Shown piece by piece: positions 1-64,000 of a DNA stretch of 64,000 bases. Positions within the stretch are counted from its first letter, which is position 1. Every line of letters starts with the position of its first letter. The stretch comes from a virus. Lineage: Duplodnaviria > Heunggongvirae > Uroviricota > Caudoviricetes. The stretch lies in IMG/VR virus record IMGVR_UViG_3300012933_000323, positions 141,556-205,555 of that record; one strand, 5' to 3'. The notes beneath the pieces are model-generated. The model searched no databases and had not been told where the DNA came from. It worked only from the letters and a program-made list of their open reading frames with translations. The position numbers were made by a program, and so were the translations under genes.

Positions 1-492
1 ATGTTCAAACTTGTAGAATTGCTGTTCCCAGTCATCCTGTACCTTTTGTTCAAAGGCCCAGATCATTTCCTTAAGAATGTAATCCCATCGTTTAAACCAG
101 TTGTCATCGGTATCCCAATCGTTTTCTTTTGGGCCAGCTTCTGTACTACGAAGACCTAAACCTTCTGGTACATCTTCGTCGTCTGTACCAGGAGCACCGT
201 GTTTTGTCGAATCCAATTGCTTTAGCATTGGGAGAACGATGTGCGCAAGCGTGCAATCCATCGACCACGTATCCCATGGATGGATTTTTACTTTTATTGT
301 TTGTTGTAAGCGGTCAAAGACTAGCCAATTCACCCAGTTATAAACTGTTTGAATGGTGTCTTCTAACTTTTCTAAGAAGTTCTCAAATTGACTTTGTTTA
401 CTTGGCCAATCATAATTGTACTTCTTATCCATATAACGATTATGGATTTGACAACGAAGGCGATGTGGGTAATTACCGATGTGTACTTTCAT
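1..492 (-). CDS. Conserved phage hypothetical protein, runs off the left edge (not in ORF track)
   Basis: Manual translation from ATG at 492: MKVHIGNYPHRLRCQIHNRYMDKKY...WDTWSMDCTLAHIVLPMLKQLDSTKHGAPGTDDEDVP...WFKRWDYILKEMIWAFEQK, open to base 1. AAGGA RBS and a TATAAT promoter lie upstream. Confidence 0.85.
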   Translation of the reverse strand, partial: MKVHIGNYPHRLRCQIHNRYMDKKYNYDWPSKQSQFENFLEKLEDTIQTVYNWVNWLVFDRLQQTIKVKIHPWDTWSMDCTLAHIVLPMLKQLDSTKHGAPGTDDEDVPEGLGLRSTEAGPKENDWDTDDNWFKRWDYILKEMIWAFEQKVQDDWEQQFYKFEH

Positions 493-514
493 ACAATATT
501 CCTTAATTTGGAAT

Positions 515-537
515 ATTATATCATTGATTTATTTAAA
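515..537 (-). promoter_or_regulatory. Sigma70-type promoter TTTAA-N12-TATAAT (TGn extended -10)
   Basis: Minus strand TTTAAataaatcaatgaTATAAT upstream of ATG 492. Same spacing at four other sites. Confidence 0.65.
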
Positions 538-1299
538 AATGCAGCGTTTGTAATCTACTTCTAAACCTAGTTGTTCAATGCTGGACACTAAACCTTCAGG
601 AAGTTTGTCATCCGTATAATTCTTGAACCATACCTTCGTGAATGGGAAATGCTTTCTATAAATCTTTGCTCTGTTAGCAATAAGACAATCTTGCGTAGTC
701 TTATAATATTTTCTACAGAACTGTGTAGCAACTAAAAAGATCTCATCTGATTCAGGATTCTTGAACATTTCGTTCAATTCATGAATTTCTGTTAATGTAT
801 ACTGCAGTGCTTCGCAGATTAGATCAACGATCTTTGTGAAAACAATTTCGTATGAGCCATGCATTTGTCTAATTTCGTCAACAACATATTTAAATGCAAT
901 GGCATGCGTCTCAATCCAGATGTCAGCAAACTTGTCGTGGAAATGTCCAGGATGGTCCTGTTTAATAATTGATTCGTATTTCTCGGCAGTCTTTTCTGCT
1001 AATGCTATAACCACGTCAATGTCTTTTTGACGGACAGAGTCTGAACCTTCGTGTAATTCGATAAAGAAGTTTTCAATCTCAATTATCCAACGTGACCACA
1101 TGTCGTACTTCAATAATAGAATTTCTCTTCTATCTTGTTGGAAGTAAAAATTACCATTCACCAACTGATTAAGTTGGAACGATTGTACATTTTTTAACTT
1201 TTCAATAGCTTTTGAAGATACAATTCTGAACTCAATACTATTTGGGTAGAAGTGGTATGATGAAAGATATTCTGAATATCTTTGTTCACGCTTTGGCAT
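529..1299 (-). CDS. Hypothetical protein (alpha-helical), coupled to the upstream membrane protein
   Basis: 256-aa ORF whose start overlaps the upstream stop at 1299. Confidence 0.75.
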   Translation of the reverse strand: MPKREQRYSEYLSSYHFYPNSIEFRIVSSKAIEKLKNVQSFQLNQLVNGNFYFQQDRREILLLKYDMWSRWIIEIENFFIELHEGSDSVRQKDIDVVIALAEKTAEKYESIIKQDHPGHFHDKFADIWIETHAIAFKYVVDEIRQMHGSYEIVFTKIVDLICEALQYTLTEIHELNEMFKNPESDEIFLVATQFCRKYYKTTQDCLIANRAKIYRKHFPFTKVWFKNYTDDKLPEGLVSSIEQLGLEVDYKRCIFK

Positions 1300-1700
1300 T
1301 ACTTTAGCTCCCTATTACCAAAGTGACTTGGTCCCCCACTATACATGAAGTGGCCTTGGAATTGGTTTAATATTTGTTTGATCTGCTCGACATCACGTCT
1401 TAAATCTTTGATGTCTCTGCGATTTGAATTACCGGTACTTTCAATTTCGTCTAATGCTTCGATCAACTTATCCAATTTATTCGACACTTCTTTTAATTCT
1501 AGTTCACTCTTACCATCACTGTCTTTAATGATTTGTTTTAGTGAGTCTAAACTTGGGACACTACTAAGCTTATCGAACATCGGTACAAGAAAGAACTTGT
1601 ACAGAACGCCCAATAATGAAATAATTACAAGCAATAATGTAGTATCAGCGACGATGCCATCTTTGACAAGCTCGCTGATAAGCGTGATTAATGACTCCAC
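1299..1700 (-). CDS. Single-TM, coiled-coil late protein (possible holin or lysis accessory)
   Basis: Hydrophobic TTLLLVIISLLGVLYKFFLV followed by a heptad-rich C-terminus. TATAAATA lies at 1722-1729 upstream. Confidence 0.55.
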   Translation of the reverse strand: MESLITLISELVKDGIVADTTLLLVIISLLGVLYKFFLVPMFDKLSSVPSLDSLKQIIKDSDGKSELELKEVSNKLDKLIEALDEIESTGNSNRRDIKDLRRDVEQIKQILNQFQGHFMYSGGPSHFGNRELK

Positions 1701-1721
1701 GATAACCCCAATGTTTAGAAT

Positions 1722-1729
1722 TATTTATA
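1722..1729 (-). promoter_or_regulatory. T4-type late promoter TATAAATA
   Basis: Exact match about 20 nt upstream of the 1700 start. Confidence 0.7.
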
Positions 1730-1769
1730 TTGTGGGTATCATGGAGTGTAATCTAGATATAGTGTTGTA

Positions 1770-3029
1770 CTATTTATTTTCTTTTAATTTGAAAGCTTTC
1801 ATTCGACCAGAATTCATACCTTCTAAAATATGACCGTGCGGTTCGATTAACCAGATGACTTTCTTACCAAGCTTTTCAAAATGAGTAATATCATCACCCC
1901 AAAGGCCACCGTCAGTTAATACGATGACGGCATTGTATTCAATTTTGTGTTGTTTGGCCATCGCTAGCGCAGGTGATAATAGAGTACCACCATGACCTTT
2001 GCGTTCAATCAATTTGGTTTTCTTACCTAACTTCTCTGGCTTGTATGCCTGGGTATCAATTTGAATAAGATCAACATCTGTTCTTGTTAGATCACATACG
2101 TGGCGAACTTCACTAAGCGTACGAAGAACAGCTTCATCAGACATAGAACCTGATACATCTGCGATTGCAAGAAGGTTGAAAATACGATCACGTGTTTTGC
2201 CACGAAGGTCTTCTCTATGTGGAAAGCGGCGATCTGTACGCATGATAGTTGAACGCTTGCCCACACGTTTATTACCAGCAATACCACGAAGAACCTTCTT
2301 CCAATCAAGTTCAGATTTGCGGCTTACCATTTCCAACCAATCAGAACACTGTGAAGGTACGTTACCTTTGTTTTTAATTGTGTCTTCTTGTGCACGCTCA
2401 ATCATCTTCTTTGTCATGTCTGTCTGAAGATCTTGGTCACCTGTACTTTCACCCCAAGTGTCATGACTATCTAACAGTTCCGGTAAAGAATTACCGTTGC
2501 CGCTGGCTTCTCCACTGGATTCGCCGTCTCCATCTTCATCCTTAGATGGATTACCTTTATCTTTACCGCCTAGTTCATCTTTCAATAATTCATAATAGAA
2601 TTCTGCAGATTTATTCACAGGTACATTACAGTTGATGGCTTTACCTAGTGTCGCTGGTGTTACACCAACTTTGGGTAGATGTGCTGGATCAATATGTTGG
2701 TTCAATGCACAGTCTGTTGCGTAGTTCCATGGAAGATGAACTCGTGATTCTTTACGTTCTAAATGACCATACAGAATATGCAGCATTTCATGTTTAAGAA
2801 TTGCCAACCGTTCAATTAAAGTGTACTCGTCAAACTTTATTGGATTGATGTAAAGATTATAGTGATCAATAGAAAATGCTACACCAGCTGGCGCAGGCAA
2901 ATCATGCACAACTTTGATACTGCATTGTCCAATCATGTGTGCATAGAACAGGTAGTCTTTCCTGTACTCAATGTTTGAAAACATCGCTGCCAATGTATCA
3001 TCTAATTTTCCGCGGTCTTGCCGTGCCAT
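1770..3029 (-). CDS. Putative metallopeptidase + vWA domain protein (DUF2201-like)
   Basis: HEMLH (HExxH) motif, WNYATDCALN, acidic linker, MIDAS motif DVSGSMS, GGT and VLTDG. Confidence 0.85.
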   Translation of the reverse strand: MARQDRGKLDDTLAAMFSNIEYRKDYLFYAHMIGQCSIKVVHDLPAPAGVAFSIDHYNLYINPIKFDEYTLIERLAILKHEMLHILYGHLERKESRVHLPWNYATDCALNQHIDPAHLPKVGVTPATLGKAINCNVPVNKSAEFYYELLKDELGGKDKGNPSKDEDGDGESSGEASGNGNSLPELLDSHDTWGESTGDQDLQTDMTKKMIERAQEDTIKNKGNVPSQCSDWLEMVSRKSELDWKKVLRGIAGNKRVGKRSTIMRTDRRFPHREDLRGKTRDRIFNLLAIADVSGSMSDEAVLRTLSEVRHVCDLTRTDVDLIQIDTQAYKPEKLGKKTKLIERKGHGGTLLSPALAMAKQHKIEYNAVIVLTDGGLWGDDITHFEKLGKKVIWLIEPHGHILEGMNSGRMKAFKLKENK

Positions 3030-3058
3030 TACTTTACCTTAGTGTTTACGATTTTTCT

Positions 3059-3081
3059 ATTATATCTGAAATCAAATTAAA
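3059..3081 (-). promoter_or_regulatory. Sigma70-type promoter TTTAA-N12-TATAAT
   Basis: Minus strand TTTAAtttgatttcagaTATAAT upstream of ATG 3029. Confidence 0.65.
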
Positions 3082-3362
3082 TGTTCAGCCCATGTATTCT
3101 TTAAAGTTGATACCAGTGCGCTGTACATAATGTGTGCAGGGATTACATTGTCTTTTTCAAAAGCAAATAATTCTCGGCAATCTTCATACATTTTACTGTG
3201 ATGAGTCATTATGTACACGTCGTCATGGTCAACAATTTCAAAAACATCGCTATCCGTAACGATGTCCTTTAGAGAACTATCCATCAACAATGACTTGACA
3301 ATAAAAAACCAAGTCTGTGCTTTGGGTACGTTAAGTGAACACCTAAGATTAAGTGTGTTCAT
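3072..3362 (-). CDS. Hypothetical protein
   Basis: 96-aa ORF in a coupled run of small genes. Confidence 0.65.
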   Translation of the reverse strand: MNTLNLRCSLNVPKAQTWFFIVKSLLMDSSLKDIVTDSDVFEIVDHDDVYIMTHHSKMYEDCRELFAFEKDNVIPAHIMYSALVSTLKNTWAEHLI

Positions 3363-3574
3363 TAGTAACTAGATCCACAATCCATCCGCCATGGACATTT
3401 GCTTAGCATATTTGTTGAACAGTCATCCTGCCCAAAACAAAGCGGTTTGTAAAGACCTTCGCGTTTCTTGCGAATGATCTTGATAATTTCTTGGCGTTCT
3501 GGTGAATCGCCTTTACCTTCATTTGACAGTTTTGCTTCTTTATTAAGCAAATCCTGAATAGACAGGGTTTTCAT
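3362..3574 (-). CDS. Hypothetical protein with C-terminal Cys cluster (possible Zn-binding)
   Basis: CFGQDDCSTNMLSKCPWRMDC. Start and stop overlap the neighbours. Confidence 0.65.
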   Translation of the reverse strand: MKTLSIQDLLNKEAKLSNEGKGDSPERQEIIKIIRKKREGLYKPLCFGQDDCSTNMLSKCPWRMDCGSSY

Positions 3575-3873
3575 TTTTTATCTTCCAAAGTTGATTCAAG
3601 GACACGGATCATCCTACGAACCGTTTCATCATTCATATGAGCAGTTACACTAAAATGATCATCTGAAATCAGTGTTAATGTTGTCATTCCAGAATCAGTA
3701 AGACCGACTCTGAAAAATTCAACAACTGGTTTTTGAGGTGGGCGAGGTGGTGTTGGAGGTGGCATGGTTGGGTACTTTGAAGGTTCAGGTAATTCGGATA
3801 ACGGTGGGATGTCAGCCCATGTTGGGTACTTTTCCTTTGTACTCAAATTAAAAGTTTTTAGAAAATTAAGCAT
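3571..3873 (-). CDS. Pro-rich hypothetical protein
   Basis: PPPTPPRPPQKP tract in a coupled ORF. Confidence 0.65.
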   Translation of the reverse strand: MLNFLKTFNLSTKEKYPTWADIPPLSELPEPSKYPTMPPPTPPRPPQKPVVEFFRVGLTDSGMTTLTLISDDHFSVTAHMNDETVRRMIRVLESTLEDKK

Positions 3874-4330
3874 ATGTACTCAATTGTTCTGTTAAAACCT
3901 GCGCAAGATATTCGTTAAGAGTGATATCTTTTTCGTGAGCTGCTTTCATCAATATGAAAAGAACGTCATCTGGCATATTTAACGGGATAACAATGCGATC
4001 ATCATAGTCTTGATAATTAAAAATTGCAACAATTTTTTCTAGAAGATCATCGTCAGAGTCAAGATCAATATAATTGACGCCATCCCATGCTTCTTTGTCA
4101 TCATTAAAGCCATCAATTTGCATACGGTATGACCGTAAATTTTTATAGTCATGTATATGTACGGCAAAGACTTCTTGCGTAGTAGGACTAAAAATAATAT
4201 CCAAACTACGTCCATTTTGGTCGTGATCCCATGAACTTAACATAATTGCAAGTTCTTTATAACCCAACCACATATCAGTATTAGTGACTTTGTAGTCAAT
4301 AGCACCCAAAAATTGTTTAAGTGTAATCAT
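3866..4330 (-). CDS. Phage hypothetical protein with C-terminal ribbon-helix-helix-like segment
   Basis: C-terminal IPLNMPDDVLFILMKAAHEKDITLNEYLAQVL resembles an RHH/HicB-type fold. AAGGA RBS. Confidence 0.65.
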   Translation of the reverse strand: MITLKQFLGAIDYKVTNTDMWLGYKELAIMLSSWDHDQNGRSLDIIFSPTTQEVFAVHIHDYKNLRSYRMQIDGFNDDKEAWDGVNYIDLDSDDDLLEKIVAIFNYQDYDDRIVIPLNMPDDVLFILMKAAHEKDITLNEYLAQVLTEQLSTYA

Positions 4331-4337
4331 ATTTTCC

Positions 4338-4538
4338 TTAAAGAAATGTTTTTCCAGATAGGTAATCTTTTAGTTCTTTGATGCTTTTCTCAGATCCAAA
4401 GACAGTGTAATATCCTAATGCGATATCAGATTCCTCATAGTTAATAGAGAGACCAAGCGGAATGAGAATATCATCTTGTACGGTTTCTTCATAGTCAATA
4501 AGAATGACAAATGAATGAGTAAAGATTTTAGTTGACAT
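4338..4538 (-). CDS. Hypothetical protein
   Basis: 66-aa ORF with its own TGTTATAAT promoter and an accgaaagg leader. Confidence 0.65.
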   Translation of the reverse strand: MSTKIFTHSFVILIDYEETVQDDILIPLGLSINYEESDIALGYYTVFGSEKSIKELKDYLSGKTFL

Positions 4539-4588
4539 GTTGGCCTTTCGGTTATTGATATGTAAATTATAACATAATTTTTTAACAA

Positions 4589-4756
4589 TTACTGAGATTG
4601 TAGAAAAATAATCCTACTATGAGTATTTTTAAGTTGCTCATGAAGATATTTAATTTGCATATCATGGCCAGATAATTTTGATTTTGCTAACGCGCTAATC
4701 AATTTGCGTTCGCAACGTTGCAACGAAATGATTGAATTGATCTGTGCCGAAGTCAT
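4589..4756 (-). CDS. Small hypothetical protein, 55 aa (below ORF-track cut-off)
   Basis: MTSAQINSIISLQRCERKLISALAKSKLSGHDMQIKYLHEQLKNTHSRIIFLQSQ*. Fills the gap and has a TGTGTTATAAT promoter upstream. Confidence 0.55.
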   Translation of the reverse strand: MTSAQINSIISLQRCERKLISALAKSKLSGHDMQIKYLHEQLKNTHSRIIFLQSQ

Positions 4757-4812
4757 TGTGATTCCATTTGTTTGTCTGTATTGATATTATAACACAGTTT
4801 TTTAAATTTTAT

Positions 4813-4832
4813 GTGTATCATTTTTGATACAG
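4813..4832. promoter_or_regulatory. Palindromic operator-like element TGTATCA-N4-TGATACA
   Basis: gTGTATCAttttTGATACAg. Near-identical inverted copy at 8963-8981. Confidence 0.5.
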
Positions 4833-4840
4833 TTTTCGGC

Positions 4841-4848
4841 TATAAATA
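4841..4848 (+). promoter_or_regulatory. Late promoter TATAAATA
   Basis: Exact match upstream of endonuclease VII. Confidence 0.7.
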
Positions 4849-4874
4849 ATAGGCAATACGAAAACAGGAATGAT

Positions 4875-5366
4875 ATGAAGCAACTAAAGTCAACACAAGT
4901 CACAGATTTACGAAACGAAATCTTAGAAGAACAAGATGGCAAATGTGGTTTATGTAAAGAGCCAATCACTGATGCAACTGGTTATTCACTAGATCACCAA
5001 CATAAGACATCAAAAGAAACCATTGGTGAAGATGGTGCAGGACTAATCCGTGGTGTTCTATGTAGAGCGTGTAACGTGTGGGAAGGTAAAATTTGGAACA
5101 ATACGCAAAGGTATCGCCAACCTAAAAATGTACAAGATCGCATCGGTATGTTGACCGCTTTAATTGAATATTATCAAAAGGGTACATACAGCGTAATTCA
5201 TCATACTGAAAAAGCTAAGGATCCTACCGTTTCTAAAAGGAACTACAACAAGCTTAAGAAAGCATATGTTGGCAAGAAAAAATTTCCTGAGTATCCTAAG
5301 AGTGGTAAGCTTACCTTAGCTTTACAGATTTTGTTTGAAGAGTACAGCATTGCGCCGTACAATTAA
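4875..5366 (+). CDS. gp49: Recombination/packaging endonuclease VII (Holliday junction resolvase)
   Basis: QDGKCGLC...LDHQH...GLIRGVLCRACNVWEGK. ATG 4875 follows AGGA. Confidence 0.9.
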   Translation: MKQLKSTQVTDLRNEILEEQDGKCGLCKEPITDATGYSLDHQHKTSKETIGEDGAGLIRGVLCRACNVWEGKIWNNTQRYRQPKNVQDRIGMLTALIEYYQKGTYSVIHHTEKAKDPTVSKRNYNKLKKAYVGKKKFPEYPKSGKLTLALQILFEEYSIAPYN

Positions 5367-5569
5367 GCAGATTCTTTCCCAAAAATCCACTTATCAATTT
5401 TGAAGAAAATCATAGCACCAATGGTCTGACCTAGAAATAGGTTTAACCATAGTGGCACAGCGTATGCTTCAAAAATAATCATAAATGGCATCATCACGAT
5501 TGCGGATAACATCCACCGTCCCCAATAGATGCCAAATAATTTTGTTTTATATTCTTGTAGAACCGACAA
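5363..5569 (-). CDS. Small two-TM membrane protein
   Basis: RWMLSAIVMMPFMIIF and LWLNLFLGQTIGAMIFFKIDKWIF. Confidence 0.7.
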   Translation of the reverse strand: MSVLQEYKTKLFGIYWGRWMLSAIVMMPFMIIFEAYAVPLWLNLFLGQTIGAMIFFKIDKWIFGKESA

Positions 5570-5572
5570 CGC

Positions 5573-5701
5573 TTATTCCTTTGGATCTGTTGGATCTACT
5601 GGATCTGTTGGCGGATCAACTGGGTCCGTTGGTGTTGGATCTACTGGTGTTTCTACCTGCTTGGCTTCATCACCCTTCTTTAAAAAGTCTCTAAAGTTCA
5701 T
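5573..5701 (-). CDS. 42-aa Pro/Asp-repeat peptide (not in ORF track), candidate internal virion peptide
   Basis: MNFRDFLKKGDEAKQVETPVDPTPTDPVDPPTDPVDPTDPKE*. Strong AAGGAG RBS with TAAATA just upstream. Confidence 0.7.
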   Translation of the reverse strand: MNFRDFLKKGDEAKQVETPVDPTPTDPVDPPTDPVDPTDPKE

Positions 5702-5718
5702 TTCTCTCTCCTTGTTAT

Positions 5719-5976
5719 TTACCATTCTTCTAGTTCTTTTGCAATGTCTGACTTGAAAATTCGATGTACTTCACAATCTTTCTTAATGAATGATTTGAGA
5801 TATACGTCAGAACTAATTGCATCACCAACTAACTCAACATCTAAACCAGCTTTAAAGCAATAGTCATAGATGATATCTACTAAAGCCGTTTCTTTACCTT
5901 GTGGTGTTTTCTTCACGGCCTCGATATGCTTTAACACATTCTGCACAATGAACGGATAATTTTGATCTATGTTCAT
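5719..5976 (-). CDS. gp33: Late-transcription co-activator, gp33-like
   Basis: ALVDIIYDYCFKAGLDVELVGDAIS...LKSFIKKDC pattern, directly downstream of gp55. Confidence 0.6.
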   Translation of the reverse strand: MNIDQNYPFIVQNVLKHIEAVKKTPQGKETALVDIIYDYCFKAGLDVELVGDAISSDVYLKSFIKKDCEVHRIFKSDIAKELEEW

Positions 5977-6836
5977 TCTTTTGCCCTCATAATACTAACT
6001 TTACCTTTTAGCATTTCCTTAAGGACGCTGTACTCTTCAAAAGAGATTCTATATTCTTTAGGATAGTATAAATTCAAACGTGTTACTCGTTCGATTTCGT
6101 CTTCCAATTTAGCAACTTCATCAACCAATGTTGTTTTGATATGCTTAAGTTCGATTGTTTCAACAATGCTAACTTCAGATTCACCTGACGCTGCCTTTTC
6201 ATCCCAAAGTTTTAACTGACTATAGTCGGTTGGGTTAATTTGGAAAGAATGATTCAAATGCTCCATGGAGATTTGTTTCTTAAGGTTATCTTGTTCTTTT
6301 TTCTTCGTATTGATGATGAACAAAATACTATTGTGAATGTACTGAGAAATATAAGCAAACGCGTTAACAGCTTGGCCAGTACGATCTGAGATCATCTTGT
6401 GATCAAAGTTATGCAAGTACTTTAAGATTTTATAAACAGCATCAGAATAAAAATCATCTTTATAAGTGTAACCACTAAATGTTGGTTTCTTAAGGATGTT
6501 CTTAATCATTAATAAAATGATTTCGCCGAAACGTTCGTATGACTTTGCATCTACACATGTAACTTCAGATAGCAAGACAATACGTTCTTTTAACTTTGCT
6601 TTTGTTAGATTTCGTTTTGACGGGAATTCGTACTTCTTATTATTTACGGCCGTATGCCATTTGATGTACTTATTAATCTTAGTATTATTAAATTCGTCAG
6701 ATATTCCATTACGTTTATTTTTAATACGAATCAGTAATGACTTAAGCTCTAATTCACTTGTGTAATTATGTTTTGTCTTTTGCGGTTTATCATCTCCGTG
6801 GTAAAGTCTTTGCATCTCTTCTTGTTCTTCTTGCAT
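5973..6836 (-). CDS. gp55: Sigma factor for late transcription
   Basis: FSGYTYKDDFYSDAVYKILKYLHNFD...NAFAYISQYIHNS. TATAAATA sites occur throughout the window. Confidence 0.85.
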   Translation of the reverse strand: MQEEQEEMQRLYHGDDKPQKTKHNYTSELELKSLLIRIKNKRNGISDEFNNTKINKYIKWHTAVNNKKYEFPSKRNLTKAKLKERIVLLSEVTCVDAKSYERFGEIILLMIKNILKKPTFSGYTYKDDFYSDAVYKILKYLHNFDHKMISDRTGQAVNAFAYISQYIHNSILFIINTKKKEQDNLKKQISMEHLNHSFQINPTDYSQLKLWDEKAASGESEVSIVETIELKHIKTTLVDEVAKLEDEIERVTRLNLYYPKEYRISFEEYSVLKEMLKGKVSIMRAKE

Positions 6837-6853
6837 GTGGCTCCCTGTTAAGA

Positions 6854-6885
6854 TATAAATACATTATACTATATCTTTGATTAAT
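6854..6885. promoter_or_regulatory. Face-to-face promoters: late TATAAATA (+, 6854-6861, for gp3) and ATTAA-N12-TATAAT (-, 6863-6885, for gp55)
   Basis: Both motifs read directly in the 61-bp intergenic gap. Confidence 0.6.
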
Positions 6886-6897
6886 TTTTAGAGGAAA

Positions 6898-7386
6898 GTG
6901 ATGAATTACAATAATTTAGCACAAAAAACGAACTACATCGCTGGTTCAGACAAACTTGAGTTGACACCGTTTTACCTTACATCCGTAAATGTACCAGGTA
7001 TCAATTTCTCACATCCTGAAATTGGTGGAAGATACGGCGCCAGGTTAAACGTTACTGGCGATACATTGGTCTATAATGCATTAGCTTTTGAAATGCTAAT
7101 TGACGAAGACTTTAAGGTTTACCACGAATTCATGGACAAGGTTTTTAAAAATGTAAACCCAGAAACCGGATCATTTGCTACACAGGAATTTGATTTCTGG
7201 ATTCAAATCAATAATAGCAAAGGGAATAAGCTGTTTAAGATTGAATTTTACAATTGCCGCATTGAGTCTATTGGTGACATTCTAATGGATTCACAGGACG
7301 AAATCACCGAACACAGCATGGCAATTGATGTCAAATATGATTATTTTAAGATAATCAAATCTCAGAATATTCCAACTCAGCTATAA
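6898..7386 (+). CDS. gp3: Tail completion / tube terminator protein
   Basis: FYLTSVNVPGINF...GDTLVYNALAFEMLIDEDFKVYHE...KIEFYNC...VKYDYF. Confidence 0.8.
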   Translation: MMNYNNLAQKTNYIAGSDKLELTPFYLTSVNVPGINFSHPEIGGRYGARLNVTGDTLVYNALAFEMLIDEDFKVYHEFMDKVFKNVNPETGSFATQEFDFWIQINNSKGNKLFKIEFYNCRIESIGDILMDSQDEITEHSMAIDVKYDYFKIIKSQNIPTQL

Positions 7387-7945
7387 CCATTTCGGCGAAC
7401 TCACTAACAGTTTGCTCAATGTTTGGGTAACCTGTATTGTCAATGTAGTGCATAAACTCAAAGTTATCCAATTCCGTCTCTGAGCGATGGGTATCACCTG
7501 CGTTATCAAAATCAGCATTCTTAATTTTAACAGTGATGGCGCCAGGTACATCTTCTGATAAGAATCTAAAATCAGGTACAATAATAAAGTCGGCTGTGGA
7601 ATTGTACGCACGGCTTGCCAATAGACGTACCCATACATCTTCACCAAACCACTTCTTCATTGCTTCAGTGCCAAACTTCTGTAGAATCAAACGGAAGTCA
7701 GTTAGCACTGTGTAATCTACGCCGCTCATCTTTTGACGAATTGTTCCTACTGGCTCAGCAAGATTTTTCCAATCATCCAATTGCTTATGTGTGATATCAA
7801 ATGTCTCAGCAATGATATCCTTTAGTGGCTCAGCAAATGACATTACCTCGGCAGTCTTACCAAGCTTTTCAAATTCAGCTTTTAATGTCTGTGCAAAGAA
7901 ATCCTTTCCACTACGCTTTTTTCCGTTTACTAAAATTAATTGCAT
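7355..7945 (-). CDS. gp1: Deoxynucleoside monophosphate kinase
   Basis: GKKRSGKD P-loop, SFAEPLK, RLILQKFGTE, PDFRF, HRSETELD. Confidence 0.9.
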   Translation of the reverse strand: MQLILVNGKKRSGKDFFAQTLKAEFEKLGKTAEVMSFAEPLKDIIAETFDITHKQLDDWKNLAEPVGTIRQKMSGVDYTVLTDFRLILQKFGTEAMKKWFGEDVWVRLLASRAYNSTADFIIVPDFRFLSEDVPGAITVKIKNADFDNAGDTHRSETELDNFEFMHYIDNTGYPNIEQTVSEFAEMVIAELEYSEI

Positions 7946-7946
7946 C

Positions 7947-8411
7947 TCATTCCTTCTCAATAAATTTAATCTTTACTCCGGCTTCTTGCATCATCGCAAT
8001 CGATAACTCACCGGATTCTTTCCATGTCGTTTCACAAGGGTGCGTGTCCATGACCACCTTAGCAATTCCTGTTTGAATAATGGCTTTAGCGCACTCATGG
8101 CAGACGGGAAGGCCAGTAACGTATATAGTAGCGCCATTGGTATTAGCACCGTTGTGAATAGCATTATAAATGGCATTTGCTTCAGCATGGACCACGTATT
8201 TGTACTTAGTCGGCCTATCATTGTACCGCTCATGTGTATCTGAAATTCCTCTAGGGAATCCATTAAACCCCTGAGAAATGATTTGACCTTTGTTCCCAAT
8301 TATCACCGCTCCAATTTTTGTACTTGGATCTTTACTCCAAGTAGATACTTCTTTGGCTAAGCGAATGTATCGCCCATGCCAACGATCACTTGTATAATGC
8401 GGATCGTTCAT
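7947..8411 (-). CDS. cd: dCMP deaminase
   Basis: SKDPSTKIGAVI, GFNGFPRG, HAEANAI, PVCHECAKAIIQ. Confidence 0.95.
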   Translation of the reverse strand: MNDPHYTSDRWHGRYIRLAKEVSTWSKDPSTKIGAVIIGNKGQIISQGFNGFPRGISDTHERYNDRPTKYKYVVHAEANAIYNAIHNGANTNGATIYVTGLPVCHECAKAIIQTGIAKVVMDTHPCETTWKESGELSIAMMQEAGVKIKFIEKE

Positions 8412-8412
8412 A

Positions 8413-8883
8413 TTAGTACCAAGTAAAGTACTTGTTCTTGGCTAGTTGAGTATAACCAAGAATTTGGTTCTTACGATAGCAGTCCATCGTTTCTTGTTCA
8501 TCAAGAACATAACCAATTTTGTATTTCATTTTATTTACAAATTCTGGTGAGAACTTATAAAAATCTTTGCCAGCAATAGTTACGACCTCGGTGACCATTC
8601 CAGATTTGAACAATTCTTTTTCTGTAATCCCGTATTCCGAACGAATGAATGTGCATGGCAATTTATCAGTCATGTCAGTGAACTCGTTTGCATAAATACC
8701 AGCAAGGATGTTATTTGGCAAAGTTGTATCTTTAGTATTAATAAATGTACAATTGTTCATCTTAACGAATGTACCGTTATCAGAATCTTCGTAATCATTT
8801 ACTAACATAGAGATGTTAGCGATGTGAATTCCCATCTTCTGGACTAGTTCATTTGCGAGGATGTATTTTTTATGCAGAAACAT
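8413..8883 (-). CDS. Hypothetical protein
   Basis: 156-aa ORF with AAGGA RBS and a TGATATAAT promoter. Confidence 0.75.
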   Translation of the reverse strand: MFLHKKYILANELVQKMGIHIANISMLVNDYEDSDNGTFVKMNNCTFINTKDTTLPNNILAGIYANEFTDMTDKLPCTFIRSEYGITEKELFKSGMVTEVVTIAGKDFYKFSPEFVNKMKYKIGYVLDEQETMDCYRKNQILGYTQLAKNKYFTWY

Positions 8884-8962
8884 GATTTTCCTTTCGGTTT
8901 GTAGTTGATAGGACTATTATATCATAGTTTCAGGAAATTAACAAGTATTTCCCAAAAAATAT

Positions 8963-8981
8963 CTGTATCAAAATGATACAC
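8963..8981. promoter_or_regulatory. Palindromic operator-like element TGTATCA-N3-TGATACA
   Basis: cTGTATCAaaaTGATACAc, the second copy of the 4813-4832 element. Confidence 0.5.
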
Positions 8982-8982
8982 T

Positions 8983-9183
8983 TTACTCGTTCATGATTCC
9001 GTTAACTGTTTTGTGTAAAAAAGCTTCTGCTAATTGCATAGCTTCAGCTTCCGTACAACTTGTTTCATCCCAGTCAACACAATAGCTTAGTCCTTCTTCG
9101 CCAGCGTCAATATCATATACTACAATATTGTCATTGACGATGAACCGACCTTTACCAGCGACTTGTACACTTTTCAGTTCCAT
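8983..9183 (-). CDS. Small acidic hypothetical protein
   Basis: 66-aa ORF with AAGGA RBS. Confidence 0.65.
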   Translation of the reverse strand: MELKSVQVAGKGRFIVNDNIVVYDIDAGEEGLSYCVDWDETSCTEAEAMQLAEAFLHKTVNGIMNE

Positions 9184-9223
9184 CGTTATTCCTTTTGATT
9201 ATTTTACAACTAATTTAGTTAAA

Positions 9224-11584
9224 TTATGTACAAGACTCACATGTGTAATCTTCTGATTCTTTCATCTGTTTTAGATAGTAGAAAGTTTTCATACCATGTT
9301 TAAAGCCATAGATGTGTAACTTTGACATATCATTTAATGAATCAGGTTTCTTGATATACACGTTAACTGATTGTGCTTGGTCAATCCATTTCTGACGAAC
9401 TGCTGCATTTTTAATTAATGCGTATTGATCACAATCGAAAGCTCGCTTGTAGTACGCGTTATTCTTTCTGAAGTTTGGCACAACGGTAGGAACAGTGATG
9501 GTACCTTCTTCTTTATAGAAAAAGTCATGTACTGGCTCAGTTGACTCAATACTATTAACGGCTTTACCTGAAGTTGCTGTTGGTGCAATCGCCATCAATT
9601 GAGCATTACGAATGCCGAATGTTTTAACACGTTCAGCTAATGCATTCCACTTATCCCAGTCAATCTGACGTGATGTTAATGTGAAGGCTTTCTTGTTTGC
9701 TTTATGAATCGGCAAAATACCTTTGCTCCACTCAGTTTCATAGAACTTTTCAAATTTACCCTTTTCAGTAGCAAGTTCGCAAGATACAGTAATAATCATA
9801 TATGAGAGTTCATCCCATAGTGCATCTTGTTCTTCAGCAGATTCTTGAGTATCTACAATAATTTTCTTAAGAGCTAAATAGTTGGTTTGGTTCAAGATAC
9901 CGATACCTAAGTATCTGTACATCAAGTTGGAATTCTTACCTTCTTTAACTGGGTAGTTCGCAACATCAACGGTATTATCAAGGCCACGAACCAATGTGCG
10001 AATCATTTGCCATTTTTGCTCGTCGGTCATATAGAACCATTTTTCGGCATTCACTGAACTTAGGTTACATAGAGCGATCTCGCCGGCAGTGTAACGTTTA
10101 ATGATACGCTTTTCAGCATCTTCCATAGTCACCAGTTCTTCACCAAGTGATTTGGATGCGCGTGAAGGCAATACGATTTCAGTACATAGATTACTTGAAC
10201 CAACGTAACGATTCAACATCGTTGTTTCATTTACGTTCTCTTCATGGAATAGGTAAATGTTACCAGTTTCTGAACGCTCTTTAAATAGCTTTTCCCAAAC
10301 TTCCCTAGCCTTAAGAGTCTTCTTACGAACAGTCGACTTTGCTTCATACATTTTATATAACTGTACGAATTCACTACCAAATTTTCCAATCAAGTCTGGT
10401 GTATCTTTAGGATCGAAGATTGTAATATCAGTGTCATTAATAACAGCATCAATGAAATAATCATTTAGTTTAATTGCGTACTGTAAACCACGAGCACGGT
10501 TCTCATCTGTACCACCGTTAGACTTTAATGACAAGATATCTTGTACATCAAGGTGCCACCAGTTGAAATAAATTGCCAAAGCGCCTGGACGCTTGCCACC
10601 TTGGTTCCATGCTTTCATGATAGATTCATAGAACTTCATGAAAGGCACTGGTCCAGATGAATAACCCTGTGTACCTTCAATGTAACCACCCTTAGCTCTC
10701 ATTGCTGAGATATCTAAAGCGGTACCACCCTTGAACTTAGAGTAAATGCCTAGGTTCTTACCGGTATCTAAAATGGAATGTGAATCATCGTCCAATGTGT
10801 TCAATACACATGAACTCAATTGCTGTCCAGGAGTCAACGCATTAAGCATAATTGGCGTTGCACGTGTAAAGTTATGCAGTGATAACTCATTGTATTCTTC
10901 AATGACACGTTTAACGCGATCATGTTCGTCAACCATCAATGCCATAGCTACACGCATATAGCTATGTTGTGGTAGTTCTAGTTTCTTTGTCTTTGTGTAA
11001 TTAATACAATACTTATCAAAGAAAGTAACCAAACCTTTATAGTTGAACAGCATATCGCGATCAGGAACGATCGCGGCATTGATTTGTTCAATCTCTTCAG
11101 CGGTGAACTTAGAAATAGTCTTACGATCATAAATCTTATGTTCAATACCTTTGGCAAGAACATCCTTTAGATGTGGATATTCTGTGCTTTTTGAAATGTT
11201 GTATGTTTCTTTATAGATCTTCATCAACTCAAGTTTAGCAGCTACATCTTCCCACATTGGCTGAAGCATGCTAATCTTGTTAACAGCAGTAACAATAAGC
11301 TGTTGAAACATATCTTTGATATGGATCTCTTTATGCAGCTTAATCTCAGTATCTCTAATGAGTTCATCTGCCATGAAGTCTTTGCCATCACATGCCCAGA
11401 TACAAGCATTACGCATCTTTGCCGGATCATATGATTGCTTACGACCATCGCGTTTAATAACGATAATCTTACTTACAGTTTCTTGATTAGAAACGTCAAT
11501 CTTTACTTTAGCAGTTAATGCCGCGCCTAGATTATCTAAAGAAACTTTGTTATATCGTTTTGCGTTTGTTGTAATTCTTCTCAT
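9224..11584 (-). CDS. nrdA: Ribonucleotide reductase class Ia alpha subunit with ATP cone
   Basis: VIKRDG ATP cone, ATPIM, QLSSC, GGKRPGA, SNLCTEI, LCNL, AIAPTATS, KTFYY, C-terminal CESC. Confidence 0.97.
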   Translation of the reverse strand: MRRITTNAKRYNKVSLDNLGAALTAKVKIDVSNQETVSKIIVIKRDGRKQSYDPAKMRNACIWACDGKDFMADELIRDTEIKLHKEIHIKDMFQQLIVTAVNKISMLQPMWEDVAAKLELMKIYKETYNISKSTEYPHLKDVLAKGIEHKIYDRKTISKFTAEEIEQINAAIVPDRDMLFNYKGLVTFFDKYCINYTKTKKLELPQHSYMRVAMALMVDEHDRVKRVIEEYNELSLHNFTRATPIMLNALTPGQQLSSCVLNTLDDDSHSILDTGKNLGIYSKFKGGTALDISAMRAKGGYIEGTQGYSSGPVPFMKFYESIMKAWNQGGKRPGALAIYFNWWHLDVQDILSLKSNGGTDENRARGLQYAIKLNDYFIDAVINDTDITIFDPKDTPDLIGKFGSEFVQLYKMYEAKSTVRKKTLKAREVWEKLFKERSETGNIYLFHEENVNETTMLNRYVGSSNLCTEIVLPSRASKSLGEELVTMEDAEKRIIKRYTAGEIALCNLSSVNAEKWFYMTDEQKWQMIRTLVRGLDNTVDVANYPVKEGKNSNLMYRYLGIGILNQTNYLALKKIIVDTQESAEEQDALWDELSYMIITVSCELATEKGKFEKFYETEWSKGILPIHKANKKAFTLTSRQIDWDKWNALAERVKTFGIRNAQLMAIAPTATSGKAVNSIESTEPVHDFFYKEEGTITVPTVVPNFRKNNAYYKRAFDCDQYALIKNAAVRQKWIDQAQSVNVYIKKPDSLNDMSKLHIYGFKHGMKTFYYLKQMKESEDYTCESCT

Positions 11585-12684
11585 TAAATAAATCCTAGTT
11601 CCATTTTCCCGTCAGGGATATCATTCTTCATAATACCAATTGAATAGACAGCTAAGTCTGATTCTTGTAACGCGGCGTTATCTTTGTTCAGATCTTTGTA
11701 GTTCTCAAACCATTGAACAACGTCTGTTTTGTCCTGATTGTAAATCTTGTCCATACCAATTTGGGTACATCTCAGATCAACATAGTACTTCAAAAATTGT
11801 TCAAAAACTGGTTTTGTTAATGTAGGAATATCACCAAGTGATAATAGATATACCGCCCAGCCCAATTCATCATCATAAACTTTAAGGAATGTGTCCTTGA
11901 CCATTTGTTTATACCAATCTGATTCCATCAACTCTCTGAATCCTTCTGAAGATTCTTTCTTCAAAATATTCAGCGTGCCTGAACCCATCGATGTATGGAT
12001 GTCTTCATCAAAGTTAATTAACTTGATAATACGAGTAGCGCCTTGAATTTTGTTTGCATAAGCATTGTTGATTACATAAGTAACTAAGAATGAAATGTAA
12101 AACTTAACGCCTTCTAAAGCGAAAATATTCACTAACAATTCAAGAAGCAATTTTTTCTTGTCTTCTAATGTGTCCAATGAATGAATGTTCTTAACACGTG
12201 TATAAAGATCAATCTCTTTATCAATGCGTCGTTGAATCTCTGGATAATCTTTAATCTTATCAAAGATTTTACTTGCATCGGAGAAGATACCGCGAAGTAA
12301 ATGTGAATACGATAAACTATGTATTAGTTCAAAGTAACCCCAAGTTTTGAACATAGCTTCAAATTCTGGGTTTGTGCAAAGTTCAGCAACAACTTCCTCA
12401 AGACCTTTATTTTGGCCTGAGTCCATTAGTGTTTGAAAAAGCCAGATTCTAATCATGACTTCTTGCATAGCTTCAGGAAGTTCAAAGAACTTCTGAGCAT
12501 CATTTACCATTGAGATTTCGTTGGGGTTCCAAAACGCATTACGTTGTCGTTCTTCTGTTTGAACTGCGAATTTGTATGTCGGGTTGTCATATCGCTGAAA
12601 CCCTGAGTAGTCACCGAAGAAGATCTTTTCTTTAGATTTCTCAGTGACTAAGTTTTTTGTGTCTAAAATTTTAGAGACGGTCAT
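11584..12684 (-). CDS. nrdB: Ribonucleotide reductase class Ia beta subunit
   Basis: FWNPNEI, QTLMDS, ELIHSLSY (radical Tyr), LEGVKFY, DEDIH, ALQESD. Confidence 0.95.
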   Translation of the reverse strand: MTVSKILDTKNLVTEKSKEKIFFGDYSGFQRYDNPTYKFAVQTEERQRNAFWNPNEISMVNDAQKFFELPEAMQEVMIRIWLFQTLMDSGQNKGLEEVVAELCTNPEFEAMFKTWGYFELIHSLSYSHLLRGIFSDASKIFDKIKDYPEIQRRIDKEIDLYTRVKNIHSLDTLEDKKKLLLELLVNIFALEGVKFYISFLVTYVINNAYANKIQGATRIIKLINFDEDIHTSMGSGTLNILKKESSEGFRELMESDWYKQMVKDTFLKVYDDELGWAVYLLSLGDIPTLTKPVFEQFLKYYVDLRCTQIGMDKIYNQDKTDVVQWFENYKDLNKDNAALQESDLAVYSIGIMKNDIPDGKMELGFI

Positions 12685-12712
12685 TTCTGTCCTTTATCCG
12701 TGTTGACTACCA

Positions 12713-12735
12713 ATTATATACCTTATTTATTTAAA
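12713..12735 (-). promoter_or_regulatory. Sigma70-type promoter TTTAA-N12-TATAAT upstream of nrdB
   Basis: Minus strand TTTAAataaataaggtaTATAAT. Confidence 0.6.
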
Positions 12736-12749
12736 ATAAAGTACTATGA

Positions 12750-13073
12750 TTAAATGCGAAAGGACTCTCCGCATCCGCAACGGTCGCGCTCGTTCGGGTT
12801 CAAAAACTTGAAGCCCTCGTTCAGACCTTCGCGCACGAAGTCCAGCTGTGTGCCGTCGATGTAAGCTAGACTTTTAGGATCAATCAAAATCTTTATGCCG
12901 TGTTCTTCAAAGATCACGTCTTCAGGTTCTTGTTCATCCACATATTCCAACTTATAAGCCAAGCCAGAACACCCAGTAGTCTTAACTCCTAGGCGTACAC
13001 CAACTCCCTTGCCGCGTTTGGCAAGGTAGCGTGTAACATGGCGGGCTGCCGGTTCGGTTAATGTGACTGCCAT
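12750..13073 (-). CDS. iscA: Fe-S cluster assembly A-type carrier IscA
   Basis: [46 protein letters not shown]. Confidence 0.95.
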
Positions 13074-13087
13074 GTTATTATATCAAA

Positions 13088-13588
13088 TTACCATGCGGTT
13101 AATGTTAATGGGGTGCGTGCCCAGATATCTGATGTGCCATCAAAGTTAGCTGTGCAATAGAAAAGGTATGAACCATTGATCGCAATCATACCAGTAGTAT
13201 GACCAGCTTGGCCAACTGAAGATGTTGGGACAGGAACAAATGCGTTCTGTTTTGCGGTGTCAACACCTTGGAATGCAACATCTACTTCATTTTTTGTGTA
13301 AACATCTGCTACGTTTGCTTTAGTACCAAGAATTGATACTAAGCCAGTAGAGAAGTTTGCGTCGTCAGCAATGGCTGCAGCAATTTCATTTAGTGTGTTC
13401 AATGCTGCTGGTGCACCGTCGATAATTGCGTTGATTCCAGATGATACTGCTGAAGCAACGTAAGCTTGAGTTGCAAGAGCGTTAAGATTAATGGAACCTT
13501 CGCTATCAGTGGTGAATACGATTGATTGGTTTGTACCAGCAACAAGTTCTAAATTGCCGGTGTTTGTTCCTTGGATAATACTAGACAT
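13088..13588 (-). CDS. Short fibre / virion structural protein
   Basis: GAPAALNTLNEIAAAIADDANF fibre motif. C-terminal SSVGQAG..GMIAINGSYLFYCTA..WARTPL. Confidence 0.7.
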   Translation of the reverse strand: MSSIIQGTNTGNLELVAGTNQSIVFTTDSEGSINLNALATQAYVASAVSSGINAIIDGAPAALNTLNEIAAAIADDANFSTGLVSILGTKANVADVYTKNEVDVAFQGVDTAKQNAFVPVPTSSVGQAGHTTGMIAINGSYLFYCTANFDGTSDIWARTPLTLTAW

Positions 13589-13604
13589 TATAATTTCCTC
13601 TTAT

Positions 13605-14090
13605 TTAAATAATTTTCCAAACGGCACCGTTGCCGATTGTGATAGTTACGTTATCTGCAATTTTAATTGGGCTAATTGATGCAGCATTGTTTGTACTAGG
13701 GATAGTCACACTTTGAGAAATCGTGTTTACTTGTTGAATGATACCGGTTTGGTTGTTTCTAACGGATTCAACCATCGCATCAGTTTCTACCCTATCATAG
13801 ACGTTTGCTGTATCTGCCTTTAATGATAATGCAGAATCAACTTCGGTAATCGAATAAGAATCAGAGATATCTCTTTTACTATCTGTTGGTGAAACAAGAT
13901 TTCCTAATGTAACGGCTTGTTCAATAGTTGTTGTATCGGATAGGTTTGCGTTACTGGTTTTCTTGTACCATTTAATTTCATTATAGTTACCAAAACTTTC
14001 TACAATTACAAAACGTCCAACAGGTACTTTATCAATACCTGTCTGTGTACCATTTGTAAAGTGATAGTTCGGCTTTAATTTATAAGCCAT
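13605..14090 (-). CDS. Virion structural protein
   Basis: KADTANVYDRVETD repeat. C-terminal SISPIKIADNVTITIGNGAVWKII is typical of fibre-associated proteins. Confidence 0.65.
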   Translation of the reverse strand: MAYKLKPNYHFTNGTQTGIDKVPVGRFVIVESFGNYNEIKWYKKTSNANLSDTTTIEQAVTLGNLVSPTDSKRDISDSYSITEVDSALSLKADTANVYDRVETDAMVESVRNNQTGIIQQVNTISQSVTIPSTNNAASISPIKIADNVTITIGNGAVWKII

Positions 14091-14140
14091 CGTGTCTCCT
14101 TAATATCGGGAATCTAGTCCCAGTTTTTGTCTATTAGACA

Positions 14141-15832
14141 TTATGCTTGGTTAACCCACTCGTATGTACTGAATGTTTTAACAACACCAACTAATTGGTA
14201 TCTACCAGGTAGATCAATAACAGATGTGCCATCTCTATGAATAGATTGCATTTTTACAATACCATCTTGGACATAACCGTAGTGATATTCTGACTGGTTT
14301 TGGTCCCATGTAAGGTTATTATCAAAACCGGTATATGGTGTATGGCCATTTGCGAAATCTTTGTTATAGTCGTGTTCAGTACCTGTCACAACTGGTGTAA
14401 CAACTACCATCCAGTTGTAATTATCTGGGTTAGGAATATTAAAATCATTTAATAGTGATGGTTCCCATGTACCTTTGAAGTAACCTTCTCTAACGATCAT
14501 CATATGTGATGTATTCGCGCTATGATACACCAAACCGTTCTGAACCATCTGTTGATTAGCATCATATTTTCTGATGTAAATCCCAGGGTTACCTGCATAA
14601 CTTTGTGATGCGTCAACATCCAAGTAAATTTCGCTAATTATTTCTAATGGTGTACTTGGATCACCTAGATATTGTATAGAATTAGCTGCATTAACAATGT
14701 GAGCGTCTGTAAGCATCACTGGCTTTGTATCAACACTTACATACTTCCATGCTTGCTTACCGTCAAGTTTATCAGAATCTAATCCAGACCCGTGGCCATC
14801 AACAGAACTTAATTTTAAAAGAATGTCGGCAGCAGTGTAATTAGCAGCATCAAGTTTAGTTGCTTCAATAGCGTCAACTTCTGTTTTAGTGTAAGCATCA
14901 GTGATACCATAACCACTTAACGTTGTTGCGTTATCGGCCTTTTGCGAATCCAATGTAGAGATTTGTAAATCTACATAGACTGTACTTGCCAACGGTGATA
15001 ACAGATTATCTACGTCGGTTTGAGAATATGAATCTGTTACATCACGCTTTAATGTTAGTTTTGTGTCAACATCCTGCGTTGTGTAAATTTCTGAGCCCAG
15101 GACTGAACCATTACCAACGACAACGTTCTTACCAACGGTTAGAGGAGTATTGAATTCAATGGTTTTATTGTACCATGTATAGTCAGTTTCAGAAATTAAT
15201 AGACCATCAACAAACACCGATGGGCTCTTAAGAACAAAGTCCGTGATGAACAAATATTGTCCAGCAGTCGATGTAAATGTCTGCTTTGCGATAACTAATG
15301 ATGAATCATAAGTCACACCAGCAATAATAGTAACGGTTTCACCAAGAACACACGGTGCACTTAACGTAACTGTTGTGTTATTTGTAACCGTGAATTTATC
15401 TGTTGGCAGTAAGATACCATCAGAGAACACCATCGGTGTGCCTTCAAGATTGAACGGAGTAACAAATGTTACTTGGCCGTTTGTCGTGTTGTACACATGG
15501 TGTTTAATTACGGCACCTTTTGATGCTGCAACAGAGTCAATTGTAATTAATTGCCAATAAGTTGTATCTGTAGGAGTTGGTACATTATTAAAGTTTTGAT
15601 CTATACGGGATTTGTAAATTAATTCGCCGTAAGTAACATACTCGTCACCTTCATAGATTTTGCCGTTATTCCAGACAGGTAGAGTTACACCGGTTAAAAT
15701 GTCAATGACAGCTTTTAACTCACGTGTTTCTCTTTTAAGCCTCATTAGACCGCGGTTAAGCACAGTCTCGTTTGGCTGTTGTTGATTTTTAATTCTATAG
15801 TTATTGAAAAAATCTTCTAATGTTACAAACAT
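14141..15832 (-). CDS. Baseplate-associated fibre / wedge protein
   Basis: WNNGKIY..DEYVTY module, two GQxxF...VFxDG repeats, TTLSGYGITDAYTKTEVD, VDGHGSGLDSDKLDG. Confidence 0.7.
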   Translation of the reverse strand: MFVTLEDFFNNYRIKNQQQPNETVLNRGLMRLKRETRELKAVIDILTGVTLPVWNNGKIYEGDEYVTYGELIYKSRIDQNFNNVPTPTDTTYWQLITIDSVAASKGAVIKHHVYNTTNGQVTFVTPFNLEGTPMVFSDGILLPTDKFTVTNNTTVTLSAPCVLGETVTIIAGVTYDSSLVIAKQTFTSTAGQYLFITDFVLKSPSVFVDGLLISETDYTWYNKTIEFNTPLTVGKNVVVGNGSVLGSEIYTTQDVDTKLTLKRDVTDSYSQTDVDNLLSPLASTVYVDLQISTLDSQKADNATTLSGYGITDAYTKTEVDAIEATKLDAANYTAADILLKLSSVDGHGSGLDSDKLDGKQAWKYVSVDTKPVMLTDAHIVNAANSIQYLGDPSTPLEIISEIYLDVDASQSYAGNPGIYIRKYDANQQMVQNGLVYHSANTSHMMIVREGYFKGTWEPSLLNDFNIPNPDNYNWMVVVTPVVTGTEHDYNKDFANGHTPYTGFDNNLTWDQNQSEYHYGYVQDGIVKMQSIHRDGTSVIDLPGRYQLVGVVKTFSTYEWVNQA

Positions 15833-15846
15833 GTGCTTTTCCTATA

Positions 15847-16620
15847 TTAAAATGTGATAGTCCAAACAATACGTAACAAAACTGTACTATCTTTAACCTT
15901 AGCTTTGAATGTCTTCATTGCAAAAATTCTATTGTTTGCATATAATGCTGCTTCAGTAAAAATTGAAGAAGGACCACCATCTTGAAGGTTGGCCGCAGCT
16001 GTAGCAACGTCAATTGTGAATGTCACTGATGTGCCAGATTGAAGAACCTTAACTGTACTACCTGAAGCAGTATCGTCTTCAACTAGGTTGAGTGCTTGTG
16101 TACCATTAATGTCAATGTTCGTTCTTGGCATGTTGAATGTAATGCTGTACGTGTACGGCGCATCTGTTCCAAGAAATTCCCAAATAGCTGTGTTTGCAAC
16201 AACAGCGTCAGTAACTTGGTAATTCGCAACAGTGGCACCAAGATATCTATAATATCCTGATAATGCTGGGTTAGTAGTAACGATAAAGAAGATATCATTC
16301 TTTCTAACGTTAGCAACAATAGTGTTAACTGCTACTTGTGTTGTTGCTGCTTCGGAAAACATACGATCTCGTTCTTTAACGAAACCTTCTTCCTTGCCTT
16401 TTGGAGTAACAATAGAATCGCCAATATGACCAAGTGATCCTAGTCTAAAGTTATTGATGAACGTGCTAGAACTTAAATTCGCAAACAACTCTGACATTGT
16501 TGTACGAGCTGTTTCCATAATCATATTATCGTCAACGTATTCGTCAAGCACAGTCATATTATTAAGCGCATCAATCGCTTGGATCTGAAAATGACCCTTA
16601 AAAGTAATATTATCTTGCAT
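15847..16620 (-). CDS. Baseplate structural protein
   Basis: FTEAALYA...FAMKTFKAKVKDSTVLLRIVWTITF ending typical of myovirus baseplate/fibre-attachment proteins. Sits in the baseplate operon. Confidence 0.65.
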   Translation of the reverse strand: MQDNITFKGHFQIQAIDALNNMTVLDEYVDDNMIMETARTTMSELFANLSSSTFINNFRLGSLGHIGDSIVTPKGKEEGFVKERDRMFSEAATTQVAVNTIVANVRKNDIFFIVTTNPALSGYYRYLGATVANYQVTDAVVANTAIWEFLGTDAPYTYSITFNMPRTNIDINGTQALNLVEDDTASGSTVKVLQSGTSVTFTIDVATAAANLQDGGPSSIFTEAALYANNRIFAMKTFKAKVKDSTVLLRIVWTITF

Positions 16621-16622
16621 GC

Positions 16623-16877
16623 TTATACCTCAAACCAAAGTAATACAGCTGTCCCGTTGTCTGTCCCAACAGACGCTTTATATAACTTATCATTACTTGA
16701 ATTAAGCCATAAGTCGCCATGCTTAGATGCCAAAATGGTTGGTGGTGTAGCAGAACTTGAGTATCTAACGTACCCTAGAAACTCGGTGTCTAAGTTAAAT
16801 GCTCTTTTGATTGCTGCGGTGGCCTGAGCTGCTGTCAGACCAAGTGGGTATGGTGAGTAACCGTCATTAGTTGCCAT
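16623..16877 (-). CDS. Small virion protein
   Basis: SATPP...GDLWLNSSNDKLY motif. Late promoter at 16906-16913. Confidence 0.6.
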   Translation of the reverse strand: MATNDGYSPYPLGLTAAQATAAIKRAFNLDTEFLGYVRYSSSATPPTILASKHGDLWLNSSNDKLYKASVGTDNGTAVLLWFEV

Positions 16878-16905
16878 TATACAATCCTTTTTCTCAAATT
16901 TTAAT

Positions 16906-16913
16906 TATTTATA
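16906..16913 (-). promoter_or_regulatory. Late promoter TATAAATA
   Basis: Exact match. Confidence 0.65.
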
Positions 16914-19203
16914 CATTATCGCCGTATGTAACTAAGTAGAATCCGTCGTTTGAATAGAAGTAATAATCATATCCAACCAATTCATCTGAATACAAGTAAT
17001 AGCCGGTTGTTGATAGGCCATAAACTAGAATGTTATCTGTTGCATAATCTGTACTTGTCATCACAATGAAGTCAGACGTGCCAATAGGATAAATTTTACG
17101 GCCAGAGTTAATGAATGTTTCTTCTTCAGGCAAAAAGTCGATATTAGATGTATCGTATTTGTTACCTTCAATGAATGCGCCACTAAGTAGTAGTGTTGAT
17201 GGTAGATTGGCAATGCTTGTAATACCATTGTCAATCATGTAATTCAGCAGATATTTATCCGAATTGGAGTAAGTGTTTTCTGTTGAAAGTTCACCAATCT
17301 GTTTCAATACATACACTGCAGTTGAATTAGATCCAGGCATTTGTTCCGTGGATGCAATCGTGTTAAAACCAAGTAATCCTGAGAAGTTTGGTGCACCATT
17401 TTGATATACAAACAAATCAGTTCTAATTAGAATATCTAGCGTGTGTGTTTTTAGGTCCGTAGCTTCATAGAATGCGCTAACCAATGGTTTACCATTAGGC
17501 GCATAAATCGTTGCGTCTAGTCTATATGATCCAGCTGCTAATGATGTGTAATCAATAATAGATGTAAAGTTTCCAGACCCGTTTGCAATTACAGGAGTGA
17601 TAACGGTTAAACCATTAGAATCCTTTAATACTAAATCAAATGATGAATTGGCTGGTGCAACACCAACAGCTCTTAACGTGTTAGGCGTAACGTGATCGTA
17701 ATCGTCAACAAGAGTAAAGTAAAATTCATGATCAAAATTATTCAGGCCACATGAACTCATTGTAAACGAATATGGCGCAACCGTGCGTTCAATCGTTGAT
17801 TTTACAGTGTAGTTATCACCGCTAAGTTGGTACGTATTGAATGTAGTTGAAAAGAAGCCTGTACCATCTGGTTGTACACCGCTGTTTACGATACTATTGT
17901 TGTAGGCATCGGTAACAACTACGGTAACCGGCTCTTGCCCTGATGATTTTCCAGTTACTAATACGGTGAACTTATCAGCAATTTCATTATTCAGTGCGCT
18001 AATATTAGTGTACACCTTCTTTGATTCATCTAAACCAGGAGCCGTTGAGTATGTATCTCCACCAACATGGAATGCATATTCGCCAGAAGTTAAGTTGTAA
18101 TACTTCTGAGCTTCAATACCACCGTTGTCTTCTTTAATCTTTGTAACTTCTGCTTCAACCATGATCTGATTGATTTCATCTGTGTAACCAAAGGTGTAAT
18201 CAGACGCATAGTTTACATATAATGACCAGTGACCGCTATATTCCTTAATTTGATTACTTAAATTATTAGCAAGAAAATCAGAATAATTAAGATATAGAAT
18301 CTCAATAGGATTTGTATATTGTTCTAAGTAAGTTCCGTCGGTGAATAGAATAGATCTAAAACGTCTATCGTCAACTGCCCTGTCAACGAATGTGTTAACA
18401 ACTTTATTTACCCAAACAACGACCTGGGTGTTATATTCTTGTTCAGTGAATAATTTTCCAGTAATTGGGTTCTTTCTTGATAAGAAGTCAGCCTTTACGA
18501 CAACATCATTTGGTGCAGCAGTGAACACGTCAAAGTGCCCATCAAGATTACGAATCTCAATGTTATAGATGTTATAGATAATATCAATACCAAATAAGTC
18601 TTGGATTGATTGGTCTACGATTTGGTTATATTCATATGTAAAACCAAGTGGGTGAGCAAGTGGCTTTACAATGTTTTCATACATTTCTTTTAGAATAGAA
18701 CCGTCTGTTCTAAAATGAAACGGCTTTACTTCATAAAGCTTTAAGTCGTTTGTCGTTTCAGCAGTTTCTAAATACTTTGTTAGATTATATGCGTACTTAA
18801 TACTTAAATCAGTACCAATCTTTTCTTTGAACGCTTTGTTTGTAACAAAATATTCATCACTAATAATTCGTTCAACGTCTTGGAAGAACGGCGTACCTTT
18901 AATGCCAGATTGTTCAAACTTAGCTTTAATAACGTCGTTGCTTTGCGCTTTAGTCAGCACTTGATACAGCGCTGTCATATACACATCCAACAAACCTTTT
19001 CTAAGATTTAGTTTGGATTCCTGTACCATCGGTGAATCATTAACATCATATTCATTAATATAGATTTTTCTAATTGATTCAGCGACGACTGCATTTTCTT
19101 CAATATTTTCAATAAAAATATCCATCGCCGTAGCGATTAGTGGAATATTTTTAATGTTCTCTGGAGTGATAGCATCAAAGATGCCTTTAATATCCATTGA
19201 CAT
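16909..19203 (-). CDS. Baseplate wedge protein, gp7-like, with Ig-like C-terminal domains
   Basis: KIGTDLSIKYAY and VKPLAHPLGF motifs. Directly downstream of gp6. Confidence 0.7.
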   Translation of the reverse strand: MSMDIKGIFDAITPENIKNIPLIATAMDIFIENIEENAVVAESIRKIYINEYDVNDSPMVQESKLNLRKGLLDVYMTALYQVLTKAQSNDVIKAKFEQSGIKGTPFFQDVERIISDEYFVTNKAFKEKIGTDLSIKYAYNLTKYLETAETTNDLKLYEVKPFHFRTDGSILKEMYENIVKPLAHPLGFTYEYNQIVDQSIQDLFGIDIIYNIYNIEIRNLDGHFDVFTAAPNDVVVKADFLSRKNPITGKLFTEQEYNTQVVVWVNKVVNTFVDRAVDDRRFRSILFTDGTYLEQYTNPIEILYLNYSDFLANNLSNQIKEYSGHWSLYVNYASDYTFGYTDEINQIMVEAEVTKIKEDNGGIEAQKYYNLTSGEYAFHVGGDTYSTAPGLDESKKVYTNISALNNEIADKFTVLVTGKSSGQEPVTVVVTDAYNNSIVNSGVQPDGTGFFSTTFNTYQLSGDNYTVKSTIERTVAPYSFTMSSCGLNNFDHEFYFTLVDDYDHVTPNTLRAVGVAPANSSFDLVLKDSNGLTVITPVIANGSGNFTSIIDYTSLAAGSYRLDATIYAPNGKPLVSAFYEATDLKTHTLDILIRTDLFVYQNGAPNFSGLLGFNTIASTEQMPGSNSTAVYVLKQIGELSTENTYSNSDKYLLNYMIDNGITSIANLPSTLLLSGAFIEGNKYDTSNIDFLPEEETFINSGRKIYPIGTSDFIVMTSTDYATDNILVYGLSTTGYYLYSDELVGYDYYFYSNDGFYLVTYGDNV

Positions 19204-19206
19204 AAA

Positions 19207-21744
19207 TTACACTCCTTGTGCGAATGTTACACGTTTTAATCTTGGTAAGATATTCTTCTTCAATGCAAAGTTAGGAGAGTTGTAATCAAAGTTCAAATAT
19301 CTATTTTTTCTAAATAGATCCATTTTAATAGGTGAATTTATGTACAACGCTGGCGAAATTTTCTTAAAGATTTTACCTGTTGTTGCGTTAATCTGATCTT
19401 CTGAAATAACAGAATAACCTTCCGTTGTTAAGTAGTAAGAATCAATCGTATAATCGTAGAAACCATCGGTACTATATAAGTAAGCCTTTGGTGTGTTGTA
19501 ATCATACTTAACTTTACCTGAGTCAGAATAACCTTGTGCATCTACGAAGAACTGTAGGTAGATGTATTTCTTATATGAGTTAAACAAGTTATATGAACCA
19601 ACGTATGCGTTAGTCGTAATACTAATCTGATCACCAGCGGTAATCGTAACACCTTGTAAAACAATCTTTGTTACATCGTCAGTTTCATAATACCAACCAC
19701 CCGGTGTATTGTAAGGTAACACAGTATTGTTCTTTTTAATAACTGTATTATTAAATGTTAGGGCTGGAACCAATGCATCTAACTGTGTAGGATCATCTGG
19801 TACAACTTTAACTTTATTGAATACGATAGTAGATTGGCCAGCTGTACATGTAACAGACTCAGCCAGCTTAACACGCATCGGTACGGTAATAACATCTTCG
19901 TTTAACTGTGTGATATTGTTATCGATATCTGCTTGAACTGACGACCAATCTACATATAAGTCTTGACCAGTTTCACCGTTATATTCGATGAAGTTCGGAG
20001 TATCAATTTTTGGAAGCACATTATATAACAAGTACCCGTCGTTATCAAAATATGTCTCAAACGGTACCGCTAATGGTACATAGATATCTCTATATTCTGA
20101 AAGATAGTTTTCACGCGCAACGTTCTTTTGAGTTAATAATAACTTTGTAGATACCGTGCTATTGAAACCAGTTACATCTGTTAGTACAGTGTCAATTCTC
20201 TTCTTTAATGAAGAATGGAAGTATTCAACTTCAAACTGTTCCATCTTAACTGTATCCCCAGCACCAGTAAAGAACTTGTCAATTACGTTAAATACGTTTT
20301 GGTGAATATCAGATTTTGAATCAGCAATGTTGTATTTAAGAATACTTAAATCAAACTCAAAGTCTAAATATAATGGGTGACGTGTATGGAATTCTAATGT
20401 TGGAATCTTATAGTTATCAAGAATATCCCAAACGCCTGGTTGAATTAACTGGCCATCTTCCGTAAATTCGTATGAACGAATTTCTGAATCCTCAATATAT
20501 CTAGCACTATAAAATGCATTCGCCGTAGTTAGCTGAGCCTCATATGCACCAGGATTATTGATTGGATCCAAGCTTGGTGACAAAGAATAGTCCCATGATA
20601 GATCACCCCAATTATCTAGCTTATATTCGGTATTAAACTGGTCAGATGAGAACGTTCTTGCATAGCGTGATGGTAAGAATGAGAACCAAATATGACCAGG
20701 GCACTTTGGATATTCATCGTCACCACCCCAAACTAATGATGCTTTAACTGATGTTTGGCGATTACAGATAGCTTCATAGTCTGACTTTGTAACAGCGCGG
20801 TTTGCAGAGTTGTAAAACTTTGGCGCGTTAGCCTTAATGCTTTCTAATGATTCTTCGTCAGTGCCTTCTGAATAAATTTCAACCGCGGTAACAGTTGCGC
20901 CATCAATTGTATGGCCAACACCAGCAGGGTTGTTAATATCAAGCATCGCACCAGCAACACCAGATGTTGTTAGTACGTTCATTTCAACAATTGATCCAAC
21001 ACGCAAACCTGAACCAACACCCGCGAACTTAAAGTAAATCTTTGGTGTGCCGAACTCGATATCATCCAAGCGTACAAATTCTTTTCTTAACACGGTATCA
21101 GAGTCAATCATGAATTGTGCAGCTTTTGCCCACTCTTCACGTTGAACCAGATTACCGTAATCATCGTAGTAAGTTACATAAACTTCAATACCGTTTTCTT
21201 CAACATCAACAAAAGGGATTTCGATATAGTATTGTGGGATAGTAGCGCCAGTTCCATCCGTAATAGTTGTGGTTACAACTACTAATGAATCTGGATTATC
21301 AGAATATTTGTGCAACGTACCTTCAATCACTGGTAATTGAATTGTATAGCCGTCATCAACACCAACAAGCTCAATCTGCTTGCCCATGTAGTAATATGTA
21401 TGTCCACCTTCTGTAAATTCTGTGAACTTTGGAATTGTGTGGTTGCCAGCGGTCAATGATAGTGTCAACAGATAAACATGTGACTGTTTATGTTGAATTT
21501 CATAGCCAAGCGCACGTGCATCTTGCAGAGCGTTGTTTCGTCTTGTGGCCAACGGTAAAATTGTTTCGTTAACGTTGATCGCAGTGTTAACGTTCAGCAT
21601 GCTTGTTAAATAAGCCATTGCCGTGATTAATTGCGATGTGTTGGAACCTTCAGCAATGTCAAATCCAGCATCAGCGAATTTGGTTTGAAGTCCTGCGTAT
21701 AACTGATCAAAATTAAATGGAACTGTTTTGGTGATTTCTGCCAT
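19207..21744 (-). CDS. gp6: Baseplate wedge subunit gp6
   Basis: EGSNTSQLI, LATRRNNALQDARALGY, ESLESIKANAPKFYNSANRAVTKSDY, VWGGDDE. Confidence 0.92.
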   Translation of the reverse strand: MAEITKTVPFNFDQLYAGLQTKFADAGFDIAEGSNTSQLITAMAYLTSMLNVNTAINVNETILPLATRRNNALQDARALGYEIQHKQSHVYLLTLSLTAGNHTIPKFTEFTEGGHTYYYMGKQIELVGVDDGYTIQLPVIEGTLHKYSDNPDSLVVVTTTITDGTGATIPQYYIEIPFVDVEENGIEVYVTYYDDYGNLVQREEWAKAAQFMIDSDTVLRKEFVRLDDIEFGTPKIYFKFAGVGSGLRVGSIVEMNVLTTSGVAGAMLDINNPAGVGHTIDGATVTAVEIYSEGTDEESLESIKANAPKFYNSANRAVTKSDYEAICNRQTSVKASLVWGGDDEYPKCPGHIWFSFLPSRYARTFSSDQFNTEYKLDNWGDLSWDYSLSPSLDPINNPGAYEAQLTTANAFYSARYIEDSEIRSYEFTEDGQLIQPGVWDILDNYKIPTLEFHTRHPLYLDFEFDLSILKYNIADSKSDIHQNVFNVIDKFFTGAGDTVKMEQFEVEYFHSSLKKRIDTVLTDVTGFNSTVSTKLLLTQKNVARENYLSEYRDIYVPLAVPFETYFDNDGYLLYNVLPKIDTPNFIEYNGETGQDLYVDWSSVQADIDNNITQLNEDVITVPMRVKLAESVTCTAGQSTIVFNKVKVVPDDPTQLDALVPALTFNNTVIKKNNTVLPYNTPGGWYYETDDVTKIVLQGVTITAGDQISITTNAYVGSYNLFNSYKKYIYLQFFVDAQGYSDSGKVKYDYNTPKAYLYSTDGFYDYTIDSYYLTTEGYSVISEDQINATTGKIFKKISPALYINSPIKMDLFRKNRYLNFDYNSPNFALKKNILPRLKRVTFAQGV

Positions 21745-21766
21745 GTTTAACCTTATTTTTGAAAAA

Positions 21767-21774
21767 TATTTATA
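21767..21774 (-). promoter_or_regulatory. Late promoter TATAAATA
   Basis: Exact match upstream of gp6. Confidence 0.7.
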
Positions 21775-21776
21775 TG

Positions 21777-22130
21777 TTATTGTGTAAGCGCTACTGAGAT
21801 TTGTTCGTTGACATCTAGACCTTTATCTCTATATATGTAACTAATCGTCGCAATAACTTTGTTGTATTCAGGAACTGCCTCAACACCAACATCCACGACA
21901 ATGATACGTTTTTCCCATCTTGCTAATGCTTCTTTGATGAATCTAGCAAGAATGCCTTTCGTAACGGAATCAATCTGACTAAATAATACTTCTTCAATTC
22001 TTGAGCCGAATTCAGGCTTGCCAGGAAGCGAACCCTTCCTAGTTAGTAGAATATTTTTGATTGCATTATTGATGGCTGCCGCATCAGTGACAGTTGTATT
22101 AACTTTTCTGTAGTCGGTATAAAGTGCCAT
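21777..22130 (-). CDS. gp25: Baseplate wedge / sheath initiator gp25
   Basis: AIKNILLTRKGSLPGKPEFGS...LARWEKRI. Confidence 0.92.
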   Translation of the reverse strand: MALYTDYRKVNTTVTDAAAINNAIKNILLTRKGSLPGKPEFGSRIEEVLFSQIDSVTKGILARFIKEALARWEKRIIVVDVGVEAVPEYNKVIATISYIYRDKGLDVNEQISVALTQ

Positions 22131-22157
22131 AGATTAATCCTTTGTTATCGGTTTATC

Positions 22158-22165
22158 TATTTATA
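22158..22165 (-). promoter_or_regulatory. Late promoter TATAAATA
   Basis: Exact match upstream of gp25. Confidence 0.65.
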
Positions 22166-22183
22166 TTTAAGAAAGTAAATTTT

Positions 22184-22504
22184 TTAGCCAGCGTTGACGG
22201 TGCTTTGTCCGGGTTGAATAATATTTGATCCATCACCTGCGTAGTTATCGCCAACTCGTCCAACTCCCTTGCCGTTGACTTTAACCTTAGATGAAAATGA
22301 TGATAGCGCTGGCTGTTCTGGTAAGCACCCAGACTTGTTATGTGATTGCATCTTATCACCTTCACGAACTACACCTTTGCCGTTAATAAAGACATTCGAA
22401 GAACATTCGAGTGTAGCGCTGGTCATAGGTAGTGAACACCCAGGACCAGAACCTGTTGCTGAAAGAACAGGATTTCCGCCATTACCAGTTGCTATTGCTG
22501 CCAT
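22184..22504 (-). CDS. PAAR-like spike tip protein (gp5.4-like)
   Basis: SSNVFINGKGVVREGD...SSKVKVNGKGVGRVGD...GQSTVNAG. Confidence 0.85.
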   Translation of the reverse strand: MAAIATGNGGNPVLSATGSGPGCSLPMTSATLECSSNVFINGKGVVREGDKMQSHNKSGCLPEQPALSSFSSKVKVNGKGVGRVGDNYAGDGSNIIQPGQSTVNAG

Positions 22505-22505
22505 A

Positions 22506-23174
22506 TTAATTTAAGTTAATTGCTGTTGCATGGACAGTATGAGCACCACCGTTGTTTACGGTTTGAGACCCACCTGTAGTAATATTTAAATTACCACCAA
22601 TATTCCATGTTGCATTTGCAGAGATATCATATTCAATATCGCCAACACTACTGACTTTAATTTTGCCTGACGGTTCAATTAGAACATATGATCCTGACTT
22701 ATGCGTAACTTTAACGCGTTCATCGCCAGGAGTATCATCTAACTCAATGATATGACCTGACTCAGTTTCAAGTACAGCCAATGTTTGATATTTGCTATCT
22801 AATAATGGGTGCATATCTGATCGGTTTTCTCTACCAGCTTTCGGGTACTTACCGTCAGGATCACTAAATCCACCAGATTTTTTACCTGACTGTTTGGCGA
22901 TCAATACACCAATTACAATCGGTTTATTTGGGTTATCATCATTTAGAACAACCCATACCCATGTACCCTTTCTTAATACAGAAGACGTCCCAACACCAGA
23001 TACTAATCCGAATGATGTATCACCCATTACTTCAGCCCATGGAAGATCACCAGAAGTAACTGCACCAAATCCACCAGAAGTTGTTTCTGGGTGGATGCCG
23101 ATGATACGAACTCTTACACGTCCGTATTTCTCAGGGTCTTTATTGTCTTCAACTACTGCTCTATATAACTTCAT
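22506..23174 (-). CDS. gp5: Baseplate central spike gp5 (OB-fold + short beta-helix, no lysozyme)
   Basis: AVVEDNKDPEKYGRVRVRIIGIH, LPWAEV, ETESGHIIELDDTPGDERV..HKSGS. Confidence 0.88.
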   Translation of the reverse strand: MKLYRAVVEDNKDPEKYGRVRVRIIGIHPETTSGGFGAVTSGDLPWAEVMGDTSFGLVSGVGTSSVLRKGTWVWVVLNDDNPNKPIVIGVLIAKQSGKKSGGFSDPDGKYPKAGRENRSDMHPLLDSKYQTLAVLETESGHIIELDDTPGDERVKVTHKSGSYVLIEPSGKIKVSSVGDIEYDISANATWNIGGNLNITTGGSQTVNNGGAHTVHATAINLN

Positions 23175-24346
23175 TTCTTCTTCCTTGGCTTTTGTGCATC
23201 TAAGCGGCACAGGACAATCTTATGAATTAGTTTATCGCCAATAATTCGATCACCAACTGATGCGATGAAATAATTACCACTTGATAACGTATCACCTTCG
23301 AGTTGTGTTGAATTGTACATGTTATTACCTTTCAATAACACTTTAGCGGATGTTCCAACGTTTGAATACTTTAATGAACCAGGTACTACAATAGACAGGT
23401 TATTGTTTCTCATGTATGTTTCTAGCACATCAAAGTTTTGACTTCCAGTTTCAACGTTTGCCTGTGTACCGTATCTTTCGCCAATAGTTTGTTGCAGGCC
23501 AGTAGTATCCATTGTGTTCATGGCCATGGATTTTGAAGCTTCAGTTAAATTGACAGTTTTATCAATGATTGTTTTTGTCCCGTCAAATCTAAATGTTTTC
23601 TCCACTGGCTTTACTAGGTTTGTTTCCAATGATGGATTACTATCTTCATGCATGTCGTGAATCTTGAACAAGTACTCATTATTCATGGTATTGTTCGTGT
23701 ACGTAAGTGCATCACCATTTGGATCTTTTAGCGGTTCAATTGCAGCTGGGACAATTTCTTTAATATGAAAAGTTGTTCTATCTTGCCACATGCGGATATT
23801 ATCTTGTCTAAAGATAGTACTAAAAAAGTCAAACACAGATTGGCCAGCCGTTACTGTAAATGATTGAAGCGTGCTTGTATCAACAATGTCATACGTCATC
23901 TTGTCAGATTTGATTATTGTGTCAATCCCAAGATGTGTCAAGTACTTCTTAAATGCATTCACTGGTGTATCAGTAAAACTTTTACCAATATATGCGTTCT
24001 TTAGAATAAAAGAGATCTCATCCATGAATTGAATATCGAATACTTTAAAGCGTTCACCAGCCTGAATAGCATTCATTTGTGTAATTCTATATGTACGAAT
24101 CGTCTTATCTTTTAAGAAGTCCTGCATTGAAATTACAATCTTATTCTTACCAGTGAATAACAATTTTCCGCCGTTATTCAAATCAAACGAGTCTTTGATT
24201 TTTATAGTTCCGGTAAAACCAAAATTAAAGAAGTCGCTCTTAAGCTCCAATGAAACAATTTCATCGGTCATAATTTCAAAGCCGTCAATCTTTATACTCA
24301 AATGTTTGAGTACAGTGTTATTATGAAATATTTTTTCAAAAGACAT
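23171..24346 (-). CDS. Baseplate hub protein, gp27-like
   Basis: Position between gp53 and gp5, size, and C-terminal SGNYFIASVGDRI. Confidence 0.65.
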   Translation of the reverse strand: MSFEKIFHNNTVLKHLSIKIDGFEIMTDEIVSLELKSDFFNFGFTGTIKIKDSFDLNNGGKLLFTGKNKIVISMQDFLKDKTIRTYRITQMNAIQAGERFKVFDIQFMDEISFILKNAYIGKSFTDTPVNAFKKYLTHLGIDTIIKSDKMTYDIVDTSTLQSFTVTAGQSVFDFFSTIFRQDNIRMWQDRTTFHIKEIVPAAIEPLKDPNGDALTYTNNTMNNEYLFKIHDMHEDSNPSLETNLVKPVEKTFRFDGTKTIIDKTVNLTEASKSMAMNTMDTTGLQQTIGERYGTQANVETGSQNFDVLETYMRNNNLSIVVPGSLKYSNVGTSAKVLLKGNNMYNSTQLEGDTLSSGNYFIASVGDRIIGDKLIHKIVLCRLDAQKPRKKK

Positions 24347-24828
24347 TACTTAAAGTATCCTGCTTCGTAGCCACCTTGGATGAATGCTTGAATCTTTGAT
24401 GGTCTTACAATTTTTATAATTCTAAATGTTTCGTTATCTGCAACATATTTAGCTCTAAAAGATTTTAGCATTGCGTCTCTTGTAATTTCAGGAAGTCTAT
24501 TATTTTTGTTAATTTCTTTCTCGTACTTAGCAGTCTTATAGTCTGCCATGTTTAATAATGTGTCATAGTCGTATGGCATATCAAACAACGCGTTCTTTTT
24601 ATTAATGATTAATAGAATGTCCCAATAATCAGCGTCGCCATATACATCCAATGATACCTTTTCAAGTTTATCATTATCTTGCAGTTGATACCAGTCAAAC
24701 CAATCTGACGGGCATTTTGAAATGTATTCGTTGATTTTTGGAAAATCTAATGTGAAATAATCCTCAGCATCATATTCTCCAATTACACGATTATCAAAAT
24801 TAAGAATTGAATTTTTTAAATACGGCAT
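24346..24828 (-). CDS. gp53: Baseplate wedge protein gp53 (LysM-like)
   Basis: YQLQDNDKLEKVSLDVYGDADYWDILLIIN. Confidence 0.85.
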   Translation of the reverse strand: MPYLKNSILNFDNRVIGEYDAEDYFTLDFPKINEYISKCPSDWFDWYQLQDNDKLEKVSLDVYGDADYWDILLIINKKNALFDMPYDYDTLLNMADYKTAKYEKEINKNNRLPEITRDAMLKSFRAKYVADNETFRIIKIVRPSKIQAFIQGGYEAGYFK

Positions 24829-24831
24829 ATA

Positions 24832-25731
24832 TTAGGTCCTTGGGACTGTGTAATAGTCTTCCATTGTTGTCATATCTACTTCTTGCCAACTTAGGTTCAT
24901 TGACATGTGTTTTGGAATACCATCACCAAACTGTTGCATTGCACCATCAGCACCATAATCAATAGTAATATTCTTTAGAACGACTCTGTCAAACTTAGCC
25001 ATAGCAGAAATGTATGGGTTACTAATTTCGATATTAAAAAAGTACGGTGCCATTAATGAAACACCACCAACCATTTTTGATGGTGATGAATACTGTTTTA
25101 GTTTCATTACAATCATAATGATATCATTAGCTTCTTTTGGACTATTTGGAATTAAGTCAAATGTCATGTTAAATGACCTTGGTTCTGAGCCGCTATAGTT
25201 TTGGAAATAACCAGGATCAATTAATGGCTTTCTTAAACCAGCGGCTGAAGATGCTGCACCAATCATTTTATCGGCACTAATACCCTTCGCAGAATCCGCA
25301 ATGCCTTGTCCAACGCTACCAATCTTACCACCAATCTTACCAAGTGCTTTGCCAACTACATCGCTTGGACTTGATTTCATAATGTTTGCACCGATAGTGC
25401 CTAGAATACCGGTTTCGGTGCTCCAAGAATGTGACTGAGCGTCTGCAAATGCATTTGGTAATGGCAGTACGATTGTCCCCATTGACTCACCGTCCATCGC
25501 CTTAGATGATGCATCCTGATTAGCCTTAATGTCAAGAATTGATTCTGCTTCTTTAACAATAAAGTCAGTACCTTTCTTAAAAGAATCAATGGCTGCTTCA
25601 TAAGCTGCACCAGCGCTTGAAACCTGGTGTGGTTTCATAATTGTAATTGTGACTCTTCTACTATCGTACTTAGAATCTCTAATATCGCTAGGATATGCAT
25701 AAACATTATCCATAGTTTGTTTTGTAGCCAT
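24832..25731 (-). CDS. gp48: Baseplate tail-tube cap gp48
   Basis: IVLPLPN, YSGSEPRSFNMTFDLIPNSPKEA, VVLKNITIDYG, DGIPKHMSMNLSWQE. Confidence 0.8.
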   Translation of the reverse strand: MATKQTMDNVYAYPSDIRDSKYDSRRVTITIMKPHQVSSAGAAYEAAIDSFKKGTDFIVKEAESILDIKANQDASSKAMDGESMGTIVLPLPNAFADAQSHSWSTETGILGTIGANIMKSSPSDVVGKALGKIGGKIGSVGQGIADSAKGISADKMIGAASSAAGLRKPLIDPGYFQNYSGSEPRSFNMTFDLIPNSPKEANDIIMIVMKLKQYSSPSKMVGGVSLMAPYFFNIEISNPYISAMAKFDRVVLKNITIDYGADGAMQQFGDGIPKHMSMNLSWQEVDMTTMEDYYTVPRT

Positions 25732-25742
25732 ACCAATCCTCT

Positions 25743-27731
25743 TTAACTAAATAGACTTAATAATCTATCTTGCCCATAATTTTCTTGTGGTTTTGAACTA
25801 TTTATACTCTGATTAATCACTGGGACTATTGTGTTCATTGCCTTGGCCTGTGTTCCAGTATCATAAGCAACGGTTTGTGCAGTTAGATTTTGGTTAGTTT
25901 GATTTACTACACTTTCCTTTTTGTCTTTACTAGATTCCGCGGAAGCTTCTGTTTGCGGAGACGCTTTAGTCGTATCTGCTGACGCAACTTTCACATCAGA
26001 TGTCTTCTGCGGAACTACCCCAGAACCGGTATTCTTTGACGTAGTCGCGGTTGTTGCTGTTGCTGCACCACCGCCACTTGGCATTGTCGCATCATCGTCT
26101 TTACCAGCACGAACCATCGCAACAATTTCTGGTGCTCTATTACCAACCTGTGAATACCATTTACTATCCTCAAGGCTCTTTGCTGCTTGTGCAGTATCAC
26201 CTTCAGAAATACTCTTAGTAAAGTTTGGCCATTTCTTATACCACTTACCGCCCATGTTAAATGTCAAATCTGTTAATGCGCCTTGACCAACTTGGTTTAA
26301 ATCTGAGAATCCTGGAATTTGTTCAGCAGCCTTTTTATGCACAGCATAGTCTTCTTCGAACAGTGCGTTCACTTCATCATCTGAAAATGTGCGATCCCAA
26401 TCAGGTGGCAAAATCTTTCCATCACCAATTAAGTGACCGACACCAACTGTCCATAAACCCAATGAATCTTTATATGGTTTATTACGAACGCCTTCATGGC
26501 GCTTAATCATTGATTTAATATCTTCGTCACCACTAATTGGTGTTACCGTGCCAACACCAAGTGCTGCATAGTTTTTAGCTTGCATCACGCCACGACCACC
26601 ACCAACTTGCATTGCACCTTCTGAAAAGTTTGATTCTGGTGCTGGTGCTTTAAATGCGTTCGGATCATTTACGACATTTGGTGATGACGCCGATGGTTGA
26701 ATATCTGGAGTTCTCTCAGCTTTTTCTCTATCAGTCTTAATAAGTTTTAATCTGTTTAAATCATCATCATGCCAATCATCAATGTCAATAATTTTTTGAA
26801 TTTCTTTAGATGATAATCGTGTTAAGCTTGTCCAATCTTTAACAGCTGAGTTACCTATTGAGTGATGAGCAATAATACCCGCTTTCTCATATTTGTTAAT
26901 CGTGTCGTTACCACCAAATAGATTATTAATTCCTTTTGATGTATCTTTGGCATCAGCTAAACCAAATGTTAATCCGGAAATTGCACTGCCTGCGGCTGAT
27001 GATGCCTTTTGACCGGTGGTTGCTTCTTCACCTTCATCTAAATCAAATGTTTCGCCAGCGTTATCCCAACCTTCTTTAGCATCATAGGCGGCCATACCCG
27101 CGGCAACAATTGCGCCGACAGGACCAGCAAATTTCAACGCACCAGCAAGTGCTTTACCAGCAACTCTACCGCCGACCTTTGTTGCGGCTTTACCAGCACC
27201 TTTGCCACCCTTTGGAATCTTTGAAGTTTTCTTTGGTAGTTTCTTTCCAGTTTTATCTGTAGGTTTCTCACCTTTACCGGTTCCTTTTCCTGGCGTTTTT
27301 GATTTCTTAGATTTGCGGTCTGGCAAATCAATATCTAAACCTAAACCACCAGTGTCGTCATTCGCGGCTTCTTCAGGTAAACTTACACTGTCGTTTGCCG
27401 ATGTAGTAATAGGTTTAATGACGGGAGATGCTTTTGCTACGGATTTAATGGATGTATCTTGCTCATCCAACATATCTTTTTGAATTTTTGCAAGGATACC
27501 AAGAATCTTATTATTTGTAACTAATAGTTTATCAAAGACAGGATTCTTTTTAGGATCGGCCTGTTCAGGCATTGCCTGATTATTCATTAGGTAACCTAAC
27601 TGCTTGGCTGCGGCTGACTCACCCTTCTCTTGAAGGTACTTATATAGTTGTTCGTTCGTTTCTTGGATCTTTTCAGCCGTAGCTGTGTCTGGATTTATTT
27701 TTCTATCGAACTTTTTTACTTGACGCTTCAT
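25743..27731 (-). CDS. Tape-measure / hub (gp29-like) protein with internal T4-type lysozyme domain
   Basis: Gly/Ala-rich amphipathic segments. IKRHEGVRNKPYKDSLGLWTVGVGHLI gives the E-x8-D-x5-T triad. Also ALTDLTFNMG and SKWYSQVGNRA. Confidence 0.8.
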   Translation of the reverse strand: MKRQVKKFDRKINPDTATAEKIQETNEQLYKYLQEKGESAAAKQLGYLMNNQAMPEQADPKKNPVFDKLLVTNNKILGILAKIQKDMLDEQDTSIKSVAKASPVIKPITTSANDSVSLPEEAANDDTGGLGLDIDLPDRKSKKSKTPGKGTGKGEKPTDKTGKKLPKKTSKIPKGGKGAGKAATKVGGRVAGKALAGALKFAGPVGAIVAAGMAAYDAKEGWDNAGETFDLDEGEEATTGQKASSAAGSAISGLTFGLADAKDTSKGINNLFGGNDTINKYEKAGIIAHHSIGNSAVKDWTSLTRLSSKEIQKIIDIDDWHDDDLNRLKLIKTDREKAERTPDIQPSASSPNVVNDPNAFKAPAPESNFSEGAMQVGGGRGVMQAKNYAALGVGTVTPISGDEDIKSMIKRHEGVRNKPYKDSLGLWTVGVGHLIGDGKILPPDWDRTFSDDEVNALFEEDYAVHKKAAEQIPGFSDLNQVGQGALTDLTFNMGGKWYKKWPNFTKSISEGDTAQAAKSLEDSKWYSQVGNRAPEIVAMVRAGKDDDATMPSGGGAATATTATTSKNTGSGVVPQKTSDVKVASADTTKASPQTEASAESSKDKKESVVNQTNQNLTAQTVAYDTGTQAKAMNTIVPVINQSINSSKPQENYGQDRLLSLFS

Positions 27732-28417
27732 TTAGTCATGTCCTCGCGAGTTTTATTTAAAAGACTAATCAAAATAGTTCTTTCAAATGGATAAAGTGTA
27801 TCTATATCCTGCTTTGTATATTTACCAAAGAATGTTAAATCATTATATGTTTGGTAAATACTCATCAATGAATCTTCGCTCATATTATCTACAACAAATT
27901 CTGGTTTATCAATTCTAATGTGATTTTGTTGACTACATTTCTGACATAGAATTGGTTTTCTAAAATCAAACTTCGTAATTGTATTCTGCGCTTCTTTATA
28001 AAGCTTTTCATATTGGTCAAGTTCTAAATCATCAATATTGACATTTAAAAAGTCTTGGAAGTTGTCTTCTGTTAACTTCTTAAATTGATCTTTAATTAAT
28101 TCATTAGTAACGTTACCAGAAATAATCGTATCAGAAATGCTTAGTGTATTTTCATTCGCAGAATCACAATGCTTGCACTTAAACTTCAAATGAATCTCAT
28201 CACCAACAGAAATTTCTCTGTACTTATACAGCATAGCAATCTTTTCATCTGACGTCAACGCTAATAAGTCACTTGGATCTACACCACAAATTTCTAAGGC
28301 ATTATCAAGATTCGGCTCACTGATTGTACCCAACAACAATAATTCTTTTTCTTGTGATGTCGTAAAAGGTGCAATGTTGAACTTCTTACCGCTGTACTCG
28401 TACTTTACTTTAATCAT
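27728..28417 (-). CDS. Baseplate hub assembly protein, gp26/gp51-like
   Basis: APFTTSQEKELL, REISVGD, CKHC and CQKC. C-terminal DIDTLYPFERTILISLL is gp51-like. Confidence 0.75.
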   Translation of the reverse strand: MIKVKYEYSGKKFNIAPFTTSQEKELLLLGTISEPNLDNALEICGVDPSDLLALTSDEKIAMLYKYREISVGDEIHLKFKCKHCDSANENTLSISDTIISGNVTNELIKDQFKKLTEDNFQDFLNVNIDDLELDQYEKLYKEAQNTITKFDFRKPILCQKCSQQNHIRIDKPEFVVDNMSEDSLMSIYQTYNDLTFFGKYTKQDIDTLYPFERTILISLLNKTREDMTK

Positions 28418-29091
28418 TATCTATCCCATGATTCTGGAAAGAAACCAGGCAAGTCATCAAATTCAAAGTGCTCAGTATTATTACAGTGTGGGCACTGCAC
28501 TTCATATACATTATTCAACTTGAATCTCATGTCTTCCCACTTACTGATTATTTTTTCAAACACGTCTGCATCCAATTCATTAATGATTTCATTCAACTGC
28601 TGAAATGAATAACCATCGTTATCATTGTATGAACCAATATGTAAGATGAAATCAATTAAGTACTTTTCATCAGGCGTATCTGCATTAGTAATTGCACCTT
28701 CATAGAATTCTCTATTTCTAAGGTCTGTCATTGTAAAGATATGATTCTTAAAAATAATATCATCATAAGGTAGAAACTCAGCACTCATAATAACATTTAG
28801 GTCAGCCGTGAAATCATATAATTGTTCACACTTAACGCATTTAAAAGTGTAATGAACTTTATCTTCCAATGATGTTTCTCGAATCTTCATTAGTAAGTAC
28901 TTATATTCTTCTTCACTTAATGCAATATCTTTATCTTCTAAACAATCATATACCAATGCTTCGCGTAACGCTTGCTTATCTTCTCCAGAATTCAAGAATT
29001 TCTTTTTATCCTTGACTTTCCACTTTCTGAACTTAATTTCGGTATCGCGAAGTTTAGTTGAATATTCGTATTTTTCTTCCATCATTCTCAT
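28417..29091 (-). CDS. Baseplate hub assembly protein gp26-like
   Basis: FRKWKVKDKK, YLLMKIRETS, CVKC, CPHC, DLPGFF. Confidence 0.78.
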   Translation of the reverse strand: MRMMEEKYEYSTKLRDTEIKFRKWKVKDKKKFLNSGEDKQALREALVYDCLEDKDIALSEEEYKYLLMKIRETSLEDKVHYTFKCVKCEQLYDFTADLNVIMSAEFLPYDDIIFKNHIFTMTDLRNREFYEGAITNADTPDEKYLIDFILHIGSYNDNDGYSFQQLNEIINELDADVFEKIISKWEDMRFKLNNVYEVQCPHCNNTEHFEFDDLPGFFPESWDR

Positions 29092-29099
29092 CCTCTCAA

Positions 29100-29624
29100 T
29101 TAATTATTTGATAGTTTTGGTGTAGTGCACTTGAATTGAACAGTGAATTCCGCAATCTGTGCTTCTGTGTTGTTACTGAATTGTAGTTGTGAAACAGATT
29201 CAATCATCGTATTTTCAAATTCATATAGTTTCTTTTCTTTTTCGCCCCAATAATCCGCATCTTTATATAAAGAAATATTCATTTTGACGTTATCGAAATA
29301 GTCTCGTTTCTGTAAAAAGTAAGCGGTAACAAACTTTTTATAGTATTTCATTTGATCTTGGTCTCTAAATGTGATACTGAATCTGTAAAGTTCATCACGA
29401 CCAGAGTGGACTTTCCATCTATCGGCAACAAATACCTCAATAGATTGGTTAGAGAATTGCGGTGTATCAATAGAAACAATGTTTAAGTTGATGTTTTCTT
29501 CGTCAGCATTTGTCCATCCGATAGCACGCTTAATCGGACCAGCAAACTGAATATGTGTTCTGAATGAGTTGACGTAAGACCATTTAGTCTCGTACGCCTT
29601 TAGTAAACCTTTTGCCAAATCCAT
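29100..29624 (-). CDS. Tail-tube-fold protein (gp54/gp19-like)
   Basis: IVSIDTPQFS, FSITFRD, SVSQLQFSNNTEAQIAEFTVQF. ATG 29624 follows GGAG. Confidence 0.65.
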   Translation of the reverse strand: MDLAKGLLKAYETKWSYVNSFRTHIQFAGPIKRAIGWTNADEENINLNIVSIDTPQFSNQSIEVFVADRWKVHSGRDELYRFSITFRDQDQMKYYKKFVTAYFLQKRDYFDNVKMNISLYKDADYWGEKEKKLYEFENTMIESVSQLQFSNNTEAQIAEFTVQFKCTTPKLSNN

Positions 29625-29650
29625 GATTTTAGCTCCTATCTTATTGTTAT

Positions 29651-29678
29651 TATTTATACGATCCGGATAGTATAAATA
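29651..29678. promoter_or_regulatory. Divergent late promoter pair forming a 28-bp palindrome
   Basis: TATTTATAc-g-atccggat-a-gTATAAATA. Confidence 0.75.
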
Positions 29679-29699
29679 TAGAAAATAAAAGGAGAGGGT

Positions 29700-30662
29700 A
29701 TGTCGTCTGTTATTCAAAACATTATGCAAAAGACACTTGGCGATGGCGCCAGAGCGACAAAATTTGATGTTCTTTTTGAATTTACGAATCCCAAATCAGC
29801 TTTGCCACCGCAAGATGCAATGGCATTGGTTAAAGCTACATCATTCCCTGGTGTTACTCACACCACGATGGATTTTAAGTACAAAGGTAGAAGTGTTCCT
29901 ATTAGAGGTCAGGTCAAGTATACGCAAACCTGGGATTGCACATTCTATTTAACCCAGGATCACTCATTAAAGTACGCGTTTGACAATTGGATTGTTGCGT
30001 TAGATGAGGTTCACGGATATGCAATGCGTGGTCAAGGTGGAGCATTTTTAAATGAAACACGAAAACAACATGCACAAAGAGGGTACACCACTACAATTAA
30101 GCTGTACCAAAGAGACTTTGAAGATACGACTGAGACTGCTGAATACACTTTATTTAACGTATACCCAACAGAAGTAACCCCAATTCAGTATAGTTACGAC
30201 AGCACTGGACAAATTCAAGAATTTACAGTTACATTCGCTTACTCATATTTTACAATGGGTATCCATAAAGGTGGTGCAGGTAACTTCATTGATACATTAA
30301 TTGGTAAATTTAAAGATGCATCTAAAGCATTAGTTGACGGCGTCATTGGCGGCTTGTCAAATTCGATTAACTCGTTTGTTAAAGATGCAACTGGTGATAC
30401 ATTGAATAAGTTGAACGACTGGGCTAAGGGATTGAGCACAGATATTCTTCCATCTATGTCAGACAAATCATTCGGCGACATGGTTGAAGGTGGTACTGGT
30501 CCAACCGGTATGGCCACAGGTATTTACAATGAAGTTGTACAACAGGCTGGTGCCGTTGGTAACTATCTATCAAGTAAACTTAGTGCAGTACAAGGACAAG
30601 TGTCTGGTGCTGTAAACAGTGGATTATCGCAAGCCACTTCAAAAGTAAAATCACTATTCTAA
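29700..30662 (+). CDS. Tail tube protein paralogue with long Gly/Ser/Ala-rich C-terminal extension
   Basis: GDGARATKFDV, VKATSFPG, YKGRSV, WDCTFY, VYPTEV, IQEFTVTFAYSYF. Confidence 0.8.
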   Translation: MSSVIQNIMQKTLGDGARATKFDVLFEFTNPKSALPPQDAMALVKATSFPGVTHTTMDFKYKGRSVPIRGQVKYTQTWDCTFYLTQDHSLKYAFDNWIVALDEVHGYAMRGQGGAFLNETRKQHAQRGYTTTIKLYQRDFEDTTETAEYTLFNVYPTEVTPIQYSYDSTGQIQEFTVTFAYSYFTMGIHKGGAGNFIDTLIGKFKDASKALVDGVIGGLSNSINSFVKDATGDTLNKLNDWAKGLSTDILPSMSDKSFGDMVEGGTGPTGMATGIYNEVVQQAGAVGNYLSSKLSAVQGQVSGAVNSGLSQATSKVKSLF

Positions 30663-30673
30663 TGGAGTTTTAA

Positions 30674-31426
30674 ATGTTTACAATCAGTGACTTAAAGAAA
30701 CATTTAGGACCAGGATTAGGTCTTAGAAAAAACAAATACTTACTAGAGATTCCTGTCCCTGGTATTGAGGGCGTCAAAATTAACGTCCTTGCTAGAAGCG
30801 CAGGTCTTCCAGAAAGAAATATGTCAACCACAGCAGTGTATCACAAAGGTCGCAAATATAACGTTCGCGGCGAAACAGATTATGTTGGGACATATGAAGT
30901 ATCAATTTTAGATGATTCTTCAATGGACATTAGAAAAACATTCGACAGATGGATGAAGCAAGTTGATAATTCTAAACCAAAGAATATGGGTATCTTTAGT
31001 GGTGCATCATATGAAAGTGGCGTTGGTTCTATCTTAAATTCTATTAAGTCTGGATTAGGCGTAGCCAACCAAATTAAGAACGTTTTGCAGAATCCAACAG
31101 AAACTATTGGTGGCTTCTTTCTAGGTCTTGTAGACGCTGGAGAGGCTACTTCATCGGCTAAATATCAAACCGACATCAACGTGTGGCAGTTATCTGCTAC
31201 CGGAGAGAAGGTTTATGGATATAAATTACAGAATGCGTTCCCGGCATCCATCGGTGTAGTTACATTGGATGATGGCGACCAAGATACATTATCAGAATTT
31301 AGTATCATTTTTGCGTTTAGCGAATTTGAGCCATTGGAATCTGCAATTGGCATTAGAGCCGTCGATACATTACTTGGTGATGATGTTAAAGACATCCGCC
31401 ATGGTATTGAAGCACTTGTTGAATAA
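30674..31426 (+). CDS. Tail tube protein paralogue
   Basis: GLRKNKY, ARSAGLPER, HKGRKY, NAFPASIGVVTLD, EFSIIFAFS. Confidence 0.8.
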   Translation: MFTISDLKKHLGPGLGLRKNKYLLEIPVPGIEGVKINVLARSAGLPERNMSTTAVYHKGRKYNVRGETDYVGTYEVSILDDSSMDIRKTFDRWMKQVDNSKPKNMGIFSGASYESGVGSILNSIKSGLGVANQIKNVLQNPTETIGGFFLGLVDAGEATSSAKYQTDINVWQLSATGEKVYGYKLQNAFPASIGVVTLDDGDQDTLSEFSIIFAFSEFEPLESAIGIRAVDTLLGDDVKDIRHGIEALVE

Positions 31427-31429
31427 ATG

Positions 31430-31437
31430 TATAAATA
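31430..31437 (+). promoter_or_regulatory. Late promoter TATAAATA
   Basis: Exact match, followed by an AAGGAG RBS. Confidence 0.75.
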
Positions 31438-31475
31438 ATCTAAACTATGCTTAAAATCAATTAAGGAGATACATA

Positions 31476-32054
31476 ATGGCAAACAGATTGGCAGAACTTA
31501 AGAATGCATTAGGTGCTGGTGCCAGAGCTAACAAGTACAGAGTTAATTTCGCTGTACCTGCGGCAGTACCTACAACATCTAATCTACAACACGTTGATGC
31601 ACTGTGTAAAGCAAGCAACTTCCCATCAATGACCATTGGTCAGATTGAAGTATTCAATCAGGGTCGTAAACTAATTTTACCTGGTGACACAACATATACG
31701 AACGCTTGGACACTATCGTTCTATAACACCGAAGATCACGCTCTACGTAAAGACATGATCGCTTGGATGACGGCAGCTGACCACTTCCAAAACAATACAC
31801 ACTCTGGCAACCCTGCTGCATTGATGGGCGAACTATCAGTTGAGCAGTTGGACAGCGCTGGTAATCCAACAGCTAAGTACACGTTCCACAACGTATTCGT
31901 ACAAGAAGTTGGCGAAGTTTCTACTGGTGATGACCAAGTTGATACTATTCAGGAATTTGATGTAACATTCAGCTTCACTGATTGGGTAGTTGGCGATGGT
32001 TCATTAAACAACCCAGCAGCTGGTAAGTCAGCTACATTGAACGACGTAGCCTAA
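31476..32054 (+). CDS. gp19: Major tail tube protein
   Basis: GAGARANKYRV, LCKASNFPSMTIGQIEV, GRKLILPGD, IQEFDVTFSFTDW. Has its own late promoter and strong RBS. Confidence 0.88.
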   Translation: MANRLAELKNALGAGARANKYRVNFAVPAAVPTTSNLQHVDALCKASNFPSMTIGQIEVFNQGRKLILPGDTTYTNAWTLSFYNTEDHALRKDMIAWMTAADHFQNNTHSGNPAALMGELSVEQLDSAGNPTAKYTFHNVFVQEVGEVSTGDDQVDTIQEFDVTFSFTDWVVGDGSLNNPAAGKSATLNDVA

Positions 32055-32065
32055 TACACCGCTAA

Positions 32066-32614
32066 ATGGCAAAGAACAGTAAGTTACATTTAAAAGTTAA
32101 AGAACTTTCCCCAAAAGATTCTGTTGAGGCAGTTAAAGAATTGCTTAAACGTAGAAGAACTCTTGAAGGGAAAGATCTTAAGCCTGGTCATCTAATTTTT
32201 ACATATTATGATGCCAAGTATAAAGAAAATACTTACGATAAAACACCATTAGTGTTAATTTTAAGGCGCAATGCGACACATACTTTAGGTTTAAACTTCC
32301 ACTGGATTCCTTATAGTATGCGTATTAACTTGGTGAAGTTTATCATCGAGAAGAATGCCGCCAATATTAGACAGCGTAAAGCTTTAAAGTTTAGTTATGC
32401 CGAGTTAAGACCAATGCTAAAATCATTAGGTTACGCACCGTGTATTAGACTTTATATTAATAATCGCTTTGCACCAACTGGTGTTGTATTACCATCACAC
32501 CAATTAATGCATGTTGCTAGATTAAAAGCCGAAACATTTACAAAAGGTAAGTATTCTGCATCTCAATTGTATGCAATGGCTCGCGCAAAACACGCTGCAC
32601 CAAAGAGAAAATAA
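32066..32614 (+). CDS. gp2: DNA end protector protein
   Basis: PGHLIFTYYDAKYK..YDKTPLVL...GLNFHWIP...CIRLY. Confidence 0.85.
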   Translation: MAKNSKLHLKVKELSPKDSVEAVKELLKRRRTLEGKDLKPGHLIFTYYDAKYKENTYDKTPLVLILRRNATHTLGLNFHWIPYSMRINLVKFIIEKNAANIRQRKALKFSYAELRPMLKSLGYAPCIRLYINNRFAPTGVVLPSHQLMHVARLKAETFTKGKYSASQLYAMARAKHAAPKRK

Positions 32615-32631
32615 GTTTCATAATATGAAAG

Positions 32632-32639
32632 TATAAATA
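32632..32639 (+). promoter_or_regulatory. Late promoter TATAAATA
   Basis: Exact match. Confidence 0.7.
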
Positions 32640-32665
32640 TAGAAACAGATCAGGAAAGGAACGAT

Positions 32666-32857
32666 ATGAACTTAGACAAAACTGTTATTGATAAAGCTGT
32701 TGATAAAAAGTACACAGATTTTTCAGACATAATCAAAACTGAACTTTATACAAAAATAAGAAATCATCAAAGTTCTGTGGCTTATGCTACGGAATATGAT
32801 AAGGTCCAGTCTGTAAAACAAAAGTTTGCTGAAATCAATGGTCCATCCGAGGAGTAA
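32666..32857 (+). CDS. Small prohead core-like protein
   Basis: 63 aa, just upstream of the prohead protease, with late promoter and AAGGA RBS. Confidence 0.55.
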   Translation: MNLDKTVIDKAVDKKYTDFSDIIKTELYTKIRNHQSSVAYATEYDKVQSVKQKFAEINGPSEE

Positions 32858-32861
32858 AACC

Positions 32862-33545
32862 ATGAAGTTAATGTTTGACATTGACGCACAACCAGAATTC
32901 ATTATTGAAGAAGTAGTTAACGAAGCTACTGGTGCAACAAGTAAAAAGTATAAGATCGCTGGCGTATTTAGCACGATTGGCGAGAAAAATAGAAACGGTC
33001 GCATGTACCCACGTGAATTGTGGGAAGGCGAAGTTCAGAAGTATCAAGAAAACTTCCAAAGCGGTTCAATCAACACATTAATGGAATGGGAACACCCAGC
33101 TCGTACAAATGTTGATCCTATGGAAGCTGTAGCGAAAATCACGTCTTTAAAGATTAAAGATAAATTTGTTATGGGTGAAGCGGTTCTTTTAGATAACCCT
33201 AAAGCTAACCAATTAAAGTCATTAATTGAAAACGGTGTAAAAATCTCAGTTTCAAGCCGTGGCGTTGGGTCAGTTAAGAATGGTATCGTTGAGAATTTTA
33301 AGCTTGTAACATATGACGTGGTTGCTGCACCGAGTGATTACAACGCAACAATGAATGGTTTAGTTGAGTCACACAGATTAAACGAAGGTGTTATCGAAGG
33401 TTTGTCGTTCAGTATTGATGGTTTTGGTAATATCGTTCCAATGAGTGAAAGCAGCAATGCTGAACATTTGTTTGAAAAAGAAGACATTAAGAACGCTTTC
33501 CAAACGAAATTCGCACAAGTTCTTGAAGAACTAAAGAATAAATAA
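32862..33545 (+). CDS. gp21: Prohead core protease
   Basis: EKNRNGRMYP, EWEHP, ISVSSRGVGS, YDVVAAPS. Confidence 0.95.
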   Translation: MKLMFDIDAQPEFIIEEVVNEATGATSKKYKIAGVFSTIGEKNRNGRMYPRELWEGEVQKYQENFQSGSINTLMEWEHPARTNVDPMEAVAKITSLKIKDKFVMGEAVLLDNPKANQLKSLIENGVKISVSSRGVGSVKNGIVENFKLVTYDVVAAPSDYNATMNGLVESHRLNEGVIEGLSFSIDGFGNIVPMSESSNAEHLFEKEDIKNAFQTKFAQVLEELKNK

Positions 33546-33606
33546 ATAATAATGTAATGATGGGAATATCTCCCAAAACATGAAGTTTAAATTACAAAGA
33601 TTATTG

Positions 33607-33614
33607 TATAAATA
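33607..33614 (+). promoter_or_regulatory. Late promoter TATAAATA
   Basis: Exact match upstream of the scaffold gene. Confidence 0.75.
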
Positions 33615-33642
33615 ATTACAAATTAAAACAAGGAGATGAAAC

Positions 33643-34371
33643 ATGCTAGAGAAACTTTTCGAATCACTAGACGAGAAAGTTTTTACTACTGAGTTGAAAG
33701 AAGCTCTTGAAGTTCAATTCAACACAGCAGTAGAATCTAAAGCTGCATTAATCGCCGAAGCTAAAATTGAAGAAGAAATTACTTCTCTAAATGAAAAGTC
33801 TGAAGCACACATCGATTTCTTAAATGAAAAAGCCGATGCTTATGTTGCAATGAAACAAGCAGAAATGGTTGAGTCATTAGACAAGTATTTGGACCGTGTG
33901 GTTTCTGAATTCATTGCTGAGGCACAAAGTGCACTTGATGAGTCTATCAAATCAGAAAAAGCCGATATGATTATCGAAGCTTTCGATTCTATGTTAATTG
34001 CTACTGGTGTAGAAGTTGCAAAGATCGTTGAAGCTAAAGATGAATCCGCGGTAGAAAAGAAACTAGAAGAAAGCGTTGCAAAATACGATACACTAGTTGA
34101 AGAAGTCATTACTCTTAAGGGAGAGAATGATACGTTAGTTAAGTTAGGCGTAATCAATGAAATGAAAGAAGGCCTTTCAATTGTTGAAGCTGAAAAATTC
34201 CTTAAACTTGCCGACTTAGTCGAGTTTACACGTGATGAAGCATTCGCTACTAAACTAGAAACAATCAAAGAATCCGTTAAGGGTGCTGTTGAAGTCAAAG
34301 AAGAAGAAAAAGTAACTGAAAGCGTTAAGACAGATGCTGTTAAAGCACCAGTCTGGGCTCACTTAGTTTAA
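33643..34371 (+). CDS. gp22: Prohead core scaffold protein
   Basis: Glu-rich coiled coil, LDKYLDRVV, KLETIKES. Lies between protease and capsid genes. Confidence 0.88.
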   Translation: MLEKLFESLDEKVFTTELKEALEVQFNTAVESKAALIAEAKIEEEITSLNEKSEAHIDFLNEKADAYVAMKQAEMVESLDKYLDRVVSEFIAEAQSALDESIKSEKADMIIEAFDSMLIATGVEVAKIVEAKDESAVEKKLEESVAKYDTLVEEVITLKGENDTLVKLGVINEMKEGLSIVEAEKFLKLADLVEFTRDEAFATKLETIKESVKGAVEVKEEEKVTESVKTDAVKAPVWAHLV

Positions 34372-34387
34372 TTTCTAAATCTAAAAA

Positions 34388-34395
34388 TATAAATA
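34388..34395 (+). promoter_or_regulatory. Late promoter TATAAATA
   Basis: Exact match upstream of the major capsid gene. Confidence 0.8.
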
Positions 34396-34426
34396 ATAGA
34401 AAATATTCTAATAGGAGAAAATAAAA

Positions 34427-35689
34427 ATGGAAAACATTCAAGCTCTACTTGAAAGTTCAAAGTATACTCCATTGTCTGCTTCTGATTCTGCAGCTATGAA
34501 GTTAATGCTAGAGAACACTGAAAAGGAACACGCTCGTTTAGTTGCTGAAGGCACACTATCTGGCGACGTTGCTCAGTTCACACCGATCCTAATGCCAATG
34601 GTTCGCCGTGTATATCCAAACCTTATTGCAAATGAATTGCTAGGTGTTCAACCAATGGCTATGCCTACTGGTTTCATCTATGCATTGACAAACCAATACA
34701 CAGGTACTGCCGACGAAGGTACTAACGGTAACTTAAAAATTATCAAAGTAACTTCTGGTGATGCTTCTGGTATCGCAATTTACAGCGAAGGTGATTTACA
34801 CTTAGTTGCTAAGGATGCTGTTCTAACTGGTTTAACAGTTGCTGCTACATTCACTAACGAAGCTGCTTTCGGTAAAATCCTTAAGGGTTACACTGGTACT
34901 TATTCTACAGCTCAAGCTGAACGTCTAGCTCGCGATATGCGCGAAGTTGGTTTCTCAATCAGCAAGAAATCTGTTGAAGCTAAGTCACGCGCTTTGAAAG
35001 GTCAATACACTGTTGAAATGTATCAAGACTTGAAGAGCCAACACGGTCTTCTAGCTGACGAAGAGATCATGTCTCTAATGTCATATGAAATGCAAGCTGA
35101 AATCGATCGTGAAGTTGTAGATTTCGTTAATGCTACTGCAACTCAACTAGCTGATACTGCCTTCACTGCTGACGCAAATGATGGTACAGGCCGTTGGGAA
35201 ATTGAAAAGTACCGTGCTCAAGCTATCCGTATTTCACGTGAAGCTGCTCAAATCGGTCTAGATACTAAACGTGGTCAAGGTAACATCCTATTGGTTTCTC
35301 CAAAGGTTGCTACAATGTTAGAACAAGTTGGTACATACAAGACAGCTACTCAAGTTTCTGCTGTTAGCGCTCCAGTTTCTGGTGGTGTAGCAGGTACATT
35401 CGATGGCCGTTACAAGGTTGTTATCGACCAGTACGCAACTTCTGATTACGTAACTGTTCTTTACAAAGGTGCTGACCGTCGTGATGCTATGGGCTTCTTC
35501 GCTCCATACGTTCCAATGAGCTTCACTAAAGTAACTAACGCTGACTCTGGTCAACCAGCAGTTATCGCTAAGACTCGTTACGCTTTGGATACAATCCCAG
35601 GCGTTGAATCTCCAACATCTACTGACCGTGCTTCTAAGTATGCTCGTTCATTCGGTGTAGACTTCACTAACACTGTTTTAGCAGTTTAA
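34427..35689 (+). CDS. gp23: Major capsid protein
   Basis: PMVRRVYPNLIANELLGVQPMAMPTGFIYAL, EAKSRALK, QDLKSQHG, EIDRE, FFAPYVP, KTRYAL. Highly biased codons. Confidence 0.97.
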   Translation: MENIQALLESSKYTPLSASDSAAMKLMLENTEKEHARLVAEGTLSGDVAQFTPILMPMVRRVYPNLIANELLGVQPMAMPTGFIYALTNQYTGTADEGTNGNLKIIKVTSGDASGIAIYSEGDLHLVAKDAVLTGLTVAATFTNEAAFGKILKGYTGTYSTAQAERLARDMREVGFSISKKSVEAKSRALKGQYTVEMYQDLKSQHGLLADEEIMSLMSYEMQAEIDREVVDFVNATATQLADTAFTADANDGTGRWEIEKYRAQAIRISREAAQIGLDTKRGQGNILLVSPKVATMLEQVGTYKTATQVSAVSAPVSGGVAGTFDGRYKVVIDQYATSDYVTVLYKGADRRDAMGFFAPYVPMSFTKVTNADSGQPAVIAKTRYALDTIPGVESPTSTDRASKYARSFGVDFTNTVLAV

Positions 35690-35694
35690 TTAAT

Positions 35695-35746
35695 GCTCCT
35701 TCGGGAGCTTAATAAAAAAGGAACCCTTCGGGGTTCCTTTGTTGTT
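35695..35746. terminator. Two tandem UUCG hairpins; the second is a bidirectional intrinsic terminator
   Basis: GCTCC-TTCG-GGAGC (35695-35708) and AAAGGAACCC-TTCG-GGGTTCCTTT (35717-35740) between convergent gp23 and thyA. Confidence 0.88.
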
Positions 35747-36606
35747 TATACCGCCATTGGTGCTGGGATACTATCCATAGGTTTGTAATTTTCTAACTTG
35801 TACATTTCAGGGAACGTACATAATAGACTTTCCAAATCATCAAAATCTGGCATTTGTAATAATGGTAGTGTTTGCGGATCACGAGATAGTTGTTCTTTTA
35901 CTTGCTCAAAGTGGTTACTGTAAATGTGGCAATCACCACCCGCCCAAATAAACTCACCAACCTGTAATCCAGTAATCTTTGCTAGCATATGAGTTAATAA
36001 AGCATAACTCGCAATATTGAAAGGAACGCCTAAAAACATATCAGCGCTTCGTTGGTACATTTGGCAACTTAATTTACCATTCATAACTCTGAATTGCGCA
36101 AGAGTATGGCATGGTGGCAAAGCCATTTGGTCAAGTTGAACAGGATTCCAAGCACTTAGAATGATACGTCGTGAATCTGGATCATTCTTCAGTTGGTTAA
36201 TCACAGTTTGAATTTGATCGCATTCCTGATCATTAAAGTTACGCCATTGACGGCCATAAACAGGACCAAGATACTTAACCGTAGAAGTATTCTCGTATCC
36301 AAGCTTTTTGCCTTGGTTATCAGCATTTGCTGTCCAAATAGTATTCTTACCGATTAGATCTTCACGATCCATACCAAATGTAATTTCGGCTAGACGACGT
36401 TCATCCTCTGAACCTTCTAAGAACCAAAGTAATTCGCCAACAACAGCTTTCCACGCAAGTTTCTTTGTTGTTACTGCGGGAAAACCATCTTGAAGATTAA
36501 ATCGCATCTGGTAACCAAATACCGATCGTGTGCCAACGCCGGTACGATCTGAAACGTCTTCACCGTTTTCTAAAATATGTTTTAGTGCATCTAAATATTG
36601 TCTCAC
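35746..36606 (-). CDS. thyA: Thymidylate synthase
   Basis: DRTGVGT, ELLWFL, LGPVYGRQWR, MALPPCH, YQRSADMFLGVPFNIASY. GTG start follows GGAG. Confidence 0.97.
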   Translation of the reverse strand: MRQYLDALKHILENGEDVSDRTGVGTRSVFGYQMRFNLQDGFPAVTTKKLAWKAVVGELLWFLEGSEDERRLAEITFGMDREDLIGKNTIWTANADNQGKKLGYENTSTVKYLGPVYGRQWRNFNDQECDQIQTVINQLKNDPDSRRIILSAWNPVQLDQMALPPCHTLAQFRVMNGKLSCQMYQRSADMFLGVPFNIASYALLTHMLAKITGLQVGEFIWAGGDCHIYSNHFEQVKEQLSRDPQTLPLLQMPDFDDLESLLCTFPEMYKLENYKPMDSIPAPMAV

Positions 36607-37091
36607 AAAGCTCTCCTGTAAATATAATAGCAATTGTCGTTTGTAACATCTCCTTGAATGAGCGTAAATTTGTCTTCAAGAATATTAAGGTCTATGAACT
36701 TATCACATTCATAATGGCCCTTTACAATTGTAAGATGTACTTCTTCTATTAAATCCCAACATTGGTTTAATAAATTAGGTCCACCAATAACCCAAATGTC
36801 TTTTTCTGGAAGACGTTCAGATAAATCTTTAATAGTTTCTAGTGGGGTGTTTGTAGTTAAAGTGCTGCCATCTTGGAATCTACTAGAGTCAGATGTAACA
36901 ACAACGTTCACCCTGTTTTTCAAAGGTGCAGGAAAGCATGGGTCGAACCAAGTATTGGAACCCATTACTACAATATGACCTGTTGTTTTATTTTTGAATT
37001 GAAGAAGATCTTCTTTATTTGCTGGCCAAGGTAGAGTGCCGTTTTTACCGACACCCCACATTTGGTCAACCGCCATGATAGCTTTAATCAT
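36603..37091 (-). CDS. folA: Dihydrofolate reductase
   Basis: GVGKNGTLPW, EDLLQFK, VVMGSNTW, PLKNRVNVVVT, VIGG. Confidence 0.93.
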   Translation of the reverse strand: MIKAIMAVDQMWGVGKNGTLPWPANKEDLLQFKNKTTGHIVVMGSNTWFDPCFPAPLKNRVNVVVTSDSSRFQDGSTLTTNTPLETIKDLSERLPEKDIWVIGGPNLLNQCWDLIEEVHLTIVKGHYECDKFIDLNILEDKFTLIQGDVTNDNCYYIYRRAL

Positions 37092-37138
37092 TCTGTTGCC
37101 TTATAGTGTAGAAACTATTTTAACAACAGAATGGTTAA

Positions 37139-37855
37139 TTATTTAGCTAACGGATTATCCAATGCTTTTTGGATTTTTGTGTCGATTTCTTTCTTCAACG
37201 AACGAATTTCTTGTTCATTTTGTTGACGAATTTGACGAACTTCTTGCTCAGATTCACGATTTGATTGTTTAGATGTACGTTCAACCTGATCAACGATAGT
37301 CTCTAAACGACGGATATCTTGCTTAAGATCATTTTTAATATCTTGAGTATATTGAACGGATTTCTCTGAGTTCTGCTCAGAGATTTCAATCTTCTTATAA
37401 ATTTCAGATAGATCTGGCGCAACATACTTTTCAATCTTGTTCTTCATGTCTTGATAGTCTTTATATACTTCAAATGAACCATATAGACCGCCAAGGCCAG
37501 TTGATAAGATTGTACCAAGAATCATTAACTTTGCTGGAGTAAAACTATAACCAGCAATGGTCCATACGGTATTCTTATCCGTTAAGTTTTGCAACTTATC
37601 AATCTCAGCATTTACATCCACAGTGCCAGCTGGTACTTTAGATTTTGCTGTTCTTGTCGTTTTACCTTTAACGGGCTTTTTCTTTTTTGTTGCTTTCTTT
37701 TTATTTGCTGCAACAGCCGCGGCAAGCGCAACACCCGTAAGACCAGTTAAGTCAATATCGTCTTCAGTATTTTCATCTTCAGATTCATTATCCTCAAGAT
37801 CTTCAATTTGATCTTCATCTAATTCGTCTTCTGGTTTGTTATTTTCTTCTGACAT
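37139..37855 (-). CDS. Membrane-anchored coiled-coil protein
   Basis: Acidic then Lys-rich N-terminus, TM segment LMILGTILSTGLGGLYG, long coiled coil ending ALDNPLAK. Confidence 0.7.
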   Translation of the reverse strand: MSEENNKPEDELDEDQIEDLEDNESEDENTEDDIDLTGLTGVALAAAVAANKKKATKKKKPVKGKTTRTAKSKVPAGTVDVNAEIDKLQNLTDKNTVWTIAGYSFTPAKLMILGTILSTGLGGLYGSFEVYKDYQDMKNKIEKYVAPDLSEIYKKIEISEQNSEKSVQYTQDIKNDLKQDIRRLETIVDQVERTSKQSNRESEQEVRQIRQQNEQEIRSLKKEIDTKIQKALDNPLAK

Positions 37856-37856
37856 G

Positions 37857-38267
37857 TTATTTCCCTTTGTTTACTACAGTTACATAGTCCTGTGTCTCAG
37901 TAATATAGTCAGCAGTTTTGCTGTTATATGCGCTGCCACCAAAGAATTTAACCGCGTAGTACATTAGTGTACGGCGCCATTCTGCTACACCGTTATCTTT
38001 CATCATATCAAGGAACAATAAGTCTGATTCTTCCTTTGATAGGGCGTGGGATGCATATAGTCCATCATGAATTAATGCAGAACCAACGTACTTCCCATTC
38101 ATTGGGCAACCGATAATGCTCCATAAAACTTTTGGAATTGATGCACCATCGGTTAGTAAACCAGATTTAATGGTGACCTTATACTGATCGTTCTCATAAG
38201 TTAACGAACTTTTAAGTTTATATACTTCTGAGTCAATTCTTTCTAATATAGTTTTACCACTAAACAT
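37857..38267 (-). CDS. DUF1353 family protein
   Basis: GLLTDGASIP, ALIHDGLY, SDLLFLDMM, MYYAVKFFG. Confidence 0.85.
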   Translation of the reverse strand: MFSGKTILERIDSEVYKLKSSLTYENDQYKVTIKSGLLTDGASIPKVLWSIIGCPMNGKYVGSALIHDGLYASHALSKEESDLLFLDMMKDNGVAEWRRTLMYYAVKFFGGSAYNSKTADYITETQDYVTVVNKGK

Positions 38268-38276
38268 AATATATCC

Positions 38277-38621
38277 TTAGTCTTTCTTGTTTGCGTATGC
38301 GTTAGCACCGAAGAATGCAGCAACTAATGCAGAGATAGCAACGAAGTATGTTGGTGCGATGTCACCGATAATTTTCGCAGCATCGTCAACATCCAACCAT
38401 GATGCAATAACGATAGTCACTGGATATAGTAACATACCCCATAGTGCAAACCATGTCATTTTACGCATAGCATCACGTTGTGCGTCTTGGTCTTCTAATT
38501 CACGGCGCTTGAATTCTAAGTGCATGTCTAATTCAGAACGTGTAATACGGCCATCACCGTTTGTATCTGCACTTTCTAAACCGGTGCCTGCTTCTATTGT
38601 TAAGTCTTTATTTTCAGCCAT
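38277..38621 (-). CDS. EF-hand + two-TM membrane protein (holin-like)
   Basis: DTNGDGRITRSE canonical EF loop, two TM helices, short basic tail. Confidence 0.7.
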   Translation of the reverse strand: MAENKDLTIEAGTGLESADTNGDGRITRSELDMHLEFKRRELEDQDAQRDAMRKMTWFALWGMLLYPVTIVIASWLDVDDAAKIIGDIAPTYFVAISALVAAFFGANAYANKKD

Positions 38622-38660
38622 TATTATTCTCCTTTAGAATTTTTTATCATTCTATCCTGC

Positions 38661-40337
38661 TCATTTAATATCATATTGCATTTTGATTAAGTCTGTATGT
38701 AATTGCTCTGTTGGGCCAAACATTTGCTTTCCTAATCTTGCGTTATCGACATTCGTTTGTTTGTTATAGACGGTGAATGGTTTATAACTATTTCCGTCAG
38801 GTACTTGTACTTTATTATATGTGTCAAATCCAGGTGTAAAGCCCATTGCTTGAATTACTACATTTTGGATCTGTTTTTGAGATTCCATATCCGCAGCTTT
38901 ACCCATTTCATTAGCAAGATTTTTGCCTTTCTCAACTGCCTGTGTTTTTGCCTGGGCTTCTCGTTTTTGTGCTAACTCTTGCCTTGCCGTTGGCGCTGCT
39001 TTAGTTTCTGGCGGAGGAGGCGGAGCAACTGCAGCCGTAGATACGCTTGAAGTAATAGCATTGGCTACTCCAGTATTTGATGTGCCTGTATTTTGTGGTA
39101 CTAACGGCACAGTTACGACAGCAGCACTTGGTGATACAGATGTTTGCTGACTAATTGTTGGGTTTGTTGCCGCAACAGCAGTAATTTCAACATTTTCGGC
39201 TACCTTATTAACAGTAGGCGTTGTTTGAATTATATTTTTTAACGCATATGCTTGAGAATAACCTGGGCAAAGCTTGTCATATAACTGATTGTTTGTACAC
39301 TGCTGGTTAAAATAAGCTACAGTATAGCCCGGACAGTCTGTTGCATATAACGCATTTATTGCGCACTGCTGAGATTTAAACGCAAGTTGATAATCTGAAC
39401 AAGTTACAGCATACAGAGGATTAATATTACATTGCTGATTGTGATAAGCGCTATTGTAACCACTGCAGGATTGACTATATAGCGGCGAAATTCCGCATTG
39501 TTGATTAAAATAAGCTTGGTCATATCCTGGGCATGTTGTTGCATATAGCGGGTTGATAGAACACTGGTATGTTAAATAAGATGCAGCATATCCTGGGCAA
39601 CTTGGGTCGCTAAGCGCATTAATTGTACATTGTTGTGTAAAGTATGCGGCTGCATATCCTGGGCATTGCGGAGAATAAAGAACATTACCTGTACATTGCA
39701 AATTTAAATATGCTGAAGCATACCCAGCACATGAAGTATTTGATAACGGATCTGTGGCGCATTGATCGGCTGTATAAGTCATACCGATATTCACATTACG
39801 AACCTTTGGCCCATAATACCCAGCCCAATAACCTCGATCGTAACTTGTCATTTTAACAGTTAAATTACCAAAATCACTAACTGGTCCTGGCCAAACATAC
39901 CCAACGTTTCCGCTATATGTTGTCCAATCATGCGTAGCTGTATAATTCCACGTATCAGTCCTACGAATTATCGTATTATTGTAGTTCCATGTAAGAACAC
40001 TAATAGATAATGGATCCGCACCGTTCTGTGCATTGTTCTTAATGTCCCACGAATAGTTATATCCAGTGATCTGAATACCAGCACCAACATTAGCTAATGC
40101 TTGGTTGATTGCAAATGTTTGAGCAACCGTCGTATTACTATAACTAAAATGGATTGTGTTAGTTGCTGGATCGTAAAGTGGACCAGGCCCACCGGTACAA
40201 CATCCTCCTGGATCAGCACCCGTGCTTACACCAGTCCAAGTATGGTTAGTACCTGACGTAATTAAGTTAGGTGTTGACTGATCTTGAGCATATGCGAAAG
40301 AAACCGTCAACCATACAATGGCTAACAGTTTTTTCAT
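38661..40337 (-). CDS. Exported protein with eight 22-aa Cys/Tyr repeats
   Basis: Signal peptide MKKLLAIVWLTVSFAYA, then repeats of xQCxxNPLYxxxCPGYxxAYxx. Confidence 0.85.
   Translation of the reverse strand: MKKLLAIVWLTVSFAYAQDQSTPNLITSGTNHTWTGVSTGADPGGCCTGGPGPLYDPATNTIHFSYSNTTVAQTFAINQALANVGAGIQITGYNYSWDIKNNAQNGADPLSISVLTWNYNNTIIRRTDTWNYTATHDWTTYSGNVGYVWPGPVSDFGNLTVKMTSYDRGYWAGYYGPKVRNVNIGMTYTADQCATDPLSNTSCAGYASAYLNLQCTGNVLYSPQCPGYAAAYFTQQCTINALSDPSCPGYAASYLTYQCSINPLYATTCPGYDQAYFNQQCGISPLYSQSCSGYNSAYHNQQCNINPLYAVTCSDYQLAFKSQQCAINALYATDCPGYTVAYFNQQCTNNQLYDKLCPGYSQAYALKNIIQTTPTVNKVAENVEITAVAATNPTISQQTSVSPSAAVVTVPLVPQNTGTSNTGVANAITSSVSTAAVAPPPPPETKAAPTARQELAQKREAQAKTQAVEKGKNLANEMGKAADMESQKQIQNVVIQAMGFTPGFDTYNKVQVPDGNSYKPFTVYNKQTNVDNARLGKQMFGPTEQLHTDLIKMQYDIK
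39240..39767 (-). repeat. Eight tandem 66-bp (22-aa) coding repeats
   Basis: Residues 191-366, from DQCATDPLSNTSCAGYASAYLN to QQCTNNQLYDKLCPGYSQAYAL. Confidence 0.85.
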
Positions 40338-40819
40338 TACTTCTTCTCAGGAGTCGGAACAACTTCGTCGTCTTTAATACGACCTTTTGTTTTCCAAATT
40401 TCTTTAGCGGATTCGCCAATCTTACCCTGTACAGGACATGGTGTACCGGCATCTAACATAGCTTGGAATACACGATCGTCTTGACATAATGTAGCAACAG
40501 CAGCAACCTTCATACCCATATCATACAGGTTTTTAGATAGTTTGATGCGTTCGCAATTCATGTCTCGTACAGTACCACCCATGGAAATACCAAGAATTTG
40601 AGTCTGTACAGCACCTGACGCTGCAGTTGCACAGACGTCATTATTAATAGTTGTGATGGCTGGAGCCACCGCTGTAGGTGGCGGTGACTTTACATTTGTT
40701 GTACTATTTGAGGATGTTTCTGAATATGATCTACTTGTCGAATCAGTGACAATTGGATCTACCGCGTGCGCAGCATTAATTAGGCCCAACATGGCCATAG
40801 TGATTAAAACCTTTTTCAT
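40337..40819 (-). CDS. Exported four-Cys protein
   Basis: Signal peptide MKKVLITMAMLGLINAAHA, then SPPPTAVAP, CERIKLSK, LCQDDRV, AGTPCP. Confidence 0.8.
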   Translation of the reverse strand: MKKVLITMAMLGLINAAHAVDPIVTDSTSRSYSETSSNSTTNVKSPPPTAVAPAITTINNDVCATAASGAVQTQILGISMGGTVRDMNCERIKLSKNLYDMGMKVAAVATLCQDDRVFQAMLDAGTPCPVQGKIGESAKEIWKTKGRIKDDEVVPTPEKK

Positions 40820-40855
40820 TTGTTTTTGCCCCAAAGTAAAAGTTAAACTTATTAT

Positions 40856-40863
40856 TATTTATA
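40856..40863 (-). promoter_or_regulatory. Late promoter TATAAATA for the exported-protein module
   Basis: Exact match. Confidence 0.65.
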
Positions 40864-40908
40864 AAAAGTGCAAAAACGTTATGATTTTTTAAATAGGTTT
40901 ATCGTTGT

Positions 40909-41643
40909 TTATTTTGTTAATTTTGAATTATATTTTAGCATAAACTCTGTTAGTTGATGTTTATGCTTGGCATCCCATGCCCTTGTATCTTTGGGGAAAC
41001 ATGCGCCGCCAAAGCCTCTAAAACCATCCATACCGACTTGATTCATCTCGGATTGGTATTCCATCTTACTGTAGAGGTCAGCCATTTTACGAGCATTACC
41101 AGTAGTGTCTTGGATAAATTCCCAGAACAATACTTTATAAGCTCCATATAGATTTCTTGTATATTTGAAATCTGATGCTTCCTTGATCGTCATAAACTCA
41201 TATGTTGGATCAATAGATGTGTACATTGAATAAAACGATTGAACATTTTTAGTTACGTCAATATCACCGCCAAGGATTACGCATTCCTGGTTTTGCGCGT
41301 CAGCAATAGAAGTATTCTGATTTAAAAACTCTGGATTATAACAGAGATTTAGTGCCATGCCGTATTCATCAATGTTTTCGCAAAGTACAGTACTTTTAAC
41401 TACAACTGTACCCTTAAATGAATTATGTACGAGACATTCCAACGCAGATTGAACCAATGTTGGGTCTTGTCTATATTCGTTATTTGGTGTTGGAACGCAA
41501 ATGAAAATGATGTCCTGATTGTACATCAAATGTTTATTGTGTTCATACTTTTCTTTGATATCATAAATTGTAACATCGCAATCTTTCATAATTGAATGCA
41601 TTGCTTGCCCAACGAAACCATATCCCCAAATACCAACTTTCAT
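40909..41643 (-). CDS. UDP-glucose/GDP-mannose 6-dehydrogenase family (short, no C-terminal domain)
   Basis: GYGFVG, FICVPTP, VVKST, YNPEFL, GFGGACFPKD with catalytic Cys. Confidence 0.88.
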   Translation of the reverse strand: MKVGIWGYGFVGQAMHSIMKDCDVTIYDIKEKYEHNKHLMYNQDIIFICVPTPNNEYRQDPTLVQSALECLVHNSFKGTVVVKSTVLCENIDEYGMALNLCYNPEFLNQNTSIADAQNQECVILGGDIDVTKNVQSFYSMYTSIDPTYEFMTIKEASDFKYTRNLYGAYKVLFWEFIQDTTGNARKMADLYSKMEYQSEMNQVGMDGFRGFGGACFPKDTRAWDAKHKHQLTEFMLKYNSKLTK

Positions 41644-41651
41644 TCTAAATC

Positions 41652-42227
41652 CTAAATCTCAAATTTTCTATAAACCGTTTTGAACTGCTCTATCATTTCT
41701 AACGGTGGTTTATTTTCTGTGATGTATTGGTCAAACATCCATTGCTTAATAGCGATAGTGTTTCGTACATCATTCACGGTGTCAAAAAAGGTAGAGGAGT
41801 ACGGTTCAGAACCAGGTGTCCTGAATTCGTAAAACTCCTCTACTGAAGTACGTGAGGGTCTGGCTGCTATTTTTGCAGCATGGCTCACGATTTTGTGGTC
41901 TTGATGAATGTCATTCTCAGATAAAGTAAAGATCCTTTGGGGCAAAAAGGTTTTAATCTCTTCCTCAATAATCCGAGTAATGTCTTTCAAGGGGACCATC
42001 TCTAATTCCATATCTAAGTGATCTTTTAATGACCACTTAAATCCTAACTTTCTTTGTATTTGTAAAAATGCACCAAGTCTATCTAATGTATTCTGGTCAT
42101 CACGACCAGTACATAACGATAGAACTTTTACACTGTTTGGATCTTGAGAGCACATCTGAGCGATTGTTCCGCCAATACCAAATGTCTCATCATCAAGGTG
42201 AGCGACGATTACCAAAGTTCGTTTCAT
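41652..42227 (-). CDS. PIG-L/LmbE family de-N-acetylase
   Basis: VAHLDDE and DIHQDH motifs. Confidence 0.88.
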   Translation of the reverse strand: MKRTLVIVAHLDDETFGIGGTIAQMCSQDPNSVKVLSLCTGRDDQNTLDRLGAFLQIQRKLGFKWSLKDHLDMELEMVPLKDITRIIEEEIKTFLPQRIFTLSENDIHQDHKIVSHAAKIAARPSRTSVEEFYEFRTPGSEPYSSTFFDTVNDVRNTIAIKQWMFDQYITENKPPLEMIEQFKTVYRKFEI

Positions 42228-43146
42228 AAATGTTTTTAATGATATCCTGCAAATTATATTTGCATGTGTAATATTTATTGATCTTATCTGTGTTTGGGTA
42301 GCGAATGTAAATCTCTTCAAATTGATCGCCAAGTGCATCCTTAAATGCAATATGCTCAATGAATGATTTGCTACCAACAACTTTAATAACTTCTTGGGCC
42401 AATGTGCTTACATCACAGATATTAGCATCATTACCAATGTTATAAATTTCACCGTTGTGCTCATTGCCAATTAATAGAATTAGCATTTCTACAGCATCTC
42501 TAATATCACAAAAGCTTCGTACTTGGCGGCCACTACCATAAACAGGAACGGTTACATTATTTGCTGCACACTCAATAAATCTTGGAAGTACATGCCCATA
42601 ATCAGGAACTTGTGTAGGGCCAACAATATTGAAGAACCGTACAATCACGGTTGGAAATGTATGTGCTCGTAACATGAACTCAGAAAATAGTTTAGAACAC
42701 GCATAACTACCACGAGGCTTCTGTACAGGGTGAATTTCTAAATGATCAGTTTCTTTTGATCCTTCTTTACTCTTTGTTTCACCGTATACTTCGGATGTGC
42801 TACTAAAGATAACCTTCACTTGATGTTTTTCAAATAATGGAAACAAGTTATCGTTGATCTTCGTACTGTTCAAGAATGTTTCTTTTGGCTTTTCTTGAAC
42901 TAACTTAACACCAATAGATGCTGCAAAATGATATACAACATGAACACCGGTTAGTAATGAATCCATTAGATTCATCTGTGTTTCATCCGTTAAGTCGATG
43001 TCAGCGTATATCGCTCCATGCGGGATGTTATCTTTATTACCTGTTGAAAAATTATCAACAATAGTAACTTCACAACCATCTTTAATGAGGGCAGCGGCCA
43101 ATGAGCTTCCAACAAAGCCTGCACCACCTGTAATTAGGACTCGCAA
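42193..43146 (-). CDS. NAD-dependent nucleotide-sugar epimerase/decarboxylase (extended SDR)
   Basis: ITGGAGFVGS, STSEVYG, YACSK, RFFNIVGP, GRQVRSF. Confidence 0.92.
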   Translation of the reverse strand: MRVLITGGAGFVGSSLAAALIKDGCEVTIVDNFSTGNKDNIPHGAIYADIDLTDETQMNLMDSLLTGVHVVYHFAASIGVKLVQEKPKETFLNSTKINDNLFPLFEKHQVKVIFSSTSEVYGETKSKEGSKETDHLEIHPVQKPRGSYACSKLFSEFMLRAHTFPTVIVRFFNIVGPTQVPDYGHVLPRFIECAANNVTVPVYGSGRQVRSFCDIRDAVEMLILLIGNEHNGEIYNIGNDANICDVSTLAQEVIKVVGSKSFIEHIAFKDALGDQFEEIYIRYPNTDKINKYYTCKYNLQDIIKNIYETNFGNRRSP

Positions 43147-43727
43147 TATATTTCCTTTATTTCTCTAATCGTATGATATTTAATATCACCGTTGTAATAT
43201 TGTATCCCTAACTTATTTAAATTTTGTATAAACCATGAAACAAAGTCATAAATATCTGCATAGTTAACAGATGTTTCCCAGTCTTCTTCCGGCACATCAT
43301 TTAACTCAATCTTTTTCATTAGTCCTTTACGACGGTCCGTGCCGTACACTCTTGGGATTCGTAGAATCAGATGATCATTAACCAAAGCTTGGATGTACTG
43401 TTCCATTGCCTTCTTGTAAACACCGTAGTCATCATCAAGAAAATCTGCGGCAAGTGAAGACGCAAACACTAACTTACATTCGTTGATTTCAGCTAACCGA
43501 ACCATTGTTTGCGTAAGATCTACCATTGATGTTGCCATTCTTACTTTATCTTTAAAGTCGTAACTATCAGATGGAGACGCAAAGTGCAAAATCAAATCAA
43601 TACCAAAGTACCCGCTATATACATTCTGTGTTTCATTAAACTCAATGATTTCATGTTCATGAAACAAAGGTAAAATGTTTCTCATCAAGAACCCGTTCTT
43701 TCCTGTAACTAAAATTTTCATTTCCAA
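43134..43727 (-). CDS. Short SDR-fold sugar epimerase/reductase
   Basis: ILVTGKNGFL, LHFASP, FASS, YGVYK, LRIPRVYG. Confidence 0.75.
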   Translation of the reverse strand: MEMKILVTGKNGFLMRNILPLFHEHEIIEFNETQNVYSGYFGIDLILHFASPSDSYDFKDKVRMATSMVDLTQTMVRLAEINECKLVFASSLAADFLDDDYGVYKKAMEQYIQALVNDHLILRIPRVYGTDRRKGLMKKIELNDVPEEDWETSVNYADIYDFVSWFIQNLNKLGIQYYNGDIKYHTIREIKEIYCES

Positions 43728-44191
43728 ACTTCTCCGTCTTTTCCTAACCTAATGAAGCAAGCGCCCTTAGTCTTGCATCTTTCTTTAATTGTTCTGAGGA
43801 ACTCTTTTCTTGTTTTCGGTTCAATGAGCGGAATTTTGAGCGCTGATGTAAGAGCCAAGTCGTCATCCACAAGATGGCCCCTACCTGCAAAGCTATAACA
43901 ACCGTTAGCACCAGCGTTAACAAAGATGATACTGCCATAATTTTCACTCCATCCTTTAATATTAAGTTTGATTTGTTCATATGCTTTATAAAGAACAAAT
44001 CCAGCAACGCCATAGATAATTACAGTCTTACCTTGACTTGCTAAACCAGCAGCAATATTAACCATGTTAGGTTCTTGGATGCCGCAGTTAATTACATTTC
44101 CTTTAGTTGGGAAACCCCACATATCGGCGTGTAAAAAGTAAATGTCTTTATGTTGCGTTCTTGATAAAAATTTATGTAAAGTCTTTCTCAT
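43718..44191 (-). CDS. Transketolase, pyrimidine-binding (C-terminal) subunit
   Basis: LHADM, INCGIQEPNMVNIAAGLASQG, AYEQIKL, GH, FIRLGK. Likely ATG at 44191. Confidence 0.85.
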   Translation of the reverse strand: MRKTLHKFLSRTQHKDIYFLHADMWGFPTKGNVINCGIQEPNMVNIAAGLASQGKTVIIYGVAGFVLYKAYEQIKLNIKGWSENYGSIIFVNAGANGCYSFAGRGHLVDDDLALTSALKIPLIEPKTRKEFLRTIKERCKTKGACFIRLGKDGEVWK

Positions 44192-45425
44192 TATATTTCT
44201 TTCCTTGTCTAACCGCGAAAAACGATCTATCCATAGTGGGTCTGTAATTTGATAAACCAAAACCACGAAGAATGTAATCCCAGCTTCGTTTTGGGAATAT
44301 GTTGTTCTCTTTATAAAGTTCAGCATCTAAATTTTTATAATGCGACCAATATTCATTATCACGTGTACTAAATTTATAGTGAGCAATAATAAAATCTAAA
44401 ATAGTATCAAACTCGTGGTTGTACACATCATTGTATTTATCTGCGGTGATCTTGCCGTTGATGTAGTCATCAAACAATAGAATCCCAAATTGAACTAAAT
44501 ATAAACCTGTTGCTTCAAGTGGTTCAATGAAGAATGAGCTTAATCCAATAGCAATAACAGTTTGGTCACTCTCATAAATGTGTTGTTTATTCTTTCCTGT
44601 AATCATACCGACTTTGTTGATTTTAGTTTCATCAACATCGCCATAGATCGTCTTCAAATAATTAATGTACTCATTATAGACATCGTGTTTATCGTCATGT
44701 ACATAACCGACCGTTAACTTATCGCCCAATGGAATATTCCAAGCCCACCCATAATCCATGGCCTGTGAAATCGTGTAAGGAACCTTTTGTTCAATAGATT
44801 TATATGGTGCTCTATAAACGTATGCAGAATTATTTGGGATCTTATCCGTTATGCTAACAAAATTATCTGGGATTAGTTGATTGAGTAATGATTTTCTAAA
44901 GCCTGTGCAATCAATTACAATCTTTTCAGAAAGATCTGAAGCACTTTGAACTTCCCATCTCTCAATATTTAGATTAGGAAATGTAGGGAGAAGTTTGTCT
45001 AAGTATAACATCAACTCACGAACGTCAAAGTGGTTCGCGATTTCTTCATAATCAAGAATATTATCTGGCACAGTATTAGTTTCAATCATGTAATCAATAT
45101 TGAAACTTTCCCAGTCGGTGCCGCCGAATGGATGATTATATGATTCACCATCTTTGTAGAAGTCTTTGAATTTGACACCCAATTTAAGAGTGCCATTCAT
45201 TTCATTGATGATGATTTTAGGTGTAATCCCAAGTTCTTTTAAGAATAAAGTAACTTCTGGGACTGTTGCTTCGCCAACACCAATTGGCTTATTATTTTGC
45301 GGATATACCCAACGTATTTTAATGTCAGGGTAATTCTTGCATAAGTACAGTACTGTTAGGTAGCCTGAAGTGCCTGCACCAACGACTGCAATTCCATTTC
45401 TGATTCGATCTTCTTGTAATGCCAT
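44172..45425 (-). CDS. Flavin-dependent (tryptophan-type) halogenase
   Basis: VVGAGTSG, IGVGEAT, TLKLGVKF (catalytic Lys position), IDCTGF, GWAWNIP (WxWxIP), FIEPLEATG. Confidence 0.88.
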   Translation of the reverse strand: MALQEDRIRNGIAVVGAGTSGYLTVLYLCKNYPDIKIRWVYPQNNKPIGVGEATVPEVTLFLKELGITPKIIINEMNGTLKLGVKFKDFYKDGESYNHPFGGTDWESFNIDYMIETNTVPDNILDYEEIANHFDVRELMLYLDKLLPTFPNLNIERWEVQSASDLSEKIVIDCTGFRKSLLNQLIPDNFVSITDKIPNNSAYVYRAPYKSIEQKVPYTISQAMDYGWAWNIPLGDKLTVGYVHDDKHDVYNEYINYLKTIYGDVDETKINKVGMITGKNKQHIYESDQTVIAIGLSSFFIEPLEATGLYLVQFGILLFDDYINGKITADKYNDVYNHEFDTILDFIIAHYKFSTRDNEYWSHYKNLDAELYKENNIFPKRSWDYILRGFGLSNYRPTMDRSFFAVRQGKKYNEKDFT

Positions 45426-46069
45426 TTTTTAATGTCCTTCTCCATATCTGGAATGCCCTTTCCCTTCGTGGTGATACAGACAACCATTGTAGGTTGATCG
45501 CTGTTCTGTACGGCCTGTTGCATCACCTGATCTAACTTTTTACCATCATGCCCATCAACGGCAAACACGTTCCAATTATAAAGTCTTGCCATCGTAATAA
45601 CAGGTTCAACACTAATGATATCACTCGTGACACCTGTTACTTGCGCGTTATTATAGTCAACGGTACAAACGACATTCTTTAGTTGATGTTGCCCAATGAA
45701 TTGAATTGCTTCTAATGTATTACCCATTTGTAATGCAGCATCTGAAATGTTTACATATACTTTCTTATTTGTACACATTGCAATCCCAGAAGCTACGCCC
45801 AATGCATTACCAATTGTTTCTTCAGAATAATCAATGAACGGGATTTGATCGTGTTTTACACCCATGTGCAAGTTGTCGATATTATTTAACCAACCACGAT
45901 CTTTCCAAACTGTATAATATGCTTGCGCCCCAAATGGTTTGCCGATAATAATCTTGTCATCTTTTTTAATGTACTTAAAAACTGATTGCAAGTAATCAAC
46001 CATTGACAGTGCGCTAGCGATATGTCCAAGTTTATGTTTAAAACTATATTCTAAAATCTTCTTTCTCAT
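45356..46069 (-). CDS. Transketolase, TPP-binding (N-terminal) subunit
   Basis: GHIASALS, IGNALGVASGIA, ISDAALQMG..LEA, DYNNAQ, VDGHD, TTKGKG, WHY. Confidence 0.88.
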   Translation of the reverse strand: MRKKILEYSFKHKLGHIASALSMVDYLQSVFKYIKKDDKIIIGKPFGAQAYYTVWKDRGWLNNIDNLHMGVKHDQIPFIDYSEETIGNALGVASGIAMCTNKKVYVNISDAALQMGNTLEAIQFIGQHQLKNVVCTVDYNNAQVTGVTSDIISVEPVITMARLYNWNVFAVDGHDGKKLDQVMQQAVQNSDQPTMVVCITTKGKGIPDMEKDIKKWHYKKIESEMELQSLVQALQAT

Positions 46070-46917
46070 TCTAACTGTATTCTCGCATCTTCAACAACCG
46101 CATCTAAATTTGTTGTCTTTGTTTCAATTACATTATCTGACGTAAAACCAAAGTTACTTTGAATAATAAAGCCATCTTCTAATTTTAAAAATGATAATTC
46201 TTTGTACGGCAATTGAGGACTTAAGCATTCCTTCTTTAACCACATATACAAGCAACTAACATTATCTTTTGGGTTATTCCACATGCAATGTTTATACTTA
46301 AACACTCTGAGTTCATCCATGAACGATCTAAAATGTGGTGTACTTACTAATTTTAAAGCGTATGGTCTATTATCTTTTAAGCTATCTTCTAAAAGAATGT
46401 TGATGTACTTTAACCCAGCTCTTTGAAAATCTAATAAGATATCTAATAGATCATCTAAAAATTCTTTATTATCGAAGTCTGGCGTAAATACGATATTGAA
46501 TTTTAAATTAGGAATATTTTCAATTAAGTACTTGACATTTTTGATGTACTTATCATTGAATTTCTTTGTTCTTAATAATTCAGCATAATGAAATGAAACT
46601 GTAAAGTACAAATTATCCAGTCTTACATCTTTTACAAACTTCTCATATACTTTTAAAGGTAATGTACCGTTTGTATATGTCAGCATGTTTGTCTGCACTT
46701 GCACAGAATTAATTAGCTTTGCTATATTCTTTAAAAGTAGTGGCTCACCACCGTTAATGACCATGCATGTTTTTCTATCAGCTAAAGATGAAATCTTTAG
46801 GAAGTCGTCAATATAAGAATCAACGTCCTGTACACCTTGTTCAAAAAAGTTGTAGCAGTACGGGCACTTCAAATTACATTTTGTGAATAATTGATATTCA
46901 ATCATTTTCGTATTCAT
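46066..46917 (-). CDS. Radical SAM protein
   Basis: CNLKCPYC, GGEP, TNG, VSFH. Confidence 0.88.
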   Translation of the reverse strand: MNTKMIEYQLFTKCNLKCPYCYNFFEQGVQDVDSYIDDFLKISSLADRKTCMVINGGEPLLLKNIAKLINSVQVQTNMLTYTNGTLPLKVYEKFVKDVRLDNLYFTVSFHYAELLRTKKFNDKYIKNVKYLIENIPNLKFNIVFTPDFDNKEFLDDLLDILLDFQRAGLKYINILLEDSLKDNRPYALKLVSTPHFRSFMDELRVFKYKHCMWNNPKDNVSCLYMWLKKECLSPQLPYKELSFLKLEDGFIIQSNFGFTSDNVIETKTTNLDAVVEDARIQLE

Positions 46918-47957
46918 TTTTTATCCTTTGGTAAGTAAAAGTCCCCACCACAATAGTCCCATCTACACATTGTGCCCGACTTTCTTAGAATTGACATCTT
47001 TGTCAACGCAAGCCTGTCATTTAATAGGTTAGTAAAAATTCCATTACTAATTCCGTGTAGATTGTTTGTCATTGCTATACCACATTGGTATACGTTGCCA
47101 TCGCCATTAACATATATATTCTTTATGCCGGTATCGCAATGCCAACCAGTAAAATCAGCACCTCTTTGAAATAGTTCGTTAGTACTATATATTTTACCGT
47201 CTATCTCGTATTGTTGTTCACTTTTATTATGTTTCTTGTAAAATTCATAATGTATTGTCGCGGTCTCATCATTATGATCAAAGTCATAGCCGAAACCGTA
47301 AATCATTTCAGAGTGAGTTATGTTTGGGTATTCTAAAAAGCCCAAGACATAATTTCTAAATTCTTCGAGGTCTGTACCTTCAATTTGTTCTAACATAATA
47401 TCAAGACTATTAATATTTATGTTTTCTTTTTGAATGTAGTTAAAATTTCTAATGAATGATTCAAGTTTATATCTACGTTTAGTAAGCTCGATATAGTGGA
47501 ACGTGATATCTAAAATATCAACATTTTCCAAAATGTGTTTAATTTTACTAATTGATAGCGTTAAATTTGTCTGTAGTTCATTATATGCTGTGATGTTATA
47601 CTCTTCACCTTTTTGGTGGACATGCTTCATGATATTTATAATCTTTGGATGCCTAGTAGCTTCACCACCGTGGTAGTAAAAAATAACAGTCTTAATGCTT
47701 TCCTTTTTAAAGAATTCAAACATAGCATCAATACTGCCGATGATATCTTCATACTTATAGTGTTTTCCACCATGCCAATCGCAGTATGAACATGCTAAAT
47801 CACATGCCTCACTAATTCTAAATGTTACATGGTATGATGTCTCTTTTACCGGTACAAGATTTGCATTTATGATCTTATAGTATTTCTCTGGCTTAATTGC
47901 ACCAGCGTTTTGCAAATATGTGGTGTTCTGGTGTTTGAACTCTTCGCTTCTAATCAT
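46914..47957 (-). CDS. Radical SAM protein with twitch-like Cys tail
   Basis: CDLACSYC, GGEA, QTN. Tail CDTG..GNVYQC..CRWDYC. Confidence 0.9.
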   Translation of the reverse strand: MIRSEEFKHQNTTYLQNAGAIKPEKYYKIINANLVPVKETSYHVTFRISEACDLACSYCDWHGGKHYKYEDIIGSIDAMFEFFKKESIKTVIFYYHGGEATRHPKIINIMKHVHQKGEEYNITAYNELQTNLTLSISKIKHILENVDILDITFHYIELTKRRYKLESFIRNFNYIQKENININSLDIMLEQIEGTDLEEFRNYVLGFLEYPNITHSEMIYGFGYDFDHNDETATIHYEFYKKHNKSEQQYEIDGKIYSTNELFQRGADFTGWHCDTGIKNIYVNGDGNVYQCGIAMTNNLHGISNGIFTNLLNDRLALTKMSILRKSGTMCRWDYCGGDFYLPKDKK

Positions 47958-48835
47958 TTTGATCTTTCGTTAATATCTTTACAGAACTTATCTACTTCAT
48001 ACATAATAAATTCCGTGCTGTTCTCTCTACCAGAAATTTTAAAAGAACGGTAACCAAGCAATTGCGCTTTCTTTACCATATCTCTCGTGTATTGCATACC
48101 CATTCTTTCGCCAAACTTGTCTTTATGTTTTTGACAACCGGTATGAGGGTTGAACCAATCTAACCAACATTCCTCAACCTTAAAACAATGATCGTGGCCA
48201 AGTTCTTCCCACGGGTTTTTACTAATTGTGTTCTGCTCAGCAATCTTTGTAAAGTGCTCATGATAATGCGGGCACGAATACGCGCATGCATCGTTAATAA
48301 GCAACTCGTATTTCTGAACATCAACAGATTCATAGAACCTTGGTTCAAACACAACCTCAAACTTAGGAACAATCCAATCGTACTTTGACTCGAGGTCTTT
48401 ATATCTTGCTAGCAATTCATCGGTTACCTTCGTCTTGCTTGGGTGACCAGTGATTGAATAAATTAACTCAAAGTCGTAGTTCAATCTAAGATACTTTCTA
48501 AGATCTTCATTGATTAGTACAATTTTGTTTCTTACATTGTATTTCTTTTGTGATTCATCCATCCATTGAAGAAGTTCGTTCCCAACAGGATCTGATAAAT
48601 CAATTACGGGATTTGTAAATGTTAAAGATATAGTAATACCAAACTTGTTGTATCTTTCAATTGTATCTTGTGTTAACTTAATATTTCTATTGATTCTACC
48701 ACCATTCCATTGGCATAAGTTCGGCCCCTCATATACATTAAAAGCAATATTCTTATTTTTAAGTTTATAGATTGGTAAGTGCTTAATGAATGCATCGTAA
48801 TGTACGACTGCACCAGCAACATTTAAGTTTATCAT
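47954..48835 (-). CDS. U32-family Fe-S protein (UbiU/UbiV/TrhP/RlhA-like)
   Basis: WNGGR, ELLINDACAYSCP, additional Cys, SFKISGRE (compare KIEGR). Confidence 0.7.
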   Translation of the reverse strand: MINLNVAGAVVHYDAFIKHLPIYKLKNKNIAFNVYEGPNLCQWNGGRINRNIKLTQDTIERYNKFGITISLTFTNPVIDLSDPVGNELLQWMDESQKKYNVRNKIVLINEDLRKYLRLNYDFELIYSITGHPSKTKVTDELLARYKDLESKYDWIVPKFEVVFEPRFYESVDVQKYELLINDACAYSCPHYHEHFTKIAEQNTISKNPWEELGHDHCFKVEECWLDWFNPHTGCQKHKDKFGERMGMQYTRDMVKKAQLLGYRSFKISGRENSTEFIMYEVDKFCKDINERSK

Positions 48836-48844
48836 ATTGTCCTT

Positions 48845-49606
48845 TTACATTATGAAGCAATGATCATTTGGGCAAATGTCATGGTTATCTCTATATGAAC
48901 ATGTGTAAGATCTAAGCATAGGATCAAACAGTACATAAGTTTCTTTGTACATGCAAGGTTTGCCTTTTGGTGACCATACACCCTTCATCTGGTTTTCCCA
49001 ATTGAAACTCCTATTGCCATGTTCAAAATTAACAAATCTACCAACGACGCTTTGACGTAATTCGTTATATTCAAATAGATATTTATTTACGTCCACACCT
49101 TTGAATCCAGCAACTGGCACAAGCCTTAGCTTTTCTCTTGGGAAAACCTTGGAAAGATCTTTATAATAATCAATTGATATCTTCCCCATGAACATAATGT
49201 CAACTCTTTTAATTAGATGTTCTAATCTAACAAGTTCATCTATGTACTTTTGTTTATTCTTTATTTCTGTTGGATGAACAGACACCTGTACTTTTTCATT
49301 AATCTTTTCAATTCTTTTTGGTAAACTAAAATTTGTCTGAATAACGTACTTCATTTGTACTTCATTTAGTTTTTGAATAATTTCGCCAAAGAACGGATGC
49401 GCAAATGGTTCACCACCAAATAGAAATAGCTCAACATCTGGATATTTTTCTTTTAGTGTTTCAATGAATGCATTTACTTTGGCCTTATCTTTCTCAAAAA
49501 GAATAGGTGTAGGTAATGCCGAGTTTCTGGAATTAACACAGTACTCACATTTAAAATTACAATCTAAAGTTACTTCCCATTCAACGATCATAGTAAAACC
49601 TTCCAA
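48845..49606 (-). CDS. Radical SAM protein with Cys tail
   Basis: CNFKCEYC, FGGEP, QTN, VSVHP. Tail PC..TC..ICPNDHC. Confidence 0.9.
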   Translation of the reverse strand: MEGFTMIVEWEVTLDCNFKCEYCVNSRNSALPTPILFEKDKAKVNAFIETLKEKYPDVELFLFGGEPFAHPFFGEIIQKLNEVQMKYVIQTNFSLPKRIEKINEKVQVSVHPTEIKNKQKYIDELVRLEHLIKRVDIMFMGKISIDYYKDLSKVFPREKLRLVPVAGFKGVDVNKYLFEYNELRQSVVGRFVNFEHGNRSFNWENQMKGVWSPKGKPCMYKETYVLFDPMLRSYTCSYRDNHDICPNDHCFIM

Positions 49607-50427
49607 TTAAAGGTATCACATACACAGCCATATCCTGAGCAAGATGTCTTTTTGAATGATAGTCCATCTTTAATATGACCTAAGTCAACAGGATTATTGC
49701 ACAACGCGGTAATACGACCATCGTACTTGATTCTAACTACCGCTAGTTCACAGATAACATTTCTATTCATCGCGATGTTAATCAAATCTTCGTCAATACT
49801 CTCCTGAGGGGTGTAAACTTTATCGTCAATAGTATCGAACTGATTGATTACATTGTTCCTATACATCTCTTTAATCTTTGGATTTCTAATATCAGCTTCA
49901 ATACCATTATCACCATGAACAAATTGAATCTTGTAATTAACTTTATTTTCTATCAACCATAAAGAGTGCTCATACATTAAGTCAATATTGTCTTTACTAA
50001 TAATAAGTAAAGGTTCTATCTTATCACGTAATAATAAAATGTTGTGTTTAACCCAGTGATGCTTACTACTATCATGCCAAGATACGATAAACTTAGCGTT
50101 GATGTCTTTTACGATGTCAATGAATCTTTCGGGATAACTTAAATTTGTGTAAATCGTTACTGGATATTTTACACGTTCAGTGAACTCTTTTACCTTCTCT
50201 GGAATTAATAGAGGATCACCACCAAGAAGTGATACTTTTAAATTACCAGTGAATTCATTAACTGACTTAATTACTTGCTCATACACATCTTCATTAAACA
50301 TTAACCGATTATCCAACTTATCGAGGATATAACAATACGGGCATCTATTATTACATGCCATAGTCATATCGTAATCAATACTGTAGAATCCTTTATTTTG
50401 CAGGTTCATCTGCTGCGGTTTGCGCAT
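49588..50427 (-). CDS. Radical SAM protein with Cys tail
   Basis: CNNRCPYC, LGGDP, YTN, VSWH. Tail IC..LC..SCSGYGCVCD. Confidence 0.9.
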   Translation of the reverse strand: MRKPQQMNLQNKGFYSIDYDMTMACNNRCPYCYILDKLDNRLMFNEDVYEQVIKSVNEFTGNLKVSLLGGDPLLIPEKVKEFTERVKYPVTIYTNLSYPERFIDIVKDINAKFIVSWHDSSKHHWVKHNILLLRDKIEPLLIISKDNIDLMYEHSLWLIENKVNYKIQFVHGDNGIEADIRNPKIKEMYRNNVINQFDTIDDKVYTPQESIDEDLINIAMNRNVICELAVVRIKYDGRITALCNNPVDLGHIKDGLSFKKTSCSGYGCVCDTFNWKVLL

Positions 50428-51346
50428 TTCTTACCTTCTTTAGTTTCAATAACCCGTCACAATTACATTCTTGGTGTGGACAAATCATCGGTTGAATTTC
50501 ACCAATTCTTTTAAAGTAATCCAAGTCTCTTAATAATAAAGATGTCTCGGTGTTTTCGGGTTTACAGAACTTAACAACGTTACCGTGAACATCAACCTCA
50601 TAGTTATTATTCCAGCAAGACCATCCTTTGAACTTTGTTAATCCGTACTTGTAAACTTCATAATCATTAAATAGTTCATCGTTATATTCAATGTCTTTAG
50701 GTAGTTCCTCAAACTCTTTAAAGAATTCCCACGCCTCTTCTTTATATTTGTATAAGCGCCTGTCCCATTTTGTGTGAACATAATGAGGGTGAATCTTTAC
50801 GCCAAGTGATTGGATATCCTTAGCCATTTTCTGAGCTTTTGCCCAGAACTTTTTATTTGGATGTAGTAGAATGTTTACTTTTAATTTACCACCCTTTTCT
50901 AAAATGTATTTCACATTCTGAACAAATCGCTCTTCGCTTGTGCAATCAGCTGGGTGATAACTAAATAAAAATGCAACGCCATCGGTTTCAATAGTTCTTA
51001 AATCTTTCTCACCGTTTGTTGTTACATACACTCGATTAAATTTTTCTAATTTTCTAATCTTTTTGATGATGTAATTATAGTGCGGCGCAATCGTTGGTTC
51101 ACCACCAAGTAATCCAAGATTGAATGGTAACGTGCTGCGGCTTAATGCCTCAATTACTTTATCAATTGTGTCTTTGCTTGCGATTTTATTCCAATCTTTG
51201 CCGTAGTTATTTCGTGCGTAGCAGTACCCACACTTTAACTGGCAAATAGTTACAACGTCCCAGTGAACATTTAGATGATTTACATTTTGATCTAAATGCC
51301 CCTGTGTGGAGTAATCTTCCATTTTAGGAATACTAAGTCGTGCCAT
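50393..51346 (-). CDS. Radical SAM protein with Cys tail
   Basis: CQLKCGYC, LGGEP, TTNG, FSYHP. Tail SCW..FC..ICPHQECNCD. Confidence 0.9.
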   Translation of the reverse strand: MARLSIPKMEDYSTQGHLDQNVNHLNVHWDVVTICQLKCGYCYARNNYGKDWNKIASKDTIDKVIEALSRSTLPFNLGLLGGEPTIAPHYNYIIKKIRKLEKFNRVYVTTNGEKDLRTIETDGVAFLFSYHPADCTSEERFVQNVKYILEKGGKLKVNILLHPNKKFWAKAQKMAKDIQSLGVKIHPHYVHTKWDRRLYKYKEEAWEFFKEFEELPKDIEYNDELFNDYEVYKYGLTKFKGWSCWNNNYEVDVHGNVVKFCKPENTETSLLLRDLDYFKRIGEIQPMICPHQECNCDGLLKLKKVRNAQTAADEPAK

Positions 51347-51917
51347 AATAGTTTGTGCTCTCTGGGAATGAGATATTATCTCCGCCGTCTGTTGTTTGGA
51401 TATAAAGAACTTTGTGTAAAAGCAATTTTCTTGCGCCCTTATTTAATAAAAATTCTATAAGTTTTCTATCGTTATGAATATGACTATCTTCTGGGTATTC
51501 CCATTGATTAACTAATTCACGCTTCATTATAAATTGACCTAACTGGAGAACTTCATCTTTAGCGCATTTAGCAATCCAATTATCGTTCCAACTTGGGTAA
51601 TACAATCCGTGAATAATGTCGTAACCATTTAAGTAGTTCATAACTTCATAGAACGAATCAGTCAAGTAGTCGTCATCTTCTAGATAATAAATGAACTCGC
51701 CTTTAGCATTTAATAATAATGATTCGTATATACCAGATAGATTATCAAACTGGTTATAGAAGTATTTTACTTGGCCGTGTTGTACTTCATATATATCATT
51801 ACTATCATTATTCACTAGGATTTCAACGTCTTTAGGAATATGCTTAAGTGCTGACAATAAACATCTATTAAATAGGCCAGGTCTTTTATGTGTAGGAATT
51901 AAAATACTAAGTTTCAT
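51333..51917 (-). CDS. Glycosyltransferase family 2 (GT-A)
   Basis: SILIPTHKR, EILVNND, AKGEFIYYLEDDD. Confidence 0.88.
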   Translation of the reverse strand: MKLSILIPTHKRPGLFNRCLLSALKHIPKDVEILVNNDSNDIYEVQHGQVKYFYNQFDNLSGIYESLLLNAKGEFIYYLEDDDYLTDSFYEVMNYLNGYDIIHGLYYPSWNDNWIAKCAKDEVLQLGQFIMKRELVNQWEYPEDSHIHNDRKLIEFLLNKGARKLLLHKVLYIQTTDGGDNISFPESTNYYGTT

Positions 51918-52950
51918 AGAATCCTTTTCTATAAAAATTCACCTCATGAATTTTATCGCCAGGTTGTGGTTTGAATTCATTATTTGGTAATTGCTTCTCA
52001 ATGCCGTCACAAATAAAATAGTGCTTACACTCTTTACATTTATTGGACTTGTTATATCCGTTCATTCTAAAGTGTTTAGCCGCGTTATAAGATTGGCGTA
52101 ACTTTTCTTCTTTAGTATATGTTTTGGTAGTATCAATTTCGTGATTATAGATTGCAAGATTCCAATCGTATACATCATAGATATGTTGGTAATAGTTTAC
52201 AACATATCGTTCGTAACCTTCCATATAACAATACGGCACATAACGAACATTTATGTATTTTATATCATCTTTGATTAAATCAATACAGATCTTAATACTG
52301 TCTGTGATTTCTGAATATTGAACTTCGCGGAATGTACTGTTATCAGTGTCGTAGTTCAAGCAAATAAAATTTACTTCTAATGGATTGAGTTCACGCAGCA
52401 ATTCAACGTACTCATCGTGTAAGTACATATGATTTAAATCATACACCGTACAATTGATACGCACAACCATTTGTAATTCTATTGCATTCTTAATAGCTTG
52501 AATAATCTTCTTAAAAGATCCTTTCTTGCCAGTAATTTTGTCATGAATCTCTGGATTTGATCCGTGTACACTGAAAAGAATTTCGGTTAGGCCATGATCC
52601 TTAGACTTTTTAAGGAATTCCATATCGCAGAATTTACCACCATGAGTTAAAGTACTCACGGTCATTTCTTTTTCTTTACAGTACTTTAAAATGTTGAACC
52701 AGTTCGGTTCAACTGAAGACTCGCCACCACTTAAGTCAATTTGGCGGATGCCGTAATTAAAGATGTCGTCCACTCTTGACTTAATTACATCAAGAGAATC
52801 GCGCTCCATTAAGCGGTCTTTATAATAACAGAATTCACATTTATAGTTACACAAAAAGCCCGTGTTTAAACGAGCTCTTTCATTCATTGGTGTGTCCGTG
52901 TCTAGCTTTAGTCCAACTGTACTAAAAAGCTGCGAGCGTACTGATTTCAT
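51907..52950 (-). CDS. Radical SAM protein with C-terminal CxxCxxxxxC
   Basis: CNYKCEFC, SGGES, FSVHG..EIHDKIT, VPYC, CKECKHYFICDG. Confidence 0.92.
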   Translation of the reverse strand: MKSVRSQLFSTVGLKLDTDTPMNERARLNTGFLCNYKCEFCYYKDRLMERDSLDVIKSRVDDIFNYGIRQIDLSGGESSVEPNWFNILKYCKEKEMTVSTLTHGGKFCDMEFLKKSKDHGLTEILFSVHGSNPEIHDKITGKKGSFKKIIQAIKNAIELQMVVRINCTVYDLNHMYLHDEYVELLRELNPLEVNFICLNYDTDNSTFREVQYSEITDSIKICIDLIKDDIKYINVRYVPYCYMEGYERYVVNYYQHIYDVYDWNLAIYNHEIDTTKTYTKEEKLRQSYNAAKHFRMNGYNKSNKCKECKHYFICDGIEKQLPNNEFKPQPGDKIHEVNFYRKGFYET

Positions 52951-53812
52951 CTGTTTCCTTCAAATCAAGATTTACGCCTTTGTCAAGGTCGTTCCGTCTT
53001 ACCATTAATCCCCTATCTTTACTAATATCGTAAACGCCATCATAAATAACTTCTTTATTATAGTGTTTACACTCAACAATCAATCTTGATGAACAATCAA
53101 TTTTTGTCTTATTGGTTGATCCTGTATAGATGAATGTATCGAATAGTTCATATAGGTTATCAGCAGGAACTTTGTGTAATGTCATATTTGATGGTACTTC
53201 CATCTGAACATTGGTTAGCACAACGTATTGCTTATAGTTATATTTATTTGCAATTGATTCTAGGTTTTCGAAAGTTAACTTTCGCATGTTACTTGTACAA
53301 TAAATTGCAGCAGTATCATCAAATGTTTTATTAATTTCTTTGAACTTACTTAAAAGTAGTTTCTTTTTGTAATGTACAGAGTTCGGCAATGGGTCATACA
53401 AATCATAATCCTGCAAAACTATATCAGCCTTGTCAAGAAATTCATCATCGCAACATCTTAAGAAAATCTTTCTTTTGCAAATGATGTCCGCATCAAATGT
53501 TCTAATAGAACCATCAACAAAGATGATGTCATTAGCTATTAGTGCTTTGGGATTATAGTGATAGAATGTGCATGCTTCATATGCCTGAAGCTCTTCTGTT
53601 GAAAAGTCGTATTTGCTTAAAGCAACATTGACTTGGTCTTTTGATATGCCGTCAGCAATCATAATGCAGACGGATTTATTTTTATGAAACTTCAAATGAT
53701 AGAAATATTCAATCATCTCAAATAGATGACCAGATATTCCATGATTTGACTCCCAAGATGTGGTAAGGGTTATGTCGAATTTCTTCAACATAACCAATGG
53801 TGTCCTTCTCAT
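52922..53812 (-). CDS. Hypothetical protein, possibly GT-B-fold glycosyltransferase
   Basis: N-terminal HGISGHLFE. C-terminal FDTFIY...DCSSRLIVECKHYNKEVI resembles the GT-B (D/E)x7E nucleotide-binding motif. Confidence 0.45.
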   Translation of the reverse strand: MRRTPLVMLKKFDITLTTSWESNHGISGHLFEMIEYFYHLKFHKNKSVCIMIADGISKDQVNVALSKYDFSTEELQAYEACTFYHYNPKALIANDIIFVDGSIRTFDADIICKRKIFLRCCDDEFLDKADIVLQDYDLYDPLPNSVHYKKKLLLSKFKEINKTFDDTAAIYCTSNMRKLTFENLESIANKYNYKQYVVLTNVQMEVPSNMTLHKVPADNLYELFDTFIYTGSTNKTKIDCSSRLIVECKHYNKEVIYDGVYDISKDRGLMVRRNDLDKGVNLDLKETDEISTLAAF

Positions 53813-53821
53813 TTATATCTT

Positions 53822-54910
53822 TCAGATTTTTAGAATTTCGTCTCGACTTAACGGTGAATACCCAAGATCATTGAAAAGATTCTTTGGGAACTGCTTACCA
53901 ATTTTTGCCATTAGTGTAGGTCTGTCAACACCGTACTTTACTTCTTCATCGATATCATCAGATGGTACATAGTACTCAGCCAATGTTAAGTCCATGAACA
54001 GATCGTTAAATGGTGCGAATTCTTGTTCACTCATTAGAATATCTGTGTTAGCTTCGTAGTTACTAATCCACTTATTTGCACCGCGATAGTCGTCGCGTAC
54101 ATCAATAGAGATGCCTTCAGAAATATGTAGAACACCATCTGCCAATACGTCTTCAAACTTTACAACCTTTACATCTGAACGTTTTGCAAGTTCAACAGCA
54201 TTAATTGCAGCTTCATAGAATCGTTCAATATCTAATGCTTCAGTAAGATCTGGGCTTGTTGGTGAATTCCATTTTGTGTCTGGCTTTTTATTCATTAACC
54301 ATGCAACAGATGGGTTTCTGATAATGCTAACAACATGAACTTCTTCATCTGGCAATGCTGCCTTCAGCGCATCGATAAAGTATGAACCAAATGTTCCAGT
54401 AATTACCTTAACTGGGTATGCAAAGTTTTTAATGTTGTTCAGAACATCATCAAAATCGTGCGGGTGAAGCAAACGGTTTTGTTCTTCTGCATGCATATAG
54501 CTTGGGGTGTCGATCAGATCAAAATCAACATCCAATGAACAGAATCTATTTACGAAGTGGTTAACTTTAATACCATCTTCAAAGATGTCTTTATTCAATT
54601 TTAGAAAATACTCAACAACCTCAGGATCATTGTGCAATAGATCTTCTATCCCGTCGTCTTCACCACGATTCACCGCAGGTAATTCACCGGTTGAAGTAAG
54701 TTCAACTGGAGTTTCTTCTACACCAATGACGCCACCCTCAATAGAGCTTAGCTTATATACTAGCTTTCCGCTGCCATCGTGAATCTTAATGTCTGAATGA
54801 GAAAAATCACAAACATAACCTTTATATTCAAAGGTGTTCAAATTAGCCAGGATAATCCTAGATAAGAATTTTTTATTAATTGCTTGTGTTCCAGTCAATA
54901 CGATAACCAT
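53822..54910 (-). CDS. Hypothetical protein with sulfotransferase-like motifs
   Basis: N-terminal IVLTGT strand, VSIIRNP and VVKFEDVL resemble the RxP and YEDL motifs of sulfotransferase folds. Confidence 0.4.
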   Translation of the reverse strand: MVIVLTGTQAINKKFLSRIILANLNTFEYKGYVCDFSHSDIKIHDGSGKLVYKLSSIEGGVIGVEETPVELTSTGELPAVNRGEDDGIEDLLHNDPEVVEYFLKLNKDIFEDGIKVNHFVNRFCSLDVDFDLIDTPSYMHAEEQNRLLHPHDFDDVLNNIKNFAYPVKVITGTFGSYFIDALKAALPDEEVHVVSIIRNPSVAWLMNKKPDTKWNSPTSPDLTEALDIERFYEAAINAVELAKRSDVKVVKFEDVLADGVLHISEGISIDVRDDYRGANKWISNYEANTDILMSEQEFAPFNDLFMDLTLAEYYVPSDDIDEEVKYGVDRPTLMAKIGKQFPKNLFNDLGYSPLSRDEILKI

Positions 54911-54911
54911 A

Positions 54912-55307
54912 TTATCTCCTTAGATAACCCTCAACAATAGAATTTACAGATTCCGTATCTTCGTAATTTTGTAATTGTTGAAGGCTTTCAATAATTTTTG
55001 TGTACTCATCCTTTTTCTTCTGGATGATTTTAATATTATCTAACAAAGTAATATATTGTTCTAAATCTTCAATGAGTGTTTCATCACCGGTTTCAATAAT
55101 CTCAATATATTTTTCTTCTTTGTTTTTCTCAGTAATGAAAATACCAATAGCAGCAAATTTGTTATTCAACTGCATAAAGGTAACAAAATCTAGTAACGTG
55201 AAAGTAAGAAGGTCATCACCAAGGATTCCTCTTACTTTTGTCTTTACTGCTTTGGCTGCCTTACCAGCGTATGTATTTGTATCAATTCCTTCTACTTCTT
55301 CTTTCAT
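54912..55307 (-). CDS. Hypothetical helical protein
   Basis: 131-aa ORF with AAGGA RBS, directly downstream of the Cys-rich gene. Confidence 0.7.
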   Translation of the reverse strand: MKEEVEGIDTNTYAGKAAKAVKTKVRGILGDDLLTFTLLDFVTFMQLNNKFAAIGIFITEKNKEEKYIEIIETGDETLIEDLEQYITLLDNIKIIQKKKDEYTKIIESLQQLQNYEDTESVNSIVEGYLRR

Positions 55308-55315
55308 ACATTTCC

Positions 55316-55936
55316 TTAAATCGTGATAGGTAGTTTACTATAGTTTACCATATAGAATCCATTCTTATCTTTAGATAAAGCGGACTCATATTTAGTTCCA
55401 AGCAGTTCCTGTGCAATTACGCCTTTGTGAGTTATTTTTGAATCCCACTTGTAATTCCAAGTGTATAACTTCAAACCGTTTTGCATACCAATGAATTTGA
55501 TATTCATCTTTAATCGTTCATCACTGTAGTTACAGTTACATGTACATGCATAGTCACAGTTACAAGTGCAATAGTTACAGTTACAGGTACAGTAGTTACA
55601 GTTACATAAACAAACCGCGCCGCTGGCTTTAATCTTGTCAATGATATAGTTAACGTGACTTGCAGCAATCACTGTATTTGAATCAACATAACCATCGTTC
55701 CAATAATAATTAATATATTGTGATAGCGTGTTCAAGTCCTGAACTTCAATGATGTCATATAGACCCGTGTCTGGCACACCACCAGCTCCACGTCTAGATC
55801 TTTCAGAATTAATATTGTTTCTTAGTTCTACAAATTTAGCAGCTTCAATGGTTGCGCCAGAACCAACATAACCGATAGAATAAACTACAGCGTCTGTGCC
55901 GTCAGTTCCGTAGACGTCGATGCTCGTGGTTCCCAT
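55316..55936 (-). CDS. Cys-rich repeat protein fused to a peptidase S74 intramolecular chaperone; candidate substrate of the rSAM cluster
   Basis: ...CLCNCNYCTCNCNYCTCNCDYACTCNCNY-SDERLKMNI...LYTWNYKW...GVIAQEL...GFYMVNYSKL. AGGAG RBS. Confidence 0.85.
   Translation of the reverse strand: MGTTSIDVYGTDGTDAVVYSIGYVGSGATIEAAKFVELRNNINSERSRRGAGGVPDTGLYDIIEVQDLNTLSQYINYYWNDGYVDSNTVIAASHVNYIIDKIKASGAVCLCNCNYCTCNCNYCTCNCDYACTCNCNYSDERLKMNIKFIGMQNGLKLYTWNYKWDSKITHKGVIAQELLGTKYESALSKDKNGFYMVNYSKLPITI
55526..55612 (-). repeat. Four tandem ~21-bp repeats encoding CxCNC(N/D)Y
   Basis: Plus-strand tagttacagttaca units. 12 Cys within residues 109-135. Confidence 0.9.
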
Positions 55937-56350
55937 TTAAATCTCCTGTTTTAGAAAATCCATGTTTTCCTTGAGTTTGTTGTCTGCAAGGAATTTTTCA
56001 TAGTCGTCGATGGATTCACCATCTTTATTATTTATACTTGTAGTATTACCAATGATAAAGTCGATGGTCGCAGCGTCTGCTTCCTTAGAACTTACAAAAT
56101 CACCATTTTGGTTATTAATGTAATCTTTTTCTAAGATGTGCGTAACTAACTGTTCTAAATCGTATCCAAGGAGTTTAGAGATGAGTTCTAACTTTTCTGA
56201 GATATCCAATTCAGTTTTACTATTGGATGCTTCCATAGTATCTACAGCACTTTTAAAGTTAACCAAAAGAAGTGAACCGATTGCTTCGTTTTCGTCTTTA
56301 ATCTCTTTGATCAATTCAAAGATTTTGTTCATTTTGTCAATAATAGTCAT
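55937..56350 (-). CDS. Hypothetical acidic protein
   Basis: 137-aa ORF coupled to both neighbours. Confidence 0.7.
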   Translation of the reverse strand: MTIIDKMNKIFELIKEIKDENEAIGSLLLVNFKSAVDTMEASNSKTELDISEKLELISKLLGYDLEQLVTHILEKDYINNQNGDFVSSKEADAATIDFIIGNTTSINNKDGESIDDYEKFLADNKLKENMDFLKQEI

Positions 56351-57213
56351 TGTACTTTTTCCTTAAAGTCATTAAATTTTGGTGCGATTACGTCGTTCTT
56401 ATATGTGGTTACGTTACCTTCATCGGTAAAATAAGTCTTAATATCTTTTCGTGAACCACATCCGTTACATGCATCGCAGAACAGTGCACAAACTGGTATA
56501 GTAATATCTCTATTAAACCAATCTTGTCTAAGATCTTCTTTCGCCTGTTTGAGTAATTTTAACATATCATCAGTTAAAGTACTCCAAGCTATAGATGTAA
56601 TGATTCTTTGTGGCTTGATTGTTTTAGCAATCAGCTTGATGTCCGCATAGAGGTTATTTATATTGCCGCTGTGCATGGTGTAGCGAAGTCTAAACGGCAC
56701 GTTATGATCGTTTAGTTTCTTAAACACCTTGATCATAAACGGTGTACTTGGTTTGCCATTATGCGTGATTCGTTCGCCATTACCAACACCATCAAAACTA
56801 ATATCCAACGATGTTAACCCAAGAATGTTGTACTTCAGTTTCTTATATCCAATAATGAAGTCATCCTTCAAAAATCGAATACCGTTTGTACTAATATTAA
56901 AGTGGACATTCTTTTTCTTACTGTATGCGTAATCCATGAAGTACAGCGCGTTCTCCCACTGTAATGTTACTTCACCACCAAATAGAACAAACAATGTCTG
57001 AGTGTCAGGATCTTCACGAGCAATAATTGCATCAATAGAATCTCTAATCTGTTCTTGTGATAGTACTTGTTCAGGTCGACCAATTAGATCTTCATAACAG
57101 TACGTACACGCAAGATTACATCTATTTGTAAAATAGATGACATTAACACCAGAATTCTCGATAATTGGTTTAGTATCATCGATGTAAAAATCTTTAGGCG
57201 TTAGTTTTGTCAT
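56347..57213 (-). CDS. Radical SAM protein (anSME/peptide-maturase-like core, short Cys tail)
   Basis: TNRCNLACTYCY, FGGEV, STNG, ISFDG. Tail CALFCDACNGC. Confidence 0.92.
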   Translation of the reverse strand: MTKLTPKDFYIDDTKPIIENSGVNVIYFTNRCNLACTYCYEDLIGRPEQVLSQEQIRDSIDAIIAREDPDTQTLFVLFGGEVTLQWENALYFMDYAYSKKKNVHFNISTNGIRFLKDDFIIGYKKLKYNILGLTSLDISFDGVGNGERITHNGKPSTPFMIKVFKKLNDHNVPFRLRYTMHSGNINNLYADIKLIAKTIKPQRIITSIAWSTLTDDMLKLLKQAKEDLRQDWFNRDITIPVCALFCDACNGCGSRKDIKTYFTDEGNVTTYKNDVIAPKFNDFKEKVQ

Positions 57214-57476
57214 GCTAACCCTTTACCCTTTTTAATGATATAAGCCATGTCTGCCAGAAATCCAGCATAATCATAACTATAATCAAACAGGTGGTTTAGT
57301 CCGTCAGCGTTACCAACATACTTTGAGTCGACTTTTGCTCGACCTTTTCTTGCTTCTTCAATCTGAATTTGCAATTCTTCTGTTGATAGTACTTTGTCAG
57401 TAATAGGATTAACAACGTTCATCTCTACTTTTACAGGTACATCATCAACGATGCTTCGTAATTTTCTTCTTGCCAT
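57210..57476 (-). CDS. Hypothetical protein
   Basis: 88-aa coupled ORF. Confidence 0.65.
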   Translation of the reverse strand: MARRKLRSIVDDVPVKVEMNVVNPITDKVLSTEELQIQIEEARKGRAKVDSKYVGNADGLNHLFDYSYDYAGFLADMAYIIKKGKGLA

Positions 57477-57477
57477 A

Positions 57478-57807
57478 TTAGAAACTTACTGATGTACCAC
57501 AGCCGCAAGAACCTACTGCATTTGGGTTTTTAATGTTGAACTGTGAGCCCATTAAATCTGACACATAGTCAATCTCTGAACCAGCCAAGTAAGCTAAGCT
57601 CATTAGATCAATTGCTAAAATGCCACCCTTACCTGTTTCATACTGTTCTTCATCTTCTTCAAGGTCTTCCTTAGTTTCAAGGATACCCCAATCATACTTA
57701 AAGCCTGAGCAACCACCGCCGGCAATGTTCAAACTGACCGCATAAGCGTTATGCTCTTTGCAAATTTCATCAATCTTATCTTTTGCTGAATCTGTCATTG
57801 TAATCAT
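57478..57807 (-). CDS. A-type Fe-S carrier (HesB/IscA/ErpA family)
   Basis: GGGCSGFKY, YLAGSEIDY, NPNAVGSCGCGTS. Confidence 0.92.
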   Translation of the reverse strand: MITMTDSAKDKIDEICKEHNAYAVSLNIAGGGCSGFKYDWGILETKEDLEEDEEQYETGKGGILAIDLMSLAYLAGSEIDYVSDLMGSQFNIKNPNAVGSCGCGTSVSF

Positions 57808-57808
57808 T

Positions 57809-58951
57809 TTAGCACCTCTTGTCTAGTTTTTCGTTCATACCTTTGTCATCATGTTCGCCTGGATTAGCAAGCCACATCTTGACAACTTCGTGGAATGTTG
57901 GTACATCCCTTAATTCTCTTACAATTCTATGCGCTTCCATATAGTTAATGTGGAATAGTTCGCAGATAGAATCAACCGGTTTATTACCGTTCATAACTTG
58001 TGAATATGTACAACCTGCATTACATACTTGTTTTAAGTTACAATCCTGGCACTTATTATAATTAGCAGGATCAAATTCTTTTTGGTAATATTGGAAGCTG
58101 AAGTTCTCATCCATTTGCATAATTTTCTTTGATGCAAATCTGGCGCATGGATAGAATTCGCCAGAACTCATTAATACACCACCATGAGTTCCTGCAAAGC
58201 ACCCGAATGGGCGTTTGCCACGAATCAAACCATATAATGAATCTAAAACAGCAAGCTTAAATAGACCGATGCTACAGAACTTACCTTCTTTGATCTTTTG
58301 GATGTAAGAATCGCCAAGTCTGGTCAATTCTACTTTGTACTGCTTAATATCATCAATAGTCCAAACGTCATCACGAACTAATGAGAAGTCAGGGTGATCA
58401 ATGCCCCATTCCAATAAGAACTCAAAGTTCTCTGTCATGCTGGCAGAGTTTCCTGGCCAGATCATAACTTTACAACCGTTGGTCAAACTTTGAATGATTT
58501 CTTTCTTATGGTTGTACATATCAAGAATACCGTTAAATAATTCGCCGGTTTCTGGATTAGTGTTCTCCAATAATGGTAAGAGCGGTCGTGAATCATTTGA
58601 ACCCATACCGTCAAATGACCAAGATACACCGACATTGTTTTCTTTAATCCACTTTGCCTTTTCAGCGTCAACCATCGTTAAGTTTGTAATGATGTTGATA
58701 CCAGTATTTTTAGGATCTGCTTTTAAAATTGGCACAGCATATTGGATCAAGTCCCAATTCAGCATTGGTTCACCACCAAAGAACGATACATAGTAATCTT
58801 TATCACCAGATCGTTCCATTAGTGCATGTACATCCACAATACCTTTATCAAAGACTTCTTTGGTCATCCATGTTGGTCTATTTGCCACATAGCAATATGG
58901 GCAACCAAGGTTACATTTCTCAGTGACTGAGATTTCTAGTGTAAACGACAT
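57809..58951 (-). CDS. Radical SAM/SPASM domain protein
   Basis: CNLGCPYC, FFGGEP, SFDG. SPASM: CFAG..GEFYPC..CQDC..VCNAGC..IC. Confidence 0.93.
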   Translation of the reverse strand: MSFTLEISVTEKCNLGCPYCYVANRPTWMTKEVFDKGIVDVHALMERSGDKDYYVSFFGGEPMLNWDLIQYAVPILKADPKNTGINIITNLTMVDAEKAKWIKENNVGVSWSFDGMGSNDSRPLLPLLENTNPETGELFNGILDMYNHKKEIIQSLTNGCKVMIWPGNSASMTENFEFLLEWGIDHPDFSLVRDDVWTIDDIKQYKVELTRLGDSYIQKIKEGKFCSIGLFKLAVLDSLYGLIRGKRPFGCFAGTHGGVLMSSGEFYPCARFASKKIMQMDENFSFQYYQKEFDPANYNKCQDCNLKQVCNAGCTYSQVMNGNKPVDSICELFHINYMEAHRIVRELRDVPTFHEVVKMWLANPGEHDDKGMNEKLDKRC

Positions 58952-58960
58952 TCCTATCCT

Positions 58961-60139
58961 TTAAAATCGTACTTCGCAAGCTTTCTTTTCAGCTTGGATT
59001 GGTAACTGTTTTGCGACTGTCAATAGAGACTTATGAATGATGTCATTTAGTTTGAAGATCTTACAAAGGTTAACGTTCTTTGTAGTCCACTTCATTTCGT
59101 ATTCTTTCAACGGAACGATGTTAATCTTCTTCTTTGCTGTTTCTTTTGTGCTCGGTAAGTTGAATGAACCAGCTGGGCACTTCATACAGAACAAACTTTT
59201 ACAGCCTTGGCAATCATCATTCATATGATTGATCAGATACTTATATTTATCTGTAGCTTTATCAAGGATATCGACAATATCTTCATTATAGATATTACCA
59301 ATCTCGTGTTCTTGATGGTCTTCATACATTGTGCCATGGCATGGTGAAACTGCTCCATCAAGGTTAATGCTGAAGTAATTCACACCAGCAGAACACAATG
59401 CTCGACTATTTTGGAACCACCCAAATGAGTTAACTGGAAGTTTATGATCATAGATATGCTTAGCAATTTTAGCCAAACCATTCTTCAGATCTTCCATATA
59501 TTGCTCTGCATCTTCCTTAACATAATCTGAATATGTATCAGGTGTAGGGAAGTAATTTGCGTTACCAGGAATACTTACCACATCTACGAATGCTTCATAG
59601 ATTAAGTGGAATGTCCGTGGTGTAATTGTTGATTTGATAGAACGCTGAACACCAATTTCGCCAAGAACAGCAAACGCTTCTTTAACTAATTCTGATGTGC
59701 TACCATTTTTCTTGGTTAAGCGTTCAATGTCATTAATTGCTTTGCCATCATATGAGATTTGAATCGCAAGGCGATTCTGACCACGGTCATTTTGACCTAA
59801 TAGTTTATTAACAACTTTAATGGAATCTTTGTACTTCTTGATGTACGTGCCGTTTGTATAGAAGAAGAATTTCACGTTCTTTCTCTTGGCATAGAATGTC
59901 ATCAAGTCCAGACAGTAGTTCATGTTCATCATTGGTTCACCGCCCCAAAAGGAGATGTCAATTTGTTCGTCTGGTTTCTTTTCAAGAACACTGCTAATGA
60001 ACTTGATAATATCTTGAGTTTTTACGTCCGTTTTGGAGTTCTCAATTTTAGCGAGATCCGGCATTTCTGGATTATGGCCTTCACTGCAATATTTGCAACC
60101 TAAATTACAGGTGCTTGTTACGTTAATGTCTAAGTTCAC
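58961..60139 (-). CDS. Radical SAM/SPASM domain protein
   Basis: CNLGCKYC, FWGGEP, YTNG, ISYDG. SPASM: CSAG..GAVSPC..CQGC..FCMKC..LC. Confidence 0.93.
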   Translation of the reverse strand: MNLDINVTSTCNLGCKYCSEGHNPEMPDLAKIENSKTDVKTQDIIKFISSVLEKKPDEQIDISFWGGEPMMNMNYCLDLMTFYAKRKNVKFFFYTNGTYIKKYKDSIKVVNKLLGQNDRGQNRLAIQISYDGKAINDIERLTKKNGSTSELVKEAFAVLGEIGVQRSIKSTITPRTFHLIYEAFVDVVSIPGNANYFPTPDTYSDYVKEDAEQYMEDLKNGLAKIAKHIYDHKLPVNSFGWFQNSRALCSAGVNYFSINLDGAVSPCHGTMYEDHQEHEIGNIYNEDIVDILDKATDKYKYLINHMNDDCQGCKSLFCMKCPAGSFNLPSTKETAKKKINIVPLKEYEMKWTTKNVNLCKIFKLNDIIHKSLLTVAKQLPIQAEKKACEVRF

Positions 60140-60156
60140 ATCTATCCTTTTCTTGA

Positions 60157-60195
60157 AACAAAAAATGACTTGTTAATTAATTATAACAAGCCATT
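60157..60195 (-). terminator. Intrinsic terminator-like hairpin after the fibre operon
   Basis: Minus strand AATGGCTTGTTA-taattaat-TAACAAGTCATT followed by a T-run. Confidence 0.55.
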
Positions 60196-60202
60196 CCTTA
60201 AA
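60180..60202 (-). promoter_or_regulatory. Sigma70-type promoter TTTAA-N12-TATAAT heading the rSAM cluster
   Basis: Minus strand TTTAAggaatggcttgtTATAAT (TGn extended -10), 40 nt upstream of GTG 60139. Confidence 0.65.
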
Positions 60203-60231
60203 TTTTAGGTTGATTATTCTAAAGAATAATC

Positions 60232-61545
60232 TTAAACCTTAACCATCACTGTTCCGTTTTCTGAATCAGCTAACGCTACACCGACGATGTTTAATTTTTC
60301 TGCATCTAACAAATCAAATTTGTTAACGCCGATTACTTTACCATCTTCGAAAGCAACGCAATACTGTCCTTTCTTAACTGGTCCGTGGCATTTAACTGGT
60401 ACTTTACCTTTCAACGCTACATATTGGAAACCATCACCAGCTTCAGAGTTCAACATTAAACCTGGATTAGCGGAGATTACGCCAGCTAAGGCACCGCCTT
60501 GGAATAACGTGATTTCTTTATCGCCACCAACTTCTACAACTGTACCAACTTCGTATTGTACATCTGATTCGTATTTTTCTGCCAAGTCGGCATAACGAGC
60601 CTGTGTAGCAACACCAGAGAATGTACCAGCATATAGCACGTTAGAATATGGATTATACGCTAAGTTTGCGTCATTACGAATACGCTGCTGAGCAGAACCA
60701 ATACCAGAGAAGTTGATGTAATACGTACCGTTTGTAGCATCATCACGTGTTACATATGTGTAATCAGAATATGTACTTGATGTAGCATTACCTGCAAAGT
60801 TGTTACATGTGATTGTGTTTGTAGCTGGGTTAATCGTAATTTCATTGTCATGGAACATGTTCTGATTACCAGAACCGCCACTACCAACGAAGCTTAGGAA
60901 ATAGTTACCGTTACCATCACCTTCAGTGCTATAGATAGTTGAAGCGCTTGTTGCATTACCTGCAAAGTTAGCACATATGATAGTATTAGTACCTGGGTTT
61001 ACAAGAATTTCATTATCGTGAAATGCTTGTTGGTAACCAGTAGCACTACTACCAAAGAGACCCATTACATAGTTGCCGTTTGCATCAGTCTCTGTACTGT
61101 AAACCGTATCAGCCTTTTGCGAAGTACCGTATAAGTAGTTAGCAAAAATGCTGTTGAATTTTAAAGCAGATGTACCGATATCGCTTGAACTGGTAGTAAC
61201 TGGTGTAATTGTACCAGATACGTCAATGCTTGTACTATGTACATATGACGCAAATAAGTCATTGAAACGTTTTGATGATGAACCGAGATCATATGCATTA
61301 TCCGTTGACGGAATCATATGACCAGATAATGTAGCATCACCGGTTGCATTTACATACCTAACGTCCATCTCGGTTTGGCTGATAATCTTTCGTACCGCTT
61401 TATCGAAAATGTTGTTAGAAATTTTTGTAAATACATCACCAGTAGTCTTTTCAAAGGCAGTACCTGTTGCTGCACTAATAAAGTCTCCATCTCCAACAAG
61501 TGAAGAACCGTCGGCCTTATAAGTAAAATTTTGATATATAGACAT
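60232..61545 (-). CDS. Tail fibre protein with internal repeats and C-terminal autoprocessing/chaperone-type domain
   Basis: YDLGSSSKRF repeats and three ~57-aa repeats ending FAGNATS. C-terminal ARYADLAEKY...GVISANP..VALKGKVPVKC. Confidence 0.8.
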   Translation of the reverse strand: MSIYQNFTYKADGSSLVGDGDFISAATGTAFEKTTGDVFTKISNNIFDKAVRKIISQTEMDVRYVNATGDATLSGHMIPSTDNAYDLGSSSKRFNDLFASYVHSTSIDVSGTITPVTTSSSDIGTSALKFNSIFANYLYGTSQKADTVYSTETDANGNYVMGLFGSSATGYQQAFHDNEILVNPGTNTIICANFAGNATSASTIYSTEGDGNGNYFLSFVGSGGSGNQNMFHDNEITINPATNTITCNNFAGNATSSTYSDYTYVTRDDATNGTYYINFSGIGSAQQRIRNDANLAYNPYSNVLYAGTFSGVATQARYADLAEKYESDVQYEVGTVVEVGGDKEITLFQGGALAGVISANPGLMLNSEAGDGFQYVALKGKVPVKCHGPVKKGQYCVAFEDGKVIGVNKFDLLDAEKLNIVGVALADSENGTVMVKV

Positions 61546-61576
61546 GTTTATACCCTTCTATTTTAGTATTTCTTAT

Positions 61577-61584
61577 TATTTATA
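61577..61584 (-). promoter_or_regulatory. Late promoter TATAAATA
   Basis: Exact match upstream of 61545. Confidence 0.7.
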
Positions 61585-61624
61585 CTCAGGAGTTATGTTT
61601 TGAAACCCATAAATCCTGGTTGGG

Positions 61625-61849
61625 TTATAGTACAAAGTCAGGACTGGCCGGCGAAAGAGGCCATGTAATTTCATCAGGAAACGATTCCTGTTTAGTAATA
61701 TCTCTTAATGCTTGGCGATATGTTGCCCATGCTGCCTTCAATTCTGGGCTAAGATTAACATCTGGCATCTGAGTCCAATCGCTAAGAAGTAGCATCTTAT
61801 TACGGCGGATTAGTGCGTCAATTTTATTTTGATCTGGGTGGTAATACAT
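61625..61849 (-). CDS. Tail fibre assembly chaperone
   Basis: RRNKMLLLSDWTQMPD...WATYRQALRDITKQ..FP..ITWP. Confidence 0.88.
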   Translation of the reverse strand: MYYHPDQNKIDALIRRNKMLLLSDWTQMPDVNLSPELKAAWATYRQALRDITKQESFPDEITWPLSPASPDFVL

Positions 61850-61858
61850 TACTTATCC

Positions 61859-63334
61859 TTATTGAATATCTATCATGAACCCAATCATTGAACCCATGTT
61901 ATACATATTGTCTGTTGCAGTTGTATAGGTAAATGATAGTTCCATGCCAGAATATGCTATTGATGAACAGTTAAAGAACGTATAACTTGTACTTTGGCCG
62001 GTTGCTTCATTGTACCCGCCAACACGTATAATGACTTGGTTAATACCTGGGTTAGCTGCAAGAATTTGTTGTATAGCAGTAATTGTTGTCTGTACTGCGT
62101 CTGGTCCCATTGGGTAATTTGGCCAAACTTTTGCCGTCGTTGGTGACCCGTATTGTGGGTTAAATTGAAGCTGACTATAATTTAAATTGCCAAATGAAAC
62201 TGTCGGCCAAATTCTATTTAAATTATCAGAATATTGCGGTGCATTTGACAACGGGATCACCGACATTTGCCCGTTAGATAATTGTACAGATAATGAAGTA
62301 GGGCCGTTAGCGGTAAGTGTTGGCTTCATTACACCAGGACTCCAAGAAGGTGGTGCTGAATAGTATTGGTTCTGATCAGAGCATGACAAGATGATCATTG
62401 AATACATTAATGTTGAACTCGACCAAGGTGTAAGTACCTGATCAATTGCGTTCACCGCATTAATAAATGCAGTTAAGTCAGATGGACTATTAAATTCAAT
62501 GATGCCATTGTATGGATTAACTGAAGAAACGGCCCAACCGTTTCCATTTACTGGGCCACTTGAACCGCCGCCACTTGAAACTGGCACATCGCCATAAGTC
62601 ATTTCACCAGACATGCTATCATAGTAAATAACTTTTGACGTGGTACCTGATCTAACTGGCTTAATGAATAGACCTTGTGTATTAGCATTAAGTACACCAC
62701 CTGATGCATTGATGATAATGCTATTTCCAACCTGTGTACCGTTTCCAGCATATGCACCAAGTGCAACAGCATAGTCACCCTGATAATATGCACCAGCATA
62801 TGCACCAATTGCTACTGATTGACCACCTTGTGCTTCATACCCAGCTTCAACGCCAAGTGCTACCGATGAACCCATTTGGTAATTGCGCCCAGCGTTTGTA
62901 CCAATAGCTACAGAATATATGTTCTGACCAGTTGCGCCGCTGTTTGCGCCGATCTTAATTTCTGTAAGAGTTGAGTAATCTACACCGCCACCGGAAATAG
63001 TAATATTACCAGATCCAAGTAACGAATTTCCATTAACCGTTTTTATATTAGTACCAGATACCAACGTTGGTTGCACAGTAATATTACCTGCCCCAAGTAA
63101 TGAAGTACTGTTTAAAGATTTGATATTAGTGCCAGATACTAATGTTGCTTGTTTACCAGCAAGTGAAGTATTCACAGTTACAGCAAAGTTAGCATCGTTT
63201 GCTAATGCCGCTGCCAACTCTTTAAGCGTGTCTAACTGCGCAGGTGCAGTATCTAAAACTGTCGCTAATGCAGATGAACCGATTGAACCTGTGTTTGATA
63301 CAAGTAATTTAGCTAGGTTACGGCCCTTAGACAT
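61859..63334 (-). CDS. Tail fibre protein with YadA-head-like repeats
   Basis: APAQLDTLKELAAALANDANF, duplicated LVSGTNIK...SLLGxGNIT, repeated SVAIGxxAG units. Confidence 0.8.
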   Translation of the reverse strand: MSKGRNLAKLLVSNTGSIGSSALATVLDTAPAQLDTLKELAAALANDANFAVTVNTSLAGKQATLVSGTNIKSLNSTSLLGAGNITVQPTLVSGTNIKTVNGNSLLGSGNITISGGGVDYSTLTEIKIGANSGATGQNIYSVAIGTNAGRNYQMGSSVALGVEAGYEAQGGQSVAIGAYAGAYYQGDYAVALGAYAGNGTQVGNSIIINASGGVLNANTQGLFIKPVRSGTTSKVIYYDSMSGEMTYGDVPVSSGGGSSGPVNGNGWAVSSVNPYNGIIEFNSPSDLTAFINAVNAIDQVLTPWSSSTLMYSMIILSCSDQNQYYSAPPSWSPGVMKPTLTANGPTSLSVQLSNGQMSVIPLSNAPQYSDNLNRIWPTVSFGNLNYSQLQFNPQYGSPTTAKVWPNYPMGPDAVQTTITAIQQILAANPGINQVIIRVGGYNEATGQSTSYTFFNCSSIAYSGMELSFTYTTATDNMYNMGSMIGFMIDIQ

Positions 63335-63695
63335 TTGTTACCTCTACAACAGGAACTTCTACCCATGAAGTTGTTGCTTCGTCCCAGTTATAAACCTTGC
63401 CATCATTTGGGTAAGGTTTTGGCGGATTCCATAAACATGTTTCTTCGTTAAGAACCCATGATTGATATGGTTTTGGAGGAATGAACGCGTCTTTATCACG
63501 ATTGTACGTGAAACCAATACCTGCGTAATTTTTACGTAAAGCAGTACCACCTTGGGTATGTACTCCACCGTGTGTATTATATGATGTTTGAATCCATTCA
63601 CCTGGAGAAGTATCCACGAATGTTTCAAAGAATTCTGGTTCTGCTACAATAACTTGTGTAACGAAACCATTTTGTACTTTTGCGAAATGTGCCAT
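63327..63695 (-). CDS. Conserved fibre-associated phage protein
   Basis: MAHFAKV...WIQTSYN...RKNYAGIGFTY...DAFIPPKPYQSW. Confidence 0.75.
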   Translation of the reverse strand: MAHFAKVQNGFVTQVIVAEPEFFETFVDTSPGEWIQTSYNTHGGVHTQGGTALRKNYAGIGFTYNRDKDAFIPPKPYQSWVLNEETCLWNPPKPYPNDGKVYNWDEATTSWVEVPVVEVTNV

Positions 63696-63707
63696 TTTTA
63701 TTTTTCC

Positions 63708-64000
63708 TTATGCCGTGAATGTACCTGAGCTTGTAAATGTATGGTATGTATAACCACCTGATGATGTTACCGTTCCACCGGTACCACGTTGGGCACCAGC
63801 ATAACGAACTATTACAATTCCTGAGCCACCTGAACCTTGTGATGCCCCACCGTTATATACACCGTTTCCACCATTTCCGCTATTAGAAGCTTCAGATGTT
63901 GGCATACCATTAGAACCACCATATCCACCACGAGAATATGTAGATCCATTTAACCAAGTAGCACCGGCTCCGCCAACACCACCAGATCCACCACCTGAAC
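63708..64000 (-). CDS. Gly-rich fibre/virion protein, 3' part (5' end beyond the window)
   Basis: Frame is open to the window edge and ends GGSGIVIVRY...GGTVTSSGGYTYHTFTSSGTFTA. Confidence 0.75.
   Translation of the reverse strand, partial: SGGGSGGVGGAGATWLNGSTYSRGGYGGSNGMPTSEASNSGNGGNGVYNGGASQGSGGSGIVIVRYAGAQRGTGGTVTSSGGYTYHTFTSSGTFTA

Follow-up and report, generated by a model that had tools for sequence, protein, structure and literature searches.

A Cys-heptad protein linked to radical SAM enzymes in phages as a candidate for viral protein maturation

Introduction

Why would a phage keep a small protein with a dense cysteine repeat in one operon with three radical SAM (rSAM) enzymes? The locus lies in a 64,000-nucleotide stretch of DNA, here called the window, and its source is a large T4-like aquatic phage. 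A first-pass annotation had read the protein, named CYS here, as a self-cleaving fibre protein serving as substrate of the neighbouring enzymes. We give a probability of roughly 60% to the reading that the CYS module is a conserved viral protein-maturation cassette, in which rSAM enzymes mature a Cys-repeat protein. The features of the module are listed in Table 1.

Table 1. Genes and domains of the CYS module in the window
Feature	Position	Strand	Basis or remark
rS1, radical SAM/SPASM enzyme, 392 aa	58961..60139	(-)	PF04055 + PF13186
rS2, radical SAM/SPASM enzyme, 380 aa	57809..58951	(-)	PF04055; seven invariant SPASM Cys
A-type Fe-S carrier (ErpA/IscA-like), 109 aa	57478..57807	(-)	PF01521; TIGR00049 above cut-off
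u88, 88-aa unknown	57210..57476	(-)	phmmer matches in related loci
rS3, radical SAM enzyme, 288 aa	56347..57213	(-)	PF04055
u137, 137-aa unknown	55937..56350	(-)	kept in window-like lineages only
CYS, 206-aa Cys-heptad protein, putative substrate	55316..55936	(-)	ORF and translation
CYS N-terminal domain, residues 1-108	55613..55936	(-)	AF2 three helices; ...ERxRRG... motif conserved
CYS four Cys heptads (C-x-C-N-C-N/D-Y), residues 109-137	55526..55612	(-)	putative modified core
CYS S74 domain, residues 138-206 + stop	55316..55525	(-)	Pfam PF13884, AF2, BFVD
u131, 131-aa partner gene	54912..55307	(-)	synteny, alignment, AF2
Fibre gene, Peptidase_G2-type autocleaving C-terminus	60232..61545	(-)	Pfam, PHROG, synteny

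Results

CYS consists of three parts

The translation of CYS reads ...GAV CLCNCNY CTCNCNY CTCNCDYA CTCNCNY SDERLK... across the junction, with 12 Cys in the 29-residue array. The N-terminal domain was modelled by AF2 with helices at residues 32-48, 65-75 and 92-106 (pLDDT about 85-94). Its E45, R48 and R49 were invariant in the homologue alignment, and it gave weak PHROG matches to tail-fibre proteins. The heptad array had a pLDDT below 50 and no secondary structure, so that a core predicted to be unstructured is flanked by two confidently modelled domains. For residues 138-206, the pLDDT was about 95. Peptidase_S74 (PF13884) matched residues 138-178 with 28.1 bits (cut-off 22); in a genome-wide search the score was 30.2 bits, and this was the sole S74 domain in the genome. 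A Foldseek/BFVD search matched the domain to annotated intramolecular-chaperone domains, with an rmsd of 1.3-2.5 Å over ~70 residues. The residues S138-D-E-R-L-K143 fit the S-D-x-x-x-K motif at the S74 start, which we take to be catalytic, and were kept in CYS homologues. S74 chaperone domains trimerise fibres and release themselves. The anatomy initially proposed for the protein was confirmed by translation, Pfam and AF2.

The CYS family had at least 679 members among metagenomic sequences. In the heptads, Cys, Asn and Tyr were near-invariant although the homologues were ~45% identical outside the array, and the differences between the 21-bp units coding the heptads of CYS were synonymous. 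Both features indicate that the array is not a chance feature. Four units were present in 94 of 120 homologues. Some homologues had arrays of up to 25-40 units and some an extra Cys/His motif at the N-terminus. At some loci CYS occurred in 2-4 tandem copies, as with RiPP precursors.

The C-terminal end varies. Exactly at CNY or CNYS, 23 of the 120 homologues ended; in others S74 was divided into a stub and a separate ORF, or a Hint autoprocessing domain took its place at the same position. All three forms retained rSAM neighbours. These variants suggest that freeing the C-terminus of the repeat matters for CYS proteins. They also lend support to the proposal that S74 acts as a self-removing follower, in which the cleavage itself is the inferred step.

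The operon contains three rSAM genes and accessory genes

The genes from rS1 to u137 lie upstream of CYS and share its strand; neighbouring genes are -4 to 9 nt apart. The ORF map, Pfam and NCBIfam agreed with the first-pass assignment of two rSAM-SPASM enzymes, a third rSAM enzyme and an A-type carrier to this operon. In most lineages u131 directly followed CYS, and the module includes this downstream gene. AF2 predicted u131 to be all-helical with five helices (pLDDT 92.5), and a fold search with it gave no informative match. Several lineages had u88 at the same place, flanked by rS2 and rS3; the gene had no Pfam, NCBIfam or Atlas match. In related loci, a fibre gene with a Peptidase_G2-type end was often located immediately upstream of the module.

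The A-type carrier scored 89.8 bits against TIGR00049 (cut-off 58.8) and has the three conserved Cys (C33 and a C-G-C near the C-terminus). Its place in the proposed pathway was only partly upheld: it is present in the CYS operon but missing from almost all related loci, occurring only in the nearest relative, L038. This distribution marks it as a lineage-specific accessory. Three rSAM genes are in the CYS operon, but the whole window carries nine, and the genome 10. The six further genes lie downstream of the module with a GT2 gene, a U32-family protein and sugar enzymes, as part of a larger 19-kb cluster that also has a halogenase.

CYS and the rSAM genes are linked across lineages

We compared 32 non-redundant CYS lineages with identities below 80% to each other. 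rSAM genes were found within 10 kb of CYS in 29 of them, usually 4-600 nt off; the remaining three sit on fragments. CYS homologues mostly without rSAM neighbours were thus not seen, in line with the co-occurrence expected earlier. In 28 lineages the locus contained orthologues of rS1/2/3, the nearest being 4-3164 nt away, and in the 29th (L027) PF04055 genes were located ~850 nt downstream of CYS. The same partners occurred in at least four gene orders: rS1-rS2-u88-rS3-u137-CYS-u131, rS2-rS3-rS1-CYS, rS2-rS1-CYS, and CYS-rS1-rS2-rS3. In the reverse test, nearly all loci with rS2 orthologues (at least 31% identical) had a CYS gene, and a heptad array was found in none of 45 control loci carrying other phage rSAM/SPASM genes. 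These distributions indicate that the CYS-rSAM link is real and specific. Against the maturation reading, the loci L010, L035, L016 and L020 had just one or two of rS1-3 nearby. The linkage might also be partly inherited, as large myoviruses related to one another account for many of the loci.

The enzymes are relatives of Cys-peptide and protein maturases

The CxxxCxxC motif and a PF04055 match above cut-off were present in rS1 and rS2. Seven SPASM Cys of rS2 (C251, C269, C301, C304, C310, C314 and C330) were invariant among its orthologues, and so were the equivalent seven of rS1. rS3 does not have a full SPASM domain; it has a C-terminal CX3CX2CX2C motif with invariant C242, C246, C249 and C252. 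The top NCBIfam families for the three enzymes were the maturase families PapB, SCIFF, QhpD (TIGR03906) and CcpM. All scores against curated maturase families were far below cut-off, a point against the maturation reading. For the PapB model NF047865 (cut-off 340), rS2 scored 130 bits over its full length and rS1 79 bits, with a further score of 72; for TIGR04463, the CrpC family, rS1 scored 33 bits (cut-off 525). These scores indicate that rS1-3 are relatives, not members, of the curated families. The closest solved structure to rS2 was that of the thioether synthase CteB (5WGG, E 5e-18).

No RRE or other recognition domain was identified, which also speaks against this reading. The rSAM motifs of rS1-3 start at residues 11, 13 and 32, so that an N-terminal RRE would not fit in front of them, and the CteB alignment to the rSAM enzyme begins only at CteB residue 101. 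Among other RRE candidates, u131 is all-helical in the AF2 model, and u88 and u137 had no family match in sequence searches.

Cultured Campylobacter phages contain CYS and rS2

Among 50,697 phage records, orthologues of CYS and of rS2 matched the identical 15 Campylobacter Firehammervirus records and no others. Neither was found in Vibrio phages, the nearest relatives by capsid. The Firehammervirus phages (CP220, CPt10 and IBB_35) have a capsid protein 50% identical to that of the window phage and share with it the heptad array and orthologues of rS1 and rS2. Unlike that of the window, their CYS is a long form of 520-534 aa with an internal array and no S74. Their module genes are more dispersed, and the rS2 orthologue lies ~30 kb from CYS, which speaks against the maturation reading. 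A 21-bp intragenic repeat of CPT_0180/CPt10_1891 and 11-12 rSAM genes with no known role were both reported in Campylobacter phages, and were never connected (PMC2853527). In one study, MS identified 38 virion proteins of IBB_35, one of them the product of gene 3-9, a long-form CYS homologue, with 2.6% sequence coverage (PMC3322345); this coverage, from a single study of a long form, counts among the weak points of the maturation reading.

The adjacency might be nothing but inherited synteny. In that case the larger 19-kb cluster of sugar, halogenase and rSAM genes would include rS1-3, whose substrate would be a small molecule, a glycan or a nucleic acid, with CYS a mere neighbour from the fibre module. 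The downstream genes of this cluster are indeed co-conserved in window-like loci, and the many rSAM genes of the Campylobacter phages fit such a reading. We nevertheless consider it quite unlikely: distant lineages lose or replace the downstream enzymes yet keep rS1/2/3, CYS and u131 in shuffled order, cultured phages contain CYS and rS2 either together or not at all, the control rSAM loci are without CYS, and the families that score best with rS1-3 mature peptides or proteins and do not work on sugars or nucleotides.

The virion detection also bears on the fate of the repeat. The rSAM-modified product might be a released or intracellular peptide or protein, for instance one that serves as a toxin, as a signal or in host takeover, and the N-domain of CYS would be its leader. 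RiPP-like logic is seen in the leader-like domain, the tandem precursors and the self-removing follower, and the virion detection covers the long form, not the short one. This product is nonetheless very unlikely, as no leader protease or exporter was found in any locus examined, S74 domains usually belong to fibres and spikes, fibre genes adjoin the module, and virions contained the long-form homologue. The released peptide offered as one outcome by the first-pass annotation thus found no support.

Discussion

A proposed maturation pathway

CYS is locked in an operon with three rSAM enzymes of the Cys-stapling type, which makes it probable that the phage cross-links a protein of its own particle. 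From the operon rS1-rS2-(Fe-S carrier)-u88-rS3-u137-CYS-u131 would come a 206-aa precursor whose N-domain folds into three helices, whose flexible core of 29 residues consists of four C-x-C-N-C-N-Y heptads, and which ends in S74. rS1 and rS2, the SPASM enzymes, would modify the Cys core together with rS3. By analogy with CteB, PapB, QhpD and CrpC, the likeliest chemistry would be thioether bridges from Cys sulfur to a carbon of the conserved Thr, Asn or Tyr. It is speculative that each enzyme serves one Cys register. S74 would then trimerise and cleave itself away behind Ser138, so that the mature product, a small virion protein of the fibre or whisker type, has ...CNCNYS as its free C-terminus.

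The near-invariant Asn and Tyr and the fixed four units would fit a precise metal-binding or beta-solenoid fold as well, which weighs against maturation. The heptads might run along the axis of the S74 trimer as a structural array that carries metal, Fe-S clusters or disulfides, with CYS not an rSAM substrate at all; the linkage would arise from the array serving as cluster or electron reservoir for the Fe-S enzymes, or from a shared Fe-S supply. Twelve Cys make 3 x 4, CxC motifs bind metals in metallothioneins, some homologues have the N-terminal Cys/His motif, the CYS operon has an A-type carrier, and 10 rSAM genes imply a high Fe-S demand. On balance this reading is unlikely. The carrier is missing from nearly all related loci, rS1-3 alone track CYS while the remaining rSAM genes vary, arrays extend to 25-40 units, and self-cleaving S74/Hint ends, fibre-gene neighbours and virion detection would be odd for a cytoplasmic cluster donor. 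AF2 also yielded no ordered array model, which is weak evidence.

There is a slim chance that the array, besides being stapled, holds a stack of Fe-S or metal clusters, with three chains bringing 36 or more Cys onto a three-fold axis as a metallo-fibre tip. Such a tip may be built after S74- or Hint-assisted assembly by rSAM-type enzymes, plus the A-type carrier here. With it, the particle would have a device for adhesion or sensing that depends on redox state or metal.

If CYS is modified, this would be the first findable case of a virus maturing its own particle protein by radical SAM chemistry; in the literature on viruses, we found no paper on rSAM maturation of such a Cys-repeat virion protein. 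RiPP-type cross-linking would extend from small antibiotics and one archaeal protein (2026) to virion architecture. The 2010 question of why culturable Campylobacter phages have so many rSAM genes would receive a testable answer. An end that removes itself, recurring here as S74, split S74 or Hint, would be a new precursor-processing principle without a separate protease, and thioether-laddered Cys heptads could serve peptide engineers as compact, oxidation-proof scaffolds.

Comparison with known systems

By family and by structure, rS1-3 came closest to PapB/PapA (freyrasin) and CteB/CteA (SCIFF). Both share with the CYS module the SPASM auxiliary clusters, repeated Cys motifs and an enzyme gene adjoining the substrate. 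Their substrates are peptides of 40-50 aa, whereas CYS has 206 aa and two to three enzymes, and no RRE, leader protease or exporter was found in the viral module. QhpD is a SPASM rSAM enzyme that makes several intra-protein Cys thioethers in QhpC, a small structural subunit of quinohemoprotein amine dehydrogenase. Unlike the CYS module, this pair is bacterial and periplasmic, with links from Cys to Asp/Glu and without repeats.

The S74 domains of endosialidase tailspikes and T5 pb1 fibres share with CYS the Pfam S74 match, the S-D-x-x-x-K junction and the C-terminal position on a fibre-type protein, and CYS would be expected to trimerise and release itself as they do. In CYS, a tiny protein, the 29-residue Cys array precedes S74 in place of a triple beta-helix, and in its family S74 may be split over two genes or swapped for Hint. 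In the T4 gp37 needle, HxH motifs bind iron. The likeness of gp37 and the metallothioneins to CYS lies in periodic metal-ligand residues and a trimeric fibre tip; they are without enzyme partners, and the ligands in CYS would be Cys, not His. Both serve as the model for the metal-array reading.

The statement of the first-pass annotation that no characterised system resembles this one no longer stands, as an analogue exists outside viruses. In Methanococcus voltae, the enzyme CrpC, which turns over SAM faster in the presence of CrpA, introduces thioethers into this protein with Cys repeats; these ranthionine links were demonstrated by MS, and QhpD/QhpC was cited as a parallel (PMC13692751; 2026). 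As in the CYS module, a SPASM rSAM gene lies beside a protein-sized substrate, and the N-terminus of CrpA is likewise folded or leader-like, followed at the C-terminal end by an array of Cys repeats with low AlphaFold confidence. CrpC has an RRE, which was not found in rS1-3, and is a member of TIGR04463, and the repeat of CrpA has 17 residues with CxxQ/D motifs. The CrpC/CrpA system is archaeal, with a single enzyme, and is without a self-cleaving end domain and virion context. The CYS module probably represents a new viral form of rSAM maturation of Cys-repeat proteins.

The Cys-heptad protein and its operon

The source record, 205,555 bp from IMG/VR, is a virus genome that CheckV rates as complete; the window covers its final 64 kb. 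The phage is a T4-like myovirus, and its genes include those for baseplate, capsid and an aerobic class Ia ribonucleotide reductase. In the capsid protein it shares 75% identity with Vibrio phages pv27, phiKT1024 and Va1 (191-195 kb) and 50% with Campylobacter Eucampyvirinae. The genome contains ten radical SAM (rSAM) genes (PF04055), nine of them within 46066-60139, and a single S74 domain (Pfam Peptidase_S74, a self-cleaving chaperone).

CYS, the 206-aa Cys-heptad protein, has three parts. Residues 12-108 were modeled by AlphaFold2 as three helices (pLDDT about 85-94). Residues 109-137 form an array of four C-x-C-N-C-N/D-Y units with 12 cysteines and an extra Ala ahead of the last unit; the array was predicted to have no secondary structure (pLDDT below 50), and synonymous changes separate its 21-bp DNA units. 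Residues 138-206 start with S-D-E-R-L-K and match Peptidase_S74 with 28.1 bits (cut-off, 22). Their model (pLDDT about 95) superposes on annotated viral intramolecular-chaperone domains. Foldseek gave no match of CYS in the PDB, and a structure prediction of three CYS copies scored 0.00, which is uninformative either way.

Going upstream from CYS, the genes are u137 (137 aa), rS3 (a 288-aa rSAM protein), u88 (88 aa), an A-type Fe-S carrier, rS2 (380 aa) and rS1 (392 aa), the last two encoding rSAM/SPASM enzymes. The intergenic gaps are -4 to 9 nt. Another small gene, u131 (131 aa), lies directly downstream. Immediately upstream are tail-fibre genes, which encode a fibre whose end is of the autocleaving Peptidase_G2 type, a tail assembly chaperone and a 491-aa fibre. 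The first-pass annotation had described the protein parts, rSAM genes and Fe-S carrier correctly.

Two other features of CYS were considered and rejected. Double-glycine-type leader cleavage at a conserved Gly ahead of the array showed a register mismatch, and no C39 peptidase was present. The T4-type late-promoter sequence TATAAATA is found 93 nt ahead of CYS in the window; a separate late promoter for CYS was dropped, as the motif is kept in only 4 of 46 loci. The motif occurs 18 times in the window (8.4 expected), often 20-45 nt ahead of structural gene starts, such as those of the capsid gene and a fibre gene. A scan for sigma-70 promoters and terminators gave background levels.

A second block in the window holds six more rSAM genes, a GT2 glycosyltransferase gene, a U32-family gene and two unknowns. 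It is co-conserved in window-like lineages only and probably represents a pathway of its own or an add-on.

Positions of features in the window and in related loci
Feature	Position	Strand	Basis
CYS, three parts	window 55316-55936	-	translation
A-type Fe-S carrier	window 57478-57807	-	
u131	window 54912-55307		
Second rSAM block	window 46066-53812		
Fibre gene with TATAAATA ahead	window 60232-61545		
TATAAATA sites (examples)	window 34388-34395, 33607-33614, 21767-21774, 22158-22165, 61577-61584		
Separate S74 ORF directly after CYS	L016:10220-10531, L017:10515-10790, L020:10561-10842, L032:10459-10755		
Separate S74 ORF near CYS	L027:5529-5798, L037:5974-6249		
Hint-form CYS	L131:10001-11563, L132:10001-11392		
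Tandem CYS paralogues	L022:9965-12529, L007:8960-11017, L011:9314-10462, L033:9887-11109		
CYS with N-terminal Cys/His motif	L010:9836-10492, L011:9314-10462, L016:9650-10207, L020:9938-10549, L023:9890-10984		
CYS homologue with six-residue units	L075:12427-12894		
CYS homologue lacking the repeat	L051:12662-13094		
Campylobacter CYS homologue (phage WX1)	L001:5391-6953		

The Cys-heptad family in viruses

A search with CYS residues 1-140 matched at least 679 metagenomic proteins of similar length. In members about 45% identical elsewhere, no cysteine varies, and the array's Asn and Tyr vary little or not at all. Among the best 120 homologues, 94 have exactly four units, with Thr at heptad position 2 in 78%, Asn (87%) or Asp (10%) at position 4, Asn at position 6 in 92% and Tyr at position 7 in 97%. 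Arrays reach 25-40 units in other members; long forms numbered only 24. A search covering one genome per species for 185,579 prokaryote species turned up the family on only five MAG contigs, indicating that it is essentially viral. Four of the five adjoin the same rSAM genes.

Some loci hold CYS in two to four tandem copies, paralogues whose Cys arrays are nearly identical and whose middle regions diverge, a pattern resembling multiple RiPP precursors or diversified fibre tips. Many distant CYS proteins begin with a second Cys/His-rich motif, M-A-C-x-G-H...C...H-x-G-Y, which is absent from the CYS of the window. A divergent homologue in L075 has six-residue units, C-T-C-N-V-D, with two cysteines each, in a locus where only two rSAM genes were seen. 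As a single case, it is consistent with one enzyme per Cys register.

Linkage between CYS and rSAM genes

IMG/VR was scanned with the family alignment, and the ORFs of the resulting 36 loci were searched with the window's proteins. These loci and the five MAG contigs collapsed to 32 lineages below 80% identity. Orthologues of rS1, rS2 and/or rS3 were present in 28 of the 32, nearly always on the same strand, the nearest one lying 4-3164 nt from CYS. In a 29th, L027, Pfam detects rSAM genes about 850 nt downstream of CYS. The last three, with no rSAM gene seen, are records rated 9-23% complete or a MAG contig, so the gene may lie off the fragment. The first-pass annotation had held that homologues mostly without rSAM neighbours would speak against its proposal; rSAM genes are nearby in 29 of the 32 lineages.

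The partners were kept through at least four gene orders: rS1-rS2-u88-rS3-u137-CYS-u131, rS2-rS3-rS1-CYS-u131, rS2-rS1-CYS-u131 and CYS-rS1-rS2-(u88)-rS3. The window's six other rSAM genes, its glycosyltransferase gene and its U32-family gene were absent or substituted in distant lineages. Among related loci, the A-type carrier was found only in the nearest relative, L038.

A reverse scan with an alignment of rS2 orthologues gave 78 loci. Nearly all loci with an rS2 orthologue of at least 31% identity carried a CYS gene. Among the exceptions, the contigs of L038, L063 and L076 stop too early, and L072 and L074 have CYS elsewhere on the same record. L066, an 8.6-kb contig starting just upstream of rS2, showed no CYS downstream. 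In L051, a close relative, the N-terminal part of CYS stops and the S74 part follows, with the middle and the whole repeat missing, either by natural deletion or by assembly collapse. None of 45 control loci with more distant phage rSAM/SPASM genes (at most 28% identity to rS2) had a heptad array. In one of them, L091, a degenerate Cys-rich protein bearing SDERLK and S74 is encoded 1.7 kb past the rSAM gene.

In a search of 50,697 cultured-phage records, matches to the rS2 orthologue and to the CYS homologue were confined to one and the same set of 15 Campylobacter Firehammervirus records. Neither is present in the Vibrio phages that are nearest by capsid. The Campylobacter relationship was found by DNA comparison; tblastn of CYS against cultured phages, with the repeat masked, returned S74 matches only. 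The Campylobacter homologue (phage WX1; also CP21_105) is labelled 'putative N-acetylneuraminate pyruvate lyase' in some records, a name for which we saw no support. The linkage might be inherited synteny, with rS1-3 serving a neighbouring sugar/rSAM pathway. The shuffled gene orders, the phyletic match of CYS and rS2, and the control loci without the array all argue against this, and we regard it as quite improbable.

Predicted self-cleaving ends behind the array

The 120 homologues differ in their ends. A long C-terminal domain (S74) is present in 68, and 27 have a stub of about 12 residues, S-D-x-R-L-K-x-x-I-x-Y-M, instead. Another 23 end exactly in ...CNY or ...CNYS, the ending that would be expected after S74 cleavage. 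The stub keeps the Ser and Lys. In several stub-form loci the remaining S74 is supplied by a distinct ORF of some 90 aa, whose reading frame varies between loci, indicating that the domain is divided over two genes. We know of no described split intramolecular chaperone.

In four proteins (P0122, P0125, P0127 and P0130), the array runs directly into a domain starting C-F-L-A-G-T-P-V. This domain has 273 homologues, and at the corresponding position in them Pfam assigns Hom_end_hint, Hint, Vint or Hint_2. Direct Pfam, NCBIfam, PDB-sequence and BLASTP comparisons made no such call for P0122 and P0127, so that the assignment to Hint, an alternative autoprocessing domain, is through homologues. 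P0145 has its own near-threshold Hint_2 match. Three to five rSAM genes flank the Hint-form genes. That two unrelated self-cleaving modules occupy the same position suggests that freeing the array's C-terminus is part of the function, and the sequences thereby lend support to the earlier idea of a self-removing follower.

A metal, Fe-S or disulfide structure unrelated to rSAM catalysis would suit an array with a constant number of units and with invariant Asn and Tyr. It is harder to reconcile with arrays of great length, with self-cleaving ends, with a carrier that is not conserved and with the specificity of rS1-3; we consider it unlikely.

Enzymes and small partners

The best NCBIfam matches of rS1, rS2 and rS3 were maturases of Cys-peptides or proteins, namely PapB, SCIFF maturase, QhpD, CcpM, HxsB and anaerobic sulfatase maturase. 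The scores were far below the curated cut-offs, indicating that the three proteins are relatives of these maturase families and not members. Among solved structures, that of CteB, a thioether synthase, is nearest to rS2 (5WGG, E 5e-18), with an alignment that begins at CteB residue 101 and excludes its N-terminal RiPP leader-recognition element (RRE). The seven SPASM cysteines are invariant in rS1 and in rS2; rS3 retains CX3CX2CX2C only. No RRE was found in the module by rSAM comparisons, in the u131 model, or by family search of u88 and u137, which had no family match.

Among the non-enzyme partners of CYS, u131 is co-conserved most faithfully. It was modeled as an all-helical bundle (pLDDT 92.5) with invariant T59, Y67 and L82 and no cysteine. 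Foldseek against the PDB and a VIA-align wide PDB search gave no informative fold match (best Z 7.4, generic helical bundles). In Atlas, u131 fell into unnamed clusters and u88 matched nothing. It is possible that u131 is a chaperone or adaptor.

Proposed maturation and known systems

In the most likely mechanism (probability about 0.6), the operon would produce a CYS precursor, and the rSAM enzymes would act on its flexible Cys core; the most plausible products are thioethers that join Cys to a carbon of the conserved Thr, Asn or Tyr. S74, whether whole or split, or Hint would aid assembly, presumably as a trimer, and then remove itself. The mature cross-linked, oxidation-proof tail would terminate a small particle protein of fibre or whisker type. 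Speculatively, three Cys registers might be served by the three enzymes.

A CYS homologue has been detected in virions. Gene 3-9 of phage IBB_35 (1605 nt, 60.3 kDa, 2.6% coverage) was listed among 38 virion proteins by ESI-MS/MS (Carvalho et al., PMC3322345); by position and size it corresponds to CYS homologue AEF56812. That the product is modified and yet no part of the virion seems very unlikely.

Phages CP220 and CPt10 carry 11-12 rSAM genes, and a 21-bp intragenic repeat in CPT_0180/CPt10_1891 was reported separately, the two not being linked to each other (Timms et al., PMC2853527). CPT_0180/CPt10_1891 belongs to the CYS family. Full-text searches found no description of the heptad motif or of a phage rSAM paired with a Cys-repeat protein, and searches on phage, SPASM and fibre and on ranthipeptide and phage returned no description of the CYS/rSAM system. 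The module is widespread in uncultured large myoviruses and also present in culturable Campylobacter phages, which makes it directly testable.

We regard the module as a new viral version of rSAM maturation of Cys-repeat proteins. The first-pass interpretation, in which a self-cleaving Cys-repeat fibre protein is the substrate of the phage's rSAM/SPASM enzymes, is partly supported. Its statement that no such system had been characterised needs narrowing. In Methanococcus voltae, the SPASM enzyme CrpC puts ranthionine thioethers on the 28.8-kDa protein CrpA, whose N-terminus is leader-like and which has ten repeats containing Cys; phages go unmentioned (Dieter et al. 2026, PMC13692751). CrpC/CrpA is the closest characterised system to the CYS/rS1-3 module, to which the phage version adds viral, virion-linked and self-cleaving features that are still new.
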